Positions 1 through 32,000 of a stretch of 32,000 nucleotides of DNA are shown piece by piece; the stretch's first letter is position 1; each line of letters opens with the position of its first letter. This DNA comes from Delftia acidovorans NBRC 14950 (GTDB lineage Bacteria > Pseudomonadota > Gammaproteobacteria > Burkholderiales > Burkholderiaceae_C): assembly GCF_001598795.1 (NCBI RefSeq), contig NZ_BCZP01000001.1, positions 1-32,000 on the forward strand, given 5' to 3'. Below the pieces are notes generated by a model that searched no databases, was not told the DNA's origin, and saw only the letters and a list, made by a program, of their open reading frames with translations. The position numbers and the translations under genes are program-made.

Positions 1-470
1 TGGCAGCGCAGATATGCGAGACGCCTGCGACGGTGACGATTCCTGCGGGGCAAAGCTATGCGTACATCAGCGTGAGCGGCTTGGATGCTGGCTCAACCCA
101 GATCGAAGCTTCTGCTGCAGGCATGGATCCCGTCTATCTCAACGCGGAAACCGTGGCGCCGACGCTGCGCCTTCAGTCCGCTCCTGCCTCTTTGGCAGAG
201 GGGCAGAGGGCGGCCTATATCTCTGTCTCTGCTGAAGTCCCCGGGGCCTACTGGTCAACGAACCAATACCCGTCAGCTCCCCTGACCATCACCTTCACCA
301 GCTCCGTCCCCTCCGTAGGCACGATCACCGACAGCGTCACCTGGAATGCCAACTCGGGCAACTCGGGCTACGCCACCTTCACTGCGGTCGCTCCCGGAAC
401 CACCCAGATCACGGCCAGCTCCCCCGGCTTCACGCCGGCGACCAGCGGCCCGATCACGGTGAACCCATAA
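1..470 (+). CDS. C-terminal part of a secreted Ig-like (Big-type) repeat protein; 5' end lies outside the window
   Basis: Frame 3 is open from the window edge (nt 3) to TAA 468-470. The translation shows two repeats of bacterial Ig-like character (TIPAGQSYAYISVSGLDAGSTQIEASAAG; LAEGQRAAYISVSAEV...ATFTAVAPGTTQITASSPG). The same repeat style recurs in the CDS at 14004-16151. The stop is only 7 nt before the next start. Confidence 0.6.
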   Translation, partial: AAQICETPATVTIPAGQSYAYISVSGLDAGSTQIEASAAGMDPVYLNAETVAPTLRLQSAPASLAEGQRAAYISVSAEVPGAYWSTNQYPSAPLTITFTSSVPSVGTITDSVTWNANSGNSGYATFTAVAPGTTQITASSPGFTPATSGPITVNP

Positions 471-477
471 GAAAGAG

Positions 478-3400
478 ATGAGCATGCAACGCTCCCCATT
501 TTTCCAGTGCGCACGCTTTACGCTTTCCGTGGCCGCATGGCACAAACCGCTGTCGGCGCTTCGGCGTCGTTCCGTTGCGGCCCTGGCCATCGCATTGGGC
601 ATGAGCACGGCCATTGCCGCCGACACGGCGCAACTGACCATTGCCGATGGCGTGATCGTCAAGTTCGGCCAGGGCGCAGGCATCAGCGTGCGCAGCGGCC
701 TGCATACGGGATCTTCCGTGGTGCTGACCAGCAGCCACGATGACTCGCAGCTGGGTCCGGTGCAGGCGCAGGGGCCACAGTCCCGGGCGCCGCAGGCCGG
801 CGACTGGCTGGGTGTGCTGGTGGCGCCTGAAGCCGCTCCCGCCAGCCTGAAGCTGGACGGCCTGGCCGTTCGCTATGCCGGAGGCACGGACGGCTTGTCC
901 GGCCACATGGCAGGTGGTGCCGCTCTGGTACTGGCGGGTGCAGGCTACGGCTTCGAACGGCTGCAGTTCACGGACAACGCCGTGGGAATCCGGGTGGTCG
1001 GCAGCGGCAGTCCCCGCATCATGCGTTCGCGCATCGCTGGCAACGGCGTGGGATTGCTGGCAGAGCAGGGCGCCACGCCGGCCGTTGGTGAATCAGATAT
1101 CTCGGGCAACAGCCAGTTCGGCATACGCAACACCAGCCCGGCCAGCATCGTCCAGGCCCAGGGCAACTGGTGGGGCCACGCCAGTGGTCCGCGAGATGCC
1201 GTGGGCAATCCGGCAGGGCAGGGCAATGCGGTCAGCACGGGCGTGGACTATGGCTCCTACCTGACGGCCGAGCCCGTACTGGCCTGCACCATCGTTCCCA
1301 CGCAAGGCTATGCCACGCGCGTGCGTGCCGTGGAGCTGCGCCTTGACTGCCCGCAGGCCGCGCAGTTCCGCCTGCAGGAAAGCGATCAGTTCGACAGTGC
1401 TGCATGGCAGAGCATGACGGGCCACCCCATGCTGGCAAGCTACACGCTATCCCTGGGGGCGGGGGACAAGATGATCCATGTGCAGTTCCGCACGGCACAG
1501 GGTGGCATCAACCAGTTCTCGCTGCCACAACCCATTGCCTACGCACCTGAAGGTCCTTTGGTGCAGTTCGCCCAGCCAGCCGCTGGTGCCGTGCTGGAGC
1601 AGGACACGACCATCGCCATCAACGTGACCGACCCTGAAGGCGTGCAGCAGGTGGAGATCCTGGTGGATGGTCAGCGCCTGGCCCTGCTGACCGAAGCACC
1701 TTTCCAGACCACCTGGGCGCTGGCTGCCGTGCGCAACGGCAACTACACCCTGCAGGCCAGGGCCACCAATGGCATAGGCCTGAGCAACACGGCAACGCGC
1801 CCCGTGCAGGTGCAGAAAAAGGGTGGTCAAGGTCCGGTCATCACCGCCACTTTGGCAGGCGCGGCGCTTGTGCCCGATGCGACCATTTCCGCCGCAGGCG
1901 AATTGGCCGTGTCCGCGCAAAGCCCCATCGGCATTGCCAACGTCAAGGCCACCATCAACGGCCTGCAGATCTTCGAGCGCAGCGGTGGCAACACCAGCCC
2001 TTTCAACCACAGCCAGTTCATCGACTTTGCACAACTACCCAATGGCGCGCATCGGTTCAGCATCACCGCCACCGACTCGGACGGCATTGCGGCCGTGCTG
2101 GACATACCGTTCACGCTCAGTCTCAGCGCACCACCTGCCCCGGTCATTGCGCAGCCCGTCAACAACGCACAGGTGTCCACGCCGCAACTGGCCGTCTCCG
2201 GCACGGCCATGGCGGGCTCGCAGGTGCAGCTGTATCTGGGCGGCCAGGCCGTGGGCAGCCCGATGGCCGTGCCAGCCAATGGCAGCTTCTCCGGCAGCCT
2301 GACCCTGCCAGCCGAAGGCGCGCACCGCATCGAAGCGACGGCCAGCAATGCGCGCGGCACCAGCCCCAGGAGCGCGGCGGTTGCCGTGACCTATGCCATC
2401 GCGGCTCCGACGGTGAACTTCACCATGCCGGGCCAGGATGCCACCGTGGTCGGCAGCACGGCCGTAGGTGTCGCCGCCTCGGCACCGGACGGTATTGCCA
2501 AGGTCGATTTCTTCGCCAATGGCAGCCTGATCGGCTCAGCCACGCAGGCTCCGTTCAGCTTGCAATGGGACACGTCGGGCGTGGCCAACGGTGCCCTCAC
2601 GCTCAGGGCCGTGGCCACCAGCAAGGCAGGCAAGACTGGTGAAGCCACGCGCGCCGTCACCGTCAACAACAAGCCGCCCGAGCCTGAGCAGCCCAAGACG
2701 CCCTACACGGGCACGGTCAGCTCCGTCAGCCCGGCGGTCTCGTACGGCGCGCAACGCGTCGTCATAGCCGGTGCCGCCGTGTCACGCGCCAGCGGGCAGC
2801 CCATGCCCAACGCAGCATTGCGCATGGTGCTGGACATCTCGGGCTTCAAGCGGCGCATAGGCATCGCCACCGACGACAGCGGCCAGTACCGCTACGAATT
2901 CGTGCCCACGGCCAATGACAACGGCACCTACATCGTCTCCGTCATCCACCCGGAAGAAACCCTCACCACAGAGCAGGGGCGCTTCACCATCAACCGGCTG
3001 AGCTTCGACCTGGCCAGCTACCAGCTCACCGCGCCGCGCGGCTTTGCCGCCAGCATCACGGTCAACGCGCGTGCCAGCGCGGGCACGGGCGCCACCGGCG
3101 TGCGCTGGGCCGTGGTTCCGGCACAGCAACCCAGCGGCAGCCTGCCGCCGGGCATCAGCGTGGAGCCGGGGGCGCCGGTCAATGTGGCCGCAGGCGCCTC
3201 GGTGCCCATGGTCATCCGCTTCACGGGCAGTGCATCGGCCGGGGAGACGGGCACCGTCGTGCTCACGGCCTACGCCAGCGAGACAGGGGACACGCCCCGG
3301 GGCAGCTTCACCATCCACTACCGGCTGGTGCAGGCCTTGCCCGAGCTGTTTGCCAACCCCACCTACATAGAAACCGGGGTACAGCAGGAAAAGACGGTCA

Positions 3401-4983
3401 CCGAGAGCATCACCATCGGCAACCGTGGCCTGGTGGCCGCCCAGGACGTGAAGGTCCAACTGGTGGACAAGGATGGCAAGGCCGCGCCTTCCTGGATCTT
3501 CCTGTCCAGCGCCAGCCACATCGGCGCCGTGGACGTGGGCGCCCAGGTGCCCATCCAGGTCACGGCCAGCCCGGGCAAGGACGTGGCCGACGGCATCTAC
3601 AACTACCGACTGCAGATCACGGCCAGCAACCAGGGCACGGGCACCATACCCGTCTCGGTGGCCGTCACGCAAAGCGGGCAGGGCGGGCTGAGCTTCCATG
3701 CCACCGACCTGTTCACGGAAACGCTGGACGCGGGCGGCAAGCCCATACCGGGCGTGGCCAACGTGCGCATACGCCTGCAAAACGATGCCGTGCTCACCTA
3801 TATGCGTACCCTCACCACGGACGCGCAGGGCAAGGCCGTGCTCACCGACCTGCCGCCCGGCACCTACACCTACCGCGCCAGCGGCCCGCGCCATGCCGAC
3901 AGGTCGGGCCGCATCTTCGTGCGCCCGGGCGTCACCACCTCGGAGCGCGTGCACCTGCAGTACCAGACCATCAGCATCGACTTCAGCGTGACGGAAACCA
4001 CCATCAAGGACGAGTACCAGATCACCCTGGAAGCCACCTTCCAGACCCAGGTACCGGCCCCCGTGGTGCTGCTGGAGCCCCTGTCCATCAGCCTGCCCGA
4101 GCTGCAGGTGGGCGAGGAATTCACGGGCGAGCTGACGCTGACCAACTACGGCCTGATCCAGGCCGACAAGGTCGTCTTCACGCCGCCGCAGTCCGACGAG
4201 TACTACCGCTACGAATTCCTGGCGGACATCCCCAAGACCCTGGCCGCCAAGCAGCGCGTGGTCATTCCCTACCGCATCACGGCCGTCAAGCTGCACCCGC
4301 GCAGCATGGGCTTCAGGCAGGCACGTTCGGCGGAGATGGGTGCCGTGCAGAGCATCGTGGTGAATGCGCGCAATGCGGGCAGCTGCGCTGCCTATGCCAT
4401 GTGGGCCATGGTGGAGTTGGCGTGGATCTGTGCGAATGGAGAAGAGGAATCGCGCTCGCTCTCGGCCACGTTCAACCGGCTCGTTGGTGGCGCGTGCGGG
4501 AACACCGGCATCGGAGGGATTGGCGGGACCGGAGGCCACGGCGTGGGCGGTGGCATTGGTGGCTGGGGCAGTGGCGGTACTGGTGGTGGCGGAACACCCA
4601 TCGGCTTGACGCAGGGCTGCACGCCCTGGTGCCTTGGGGGTGGCTGTAGCTCTGAAGGCGGTGGCCCTGGAGGAGGGCGGGGTGGCAGTGGAGGCAGTTC
4701 AGGTGCTGGCGGCCAAGGCGGTGGGATGGGCGGCGGCCCCTTGCTGGGTGGCCATGGCGGCGGATTCGGCGGTGGCAGTGGCTCGGGCGGCAGTGGATCG
4801 AGTGGCAGCGGTGGCGGCGCGGGGGGCGGTGGGGCCGGTGGTAACGGGCCTGGTGGCGAAGGTCCTGGCGGCGCCGGGCCAGGAGGAGACGGGCCAGGAG
4901 GAGACGGGCCAGGAGGAGATGGACCCAATGCGCCGGGAGACGACGGACCCGGGGCGGACGGCCCTCCCTCGTGTGGGAGTTGA
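478..4983 (+). CDS. 1501-aa exported multidomain protein (beta-helix, Ig-like, transthyretin/CarboxypepD_reg-like and beta-sandwich modules, Gly-rich C-terminal tail); function unknown
   Basis: ATG 478 with purine-rich AAGAAAGAG just upstream; TGA at 4981-4983. The N-terminus has a long basic n-region, a hydrophobic core and AIA|ADT (Sec-type signal). By eye: a right-handed beta-helix/NosD-like segment ending in GNWWGHASGP, and four Ig-like modules (e.g. VQQVEILVDGQRLALLTEAPFQTTW...GNYTLQARATN; IAKVDFFANGSLIGSATQAPFSLQWDTSGVANGALTLRAVATS). Two CarboxypepD_reg-like modules are also visible (TDDSGQYRYEFVP; TTDAQGKAVLTDLPPGTYTYRASGPRH). The Gly-rich tail runs from about aa 1337. Confidence 0.85.
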   Translation: MSMQRSPFFQCARFTLSVAAWHKPLSALRRRSVAALAIALGMSTAIAADTAQLTIADGVIVKFGQGAGISVRSGLHTGSSVVLTSSHDDSQLGPVQAQGPQSRAPQAGDWLGVLVAPEAAPASLKLDGLAVRYAGGTDGLSGHMAGGAALVLAGAGYGFERLQFTDNAVGIRVVGSGSPRIMRSRIAGNGVGLLAEQGATPAVGESDISGNSQFGIRNTSPASIVQAQGNWWGHASGPRDAVGNPAGQGNAVSTGVDYGSYLTAEPVLACTIVPTQGYATRVRAVELRLDCPQAAQFRLQESDQFDSAAWQSMTGHPMLASYTLSLGAGDKMIHVQFRTAQGGINQFSLPQPIAYAPEGPLVQFAQPAAGAVLEQDTTIAINVTDPEGVQQVEILVDGQRLALLTEAPFQTTWALAAVRNGNYTLQARATNGIGLSNTATRPVQVQKKGGQGPVITATLAGAALVPDATISAAGELAVSAQSPIGIANVKATINGLQIFERSGGNTSPFNHSQFIDFAQLPNGAHRFSITATDSDGIAAVLDIPFTLSLSAPPAPVIAQPVNNAQVSTPQLAVSGTAMAGSQVQLYLGGQAVGSPMAVPANGSFSGSLTLPAEGAHRIEATASNARGTSPRSAAVAVTYAIAAPTVNFTMPGQDATVVGSTAVGVAASAPDGIAKVDFFANGSLIGSATQAPFSLQWDTSGVANGALTLRAVATSKAGKTGEATRAVTVNNKPPEPEQPKTPYTGTVSSVSPAVSYGAQRVVIAGAAVSRASGQPMPNAALRMVLDISGFKRRIGIATDDSGQYRYEFVPTANDNGTYIVSVIHPEETLTTEQGRFTINRLSFDLASYQLTAPRGFAASITVNARASAGTGATGVRWAVVPAQQPSGSLPPGISVEPGAPVNVAAGASVPMVIRFTGSASAGETGTVVLTAYASETGDTPRGSFTIHYRLVQALPELFANPTYIETGVQQEKTVTESITIGNRGLVAAQDVKVQLVDKDGKAAPSWIFLSSASHIGAVDVGAQVPIQVTASPGKDVADGIYNYRLQITASNQGTGTIPVSVAVTQSGQGGLSFHATDLFTETLDAGGKPIPGVANVRIRLQNDAVLTYMRTLTTDAQGKAVLTDLPPGTYTYRASGPRHADRSGRIFVRPGVTTSERVHLQYQTISIDFSVTETTIKDEYQITLEATFQTQVPAPVVLLEPLSISLPELQVGEEFTGELTLTNYGLIQADKVVFTPPQSDEYYRYEFLADIPKTLAAKQRVVIPYRITAVKLHPRSMGFRQARSAEMGAVQSIVVNARNAGSCAAYAMWAMVELAWICANGEEESRSLSATFNRLVGGACGNTGIGGIGGTGGHGVGGGIGGWGSGGTGGGGTPIGLTQGCTPWCLGGGCSSEGGGPGGGRGGSGGSSGAGGQGGGMGGGPLLGGHGGGFGGGSGSGGSGSSGSGGGAGGGGAGGNGPGGEGPGGAGPGGDGPGGDGPGGDGPNAPGDDGPGADGPPSCGS
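4876..4920 (+). repeat. 15-bp tandem repeat x3 (GGGCCAGGAGGAGAC/T) encoding GPGGD pentapeptides inside the Gly-rich tail
   Basis: Units at 4876-4890, 4891-4905 and 4906-4920 read directly from the sequence; the first two are identical and the third differs only at its last base. They are flanked by related GPGGE/GPGGA units. Confidence 0.9.
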
Positions 4984-4987
4984 GATA

Positions 4988-5013
4988 GGCCGGCCTGTCA
5001 TCCGGCAGGCCGG
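4988..5013 (+). other. GC-rich hairpin in the 109-nt spacer between the giant exoprotein gene and rhs; no T-run
   Basis: CCGGCCTG (4990-4997) pairs perfectly with CAGGCCGG (5006-5013) around an 8-nt loop. No U-tract follows, so it is not a canonical intrinsic terminator. Confidence 0.4.
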
Positions 5014-5092
5014 TCCAAGGGCGCAGCCATCAAGACGCTGCGCAGGGGATTGGAGAGGGGACCCATCAGCGGTCCAAAGGGAAGCGCAAAAA

Positions 5093-8000
5093 ATGACTAA
5101 GGCACTGAAACATTTGATTGATCTGGCCCAATATCCAGACAAGCGCGCCGCAGCGCGGCGGGCCTTGTCCTGGACTTTCGGGCGAATCTTTGCCTGGGCG
5201 TTGGCCCTGCTGAGCCTGGCAGTCCTGCAGGCACAGGCAAGCGAGTATCCGTACATCAAGTGGCCCAACGGTGAATACCGGGAGGTCAACACCGATCTGC
5301 AGGTCAAGGTACTGGGCGGAAGCATCGACATTGCCCGCACCTGGACGCTCGGGCGCTGGTGGCTCAACCCCGCATGGGCGCCGCTGGACTTCGAGCTGGA
5401 TCCCCTGGGCAGGGAGGCCAAGACCATCCAGCGCGCAGGCACGCTGTATGAAAGAAGCGGCCAGTCGGGCCTGTTCATCGCCAAGGACCGAGTGGATGCG
5501 CCCACCTTCATCCGGCAGGTCAGCCGCAATGGCCAGGATGGCTGGCAGTGGTATGACCGCCGTGGCAACACCATCGACTATGACGCGCAGGGGCGCATTC
5601 AGGGCTATGCGGATTTCAACGGCATCCAGGTCCGGTTCAGCTACGACAGCACGTCCAGCATCCGCATCCTTGACCACCATGGGCAGGTCGCTTTCAAGCT
5701 CACCTTGGCCGATGGCCTTGTCACCAGCATCGAAGACCGTGCAGGCAGTACCGTTCGCTATACCTGGGCGGGATCGGGGAGCGCCAGGCGCCTGACCGAA
5801 GTCCTGGATGCGAGGGGCAACCGCTGGACATACACCTATGACGGCAACGGCCAACTCACCAGCCGCACGGACCCGCTGGGGGGCAAGGTCACGGCCCAGT
5901 ACAGCGCCAGTGCGCCAGCACCCGCTGCCCAGTTCACGCTGGGCAACCTGGGCATCACCCTGGATCCCACGGGAACCAGTGGCACCACGCAGAAACTGCA
6001 GACCAACTGGGGAGGCGGGCGTGTCGGCAGTTTCAGTGACCGCCGGGGCACCACAACGGGTTCGGTGCAGTACCTCAGGGAATCACGAAAATTCATTGCC
6101 ACGCTGACGGATCCACGCGGCAATCGTCTGGTTGTTCACTATGACAAGGACGGCCTGGAGTCGAGCCGCAGCCTCAACGACAAACCCATTCGGCAAAGAA
6201 GCTGGGATGGCAACTACACGGACAGGCTGGTGGACGAGCGCGGCAACACCCGCACCACCTATTGGGACTACAACCGGCGCCCGCTGAGGATTCGCCACCC
6301 TGATGGCAGCGAGGAAAGCTACACCTACGATCCCGTGCATGGCGAAACCACCAGCCATACCAATGAACTGGGTACCGTCACCGCCTGGCGGCATGACAGC
6401 AAGGGGCGGGCGGTACAGCGTATCGAAGCCCAGGGTACTCCGCTGGAGCGCATCACGGCATGGGAGTACGACGAGCTGGGGCAAATCGTCCGGCAAACCC
6501 TGGGCACAGGCGCCCAGGCCAGCGTCACCACTTATGCCTATGACGGCAACGGCAATCGCAAAACGGCCACGGATGCCGAAGGTGGCGTGTGGAGTTACAC
6601 GCATACCGTCACCGGGCAAATGGCCAGCATCACCAACCCGCTGGGCCACACCACACGCCATGAATACGACAGCCACGGCAACCGCATCAAGACCATCTAT
6701 CCCTCGGGCCTGACATCCTCGGCGCGCTTCGATGCGCTTGGCAACGAAACCCAGAGCATGGATGGCGAGGGCCATGCCACCGTCGCTACCTATGACAGCC
6801 AAAGCCGCCTGGTCACGGCCACCAACGCGCTGGGCTACATCTACCGCTATGAGTACAACGCCTATGGCGACATCGTTTCGCAGAACACGCCCACCGGCAA
6901 CCGCCATGAACTGGGCTATGACAGCCTGGGCCGCGTCGCCAGCTACAAGAACCCGGCAGGCGACAACTCCCAATATGAATACGGAGCGCTGGGCACCCCC
7001 CAGGCCAACCTGCTGCAAGCCATCAATTACCCAGGCGGCCTTGCCGAGCTGGGCCAGTATGACCAGCGGGGGCGTCGCACCTCCATCATCCGCAAGGCAC
7101 GTAATGGCGAAAGCCTGACCCTGCACTACAGCCTTGACAGTGCAGGACAGACCGCCGCCATCACCAGCCCGGGCGGCAAGACCACCATCTACGAATACGA
7201 CGCACTGGGCCGCGTCTCCAAGTCCATCGACGCGAACGGCCAGGCCACCCAGATGGCCTACAACCTGTTGCACCAGATCACCCGCGTCACCGATGCCAAC
7301 GGCAACGTGCACACCAGGCAATACGACCGGCTGGGCCGACTGACCGAGGAAACGCGCCCGGAAGGTGGCAAAACCACCTATGCATACGATGCCGCAGGTT
7401 TTCTGATCAAGAAAACCAACGCGGCAGGAGATGTCAGCAGCTACACCTACAACAGCGATGGCCTGTTGACTCTGCTCACCCGCACCAGCGCGCAGGCCGG
7501 GCAACCGGGCTTGAGCAGCAGCATCACCTACCGTTATGACAAGGCTGGCCGCCTTGCCGGCTACGAACAAAAGGATGGCAGCGGCCAACTCATCAGCCAG
7601 GCCGACTACAGTCGTGACGCCCTGGGGCGCATCAGCCAGGAGCAACTGATCTACGGTGACGGCGCCAACCGCGTCATCGCCACTCTGGCCCAGGGCTGGG
7701 ATGCCGATGGCCGCAAAACCAGCCAGGGCTACCCTGACAGCAGTGCCGCCGTCTTCAGCTACGACAAGGGCTATCTCAAGGAGGCCGCCCAACCCGGCAG
7801 CACCGACAAGATCACATGGACCGACTACCAGTGGGTGCTGCCCACCAAGGTCCAGTACCCGGGCGCCAGCAGGAGCATTGCCTACGACGGTTTCTACAGA
7901 ATCCAGGGCATCCAAGTCCAGGGAGCCTCCAACGCCAACCTCCTGACGCTGGGCTACCAATACGACGCTGACAGCAGCGTCACACGCAAGACGCTGCAAC

Positions 8001-9151
8001 TGGGCAGCGATGTCAACGGCAGTGTGGATTACGCTTACGACGCGCTGGACCGCCTGACGCAGGTGCGCCCCAGCGCCGGTCTGGCTGACCTGGGCCTGCC
8101 TCAGGAGCAATACGGCTACGACGCCGTTCACAATCGCATCAGCAGCCTGCACCAACCCGGCGAATGGCAATACGGCAGCGGCAATCGGCTGGTGCAGCGA
8201 GGCCTGGGCAAGGATCTGGAGCGCTATGACTACACCGCCACAGGTCATATCCAGAGCGCCACGCGCAATGGCAGCGTCACCACCAATATCTATGACGCCA
8301 CCGATCGCAGGGTCGCCGTGGAGCAGGACGGGCAGCTCATCGCGCGCTATCAGTACGACCCGTTCGGGCGGCGTATAAGCAAGACGGTGGGAGCGCGTAC
8401 GACGTGGCTTATGTACAGCAAAGAAGGACTGTTGGCAGAGGTAGATGCCCAGGGAAAGACTGTGAAAGCTTATGGTTGGCAGCCTGATACGGACTGGGGT
8501 GCGGAGCCCCTGTGGCAAGCGGATCACGTCAACGATCAGACGGGAACTAGCAAGATTTACCACTATCTGCACAGTGACCATTTGAGCACTCCGCAGGTCG
8601 CCAGCGACGTGACAGGGCGCTCAACGTGGCAGGCCTTGAGCGAGAGCTTTGGTCAAACCCTTGAGCGCAACGGAAACCGAACGCGGATGAATCTGCGGTT
8701 TGCTGGACAGTATTTTGATGAAGAGGTGGGGACGCATTACAACTACTACCGTGACTATCAGCCAAAGTTGGGGAGGTATATAGAAAGTGATCCATTTGGA
8801 TTGAGTGGTGGCTTGAATTTGTTCGTATATGCGGAGCAAAGTCCGCTAGATGTTTATGACAATAATGGATTGGCTCCTAAATATGTAAAGCCTGATAATC
8901 CAAACAAGAGAAAACCGCCTGATCATAGAATTCCAAGTGGGGAAAGAGAGCGTAATGTTGGACATGAAAATGCAGAAGAGCATTCTAGACAATCAAAAAA
9001 ACAGCGAGGCTCTGGTGTGAAGGGGTCGCGCGGAGCGAGAGGCGTCGGAGGGTTACTTATTTGGGATATTGTTAATGACATATGTAATGAAAATCCAAGT
9101 GTTGGTGGTTGTGGTGTTATAAAGCCGCCGCCTCCCATAGATCCTTGTTAA
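5093..9151 (+). CDS. Rhs/YD-repeat polymorphic toxin (1352 aa) with an N-terminal Sec-type signal peptide, no PAAR, and a 92-aa variable C-terminal tip (CT1, 8873-9148)
   Basis: In-frame ATG at 5093 with AAGGGA 12-17 nt upstream. N-terminus: MTKALKHL...RRALSWTFGRIFAWALALLSLAVLQAQA|SEY. Many YD repeats are present (YTYDGNGQLTSRTDPLGG, YAYDGNGNRKTATDAEG, YEYDALGRVSKSIDANG, YQYDRLGRLTEETRPEGG). The Rhs core ends YHYLHSDHLSTP...NLRFAGQYFDEEVGTHYNYYRDYQPKLGRYIESDPFGL (8789-8803) SGGLNLFVYAEQSPLDVYDNNGL (8858-8872), which matches the DPxGL-type autoproteolysis box. GC falls to about 40% across the tip by hand count. Confidence 0.9.
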   Translation: MTKALKHLIDLAQYPDKRAAARRALSWTFGRIFAWALALLSLAVLQAQASEYPYIKWPNGEYREVNTDLQVKVLGGSIDIARTWTLGRWWLNPAWAPLDFELDPLGREAKTIQRAGTLYERSGQSGLFIAKDRVDAPTFIRQVSRNGQDGWQWYDRRGNTIDYDAQGRIQGYADFNGIQVRFSYDSTSSIRILDHHGQVAFKLTLADGLVTSIEDRAGSTVRYTWAGSGSARRLTEVLDARGNRWTYTYDGNGQLTSRTDPLGGKVTAQYSASAPAPAAQFTLGNLGITLDPTGTSGTTQKLQTNWGGGRVGSFSDRRGTTTGSVQYLRESRKFIATLTDPRGNRLVVHYDKDGLESSRSLNDKPIRQRSWDGNYTDRLVDERGNTRTTYWDYNRRPLRIRHPDGSEESYTYDPVHGETTSHTNELGTVTAWRHDSKGRAVQRIEAQGTPLERITAWEYDELGQIVRQTLGTGAQASVTTYAYDGNGNRKTATDAEGGVWSYTHTVTGQMASITNPLGHTTRHEYDSHGNRIKTIYPSGLTSSARFDALGNETQSMDGEGHATVATYDSQSRLVTATNALGYIYRYEYNAYGDIVSQNTPTGNRHELGYDSLGRVASYKNPAGDNSQYEYGALGTPQANLLQAINYPGGLAELGQYDQRGRRTSIIRKARNGESLTLHYSLDSAGQTAAITSPGGKTTIYEYDALGRVSKSIDANGQATQMAYNLLHQITRVTDANGNVHTRQYDRLGRLTEETRPEGGKTTYAYDAAGFLIKKTNAAGDVSSYTYNSDGLLTLLTRTSAQAGQPGLSSSITYRYDKAGRLAGYEQKDGSGQLISQADYSRDALGRISQEQLIYGDGANRVIATLAQGWDADGRKTSQGYPDSSAAVFSYDKGYLKEAAQPGSTDKITWTDYQWVLPTKVQYPGASRSIAYDGFYRIQGIQVQGASNANLLTLGYQYDADSSVTRKTLQLGSDVNGSVDYAYDALDRLTQVRPSAGLADLGLPQEQYGYDAVHNRISSLHQPGEWQYGSGNRLVQRGLGKDLERYDYTATGHIQSATRNGSVTTNIYDATDRRVAVEQDGQLIARYQYDPFGRRISKTVGARTTWLMYSKEGLLAEVDAQGKTVKAYGWQPDTDWGAEPLWQADHVNDQTGTSKIYHYLHSDHLSTPQVASDVTGRSTWQALSESFGQTLERNGNRTRMNLRFAGQYFDEEVGTHYNYYRDYQPKLGRYIESDPFGLSGGLNLFVYAEQSPLDVYDNNGLAPKYVKPDNPNKRKPPDHRIPSGERERNVGHENAEEHSRQSKKQRGSGVKGSRGARGVGGLLIWDIVNDICNENPSVGGCGVIKPPPPIDPC

Positions 9152-9164
9152 GTAGGGGTTAAAT

Positions 9165-9656
9165 TTGAAAGAAAAATCTTTTGACGAAGTGAATTCCATG
9201 CTTCTGAATGGGGAGGAGCGCAAGGTAAGGGGAATGTTGGTTGACCCTGATACTGGAAGAATCAAACGGGAGTATGCCTGGGATAGGAATCATGCTTGGT
9301 ATTGTGTTGGTGATGCAGATTTTAAAATGGGAAAATACAAAGATGCTATAAAATCTTTTAGAAAAGCATATGGTTATGATTCTGACGATGTTCAATGCTT
9401 GCTGGCAATTGGAAACTGCTTTGATGCAATTAAGGAGCCAAAGAAGGCTGAAAATATTTTAAAAAAAGCTCTTGATATTGGTTTGAAGGGAAAAGTCAGG
9501 TCCGCCGTTATTTTTAATTTGGGAAATGCGTTGTTTGATCAAGAGAGGTTTGATGAGGCTATTGCTTATTATTTGGATGTAAAAAATAGGCGCGACGAAA
9601 TTGGAAAAAAAGCTCGTAAAAATATCAAACTTATTCTTGATGGCAGGAATAATTGA
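9165..9656 (+). CDS. TPR-repeat protein, candidate cognate immunity for CT1 (no signal peptide)
   Basis: Starts 14 nt after the rhs stop, at TTG 9165 or alternatively ATG 9198. Low GC. Three TPR-like helix pairs are visible (AWYCVGDADFKMGKYKDAIKSFRKAYGYD; VQCLLAIGNCFDAIKEPKKAENILKKALDIG; AVIFNLGNALFDQERFDEAIAYYLDV). The position immediately 3' of a variable Rhs tip is the canonical immunity position. Confidence 0.65.
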   Translation: MKEKSFDEVNSMLLNGEERKVRGMLVDPDTGRIKREYAWDRNHAWYCVGDADFKMGKYKDAIKSFRKAYGYDSDDVQCLLAIGNCFDAIKEPKKAENILKKALDIGLKGKVRSAVIFNLGNALFDQERFDEAIAYYLDVKNRRDEIGKKARKNIKLILDGRNN

Positions 9657-9747
9657 GTATTTCATATATAGATAGAAAATCTACCATCAAAACTAGGCTG
9701 CATCGCGCAGGATGGCCATAATGCAAGATAGTTAGATAATAATTTAG

Positions 9748-10098
9748 GCTACGCCGCAGGTGTCCAGCGCCGCAGCAGGTCGTTCATCCATGCAGGCATT
9801 GAGCGAGAGCTTTGGGCACACGCTGGAGCGCAGCGGCAACCGTACGCGGATGAACCTGCGGTTCGCGGGGCAGTATTTTGATGAGGAGGCCGGGACTCAT
9901 TACAACCAGCAGCGGTACTATGTCTCAAATGTTGGTAATTTCATTTATCAACTAGAAAATAAAAGAGGAAGATTGGATTGTGTGATCTGGACTGTTGTGA
10001 CTACGTGGTCTATATCATGTGCATTGACAAGCGCTTTGATTTCTGAGGGAGTGGTTGCTCAAAAGGGTATTCGTACGGTTACACGTTGGGGCCAATAG
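9748..10098 (+). pseudogene. Decayed orphan rhs C-terminal junction (displaced tip remnant A)
   Basis: nt ~9750-9912 align with rhs 8588-8750 (ATPQVSSAAAGRSSMQALSESFGHTLERSGNRTRMNLRFAGQYFDEEAGTHYN versus STPQVASDVTGRSTWQALSESFGQTLERNGNRTRMNLRFAGQYFDEEVGTHYN). There is an in-frame TAG at 9745-9747, and the only start is GTG 9760 with no SD. After RYY the expected DPxGL box has degraded (VSNVGNFIYQLENKRG) and the frame runs into low-GC sequence. Confidence 0.7.
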
Positions 10099-10116
10099 TC
10101 CTTATCGAGGAACTTC

Positions 10117-11874
10117 TTGGGGAACTGGATCAGGGTAGGTGGACCTGGACTTGGCTATCCTATGATGCAAGAAGAGCACCAGCTCAAAGGCACGGAAATC
10201 GACCAACAGATCAGCTACCAATACGACGCTGATAGCCTGCTCTCGGGCTATGAACAAAAGGACGGCCAGCAAAACCTGATCAGCAGCGCCACCTACGACA
10301 AGGACGCGCAAGGCCGAACCACCCAGAACAAGGTCACCTACGGCAAGGTCGATAACACGGGCAGCTTCAGCTTCACGGTAGGCCAAAGCTACAACGCGGA
10401 CGGCCAGTTGGCCAGCCACAGCTACCCAGATGGCAGCGCAGGCCAATACAGCTACGCCAAGGGCCGCCTGAGCCTGGTGACCCTGCCGGACCAGAGCCAG
10501 ATCCGCTACGGAAACTACCAATGGCTCACGGCCACGCGCATCGAAACTCCGGGTGCGACCAAGACCATCAGCCTCGATGCGCTGCAAAGGCCCCTATCCA
10601 TCGAAGTGAAGAACGCCGCCTCCGAACTGCTGGTCAGCCGCCACTACCAATATGACAAGGCTGGCAACATCACCCAAATCGAAAGTGACCTGGGGAAAAC
10701 CGAGTATGGCTACGACAACCTGGACCGGCTGACCAAGGCCGCCCCAGACCAGCCGCTCAAGGACCTGGGCCTGCCCACGGAGCAATACCAGTACGACGCC
10801 GTGCACAACCGAGTGTTCAGTGGCCACCAGGTGGGGCAGTGGAGCTACAACGCGGACAACCAGCTCACCAGCTATCCCCGGCTCAGACCCTTCGACAAAG
10901 CAGCACAGCCCATACAAACCCAGGTGGAGTACACGCCGCAGGGGCACACGGCCAGGGAAAGCAGTGACAAAGGCGAACGAACCTACAACTACAACGCCGC
11001 CGAGCGCTTGATCCGCTACTCCAGCGCGGAGGCAAGCCAAAGCACCCCCGGCATTGATGCCCAATATCGCTATGACCCGTTAGGACGACGCATCTTCAAA
11101 GAGGTGAGGGAGGGCCAAAACTACAAAATAACCTACTTTTTCTACAGCGACTCGGGACTGCTGGGCGAGGCCAACGAGCAAGGGCTGATGACAAGGGCGT
11201 ATGCCTTCGATCCTAAAAAAAGCGAACAAGGGCTATGGAATACAGACCCCATCTGGCAGGCGGACGTCAGTGAAGCGCAGTTGACGAGCCAGAACACCAG
11301 CGTTCACTATCTGCACACGGATCATCTGGGAACGCCGGTGCTGGGGACCAGCAAAAAGGGAGCGGTCATTTGGAATGGTGTTGCGGATGCGTTTGGAACC
11401 ACAGGGGCATTGCCGCAAAGTCAGGTGGAGATGAATTTGAGGTTTCCGGGGCAGTATTTTGATATGGAATCTGGATTAGTTAATAATCTCAATAGAGATT
11501 ATTCAAATTTTATTGCCAGATATATGCAATCAGACACAATTAAACTGATTGGCGGTATTAATTTTTATATTTATTCAGAAAATAATCCTATCATTTTCTT
11601 TGATGACCGTGGATTGAAGAGTAAGTCATGCCCTCTTATACTTAGATTACTTGGGAAATGTGATGGTGCTGATGGATATGATAGTTGCGCTAATGATGCA
11701 GTTGATGAAGGTGGGAATTGCACAACATGCTACGCCTGTTGCGCTTTGAATGAGAAAACTTTAATTGGACTGTCGGAGTGTAAGTTGCATTGTATGAGAA
11801 TAGTTAATCCTGGCGGAGGAACTTGCCCAGAAGATAAGGTCTCTTGTGGGAATAGGCATGAAAAGAATACTTAG
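10117..11874 (+). CDS. 5'-truncated orphan rhs module: about 465 aa of diverged Rhs core plus an 85-aa Cys-rich tip (CT2, 11617-11871)
   Basis: From ~10207 the translation parallels main-rhs residues from ~nt 7520 (ISYQYDADSLLSGYEQKDGQQNLISSATYDKDAQGR versus ITYRYDKAGRLAGYEQKDGSGQLISQADYSRDALGR) and continues through VHYLHTDHLGTP...MNLRFPGQYFDMESGL...SDTIKLIGGINFYIYSENNPIIFFDDRGL. Only weak starts exist (TTG 10117, ATG 10162), so independent expression is uncertain. GC drops from ~11440. Confidence 0.75.
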   Translation: MGNWIRVGGPGLGYPMMQEEHQLKGTEIDQQISYQYDADSLLSGYEQKDGQQNLISSATYDKDAQGRTTQNKVTYGKVDNTGSFSFTVGQSYNADGQLASHSYPDGSAGQYSYAKGRLSLVTLPDQSQIRYGNYQWLTATRIETPGATKTISLDALQRPLSIEVKNAASELLVSRHYQYDKAGNITQIESDLGKTEYGYDNLDRLTKAAPDQPLKDLGLPTEQYQYDAVHNRVFSGHQVGQWSYNADNQLTSYPRLRPFDKAAQPIQTQVEYTPQGHTARESSDKGERTYNYNAAERLIRYSSAEASQSTPGIDAQYRYDPLGRRIFKEVREGQNYKITYFFYSDSGLLGEANEQGLMTRAYAFDPKKSEQGLWNTDPIWQADVSEAQLTSQNTSVHYLHTDHLGTPVLGTSKKGAVIWNGVADAFGTTGALPQSQVEMNLRFPGQYFDMESGLVNNLNRDYSNFIARYMQSDTIKLIGGINFYIYSENNPIIFFDDRGLKSKSCPLILRLLGKCDGADGYDSCANDAVDEGGNCTTCYACCALNEKTLIGLSECKLHCMRIVNPGGGTCPEDKVSCGNRHEKNT

Positions 11875-12268
11875 TTTTTTTACAGTTGGGATTGTTTTTG
11901 CTTTGGGGTGCGGGGTAGGGTATCGCGTCCATAAAATAGAAAGCGAAAACATAGAGAAATTTTCTGCGATAAAAGAAATGAATTTCTCGCTGAAAAATGC
12001 GCGTACTCCGGATTGCTTGGGAGAAATAAGGGCTACAGAATATCTATTTAAGTTTTGCAGAGCGAATTTTTCTCACGAATTTATGATGGATAAAGATTAT
12101 TTAAATTACAAGGATGGTATATACAGAAACGATTTGCGTTTTGCGGCTAAATACAGGATGGAAAATCCAATAGACGAAAGTTACTTCAAGAGCTGCAAAG
12201 GAGTTAGCCTAGAATACCGTGAGCTTATAATGAAATGTTGGGAAAGTATAAGTCACGAGTTAAATTGA
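11858..12268 (+). CDS. Small exported or lipoprotein-like protein, candidate immunity for CT2
   Basis: ATG 11858 overlaps the orphan rhs stop (11872-11874) by 17 nt; GTG 11846 is an alternative start. N-terminus MKRILSFFTVGIVFALG|C is signal/lipobox-like. Low GC. Four further Cys residues are present. No family recognised. Confidence 0.6.
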   Translation: MKRILSFFTVGIVFALGCGVGYRVHKIESENIEKFSAIKEMNFSLKNARTPDCLGEIRATEYLFKFCRANFSHEFMMDKDYLNYKDGIYRNDLRFAAKYRMENPIDESYFKSCKGVSLEYRELIMKCWESISHELN

Positions 12269-12445
12269 TTTAATTAAATATTTCAACACAAATGGATTTT
12301 CGTCATTTTTCAAGAAATTAAGAGAAATAAATAAAGCAAGAGTTCTTTTGTATTGATATTGCGAAAAATAATTGCATATTGCAAAAAGGATTGGATAGTC
12401 AGATTCAATAGTGAGGAAGACATCTTTAACAGTAAGAACCACTAT

Positions 12446-12765
12446 GGAAGGTCTGCATAAATCACCTCATTACCTGATTGGCATCGACGTGAAGCACTGA
12501 GACGATACGCAGCATGAAGCAGCACGGCCTGGGCTTGGGACAAACAGTCAAGCGAATGTGGTGCCGGGAGTTCCTGGACTAGATGGACCGACCTTGTGAG
12601 CTACCAAGGTACTGGCAAACGGCTTAATGCCAAGCGAGACGTGACATGGCACATCGCCATGCGACCCGATAAACGCCGCCTGCTGGAGCCGGCCAAACCT
12701 CGAACAGATGAAAAAGGTGGCAGAGTGCCAGGCTGAATATGCTTCATGCATGGCAAGTTTCGGGG
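12446..12765 (+). mobile_element. IS5-family remnant: left end plus internally deleted, stop-ridden transposase fragments
   Basis: GGAAGGTCTGCATAA at 12446 resembles the IS5 terminal GGAAGGTGCGAA. ATG 12514 gives MKQHGLGLGQTVKRMWCREFLD*MDR (compare IS5-type ...KRTRKREFLDEMDRVVPW). A later fragment, RDVTWHIAMRPDKRRLL, matches the conserved mid-protein motif (...V.W.VAMRPGKRR.L). There are multiple stops and frame changes. GC jumps relative to the flanks. Confidence 0.5.
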
Positions 12766-12772
12766 GAAATAA

Positions 12773-13198
12773 ATGAAAAAATTATTAGTCGGCTCCGTTT
12801 TTATAATTGTCTTTTTGAGTGGGTTTGTATTTTGCTTATTTTTTTCAATCAAAGCTAGTAAATTATGGGTTGCTGAAGAGGATATCAGAAGAGCGTTTTA
12901 TTACGAATCGAAAGCTGTGGAAATGTATAATTCTGGGAATATTTCTGCTGCACGAGATAATATTGTGGCAGCCAGTGCTCTGGTTGATAATATTGTTAAA
13001 CGGAATGAATGGGACTTGTTTGCGCCACTATTTATTATTGTTCTTCAGGAACCTGAGTCGAGAGAAGATTACAACAAATGTTTATTGAGCTATCTTGATA
13101 AGGTGAAGGAATATGGTAGAGAGAAATATGATTCGAAAGACTATTGTAGCGTTTTAGGGGAGGCGCTATTCGAGCACAGAAGTGGAGGGGAAAATTAG
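12773..13198 (+). CDS. Membrane-anchored small protein, orphan immunity-like gene with no toxin upstream
   Basis: ATG at 12773, 141 aa, low GC. N-terminal TM segment LLVGSVFIIVFLSGFVFCLFFSI, followed by a helical and possibly TPR-like region (RRAFYYESKAVEMYNSGNISAARDNIVAASALVDNIV). It sits within the rhs tip/immunity array. Confidence 0.5.
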   Translation: MKKLLVGSVFIIVFLSGFVFCLFFSIKASKLWVAEEDIRRAFYYESKAVEMYNSGNISAARDNIVAASALVDNIVKRNEWDLFAPLFIIVLQEPESREDYNKCLLSYLDKVKEYGREKYDSKDYCSVLGEALFEHRSGGEN

Positions 13199-13270
13199 GA
13201 CTTACGCAAAATCCGTATCAACGTGACCTGCCGATTTCTTCGGGCCAGTGATTTATGGGAGGAGAGCGTG
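13199..13270 (+). pseudogene. Left half of a third rhs junction remnant (remnant C); the right half is at 13803-13822
   Basis: 13205-13270 translates as KIRINVTCRFLRASDLWEES, which resembles NRTRMNLRFAGQYFDEE. At DNA level GACCTGCCGATTTC...GGGCCAGTGATTTATGGGAGGAG parallels AACCTGCGGTTCGCGGGGCAGTATTTTGATGAGGAG. Immediately after the inserted element, ACGGGGACTCATTACCA (13805-13821) matches GCCGGGACTCATTACAA (the GTHYN box at 9891-9907) at 14/17 positions. Confidence 0.4.
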
Positions 13271-13322
13271 CTTAGATGTACGGTCCCAGGAACATTCTTC
13301 AGCTGGAAGAGGAGAAAGCACT

Positions 13323-13439
13323 ATGGCAATCCGCCTGCATGGCAGTGCCCGCACAACGCCGCGTATCCGTGCAGAACTCCAGCTAGCGACCGGCTCGCAT
13401 CGGTCCTTGGCCAAGCTCTACGGCATTAAGAGTGGCTAA
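13323..13439 (+). pseudogene. IS481-family transposase N-terminal (HTH) fragment
   Basis: MAIRLHGSARTTPRIRAELQLATGSHRSLAKLYGIKSG* resembles the N-terminus of one IS481-family branch (..LHGSATTT...R.AIQ.S..S.RALSKRYGINPKTV). It is truncated after 38 aa, and its ATG lies 52 nt inside the left inverted repeat. Confidence 0.55.
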
Positions 13440-13487
13440 CACCACTCCGTCACAGGCCCCCGCAGAGCAGTTATGTTCGCTGCCCTC

Positions 13488-13801
13488 ATGGCACGACGAC
13501 GCGTGAGCAAAGAACTGTGGCGACAGCTACAGCCCCTGATCCCAGCCTTCGTGCCTTCGTGCCTTCGTGCCTTCGTGCCTTCGTGCCTTCGGCCAAAGGC
13601 GGTGCGCGCAAACTCGCAGTCAGCGATGAGGCCGCCCTCAACGGCATCTTGTTCGTGTTGCAAACAGGCATTCCGTGGGAAGAGCTTCCCCAATCCCTTG
13701 GGTACGGCAGCGGCATGACTTGCTGGCGGCGCCTGCGCGACTGGAACGCCGCTGGTGTCTGGGAGCAGTTGCACCATGACTTCCTGGGACCGTACATCTA
13801 A
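13488..13801 (+). pseudogene. IS5-family/IS427-group orfA (DUF4096-type) fragment, frameshifted by a microsatellite and 3'-truncated
   Basis: MARRRVSKELWRQLQPLIP... in one frame, and ...AKGGARKLAVSDEAALNGILFVLQTGIPWEELPQSLGYGSGMTCWRRLRDWNAAGVWEQLH in another. Together they match the well-known N-terminal module of IS427-group transposases. The homology stops where the right inverted repeat begins. Confidence 0.7.
13545..13591. repeat. 8-bp microsatellite (GCCTTCGT) in about 5.9 copies
   Basis: Units at 13545, 13553, 13561, 13569 and 13577, plus a partial GCCTTCG at 13585-13591, read directly from the sequence. Confidence 0.95.
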
Positions 13802-13825
13802 GAGACGGGGACTCATTACCATGCA

Positions 13826-13935
13826 GGATGCGCGGGAGAAATTGAAGGCTTACAGCATGACTATAACCATCATCGCCCGCGCGGTTTGCTTGGCCACCTG
13901 ACCCTAAGCGAATTCGTCAAAGAGAGATTAGATCA
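13826..13935 (+). pseudogene. IS3-family transposase (rve) C-terminal tail fragment
   Basis: The frame starting at 13802 reads ...AGEIEGLQHDYNHHRPRGLLGHLTLSEFVKE, matching the conserved IS3 OrfB C-terminus (W..DYN..RPHSSLG..TP.EF). No upstream catalytic region is present. Confidence 0.55.
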
Positions 13936-14003
13936 ACAGCTGGAAAGTCGCTCAACTCCAGTTTTGAAGCGACCGGGTATGTGGAAAATGCCAGCGATAA
14001 ATC

Positions 14004-16151
14004 TCATCGCGGAAAATCCGACGCCCGAGTGGGAGGGGTGAAGCCGCCGATGTAGCGAGCCACTCCCTTCGTGATGCGCAATTCATCCACATTGGCGTTG
14101 AGGTACGAATCGCCATACCCAAGACTTTGGCCAAACTGCGTAATGAGGGCTGAGTTGTTTAAATCACGTGAAAGTGTCAATCGATTCATCTCTACTCCAT
14201 TACGGTAGCTGTAGAGCTGATTGCCTAGGCGTGAAACGGCAAAGTGAGCCCATTGATTCTGTGCCACATCATGCAGCCCCATGCTAAACCATGCGTTGCC
14301 CGCTGTTGGACTGGCATATTGAAAACCAATTTCTGCATCGTTGTTGATGATGCTGTAGTCATGATCGGCTCCGCTGGTTCTTTTGGAAAGCACCGTCCCG
14401 TACAGTGACGTTCCGCTCCAAGCTCGCAAATACAGCCAAAACTCAATGGTGAAGTCCGAGCTGGAGAGATTCATGTCTTCCGAATATGGAACATGCAACA
14501 TCGATCCGCTGCCATTAAAGCGCACGCTCGCAGTGCCTAATTTTTTAACATCCCCCATCGTGAGCACCGTACCGCTTCTGGATACATTTTTCCCCGTCTC
14601 TTCGAAAAAGGTGGTTCCAAAATTCTCGCCGTCAAAATGCATCAGCAGTACGACTGCACCAACCCCCATTTCGACGTCAAATGACTCCAATACATTGCTG
14701 TCGGGATCAAAAGCCTGAACCGCGAACTTGTAGTACCCATTGGCAGCGGTACTCACGCCGCTGATGAGGCCTTGCCCATTCAGCGTCAGCCCTTCCGGCA
14801 GTGTTCCTGCAGCAAGCATCCAGACAACAGATGAGGATGAAGACGAAACGACTTGGCCGGAAAGCTGGCTGAAATAGCTCTCTCCCCGTGCCGCAGAAAC
14901 CAGAAGGCGCTTGTCCGTCGGCACCGACACTGTCGTCTCGCCACGCACGACGAGGGTTGCGAGTACAGAGGAGAAGTTCTCGGCGTGAGCGGTCAAACGG
15001 GTCGCACCGGCAGCCAGACCAGTCACATCAAAACCGGCACATTGCTGCCCAGCCTGCAAGACAACCGATGCAGAGATATTCAGTACCGAAGGATTTGCCA
15101 CTGTCAGCTGAACGGGGACGTCGCGAGCTTCGGGATTCGGCAGACACACAGTCATGGCAGTGCGAACGCCTTGATTAAGCACGGCACTCGAAGGCGCCAG
15201 ACTTAGCAAAGGCATATCTCGCACTTCAACCTGAGCCTCCGCAATGCCCAGACTGACATGACTGACGGTGATCTTTGCGATGCCAAGATTGTTGGCTTGA
15301 ACTTTGAAATCAGCGCTACGTTGCCCCTCTGGAATGAAGATGCTGGTGCTTGTTGAGGCAACTGAAGGATTGCTGCTACCTGCGTCCAGAGTCATGCCGC
15401 CAGAAGGCGCCGCTGTATCGATTGATATCTGAAGAGAGCTTTCAGTACCAGGATTGAGTTTGAGACTGGTGGGCTTAATGGTAAGAGCCTCTTGACCAAC
15501 ATGAATAAAGCCCTGTTGTACGAGGTAGGGAATACCCAGCAAACCCCAAGTTATTGAATTTCGGATATGGCCATTTGGCACAACGATCGCATTCAGAAGA
15601 TTTCCGTAAGCCGAGTTGCCGTTTCCCACGGGAGAAGACTCCAGATCCATTATCACTGCAGGCGCGTTGTGATGATGAATGATCGTATTGGATATTTGTG
15701 GAGACGAAGCCTCGATGGCGATACCCCCACCATATTCAAAATGTACATAGACCAACCGTGTCAGCGAATTGTTGGTGCCAGCCGTAAAACGCCATGTCCC
15801 CCAATCCCCTGCAGCGGGAGTGCTTTCGGCGGAGGTAATCACGATCGGTTTGGTTGAGGTGCCAATAGCGTTGAAAGCACCTTTTTGAAGAGTGAAGCTG
15901 GCATCCTGTGCCATGCGAATCGTCACGCCGGGCTCGACGCTCATGGTTGCGTCATTGCCCAGCACGACGGCGCCTTGGAATGTATAAGGCGACTGTGCGG
16001 CGCGCAGTGTGATATTGCTTTCAATGCGGCCAGTGATTTCTGTGAGGCTTTGGGCTATAGATTGACTGCTGCTCGCCAGCATTGCGAGCAGCAAAAGAAA
16101 TTTAGCGCCAGCTTGACGGGCTATGCGCTTCACTTTGAACAATTCACTCAC
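14004..16151 (-). CDS. 715-aa secreted protein: beta-helix-type N-module, Ig-like repeats, C-terminal LamG/concanavalin-A-like lectin domain
   Basis: Signal peptide KFLLLLAMLASSSQSIA|QS. The N-module (GVTIRMAQDASFTLQKGAFNAIGTSTKPIVITSAESTPAAGDWGTWRF...VHFEYGGG) parallels the N-module of the 478-4983 protein (GVIVKFGQGAGISV...QAGDWLGVLV...VRYAGG). Ig-like repeats include IFIPEGQRSADFKVQANNLGIAKITVSH and VVLQAGQQCAGFDVTGLAAGATRLTAHA. The Laminin_G_3-like end reads LLMHFDGENF...VRFNGSGSMLHVPYSEDMNLSSSDFTIEFWLYLRAW...NVDELRITKGVARY. Hand-counted GC samples are about 50%. Confidence 0.8.
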   Translation of the reverse strand: MSELFKVKRIARQAGAKFLLLLAMLASSSQSIAQSLTEITGRIESNITLRAAQSPYTFQGAVVLGNDATMSVEPGVTIRMAQDASFTLQKGAFNAIGTSTKPIVITSAESTPAAGDWGTWRFTAGTNNSLTRLVYVHFEYGGGIAIEASSPQISNTIIHHHNAPAVIMDLESSPVGNGNSAYGNLLNAIVVPNGHIRNSITWGLLGIPYLVQQGFIHVGQEALTIKPTSLKLNPGTESSLQISIDTAAPSGGMTLDAGSSNPSVASTSTSIFIPEGQRSADFKVQANNLGIAKITVSHVSLGIAEAQVEVRDMPLLSLAPSSAVLNQGVRTAMTVCLPNPEARDVPVQLTVANPSVLNISASVVLQAGQQCAGFDVTGLAAGATRLTAHAENFSSVLATLVVRGETTVSVPTDKRLLVSAARGESYFSQLSGQVVSSSSSSVVWMLAAGTLPEGLTLNGQGLISGVSTAANGYYKFAVQAFDPDSNVLESFDVEMGVGAVVLLMHFDGENFGTTFFEETGKNVSRSGTVLTMGDVKKLGTASVRFNGSGSMLHVPYSEDMNLSSSDFTIEFWLYLRAWSGTSLYGTVLSKRTSGADHDYSIINNDAEIGFQYASPTAGNAWFSMGLHDVAQNQWAHFAVSRLGNQLYSYRNGVEMNRLTLSRDLNNSALITQFGQSLGYGDSYLNANVDELRITKGVARYIGGFTPPTRASDFPR

Positions 16152-16898
16152 CGCACGACCTCTGTGTGTTGAACCAACCGGAACGCGAGTATGGATGAAG
16201 TACAGTCCGCATACCCATTCTTGGTATTTGTTGGTTGTCGTTTTTTTGCAATATGCGGGCCATGGCTTTTGCGTTCCGCCGGAATCGGCTGGGCTGGACT
16301 TCTTGAAGAGTGAAATTGACAGCCGTGACCCTTCATCGGGAATACCTGCGTCGGCGAGCGGCGGTGATCAGCGAACCAGATGCTCACGCAGCAGCCTGTT
16401 CATGTCCGCAAAAATAGGATTGGTCTGACCGTCATGCCTTTTCACGGGCAGAGTCTGGAGGGCTTGTGAAGGAAGCCGATCCAGGGCCGATTCAAAGGCT
16501 CCTTGCCTGCGACCCGCAACAGACGCCGCAAGGGTTATGAACGATCAATTCCATCTGGCTGGCGCGATGCAAGCGCTGCACCGTTGAAGAGCGTTTGCGC
16601 GCCTGCCGGCAAGCCCGCCCTCCCATGACCCATACGCCAGAGCGGGTAGACGGTCCGCCGTGATGCTGCGCCCAACGGCGCCAAAGCCGCGCTCCCCACA
16701 CAGCTACAGTACAAACCCTAGAATCCCCGGACGACTGCGCCACGCCGCGTTCGCTGTTGCGCCGGCCCACAAGCCGGCCCCAAGAGAGAGCCAAGTCCTC
16801 CGATCCCGAAGTCTTGCAGAACGATCTGCCGCTGCACGCTCATCCGTTGCCGTGGCATCCACCGCGCCGTCCTGCTGTTCGATCCCTGGAAAAAAACC

Positions 16899-18224
16899 AT
16901 GACTACGCTTGACCAAGCGCAGCCGGGCATGGCCCCCGCTGTTGCGACCGCACGTCCTCTCAACCGACAGGACTACAAGACCCTGGGCCTGTCGGCCCTG
17001 GGCGGCACCCTGGAGTTCTACGACTTCGTCGTTTTCGTTTTCTTCGCCAATGTCATCGGCAAGCTGTTCTTCCCGGCCGAGATGCCGGACTGGCTGCGCC
17101 AGTTGCAGACGCTGGGCATTTTTGCGGCGGGCTACCTGGCCCGGCCCATCGGCGGCATTCTGATTGCGCACTTTGGCGACATCCTGGGCCGCAAGAAGAT
17201 GTTCACGCTGTCCATCTTCCTGATGGCCGTGCCCACGCTGGTGATCGGTCTGCTGCCCACCTATGCCTCCATCGGCATTGCCGCGCCGATTTTGCTGCTG
17301 GCCATGCGCGTGCTGCAGGGCGCGGCCATTGGTGGCGAGATGCCGGGCGCCTGGGTCTTCGTGGCCGAGCATGCGCCGGCGCGCCACTATGGCTTTGCCA
17401 TCGGCTCGCTGACTTCGGGCATCACGGGCGGCATTTTCCTGGGCTCCATCATCGGTGTCTGGCTCAACAGCACCTACAGCGCCGAGGAGATCCACGACTG
17501 GGCCTGGCGCATGCCCTTCATCCTGGGCGGCGTGTTCGGCCTGGTATCGGTCTACCTGCGCAAGTTCCTGCACGAGACACCCATCTTCCAGGAGCTGATG
17601 GCTCGCAAGCAGGCCGACCGCGAACTGCCGCTCAAGACCATCGTGCGCGACCACCGCCAGGCCTGCGTGCTGGTGGCGCTGATGACCTGGGTGCTGTCCA
17701 CGGCCATCGTGGTGGTGGTGCTGTTCACGCCGGCCTATCTGCAGAAGGTCTTCCACATCGACGCGGCCCTGGCCATGAAGGCCAACGCCGTGGCCACGGT
17801 GACGCTGACGCTGGGCTGTGTGTTCTGGGGCTGGCTGTCCGACAAGATGGGCACGCGTGTGGCCATGGTCACGGGCTGGCTGGGCATGACGGTGACGGCC
17901 TATGCGTTCTATCTGAACCTGCCGGGCACGGCGTCCTCGCTGGTGTGGAGCTACGCGCTGGTGGGCTTTTTCGTGGGCAGCATTGCGCTGCTGCCGGTGG
18001 TGGGCGTGCGCGCCTTCCCGGCCGAGGTGCGTTTCACGGGCCTGTCCTTTGCCTACAACATGGCCTATGCGGTGTTCGGCGGCATGACGCCCATGCTGGT
18101 GTCCGTTTGGCAGCAGGTGGATGTGATGGCGCCTGCGCACTATGTGGCGGCCATGGGCATCCTGGGCGCGGCCATCGGCTTCTGGCCCCTGGCCTGCCAT
18201 GGTTGGCAACCCAGGCGCGGCTGA
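16899..18224 (+). CDS. MFS transporter, metabolite:H+ symporter (ProP/KgtP/ShiA-like) family
   Basis: 441 aa, about 12 hydrophobic segments. N-terminal signature LGGTLEFYDFVVFVFFANVIGKLFFP and GYLARPIGGILIAHFGDILGRKK (MFS motif A-like), typical of the MHS family. Confidence 0.88.
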   Translation: MTTLDQAQPGMAPAVATARPLNRQDYKTLGLSALGGTLEFYDFVVFVFFANVIGKLFFPAEMPDWLRQLQTLGIFAAGYLARPIGGILIAHFGDILGRKKMFTLSIFLMAVPTLVIGLLPTYASIGIAAPILLLAMRVLQGAAIGGEMPGAWVFVAEHAPARHYGFAIGSLTSGITGGIFLGSIIGVWLNSTYSAEEIHDWAWRMPFILGGVFGLVSVYLRKFLHETPIFQELMARKQADRELPLKTIVRDHRQACVLVALMTWVLSTAIVVVVLFTPAYLQKVFHIDAALAMKANAVATVTLTLGCVFWGWLSDKMGTRVAMVTGWLGMTVTAYAFYLNLPGTASSLVWSYALVGFFVGSIALLPVVGVRAFPAEVRFTGLSFAYNMAYAVFGGMTPMLVSVWQQVDVMAPAHYVAAMGILGAAIGFWPLACHGWQPRRG

Positions 18225-18242
18225 GCTGGGCAGTGGAATGAA

Positions 18243-18264
18243 GGGCAGCATGGCTGCCCTTTTT
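18243..18264 (+). terminator. Intrinsic terminator after the MFS gene
   Basis: GGGCAGC (18243-18249), loop ATG, GCTGCCC (18253-18259), then TTTTT. Confidence 0.7.
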
Positions 18265-18298
18265 CTTGGGCGCCGCATGGATCGCTGACAATCCTTTC

Positions 18299-19045
18299 AT
18301 GAGCACCACGCGACAAGAACTCCTGGCCCACTTCGACGGTTTGCTGCAGCCCGAGCGCTTCAAGGACTATGGTCCCAACGGCCTGCAGGTGGAGGGGCGC
18401 GGCGAGATCCGCCGCATCGTCAGCGGGGTGACGGCCAGCCGCGCGCTGATCGAGGCGGCCATCGAGGCGCAGGCCGATGCCATCTTCGTGCACCACGGCT
18501 TGTTCTGGCGCGGCATGGATGGCCGCATCACGGGCTGGCTCAAGGAGCGCATCCGCCTGCTGCTGGCCCACGACATCAATCTCTTTGCCTACCACCTGCC
18601 GCTGGATGCCCATCCGCAATGGGGCAACAACGCGCAGTTGGGCGTGCAACTGGGGCTTGAGGGCCAGGCAACGTTTGGCGAGCAGAACCTGGGCTGGATG
18701 GCCGCGGCGGAGTTTGCCGACGCGGCGGCGCTGGGCAGGCATGTGGAGCAGGCGCTGGGGCGCACTCCTGTCTGCGTGGGGGGAGAGCGCCCCATGCGCC
18801 GCATTGCATGGTGCACGGGTGGCGCGCAAGGTTTCTTCGAGGCCGCGATTGCCGCTGGGGCCGATGCCTTCATCACGGGCGAGATTTCCGAGCCGCAGGC
18901 GCACCTGGCCCGGGAAACGGGCGTGGCCTTTCTGGCGGCAGGCCACCATGCCACGGAGCGCTACGGCGCGCCGGCCCTGGCGGGGCAGGTGGCATTGGAG
19001 CTGGGGCTGGAGCACCGTTTCATCGAGATCGACAATCCGGCCTGA
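18299..19045 (+). CDS. ybgI: Nif3-family dinuclear metal centre protein (YbgI / GTP cyclohydrolase 1 type 2 homologue)
   Basis: ATG 18299 lies just downstream of the terminator; the ORF-track start at 18266 overlaps the terminator. DYGPNGLQVEGRGEIRRIVSGVTASRALIEAAIEAQADAIFVHHGLFW...LLAHDINLFAYHLPLDAHPQWGNNAQL closely parallels E. coli YbgI. Confidence 0.9.
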   Translation: MSTTRQELLAHFDGLLQPERFKDYGPNGLQVEGRGEIRRIVSGVTASRALIEAAIEAQADAIFVHHGLFWRGMDGRITGWLKERIRLLLAHDINLFAYHLPLDAHPQWGNNAQLGVQLGLEGQATFGEQNLGWMAAAEFADAAALGRHVEQALGRTPVCVGGERPMRRIAWCTGGAQGFFEAAIAAGADAFITGEISEPQAHLARETGVAFLAAGHHATERYGAPALAGQVALELGLEHRFIEIDNPA

Positions 19046-19082
19046 TGCTGGCCTGTTATTGGCCCGTTGTTCGCCTACTATC

Positions 19083-19108
19083 GGCCCGCCCAAGGGGCGA
19101 GGCCTTTT
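19083..19108 (+). terminator. Probable intrinsic terminator after ybgI
   Basis: GGCCCGCCC / GGGCGAGGCC stem with a one-base bulge, loop AAG, followed by TTTT (19105-19108). Confidence 0.55.
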
Positions 19109-19157
19109 GCTGCAAGCGCGGTGCGAATGACCGGCTTGCCTGATCCGGATACCGAAA

Positions 19158-20219
19158 ATGCCTGATTTCACACACCCCCAAGCCGCGATTGCCATCACCC
19201 AGGGCGACTCTGCAGGCGTAGGGCCCGAGACCATCGCCAAGGCATTCATGGAAGTGCCCGAGGTCATGCGCGGCTGCTTCGTCGTCGGCGAGTTGCAGAC
19301 GCTGCGCCGGGCAGCCGCCGTGGCGGCGCGTGCGCGCGATGGCGACAACGCCATTCCCCTGCCCGTGGCCGTCATCGAGTCGGCTGAGCAACTGTGGCAG
19401 GTGCCGCGCCACTGCATCCCTTTGCTGGAGCTGCCCGGGCTGCCCGGTCCTGCGTCCTGGGGCCAGGTGAGTGCCAGCGCCGGTGACGCGGCTGCGCGCT
19501 GCGTGGTCTGGGCCGCGCGGGCTGCCTTGCGCGGCGAGATCGCGGCTCTTGTGACGGCGCCTCTGCACAAGGAGGCGCTGCATGCTGCGGGCGTGGACTT
19601 TCCTGGTCATACCGAGCTGCTGCAGTTCGAGGCTGCGCAGCATGCGGGTGTGGGCCTGGACCGCATGCCGGTGCGCATGATGCTGGCCAACGATGAGCTG
19701 CGCACGGTGCTGGTCAGCATCCATACCTCGCTGCGCAAGGCGATCGATGCGGTAACGAAGGACAACCTGCTGCAGACCTTGCGCATCACGCATGAGGCCC
19801 TGTCTCGCAGCCTGGGTCGCCCGCCGCGGATCGGTGTGGCAGGGCTGAACCCGCATGCGGGCGAGGGCGGCCTGTTCGGCAGCGAGGAGGTCGAGATCAT
19901 TGCCCCGGCCATCGCCCAGGCGCGCGCCGAGGGCCTGGACGCCCATGGACCTTTTGCGCCCGATACGGTGTTCATGCGCGCCCGCAATGCTACCGGCCAC
20001 CCCGGTGAGTTCGACGTGGTGCTGGCCATGTACCACGACCAGGGACTGATTCCCGTGAAGTATCTGGGCGTGGAAAAGGGCGTGAATGTCACATTGGGGC
20101 TGCCGCTGGTGCGCACCAGTCCGGACCACGGCACGGCTTTCGATATTGCAGGGCAGGGCCTTGCAGAGGCGAGCAGCCTGATTGAGTCCGTGCGAATGGC
20201 GCGCAAATTGGCGGCTTGA
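19158..20219 (+). CDS. pdxA: PdxA-family 4-hydroxythreonine-4-phosphate dehydrogenase
   Basis: 353 aa. Motifs ITQGDSAGVGPE, FPGHTELL, GLNPHAGEGG, MYHDQGLIPVK and LGLPLVRTSPDHGTAFDIAG are characteristic of PdxA/PdxA2. Assignment to the pdxA versus pdxA2-type subfamily is not resolved. Confidence 0.88.
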   Translation: MPDFTHPQAAIAITQGDSAGVGPETIAKAFMEVPEVMRGCFVVGELQTLRRAAAVAARARDGDNAIPLPVAVIESAEQLWQVPRHCIPLLELPGLPGPASWGQVSASAGDAAARCVVWAARAALRGEIAALVTAPLHKEALHAAGVDFPGHTELLQFEAAQHAGVGLDRMPVRMMLANDELRTVLVSIHTSLRKAIDAVTKDNLLQTLRITHEALSRSLGRPPRIGVAGLNPHAGEGGLFGSEEVEIIAPAIAQARAEGLDAHGPFAPDTVFMRARNATGHPGEFDVVLAMYHDQGLIPVKYLGVEKGVNVTLGLPLVRTSPDHGTAFDIAGQGLAEASSLIESVRMARKLAA

Positions 20220-20255
20220 ATGGCTAGCCCAAGCAACGGGAATCTGCAGTAATGG

Positions 20256-20289
20256 AAAACGCCCGTGGCAACCATGCCACGGGCGTTTT
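20256..20289. terminator. Bidirectional intrinsic terminator between convergent pdxA and mscL
   Basis: AAAAC, then GCCCGTGGCA (20261-20270), loop ACCA, TGCCACGGGC (20275-20284), then GTTTT. The 10-bp stem is perfect, with A- and T-tracts on either side. Confidence 0.78.
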
Positions 20290-20311
20290 GATTTGCATCA
20301 AAACACGGATT

Positions 20312-20740
20312 TCAACGCTTGAGGCTGTCGCGAATCTCGCGCAGCAGCACGATGTCTTCAGGGGTGACGGGGGCCGGTGCAGGGGCTGCCGGGGCCTCGC
20401 GGCGCAGGCGGTTGATCTGCTTGACCATCATGAAAATGATGAAGGCCAGGATGATGAAATTCACCGCCACCGTGATGAAGTTCCCATAGGCAAATACGGG
20501 GACGCCGGCCTTCTTGAGGGCATCGAGCGTCATCGCTGTTCCGGGGGGCACGCTGCCCAGCACGACGAACAGATTGGAGAAGTCCAGCTTGCCGAAAACC
20601 AGGCCAACGACCGGCATGATCAGGTCGTTTACCACGGAATCAACGATTTTGCCAAACGCTCCGCCGATGATGACGCCCACGGCGAGATCTACCACGTTTC
20701 CCTTAACTGCGAACTCACGAAATTCCTGCATCATGCCCAT
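20312..20740 (-). CDS. mscL: Large-conductance mechanosensitive channel MscL
   Basis: [46 protein letters not shown] matches the MscL N-terminus. The start at 20740 was chosen because GGAG lies 6 nt upstream; the ORF-track start at 20803 adds 21 non-homologous residues. Confidence 0.9.
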
Positions 20741-20889
20741 GGCTGGCTCCATCTGGAAAGAGTTTGAGATAGCGCAGTATTGCGCGGCTTTGGAGCCTGT
20801 CAATGTCGGAGTCGGTATGGAATAACCATACTCGCCCCGCTACAATTTATTGTTGACCCCAACTCAAGCGACGTAGTTCGAGGAACCCC

Positions 20890-21486
20890 ATGAGTGACAC
20901 TCCAATCGACTCCAGCAAGCGGACGTGGATCATCACGTCGGCGTGTGCTGGCGCGGTGGGCGGCGTGGCGACAGCCGTCCCGTTCGTGAGCACCTTCCAG
21001 CCATCCGAGAAGGCCAAGGCCGCCGGGGCTGCAGTGGAGGTCGATATCTCCGCACTCAAGGACGGCGAGAAGCTCACGGTCGAGTGGCGCGGCAAGCCAG
21101 TCTGGATCATCAAGCGCACGCCGGAACAGATCAAGGAACTGCCCGAGCTGGACAGCCAGCTGGCCGATCCCCAGTCCAAGCGCCACCCTGAAGAGTTCAC
21201 GCCGCCCTACGCGATGAATGAAGCCCGCTCGATCAAGCCCGAAGTGCTGGTCGTCGTCGGCATCTGCACGCACCTGGGCTGCTCGCCTTCCGACAAGTTC
21301 CAGCCCGGCGCGCAGCCTTCGCTGCCCAATGACTGGAAGGGCGGCTTCCTGTGCCCCTGCCATGGCTCGACCTTTGACATGGCTGGCCGTGTCTTCAAGA
21401 ACAAGCCGGCCCCCGACAACCTGCAGGTGCCACCGCACATGTACCTGTCGGAGACCAAGCTCCTCATCGGTGAAGACAAGGCTTGA
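20890..21486 (+). CDS. petA: Ubiquinol-cytochrome c reductase Rieske iron-sulfur subunit
   Basis: 198 aa with Rieske boxes CTHLGCSP and CPCHGSTF, and an N-terminal Tat/TM-like anchor. First gene of the petABC order. Confidence 0.95.
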   Translation: MSDTPIDSSKRTWIITSACAGAVGGVATAVPFVSTFQPSEKAKAAGAAVEVDISALKDGEKLTVEWRGKPVWIIKRTPEQIKELPELDSQLADPQSKRHPEEFTPPYAMNEARSIKPEVLVVVGICTHLGCSPSDKFQPGAQPSLPNDWKGGFLCPCHGSTFDMAGRVFKNKPAPDNLQVPPHMYLSETKLLIGEDKA

Positions 21487-21500
21487 GGGAGACAAGAACA

Positions 21501-22916
21501 ATGGCCCACGAATTCAAGGACATCGATCCGAACGCGCCCGCAGGCGCCAAGCTCACGAACTGGTTCGAGAACCGTTTTCCAACGGCTTTCGACGCCTACC
21601 GTGTGCACATGTCGGAGTACTACGCTCCGAAGAACTTCAACTTCTGGTACATCTTCGGCTCGCTGGCGCTGCTGGTGCTGGTGATCCAGATCGTCACCGG
21701 CATCTTCCTGGTGATGCACTACAAGCCGGACGCCGAGAAGGCGTTCGCCTCGGTCGAGTACATCATGCGCGATGTGCCCTGGGGCTGGCTGATCCGCTAC
21801 ATGCACTCCACGGGCGCGTCGGCCTTCTTCGTTGTCGTCTATCTGCACATGTTCCGTGGCCTTCTGTACGGTTCGTACCGCAAGCCGCGTGAACTGGTCT
21901 GGATCTTCGGCTGCGCCATCTTCCTGGTGCTGATGGCCGAGGCCTTCATGGGCTACCTGCTGCCCTGGGGCCAGATGTCGTACTGGGGCGCCCAGGTGAT
22001 TGTGAACCTGTTCTCGGCGATCCCCTTCATCGGCCCGGACCTGGCGCTGCTGATCCGTGGCGACTACGTGGTGGGCGATGCCACGCTCAACCGCTTCTTC
22101 AGCTTCCACGTGATCGCCGTGCCCCTGGTGCTGCTGGGCTTGGTCGTGGCCCACTTGCTGGCGCTGCACGACGTGGGCTCCAACAATCCGGACGGCATCG
22201 AGATCAAGGGCCCCAACGCGCCCAAGGACGCCAAGGGCCATCCGCTGGACGGCATCCCCTTCCATCCCTACTACACGGTGCACGACATCTTCGGCGTGAC
22301 GGTGTTCCTGTTCCTGTTCTCGGCCGTGGTGTTCTTCGCGCCCGAGTTCGGCGGCTACTTCCTGGAGTACAACAACTTCATTCCGGCCGATCCGCTGAAG
22401 ACGCCTTCGCACATTGCGCCGGTCTGGTACTTCACGCCGTTCTACTCGATGCTGCGTGCCATCACCAGCGAGATGATGTATGTGCTGATCGCCTGCGTGT
22501 TGCTGGGTGCGGGCTTTGGCGTGCTCAAGTCGCGCCTGCCGGCAGCCGTCAAGGGCGTGGTCGCCATCGTGGCCCTGGGCGTCATCGCCATGATGCTGTC
22601 CATCGACGCCAAGTTCTGGGGCGTGCTGGTGATGGGTGGCGCCGTGATCATCCTGTTCGCGCTGCCCTGGCTTGATTGCAGCCCGGTCAAGTCCATCCGC
22701 TATCGTCCGAGCTGGCACAAGTACCTCTACGGCATCTTCGTGATCAACTTCGTGATCCTGGCCTATCTCGGTGTGCAGCCGCCTTCGCCCATCGGCGAGC
22801 GCGTGTCCCAGGTCGGAACGCTGTTCTACTTCGGCTTCTTCCTGCTGATGCCCTGGTGGAGCCGCCTGGGCAAGACCAAACCCGTTCCCGATCGTGTGAC
22901 GTTCAAGCCGCACTGA
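21501..22916 (+). CDS. petB: Cytochrome b subunit of the bc1 complex
   Basis: ATG 21501 with GAGGGAG about 10 nt upstream. The 471-aa polytopic protein carries typical cytochrome b segments (NFNFWYIFGSLALLVLVIQIVTGIFLVMHY, RYMHSTGASAFFVVVYLHMFRGL, PWGQMSYWGAQVI, PEWYF-like PVWYFTPFYSMLRA). Confidence 0.95.
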   Translation: MAHEFKDIDPNAPAGAKLTNWFENRFPTAFDAYRVHMSEYYAPKNFNFWYIFGSLALLVLVIQIVTGIFLVMHYKPDAEKAFASVEYIMRDVPWGWLIRYMHSTGASAFFVVVYLHMFRGLLYGSYRKPRELVWIFGCAIFLVLMAEAFMGYLLPWGQMSYWGAQVIVNLFSAIPFIGPDLALLIRGDYVVGDATLNRFFSFHVIAVPLVLLGLVVAHLLALHDVGSNNPDGIEIKGPNAPKDAKGHPLDGIPFHPYYTVHDIFGVTVFLFLFSAVVFFAPEFGGYFLEYNNFIPADPLKTPSHIAPVWYFTPFYSMLRAITSEMMYVLIACVLLGAGFGVLKSRLPAAVKGVVAIVALGVIAMMLSIDAKFWGVLVMGGAVIILFALPWLDCSPVKSIRYRPSWHKYLYGIFVINFVILAYLGVQPPSPIGERVSQVGTLFYFGFFLLMPWWSRLGKTKPVPDRVTFKPH

Positions 22917-22933
22917 AGCTGGAGAGAACAACA

Positions 22934-23689
22934 ATGAAGAAACTGATTCTCACGTTGATCGCGGCCCTGGGCATCATGACCGGTGCACAGGCTTCCGAAG
23001 GCGGCATCGCCTGGGACAAGGCCCCGGGCAAGACCAATGACACGGCATCGCTGCAAAACGGCGCCAAGCTGTTCGTCAACTACTGCCTGAGCTGCCACTC
23101 GGCCGCATTCATGCGCTTCAACCGGCTGCAGGACATCGGGCTGACCGAGCAGGAAATCAAGGACAACCTGCTGTTCACCACCGACAAGGTGGGCGAGACC
23201 ATGAAGGCGGCCATCAACCCGAAGGAAGCCAAGGAGTGGTTCGGAGCCAATCCGCCGGATCTGACAGTGATCGCGCGCTCGCGCGCAGGCCACAACGGCA
23301 CGGGCGCCGACTATCTCTACACCTTCCTGCGCACCTTCTACCGCGATGACACCAAGGCCACGGGCTGGAACAACCTGGCCTTCCCCAGCGTGGGCATGCC
23401 CCATGCACTGTGGCAACTGCAGGGCGAGCGCCGTGCCATCTTCGAAGAAGCCGAAGAGCACGGCGTGAAGACCCAGGTTTTCAAGGGGTGGGAGCAGGTC
23501 TCTCCCGGCTCCATGAGCCCAGTGCAGTACGATCAGGCAGTTGGCGATCTGGTGAACTACCTGCAATGGATGGGTGAGCCGGCACAGAACAGCCGCATCC
23601 GCATTGGCGTGGGCGTGCTGCTTTTCCTGGCGGTCTTCATCTTCATTGCATGGCGCCTCAACGCCGCGTTCTGGAAAGACGTCAAATAA
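22934..23689 (+). CDS. petC: Cytochrome c1 subunit of the bc1 complex
   Basis: ATG 22934 after GGAGAG. Signal peptide MKKLILTLIAALGIMTGAQA; haem motif CLSCHS; PPDLTVIARSRAG; C-terminal TM anchor IGVGVLLFLAVFIFIAW. The ORF-track start at 22676 overlaps petB and is rejected. Confidence 0.9.
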   Translation: MKKLILTLIAALGIMTGAQASEGGIAWDKAPGKTNDTASLQNGAKLFVNYCLSCHSAAFMRFNRLQDIGLTEQEIKDNLLFTTDKVGETMKAAINPKEAKEWFGANPPDLTVIARSRAGHNGTGADYLYTFLRTFYRDDTKATGWNNLAFPSVGMPHALWQLQGERRAIFEEAEEHGVKTQVFKGWEQVSPGSMSPVQYDQAVGDLVNYLQWMGEPAQNSRIRIGVGVLLFLAVFIFIAWRLNAAFWKDVK

Positions 23690-23740
23690 AACCGTGACTG
23701 CAGAAGGTCGTGCAAGCGATTGCGCGGCTGAACTGTGTGC

Positions 23741-23773
23741 AGAGTGGGCGCCGCGAGCGACCCACTCTTTTTG
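23741..23773 (+). terminator. Intrinsic terminator after petC
   Basis: AGAGTGGG (23741-23748), 12-nt loop, CCCACTCT (23761-23768), then TTTTT. Confidence 0.65.
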
Positions 23774-23792
23774 ATTTTTAGGAGCCTCCACC

Positions 23793-24404
23793 ATGATGGT
23801 GCTTTATTCGGGAACGACCTGCCCCTTTTCACACCGTTGCCGTTTCGTCCTGTTCGAAAAAGGCATGGACTTCGAGATCCGCGATGTGGACCTGTTCAGC
23901 AAGCCTGAAGACATCAGCGTGATGAACCCGTACGGCCAGGTGCCCATCCTGGTCGAGCGCGACCTGATCCTGTACGAATCGAACATCATCAACGAGTACA
24001 TCGACGAGCGCTTCCCGCATCCCCAACTGATGCCCGGCGACCCGGTGGACCGCGCCCGCGTGCGCCTGTTCCTGCTGAACTTCGAGAAGGAACTGTTCGT
24101 GCACGTGAGCACGCTCGAGGAGCGCAACGTCAAGGGCAACGAAAAGGCCATCGAAAAGGCGCGCGCTCACATCCGCGACCGCCTGACGCAACTGGCTCCC
24201 GTGTTCCTCAAGAACAAGTACATGCTGGGCGAGAACTTCTCCATGCTGGACGTGGCCATTGCCCCGCTGCTGTGGCGCCTGGACTACTACGGCATCGAGG
24301 TGTCCAAGAACGCCGCCCCGCTGCTCAAGTACGCCGAGCGCATCTTCTCGCGCCCTGCCTACATCGAAGCGCTGACGCCTTCCGAGAAGGTGATGCGCAA
24401 GTAA
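23793..24404 (+). CDS. sspA: Stringent starvation protein A (GST-like RNAP-associated protein)
   Basis: AGGAG 9 nt upstream. MVLYSGTTCPFSHRCRFVLFEKGMDFEIRDVDL...VPILVERDLILYESNIINEYIDERFPHPQLMP is colinear with E. coli SspA. Confidence 0.9.
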   Translation: MMVLYSGTTCPFSHRCRFVLFEKGMDFEIRDVDLFSKPEDISVMNPYGQVPILVERDLILYESNIINEYIDERFPHPQLMPGDPVDRARVRLFLLNFEKELFVHVSTLEERNVKGNEKAIEKARAHIRDRLTQLAPVFLKNKYMLGENFSMLDVAIAPLLWRLDYYGIEVSKNAAPLLKYAERIFSRPAYIEALTPSEKVMRK

Positions 24405-24507
24405 TTCGCATCGGTTGACGACTGATTGCGCGGGCAGGGAAGGCGGTCAACCGATCGCCATATCCTGCCCGTTTTCGTATTACGACCACTCTTTTCCTGG
24501 GATCGTC

Positions 24508-25044
24508 ATGACTGCCCCCGAAGCAACTTCCACCCGCCCCTACCTGATCCGGGCCCTGTACGAGTGGTGCACCGACAACGGCTTCACACCCCACATCGCA
24601 GTGCGCGTGGACCGCAACGTGCAGGTGCCGCGCGAGTTCGTGCGCGACGGCGAGATCGTGCTCAACGTCAGCTACGACGCCACCAGCGGCCTGCAGATGG
24701 GCAATGACTTCATCAGCTTCACGGCCCGCTTTGGCGGCAAGCCACGCGAAATCATGGTGCCTGTCGAGCAGGTGATGGCCATCTACGCACGGGAGACCGG
24801 CCAAGGCATGGCTTTCCCGGCGCCGGAGTCGGATGCCGACAACGACAACGACAACGAAGTTTCGGTCGAGCAGGAATCCGATGAGCCTGTGTCGCAGGAC
24901 GCAGTTGCTGAAGTGCCGGCCGAGCCAGCTGCCGACGAACGCGTGGTGCAGCTGGTGAGTATCCAGAGCGAGGGTGATGATGAAGAGCCCCCGCGCACGC
25001 CGCCGCCCTCGGGCACGCGGCCCTCGCTGAAGCTGGTGAAGTAG
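24508..25044 (+). CDS. sspB: Stringent starvation protein B, ClpXP specificity-enhancing adaptor
   Basis: ATG at 24508. TRPYLIRALYEWCTDNGFTPHIAVRVD...VPREFVRDGEIVLNVS...ARFGGKPREIMVPVEQVMAIYARETG, an acidic linker, and a C-terminal RPSLKLVK ClpX-binding tail, as in E. coli SspB (...RPALRVVK). Confidence 0.9.
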   Translation: MTAPEATSTRPYLIRALYEWCTDNGFTPHIAVRVDRNVQVPREFVRDGEIVLNVSYDATSGLQMGNDFISFTARFGGKPREIMVPVEQVMAIYARETGQGMAFPAPESDADNDNDNEVSVEQESDEPVSQDAVAEVPAEPAADERVVQLVSIQSEGDDEEPPRTPPPSGTRPSLKLVK

Positions 25045-25142
25045 GTTTTTCGTACCCTGGGCCTGTGATCACGCGTGCAAGCGGGCTCGCAAGCGCCAGG
25101 AACGGCTGAAGCAGTCTTTTTCTGCGCTAGAATTCGTGCTTC

Positions 25143-25218
25143 GCCGGTTTAGCTCAGTTGGTAGAGCACCCGCCTTGTAAGCGGTAGGTCGTCAGTTCGA
25201 ATCCGACAACCGGCACCA
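25143..25218 (+). tRNA. tRNA-Thr (anticodon UGU), CCA encoded
   Basis: Cloverleaf folded by hand. Acceptor GCCGGTT/AACCGGC; D arm GCTC-AGTTGGTA-GAGC; anticodon stem-loop CCCGC-CTTGTAA-GCGGT, with TGT at positions 34-36; T arm GTCAG-TTCGAAT-CCGAC, with one A-C mismatch; discriminator A; CCA. Confidence 0.85.
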
Positions 25219-25220
25219 AA

Positions 25221-25244
25221 AGGTCTCCTTCGGAGGCCTTTTTT
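25221..25244 (+). terminator. Intrinsic terminator after tRNA-Thr
   Basis: AGGTCTCC, loop TTC, GGAGGCCT (one G-U pair), then TTTTT. Confidence 0.7.
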
Positions 25245-25287
25245 CATTGCTTTCTTCATTTCCGGCCGCGTTTGTTTCAGCGGCCGA

Positions 25288-25626
25288 TCAGGCCTGCACT
25301 TTGAGCCGGATCTCGGTCACATCCCACCCCTTGGTGCGCAGGTGGGCGGCCATGGCGGGAAGCAACTGGCGGATCTTGGCGGCTGCCGCATTGTTTCGCA
25401 CCAGCAGGCACCAGGTGCTGCCCTCGATGGGGCCCGCCTGCAGGCTGGCGCGCAGCAGCGGCGGCACCAGGGGCAGGATGGCCGTCAGGCGATTGCTGGA
25501 GTCCCGGGTGAGCTGTGCGAGCCGCGCCAGCGTGGGCGAGTTCTCGACGGCGTGCAGGGCGGTGACGGCGTGGTGGCGGCGTGTGAAGGTCATGGGCTTG
25601 AAGGGCTGGACTGGCAGCGTTGGCAT
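25288..25626 (-). CDS. DUF721/DciA-like small protein, divergent from secA
   Basis: 112 aa. The pattern ...AGPIEGSTWCLLVRNNAAAAKIRQLLPAMAAHLRTKGWDVTEIRLKV fits the DUF721 pattern (G.L.L.V.S.AWA..LR.....L...L...G..V..I.F.V). Call is by eye only. Confidence 0.55.
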   Translation of the reverse strand: MPTLPVQPFKPMTFTRRHHAVTALHAVENSPTLARLAQLTRDSSNRLTAILPLVPPLLRASLQAGPIEGSTWCLLVRNNAAAAKIRQLLPAMAAHLRTKGWDVTEIRLKVQA

Positions 25627-25860
25627 GCGCCGGCCCGGAGGGTCGTTATAGCAGCATCTGCGGGGTGGCGCGGGTCCGGGGATTCGGGTTCGGGGCTGTG
25701 CGGCTGCATGCGTCGGCCTGCCTGAAAGAGGGTTGGACAGAGGCAGTTAGAATCAATTGTTCGGTTCTCGCTTCGGCCCGGTCGCATGTGTTCTTCAGAA
25801 GAGCACTTGCAGGCAGGTGGAGCGGCCCCATCTGAAATCCAACAATCTAGGGATTCCAGG

Positions 25861-25901
25861 CACACCGCAGTCCGCTTCAGCGGGCGGCGGTGTGTCTTTT
25901 T
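25861..25901 (+). promoter_or_regulatory. Terminator-like hairpin in the secA leader, ending 4 nt before the secA ATG
   Basis: CACACCGC (25861-25868) pairs with GCGGTGTG (25887-25894). An inner TCCGC/GCGGG stem sits around a TTCA loop, followed by TCTTTTT (25895-25901). No recognisable SD lies before ATG 25905. Confidence 0.5.
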
Positions 25902-25904
25902 CGC

Positions 25905-28652
<2,748 letters not shown>

Positions 28653-28686
28653 TGCGGCGGGCGTCGTAAGACACCGCAAGACACGG

Positions 28687-28724
28687 AAAACGGCACGGAT
28701 GCACTCCGTGCCGTTTTCTTTTTT
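28687..28724 (+). terminator. Intrinsic terminator after secA
   Basis: AAAACGGCACGG (28687-28698), 7-nt loop, CCGTGCCGTTTT (28706-28717), then CTTTTTT. Confidence 0.8.
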
Positions 28725-28802
28725 AAGGTCGATGAAATACGTGCCGCTCCGGTTTGTTCCGATAATGGAGCGCGTTTTTCTTTCACTGTAGGAAGCCCCT
28801 CA

Positions 28803-30035
28803 ATGCCTGTGAATCTCTCCGCTCCCGTGCACGCCGACCTGTTGGCGATCGACGGCGTTCGCATCGGCGTCACCGAAGCCGGTGTGCGCAAGGCCAACCG
28901 CAAGGACCTGTCCGTGTTCCTGCTCGACGAGGGCGCTTCGGTGGCTGGCGTGTTCACACAGAACCGTTTCTGCGCAGCGCCTGTGCAGGTCAGCCGCGAG
29001 CATCTGGTTCAGACAGCGGGCGCCATCCGTGCCATGGTCATCAACACAGGCAATGCCAATGCGGGCACCGGCGCCGACGGCCTGGCACGTGCGCGCCGTA
29101 CCTGCGCAGATCTGGCAGCGCTGCTGCAGCTCAAGCCCGAGCAGATCCTGCCGTTCTCCACTGGCGTGATCATGGAAGAGCTGCCTGTGGACCGCATTGC
29201 AGCCGGCCTGCCGGCCGCCATTGCTGCAGCCAAGGCCGACAACTGGGGCACGGCTGCCGAGGGCATCATGACCACCGACACCCTGCCCAAGGCCTTCAGC
29301 CGGGCCGTGGACATTGGCGGCAAGCGTGTGAGCATCACCGGCATCAGCAAGGGCGCGGGCATGATCCGCCCCAACATGGCGACCATGCTGGGCTTTCTGG
29401 CCACCGATGCGGCCATCGCTCCCGAGCTGCTGCAGCCCCTGGTCAAGGAACTGGCCGACGGCTCGTTCAACCGCGTGACCATCGACGGCGACACATCGAC
29501 CAACGATTCCTTTGTGCTGGTGGCCACGCACAAGGCCGGCAATGCGCAGATCACTTCGCTGACCAGCGCCGAAGGCCAGGCCCTGAAGGCTGCATTGCTG
29601 GATGTGTCGCGTTTGCTGGCCCAGGCCATCGTGCGCGACGGCGAAGGTGCCACCAAGTTCATCACCATCAAGGTGGAGGGTGGCAAGACCGAGGCCGAGT
29701 GCCGCCTGGTGGCCTACTCCATCGCGCATTCGCCCCTGGTCAAGACGGCGTTCTTTGCCAGCGACCCGAACCTGGGCCGCATCCTCGCGGCGGTTGGCTA
29801 TGCTAGCATCGACGATCTGGACCAGACCAAGATCGACCTGTACCTGAACGATGTGCATGTCGCAGTCAATGGCGGCCGCAACCCTGCCTATCAGGAGGAA
29901 GACGGCCAGCGCGTGATGAAGCAGCAGGAGATCATCGTGCGCGTGCTACTGGGCCGAGGGGAGGCCGAGCAGACCGTGTGGACCTGCGATCTGAGCCACG
30001 ACTACGTGAGCATCAACGCCGACTACCGCTCCTGA
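28803..30035 (+). CDS. argJ: Bifunctional glutamate N-acetyltransferase / amino-acid acetyltransferase ArgJ
   Basis: 410 aa. Motifs [11 protein letters not shown] and [21 protein letters not shown] (autoproteolytic T site), plus the C-terminal [18 protein letters not shown] typical of ArgJ. Confidence 0.95.
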
Positions 30036-30200
30036 CTCTCCACCCACCGTGCCGCCGGCAGCCGCAGGCCTTGTGCCTGGCTGCTGCCAGCTTTCAATGG
30101 CGGCCGGCGCGCAAAAGCTCTGGCGTTGGCATGAGATCCATCTCGATTCCCGGGCATATCCAGCGTCGGTGGCCGTGAGATCCGTATTCGAGAGACATCC

Positions 30201-31157
30201 ATGACATTGCCCACAGAAGCCGTCGCCGCCCCCTTGCTGCAACTCGTGCAGCGCGCCGAGCAGCTGATGCAGCGCATCGAGGCCATCCTGCCCCAGCCGC
30301 TGCAATCCCCCGCAGACTGGAATACCGCGATCGCCTGGCGCTATCGCAAGCGCGCCAACGGCTGCGGTTTGCTGGAGCCCGTGCGCCACGTCGGCGCCAT
30401 GCAACTGTCCGACCTGCAGAACATCGATGTGCAAAAGGACAAGATCGCGCGCAATACCGAGCAGTTCGTGACCGGCCGCACGGCCAACAACGTGCTGCTC
30501 ACCGGCGCGCGCGGCACGGGCAAATCCTCGCTGATCCGTGCCTGCCTGCATGCCTTTGCGTCGCAGGGCCTGCGCCTGATCGAGGTGGACAAGGCCGATC
30601 TGACGGACCTGCCCGACATCGTCGATGTGGTGGCCGGCCGGCCCGAGAAGTTCATCATCTATTGCGACGATCTGAGCTTTGAGGAAGGCGAGCCTGGCTA
30701 CAAGGCCCTGAAGTCCATTCTGGATGGATCAGTCAGCGCCGCCAGCCCGAACGTGCTGGTCTATGCGACCAGCAATCGCCGCCATCTGCTGCCGGAGTAC
30801 CAGTCCGAGAATCTGACCTACCAGCGCGGCGAGGATGGGGAGCTGCATCCCGGCGAGGTGATTGAGGAAAAGATCTCCTTGTCCGAGCGCTTCGGCCTGT
30901 GGGTGAGCTTCTATCCCTTCAGCCAGGACGAGTACCTGCGCGTGGTGGCGCAATGGCTGGAAGCCCTGGGACTGGACCAGGCCACGATCGAGGCCGCGCG
31001 TCCTGAGGCCCTGGTCTGGGCGCTGGAGCGTGGCTCGCGCAGCGGCCGTGTGGCCCATCAGTTCGCCCGTGACTATGCGGGCCGCGCCGAGCGCCCGAAC
31101 CAGCGCCAGACTGGCATCGCCGATGTCCAAGGGCTGGCCGAAGAGGCCGAACTCTGA
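30201..31157 (+). CDS. DUF815-type AAA/P-loop ATPase of unknown function
   Basis: 318 aa. Walker A is LLTGARGTGKSSL; Walker B-like is FIIYCDDLSFEE. Overall resemblance to the conserved DUF815 family. Confidence 0.75.
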   Translation: MTLPTEAVAAPLLQLVQRAEQLMQRIEAILPQPLQSPADWNTAIAWRYRKRANGCGLLEPVRHVGAMQLSDLQNIDVQKDKIARNTEQFVTGRTANNVLLTGARGTGKSSLIRACLHAFASQGLRLIEVDKADLTDLPDIVDVVAGRPEKFIIYCDDLSFEEGEPGYKALKSILDGSVSAASPNVLVYATSNRRHLLPEYQSENLTYQRGEDGELHPGEVIEEKISLSERFGLWVSFYPFSQDEYLRVVAQWLEALGLDQATIEAARPEALVWALERGSRSGRVAHQFARDYAGRAERPNQRQTGIADVQGLAEEAEL

Positions 31158-31167
31158 CAAGCCTGCT

Positions 31168-31196
31168 GCCCGGCCTTGGGGCCGGGCGGTTTTTTG
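31168..31196 (+). terminator. Intrinsic terminator after the DUF815 gene
   Basis: GCCCGGCC (31168-31175), loop TTGG, GGCCGGGC (31180-31187), then GGTTTTTT. Confidence 0.72.
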
Positions 31197-31207
31197 CGAA
31201 AGATCAA

Positions 31208-31726
31208 GTGACTGAAAAAGAAATCTCCCTGAACACCGGCGCCGATGCTGCCCAGTCTCAAACGCCGTCTCAAGCGCCGGCCCAGCGCAAACACACCGAA
31301 GTCGCCGTTGGCGTGCTCCTGCGCGAGTCCGATGGCGCGCTGCTGATCACCAGCCGGCCGCCTGGCAAGCCCTATGCCGGCTATTGGGAGTTCCCGGGTG
31401 GGAAGATCGAATCCGGCGAAACCGTGGAGCAGGCATTGCGTCGCGAGCTTCAGGAAGAGCTGGGCGTCGAGATCGCAGCAGCCCCCGTCTGGAAGGTCAC
31501 CGAGCATGACTATCCGCATGCCCTGGTGCGCCTACACTGGTGCAAGATCACGCGTTGGAGCGGGGAGTTCGAGATGCGAGAAGGCCAGCAGATGGCCTGG
31601 CAGCAACTTCCGCTGCAGGTGCAGCCGGTGCTGCCTGGCGCCTATCCGGTGCTGCAATGGCTCAGCGAGGAACGTGGGCTGCCTTTTGATGTCGGCTTCT
31701 ACGAGGCAGGCCAACCGAAAGTCTGA
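31208..31726 (+). CDS. mutT: NUDIX hydrolase, MutT-like 8-oxo-dGTP diphosphatase
   Basis: GTG start at 31208. NUDIX box GYWEFPGGKIESGETVEQALRRELQEELGV. Colinear with E. coli MutT (LEFPGGKIEMGETPEQAVVRELQEEVGI). Confidence 0.85.
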   Translation: MTEKEISLNTGADAAQSQTPSQAPAQRKHTEVAVGVLLRESDGALLITSRPPGKPYAGYWEFPGGKIESGETVEQALRRELQEELGVEIAAAPVWKVTEHDYPHALVRLHWCKITRWSGEFEMREGQQMAWQQLPLQVQPVLPGAYPVLQWLSEERGLPFDVGFYEAGQPKV

Positions 31727-31736
31727 ACAGGCCTGA

Positions 31737-31985
31737 TCAGGGTTCAGTGCGAGGATCGCCGAAGGGCGAGTCCTCGGGAGGCATGGGCGCAGGCACGCGG
31801 AATTCCTCGTTGGCCCAGGCGCCCAGGTCGATCTGGTAGCAGCGCTCGCTGCAAAAGGGCCGAAAGCGGTTGGCCGGCGCGAACAGGCTGGGGCCGCTGC
31901 AGGTCGGGCAGCGCACCGTGGGCCCTGCGGATGCGGATGCGGATGCGGATGATGCATCGACAGAGGGCGTGGCTTTCGTGGACAT
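31737..31985 (-). CDS. yacG: Zinc-binding DNA gyrase inhibitor YacG
   Basis: [42 protein letters not shown] parallels E. coli YacG ([42 protein letters not shown]). The N-terminal extension contains a Ser/Ala repeat. Confidence 0.85.
31927..31950. repeat. Hexanucleotide tandem repeat (GCGGAT) x4 within the yacG 5' region
   Basis: Units at 31927, 31933, 31939 and 31945. On the coding (minus) strand they encode the SASASASA stretch. Confidence 0.9.
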
Positions 31986-32000
31986 GCCGGCAGTCTTTTT

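Follow-up and report, generated by a model that had tools for sequence, protein, structure and literature searches.

Two neighbouring genes in the 32,000-nt window analysed here (the whole stretch of Delftia acidovorans DNA, to which all positions refer), one for a giant exoprotein and one for a signal-peptide Rhs protein, seem on balance each to code for half of a single extracytoplasmic toxin-display molecule. Of 68 testable loci, 63 have an Rhs gene directly downstream of the giant homologue and in the same orientation, and in at least nine loci giant and Rhs are a single protein of 2,600–5,000 aa; therefore they are probably one toxin-display system which, judging from the sequence, probably makes no use of a T6SS. 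Table 1 lists the features of the locus.

Table 1. Features of the giant/Rhs locus and its downstream flank, in window positions.
Feature	Position	Strand	Evidence
Gene C, 3' end; 1462-aa exported beta-helix/Ig/PEGA/CarboxypepD_reg protein, cut by window start	3..470	+	Pfam
Gene D, giant exoprotein, 1501 aa, stalk/adhesin half	478..4983	+	Pfam, 68 homologues, 79 genomic loci
Predicted Sec signal peptide, giant residues 1-47 (AIA/ADT)	478..618	+	Read from sequence
Beta-helix-like head (~residues 50-270), then Ig-like array	619..3726	+	Pfam, alignment
Transthyretin/prealbumin-like domain, CarboxypepD_reg, residues 1084-1161	3727..3960	+	Pfam 4e-14
Most conserved giant part: segment 1166-1190 and Ig/PapD-like domain to ~1275	3973..4302	+	Invariant columns
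Cys-containing helix and long beta-hairpin, giant residues 1289-1337	4342..4488	+	AF2 pLDDT ~83
Gly/Pro-rich low-complexity giant tail with C-x-P-x-C motif	4489..4980	+	AF2 pLDDT < 50
Giant/Rhs spacer (109 nt)	4984..5092	+	G+C hairpin, GGGAAG before ATG 5093
Gene E, signal-peptide Rhs toxin, 1352 aa	5093..9151	+	Pfam, NCBIfam, AF2
Predicted Sec signal peptide, Rhs residues 1-49 (AQA/SEY)	5093..5239	+	Read from sequence
Family-specific N-terminal plug, Rhs residues 50-156	5240..5560	+	Alignment A2
YD-repeat shell and Rhs core	5561..8869	+	Pfam, NCBIfam, AF2, structural matches
C-terminal toxin tip, Rhs residues 1260-1352, 93 aa, basic, three Cys	8870..9151	+	Low GC
TPR protein, 163 aa, without leader	9165..9656	+	Pfam TPR families, best 3e-15
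Rhs core remnant	9751..9906	+	81% nucleotide identity to window 8588-8743
Orphan Rhs C-terminal module with own Cys-rich tip	10117..11874	+	Pfam RHS_repeat, RHS core
Small lipoprotein-like ORF overlapping orphan Rhs module	11846..12268	+	F-A-L-G-C lipobox-like N-terminus

The genes run in the order Ig/CarboxypepD_reg gene, giant gene, rhs, all on the plus strand. A first-pass annotation had reported this tight packing and a spacer hairpin lacking a T-run, and its coordinates were confirmed; the hairpin has an 8-bp G+C stem (4990–4997 / 5006–5013), and the Shine-Dalgarno sequence lies 8 nt 5' of the rhs ATG. Under NCBI-style calling the giant ORF starts at ATG 484. Scanning the plus strand from 470 to 8860 gave no terminator-like or promoter-like sites, and co-transcription of the giant and Rhs genes is therefore plausible. 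The remainder of the window holds housekeeping genes. Its first 14 kb were compared with record CP066006.1 and showed 0 mismatches, and the record was treated as identical.

Our survey found 68 giant homologues and 79 genomic loci from about 79 species, all 79 recovered with the peptide patterns T-Q-V-P-A-P-V-V and S-D-E-Y-Y-R-Y-E-F; 68 loci qualified as testable by having at least 700 bp of sequence downstream of the giant gene. The groups covered are Beta- and Gammaproteobacteria (Comamonadaceae, other Burkholderiales, Lysobacterales, Methylococcales, Chromatiales), Desulfobacterota and Planctomycetota, and adjacency persists at giant-protein identity as low as ~35%. An HMM of the family-specific Rhs plug was found in 68 of the 79 loci. 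Among the 11 loci without it, five have less than 700 bp downstream (L004, L020, L030, L057 and L058; 4–639 bp) and five are distant relatives with 24–27% identity. One locus (L062, giant 35% identical) has no Rhs and no plug in 10 kb downstream. Conversely, second Rhs copies without a giant gene of their own occur in L005 and L006, and Comamonas odontotermitis (CP083451.1) carries a plug-type Rhs without a giant gene, as a copy broken into fragments. The consistent adjacency that was to be expected if the giant exoprotein were the partner of Rhs, as had been proposed, was thus observed, and the single-chain fusions strengthen that proposal.

These fusions span at least three phyla. Two of them (L056, 4051 aa; L066, 4374 aa) read as a single ORF through head, Ig, CarboxypepD_reg, 12–15 RHS repeats and RHS core, and four representatives of 2,834–4,767 aa contain an internal plug. 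At the junctions in L045, L056, L060, L063, L066, L067, L071, L072 and L075 a Cys/Gly-rich stretch runs into the plug motif, and the Cys helix/hairpin element of the giant also precedes the linker in fused proteins. The low-complexity giant tail is the counterpart of the flexible linker between stalk and Rhs in single-chain proteins. Similarity of the fused proteins to the window Rhs starts at residue ~60, just past the predicted cleavage site 49/50, and since it does so the Rhs leader is specific to the split form. The split point is precise, with the junction at the giant tail linker and the Rhs leader cleavage point.

The giant protein begins with a leader that is basic over residues 1–31 and hydrophobic over 32–47, with predicted cleavage after A47; 43 of 53 relatives pass a charge/hydropathy leader test, which is a simple heuristic, and a conserved mature N-terminus (A-D-x-A-Q-L-x-I-A-D-G-V-V-V-K-F-G) directly follows the AxA site. 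Pfam matches are Big_7 twice (9e-37), Big_13, the CarboxypepD_reg domain and a weak Beta_helix, the Ig-like array being read as BiPBP_C, Big_13/Big_6 and Big_7 twice; NWWG is among the invariant motifs of the head/Ig region (alignment A1). Some relatives have exchanged the head: the giant of strain L005 lacks similarity to window residues 1–352, another (P0010) has PF06119 in place of the window-type head, and fused proteins carry a NosD beta-helix or a PQQ beta-propeller. The CarboxypepD_reg region is modelled well (AF2 pLDDT 84–92), and a profile built on it hits PDB domains of the SdrD B / Cna-B type. The most conserved part follows and carries both survey patterns; its segment 1166–1190 has pLDDT ~40 and its Ig/PapD-like domain ~82–91, Foldseek gave generic Ig/PapD/ASH matches only, and Pfam gave no match at E <= 10. 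Further on, C1303 and C1318 are invariant in the alignments.

The most serious alternative, which we regard as unlikely, is that the two proteins are independent neighbours: the giant would be an ordinary adhesin or matrix protein and the Rhs a self-sufficient, Sec/T2SS-secreted soluble bacteriocin-like toxin, with no contact between them, and co-regulation or a common route of export would be the only reason for the shared operon. With a leader of its own, the Rhs could work by itself as a soluble toxin after secretion; the Sec/T2SS class of RHS toxins is already accepted (PMC3482391), bioRxiv 10.1101/2025.05.08.652813 cites activity in the supernatant for other Rhs toxins, and the decayed Comamonas copy is a plug-type Rhs that stands alone. 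Against independence stand the fusions in at least nine loci and at least three phyla with junctions exactly at the leader cleavage point, the adjacency retained down to ~35% identity, and the fact that the giant is most conserved in its C-terminal module by the junction and not in its adhesin-like head. A prepilin-type motif was moreover present in only 1 of 79 loci, so no pseudopilin or T2SS gene is conserved in the neighbourhood. No outer-membrane transporter was identified in the cluster.

The first-pass annotation described both Delftia leaders as a long basic n-region, hydrophobic core and AxA site. This is true of the two Delftia proteins (in Rhs, basic residues 1–31, hydrophobic 32–45, predicted cleavage after A49), but relatives mostly have leaders of 20–35 aa; the long n-region is a Delftia trait and not a family trait. 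The charge/hydropathy heuristic finds an n-h-AxA leader in 31 of 35 full-length Rhs relatives, and this leader stops shortly ahead of the plug motif, P-N-G-E-Y-x-E-x3-D-L-x-V-K-V-L-G-G-x3-I-x-R-x-W (alignment A2). The plug (~100 aa) was found in 420 clusters among 1.84 billion representatives, almost always directly after a signal peptide, either at residues ~20–85 of 1,260–1,530-aa proteins or internally in 2,800–4,800-aa proteins; its profile matched no PDB sequence. Beyond it Pfam recognises ten RHS_repeat units (5e-78) and the RHS core, and NCBIfam YD_repeat and Rhs_assc_core. The giant and Rhs halves were modelled separately with AF2. Rhs residues 53–1252 form an all-beta cocoon (pLDDT 91.4, pTM 0.83; 76–93 blockwise over the plug), which in structure comes nearest to T6SS Rhs shells, followed by a teneurin-like protein, teneurins and TcB-TcC.

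The background from which the first-pass annotation started, that characterised Gram-negative Rhs effectors are T6SS cargo and Sec-dependent YD toxins Gram-positive, proved too narrow. Signal-peptide RHS toxins of proteobacteria had already been recognised computationally, as the class 'T2SS/Sec-dependent', by Zhang et al. 2012 (PMC3482391), T2SS-linked Rhs families have been proposed in Xanthomonas and Ralstonia (bioRxiv 10.1101/2025.05.08.652813, which cites the supernatant activity above as cell-free), and Sec-dependent bacterial teneurin-like proteins are described in Gram-negatives (PMC13018210). The closest known relatives of the Delftia system are the bacterial teneurin-like proteins and the Sec-class Rhs toxins. 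The teneurin echo noted earlier is real as architecture, and in fused proteins a single chain holds the transthyretin-like domain and, ~280 residues further on, the YD shell; however, the Delftia system has no NHL propeller and for that reason does not belong to the teneurin-like family in its current definition.

At the toxin tip GC drops from 0.62 to 0.42–0.55, and Pfam gave no match at E <= 10. The aspartyl-protease motif of the preceding core is intact, with D-P-F-G (residue 1233), 18 residues and D-N-N-G-L (1255–1259), and the tips of relatives are different ones, among them Ntox21, Ntox16, Tlde1, EndoU and PLA2-like domains. The TPR gene begins 13 nt past the rhs stop and is of low GC (GC3 0.32); its position makes its product the candidate cognate immunity protein. 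The core remnant that follows is a vestige of an earlier tip exchange. The orphan module is 38.6% identical to Rhs residues 807–1263, and the small lipoprotein-like ORF is a candidate immunity gene. Intact core motif, diverse tips in relatives, low-GC tip and immunity region, orphan module and core remnant together constitute polymorphic toxin behaviour.

We therefore hold it improbable that the stalk and YD shell mainly serve cell-cell adhesion or kin recognition as a teneurin-like surface receptor rather than a weapon, the tip then serving kin discrimination or being vestigial: the cleavage motif is intact, relatives have recognisable tips (Ntox21, EndoU, Tlde1, Ntox16), and a downstream candidate immunity gene with an orphan tip/immunity cassette is the hallmark of an active polymorphic toxin locus. 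Such a role would suit the teneurin-like order of transthyretin-like domain and YD shell, the large variable adhesin-like heads and the co-conserved anchored Ig proteins, and for bacterial teneurin-like proteins the published description leaves room for a social role (PMC13018210).

With regard to T6SS, Pfam found no PAAR, DUF6531 or VgrG domain in the window Rhs, nor in any of 36 members of its family, and Rhs residues 1–177 gave zero matches even at E <= 10; the description of a PAAR-less Rhs with a signal peptide thus holds. No T6SS genes occur in the window or in 4.9 kb upstream (CP066006.1), where only the rest of gene C and a rhodanese-like gene (B) precede nt 1, in agreement with the reported lack of a vgrG/adaptor context, and no VgrG was found among 62 large flanking ORFs. 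The system falls outside the T6SS Rhs effectors. Its shell is closest to the T6SS type in sequence and fold. That resemblance, and an A-A-A-R-R in the window leader that faintly recalls how the prePAAR motif begins, favour an unrecognised T6SS cargo whose hydrophobic N-terminus is a membrane anchor or prePAAR-like, with an unknown adaptor and a T6SS encoded elsewhere, but we consider this very improbable given that no PAAR follows the leader and the high-confidence model begins directly with the plug, that the leaders of most relatives are short and of the classical n-h-AxA type, that in the surveyed loci the gene upstream of Rhs is the giant gene and never vgrG, Eag, DUF4123 or DUF2169, and that T6SS loading of an Rhs at the C-terminus of 2,600–5,000-aa Ig-stalk fusions is in our judgement implausible.

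The earlier picture of a two-gene module stands for the pair itself, but the module is larger. An IPTL-CTERM-type anchored Ig protein (A) and the rhodanese-like protein (B), both exported, co-occur with giant/Rhs, upstream in one group of loci, downstream in another and also beside fused proteins; a further Ig protein (C) often does so too, and A, B and C all have leader-like N-termini. In Delftia gene C, complete in CP066006.1 (L081:990-5378) and matching CarboxypepD_reg (7e-8, Pfam) in its window part, adds a third large exoprotein to the operon; ~30 loci have a homologue of it upstream of the giant gene.

In the toxin-display molecule that we favour, each half would reach the periplasm by Sec via its own cleavable leader. 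The giant would contribute the variable head, the long stalk of Ig domains, the transthyretin-like domain and the conserved C-terminal module, and the Rhs the family-specific plug, YD cocoon, self-cleaving core and an exchangeable toxin tip inside the cocoon, the downstream immunity gene protecting the producer. Some lineages have a single polypeptide with the halves joined by the Gly-rich linker; the gene of Delftia and of most other lineages would be split exactly at this linker, the Rhs half having gained its own signal peptide. We infer that the two are physical partners acting independently of T6SS, the halves being expected to re-associate non-covalently where the C-terminal module of the giant meets the plug or shell of the Rhs, and that the molecule would be displayed on the surface, pass the outer membrane, enter the target and have antibacterial activity. 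Together with A and B the complex would act, at the cell surface or after release, as a toxin that attaches to target cells and needs no T6SS.

By searching a one-genome-per-species collection with the two most conserved peptides of the giant exoprotein (gene D; both peptides lie in its C-terminal module), we recovered 79 loci encoding giant homologues. Downstream sequence of at least 700 bp was available for 68 loci, and in 63 of them tblastn with the window Rhs (gene E) places an Rhs gene on the giant's strand, directly 3′ of the giant homologue; the five loci without one are the most distant matches (four at 24–27% identity and one at 35%). An HMM for the plug, the family-specific N-terminal segment of this Rhs, matches 68 of the 79 loci, several having a contig that ends soon after the giant gene. 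The loci come from Comamonadaceae, other Burkholderiales, Rhodocyclaceae, Lysobacterales/Xanthomonadales, Methylococcales, Chromatiales, several Desulfobacterota families and one Planctomycetota genome bin. Rhs genes are uncommon in genomes, which rules out chance as the reason for this adjacency; the adjacency persists well past the range of passive gene-order retention, and the giant has the look of an obligate partner of the cocoon.

In at least nine loci (L045, L056, L060, L063, L066, L067, L071, L072 and L075, and probably L068 too) the giant and the Rhs form one stop-free ORF of ~2,600–5,060 aa. Pfam gives the order in two of these fused proteins (L056 and L066) as head, Ig/fn3 array, CarboxypepD_reg, 12–15 RHS repeats and RHS core, the heads of fused proteins being a NosD beta-helix or a PQQ beta-propeller. 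Four further long proteins with an internal plug (2,834–4,767 aa) were found in an exhaustive search of 1.84 billion representatives. At the fusion junction, conserved cysteines and a Gly-rich stretch like those at the C-terminus of the window giant run straight into the plug motif, and similarity to the window Rhs starts at about residue 60, a few residues past its predicted cleavage site. These junctions suggest that the split forms, with two separately exported polypeptides, are the same molecule cut at a flexible linker, the downstream half gaining a signal peptide. Comparing split with fused forms pinpoints the expected contact site of the two halves, and the fusions are the strongest evidence for a joint function of the two window proteins. 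The first-pass annotation had named the giant as the candidate partner of the Rhs, and adjacency and fusions lend this strong comparative support, co-conservation holding in the 63/68 loci. We consider a functional link between D and E very probable, and favour with moderate confidence the fuller model in which they are two halves of a stalk-plus-cocoon molecule. P0025, a seeming giant–Rhs fusion in a close relative, was set aside as a probable assembly collapse because of its internal jumps (from giant residue ~510 to 1040, and from the Gly tail into mid-Rhs). The pair is tandemly duplicated within one genome at L042 and L049, on the same Verminephrobacter contig, and at L008; in the latter the giant coding region continues into Rhs within an ORF at 12313–18495, whose plug sits near residue 700; farther downstream a giant fragment precedes a separate, leader-bearing Rhs.

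Three observations count against the two-halves model: the Rhs has its own leader, second Rhs copies occur without a giant gene of their own, and Comamonas odontotermitis has a solitary, decayed plug-type Rhs. The last (L085:8001–10684, CP083451.1) is in pieces of 359 and 535 aa and follows a porin gene; its surroundings lack a giant gene, which makes it a counter-example to strict pairing. Such cases would fit two independent neighbours, the Rhs being a soluble T2SS-type toxin. A signal peptide, RHS repeats, a variable tip and an immunity gene are the marks of a Sec/T2SS class (Zhang et al. 2012, PMC3482391, Table 1), and a gspG neighbour has led to proposals of T2SS-linked Rhs families in Xanthomonas and Ralstonia (bioRxiv 10.1101/2025.05.08.652813). 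The window Rhs has the traits of that class: signal peptide, RHS repeats, exchangeable tip, candidate immunity gene, Gram-negative host and predicted T6SS bypass, down to the orphan cassettes. The statement in the first-pass annotation that characterised Gram-negative Rhs effectors are T6SS cargo was thus too strong, a signal-peptide RHS class being known in proteobacteria (PMC3482391). A conserved T2SS pseudopilin neighbour, as in the Xanthomonas and Ralstonia families, was looked for and rejected: unlike in the gspG-linked families no gspG-like neighbour is conserved, and a prepilin-type motif occurs in only 1 of the 79 loci. Term searches of PMC3482391 and bioRxiv 10.1101/2025.05.08.652813 for a carboxypeptidase-, transthyretin- or Ig-like partner found none. 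What sets this family apart from both the Sec/T2SS-class and the gspG-linked Rhs proteins is its stalk partner, its fusions and the A and B genes; with adjacency and fusions on the other side of the balance, independent neighbours are an unlikely explanation.

In the window itself, the elements on which the first-pass annotation was built, that is the tight gene packing, the spacer hairpin without a T-run, the two leaders and the PAAR-less Rhs, are all present in the sequence and the Pfam results. GC3 was used to pick real genes on the plus strand, and a consensus scan of that strand from 470 to ~8860 found no terminator-like or promoter-like site. Public records call the giant start at ATG 484.

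Features of the window with coordinates, strand and supporting remarks
Feature	Position	Strand	Remarks
End of Ig/CarboxypepD_reg gene (gene C)	stop 470	+	last 155 codons; GC3, Pfam
Giant gene (gene D)	478–4983	+	1501 aa
Spacer between giant and Rhs			109 nt; 8-bp G+C stem without T-run; good ribosome-binding site
Rhs gene (gene E)	5093–9151	+	1352 aa
TPR gene, low GC	9165–9656	+	no leader; candidate immunity protein
Rhs core remnant	9751–9906	+	81% nucleotide identity to 8588–8743
Orphan Rhs C-terminal module	10117–11874	+	divergent; Cys-rich tip
Small low-GC ORF	11846–12268		N-terminus lipobox-like
Small low-GC ORF	12773–13198		N-terminus transmembrane
IS4/5-family transposase fragment	13517–13801		DUF4096 9.5e-19; edge of low-GC toxin/immunity array
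LamG/He_PIG protein	14004–16151	−	715 aa
Housekeeping genes	further along window		MFS, NIF3, pdxA, petABC, sspAB, secA, argJ, others

GC content falls from ~0.65 to 0.40–0.55 between 8 and 13 kb, the region of the toxin tips and candidate immunity genes. The TPR gene would have an immunity role judging from its position; the N-termini of the small ORFs point to the envelope as the orphan toxin's site of action, whereas the TPR protein, as the main immunity candidate, lacks a leader. Residues 87–458 of the gene C homologue at L003 are ~55% identical to the 14004–16151 protein (tblastn), and Beta_helix_4 is annotated in public calls for this protein as well as for gene C of the window genome. 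The protein, encoded just past the Rhs array, has the look of a separate surface protein bearing a paralogous head domain. The Rhs frame is open from 4610, 480 nt 5′ of ATG 5093. A programmed frameshift joining giant and Rhs was nevertheless rejected, since the off-frame translation of the Gly-rich, GC-rich tail is Ala/Val-rich and the signal peptide would end up internal; the open stretch 4610–5092 appears to be a non-coding by-product of the GC-rich repeat.

The giant carries two Big_7 domains, a Big_13, a CarboxypepD_reg (residues 1084–1161) and a weak Beta_helix (Pfam). A leader followed by the mature start A-D-x-A-Q-L-x-I-A-D-G-V-V-V-K-F-G is present in 43/53 giant homologues. The head behind it varies. 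The homologue at L005 (Delftia acidovorans MMO-42) is 96% identical to the window giant from residue ~353 on, and comparison of L005:8660–10000 with window 478–1530 found no similarity to the first 352 residues; L005 also lacks gene C. One giant homologue begins with a NIDO-like sequence and the fused proteins bear yet other heads; the head seems to be exchanged like a cassette. The best-conserved region is C-terminal and comprises, in order, the transthyretin-like domain, the segment 1166–1190, an Ig/PapD-like domain, a helix and long hairpin with invariant cysteines, and a Gly-rich tail. Pfam (E ≤ 10) recognised no known domain in the last 347 residues, and Foldseek returned generic Ig/PapD/ASH folds for the C-terminal module. 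Homology of this module to the TTR/TIP region of BiTLP, the teneurin-like protein of Bacillus inaquosorum, was rejected, the profile matching SdrD/Cna-B type prealbumin-like domains only. AlphaFold2 models the C-terminal domains with pLDDT 82–92 and leaves residues 1166–1190 and the tail disordered. Residues 1166–1190 (window 3973–4047), just before T-Q-V-P-A-P-V-V, have pLDDT ~40 between two confident domains. High conservation in a segment left unfolded alone is expected of a strand that docks onto a partner, and 1166–1190 may fold only against one, although this is only a lead from modelling.

In a Xanthomonadales/Polaromonas/Verminephrobacter subgroup the giant is longer (~2,100 aa) and the Rhs has 130–250 extra residues after the plug. 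The same subgroup has one or two ORFs of ~530–600 aa just 5′ of the giant gene (L038:6629–8320 and 8301–9932, with similar ones in L031, L039, L044, L049, L050, L052 and L055). These ORFs are absent from the Pfam families listed at E ≤ 1e-5, and the two from L038 have no Pfam match at E ≤ 0.001. An Ig-rich protein with an exchangeable head would also suit a role that is mainly adhesive or concerned with kin recognition; beside the toxin tips and candidate immunity genes of the family, we hold this to be improbable.

Both leaders in the window have a basic stretch of ~31 residues, a hydrophobic core and an AxA site, as first described (AIA/ADT after residue 47 in the giant, AQA/SEY after 49 in the Rhs). 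The long n-region holds for the Delftia giant and Rhs but is not a family trait, most relatives having leaders of 20–35 aa. A heuristic leader test (charge, hydropathy and AxA) was passed by the window Rhs and by 31/35 of its plug-type relatives. The proposed absence of PAAR was borne out: Rhs residues 1–177 have zero Pfam matches at E ≤ 10, hence no PAAR and no DUF6531, and PAAR, VgrG and DUF6531 were found in 0/36 family members. Directly behind the leader lies the plug, ~100 residues and all-beta, with the motif P-N-G-E-Y-x-E-x3-D-L-x-V-K-V-L-G-G-x3-I-x-R-x-W (alignment A2); the YD repeats start ~105 residues past the mature N-terminus. Word-indexed protein searches with the Rhs N-terminus and the plug profile gave short fragments only, and an exhaustive search of 1.84 billion representatives gave 420 plug clusters at E ≤ 1e-3. 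In full-length proteins of 1,260–1,530 aa the plug starts at residues ~20–85, right behind the leader, and never with the 100–300 extra N-terminal residues that a PAAR or VgrG module needs. Against PDB sequences, a 41-sequence plug profile returned noise only, matching neither T6SS Rhs plugs nor TLP FN-plugs, that of BiTLP included.

Behind the plug, Pfam recognises ten RHS repeats (RHS_repeat 5e-78) and the RHS core (Rhs_assc_core 2e-20). AlphaFold2 (residues 53–1252, 36-sequence alignment) gives a confident cocoon (pLDDT 91.4, pTM 0.83) that begins directly with plug and shell and consists of unbroken beta-hairpins, free of any propeller. T6SS Rhs shells (1e-60 to 1e-52) are placed by Foldseek ahead of the TLP 9ifo (3.5e-48), teneurins (~1e-40) and TcB–TcC (~1e-37), and sequence search ranks the shells likewise (T6SS-type Rhs 2e-54, TLP 4e-32). 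The core motif is intact (D-P-F-G, 18 residues, D-N-N-G-L) and leaves a 93-residue basic tip, for which Pfam is empty at E ≤ 10; tips of other family members match Ntox21, Ntox16, Tlde1, EndoU or are PLA2-like (Pfam).

The T6SS Rhs effectors (RhsA 7q97, Tse5 8cp6, RhsP 8h8a, Tse15 8uy4 and VgrG-Rhs 8qja) are thus the best sequence and fold matches for YD cocoon and core, and share the core motif, polymorphic tips, immunity genes and orphan modules. These likenesses would fit cryptic T6SS cargo. In contrast to those effectors, however, the family has a heuristically predicted cleavable Sec leader in place of a PAAR, prePAAR or VgrG fusion, has its own plug type, is joined with or fused to a giant Ig/transthyretin-like exoprotein, and has that giant gene directly upstream in 63/68 loci; near the window Rhs there is no vgrG or chaperone gene. 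The window matches CP066006.1 (assembly GCA_016127415.1) with 0 mismatches across the 14 kb compared. Upstream of nt 1 in that record lie the rest of gene C (1462 aa) and then the rhodanese-like gene B, and the search there for vgrG and adaptor genes (Eag/DUF1795, DUF4123, DUF2169) came back empty, in line with the first-pass annotation; VgrG families were matched by 0 of 62 large flanking ORFs checked. Cryptic T6SS cargo is on this evidence highly improbable, and the system is probably independent of the T6SS.

Further genes travel with the pair. Gene A, detected in ~46 loci, encodes a protein of ~1,500 aa with SdrD_B, DUF11 and Big_1 domains that ends in Delftia with a 'choice-of-anchor U' domain and an IPTL-CTERM sorting signal and elsewhere with a similar hydrophobic-basic tail. 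Gene B (~30 loci) encodes a rhodanese-like protein of 280–360 aa with a leader-like start, and gene C (~30 loci) a further Ig-rich exoprotein. The order A-B-(C)-D-E is found in the Comamonadaceae/Burkholderiales group and some Desulfobacterota; in the Xanthomonadales group, Methylomonas and others D/E precede A, and B too follows them in three loci (L054, L056 and L060). That the association survives rearrangement argues for membership of A and B in the D/E system. The cluster was found to contain no outer-membrane channel, T6SS gene or conserved pseudopilin gene, and A and B may provide the display or export functions that are missing.

Among described systems the closest is that of the bacterial teneurin-like proteins (TLPs), in which Ig, transthyretin-like, TIP, FN-plug, NHL, YD shell and toxin follow one another (PMC13018210). 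According to that 2026 paper TLPs are Sec-dependent, have an immunity gene downstream and show no evident delivery machinery; BiTLP (PDB 9pt5/9ifo) is one of them (PMC13018210). The giant–Rhs system resembles TLPs in its Sec leader, its variable adhesion/Ig domains at the N-terminus, a plugged YD shell preceded by a transthyretin-like domain, the Rhs-type aspartyl autoproteolysis motif, the polymorphic tip and the downstream candidate immunity gene, and in having neither a T6SS nor known delivery machinery; its fused members have the overall TLP order in one chain. Unlike TLPs, which have an NHL six-bladed beta-propeller between plug and YD shell, the window proteins, L056 and L066 have no NHL or propeller Pfam match between the transthyretin-like domain and the RHS repeats. 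Compared with the FN-plug, the giant–Rhs plug is ~100 aa and all-beta with a sequence profile that does not match BiTLP; the region after the giant's transthyretin-like domain likewise lacks similarity to BiTLP, and the shell is nearer the T6SS-type, classical Rhs. In the window, a polypeptide of its own bears the Ig and transthyretin-like domains, which at least nine fused loci encode in one chain with the YD shell; most members are split in two exported polypeptides, and A and B are conserved partners. Given the missing propeller, the plug and post-transthyretin module unrelated in sequence, the classical Rhs shell and the usual split, the family would work like a TLP yet, as judged from sequence, is not a member. 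The teneurin echo heard in the first-pass annotation therefore stands for the layout, a transthyretin-like domain before a YD shell, but does not extend to TLP membership. TLPs of Comamonas odontotermitis appear from supplement coordinates to be single proteins of ~2,475 aa (PMC13018210), whereas L016 has a split giant-plus-Rhs pair.

Tc (ABC) toxins also encode a toxin-carrying YD cocoon beside a very large receptor-binding partner, and the cocoon fold is distantly related (Foldseek ~1e-37). In contrast to them, the Rhs has no SpvB, TcdB or beta-propeller domain (Pfam), the giant is all-beta Ig/transthyretin-like in its modelled or Pfam-matched part without a TcA-like helical pore-forming region, and both proteins have Sec leaders. 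A T6SS-independent Rhs relative is WapA of Bacillus subtilis, a Sec-dependent, wall-associated YD toxin that acts by contact and has an immunity protein. Compared by description rather than by sequence, WapA shares the signal peptide, YD repeats and T6SS independence, but is Gram-positive with no outer membrane to cross, is a single polypeptide with wall-binding repeats, and has no giant Ig/transthyretin-like partner. WapA is also mentioned in PMC12704120.

Judging from their leaders, all components would be exported by Sec. The fusions suggest that D and E make up one stalk-plus-cocoon molecule, covalent where fused and re-associated where split. Its variable head and Ig stalk would bind the target and its cocoon, whose architecture is observed, would carry a self-cleaved toxin tip; the immunity genes would protect the producer and the orphan cassettes allow tips to be exchanged. 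Anchoring or maturation may be the task of A, which bears a C-terminal sorting signal, and of B. More tentatively, and as a possibility rather than a probability, A-B-(C)-D-E may be a hitherto undescribed T6SS-independent toxin-presentation apparatus of diderms, with a YD cocoon on a 1,400–3,000-aa Ig/transthyretin-like stalk (covalent, or non-covalent after gene split) displayed with help from an anchored protein of IPTL-CTERM type and a rhodanese-like factor that is exported.

The finding is thus a Sec-class polymorphic Rhs toxin with a teneurin-like layout, and its new elements are the giant stalk partner, which is conserved and in some loci fused, and two accessory genes; in the incomplete library searched we found no description of the pair, its fusions or the A and B genes. 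Gram-negative Rhs toxins have been studied almost solely as T6SS cargo, and the display and delivery of signal-peptide Rhs toxins and TLPs is explicitly an open question. With 420 plug clusters, and 79 loci from Beta- and Gammaproteobacteria, Desulfobacterota and Planctomycetota, the family that this locus defines is widespread. Delftia and Comamonas are culturable, so direct genetic testing is feasible. The family forms an evolutionary link from classical Rhs toxins to the transthyretin-then-YD architecture of teneurins. If the toxin-presentation reading is true, the family, in its fused and split forms, would represent a living intermediate that connects classical Rhs toxins with the single-chain architecture of teneurins, and would offer a handle on how Sec-dependent YD toxins, TLPs included, reach their target cells.
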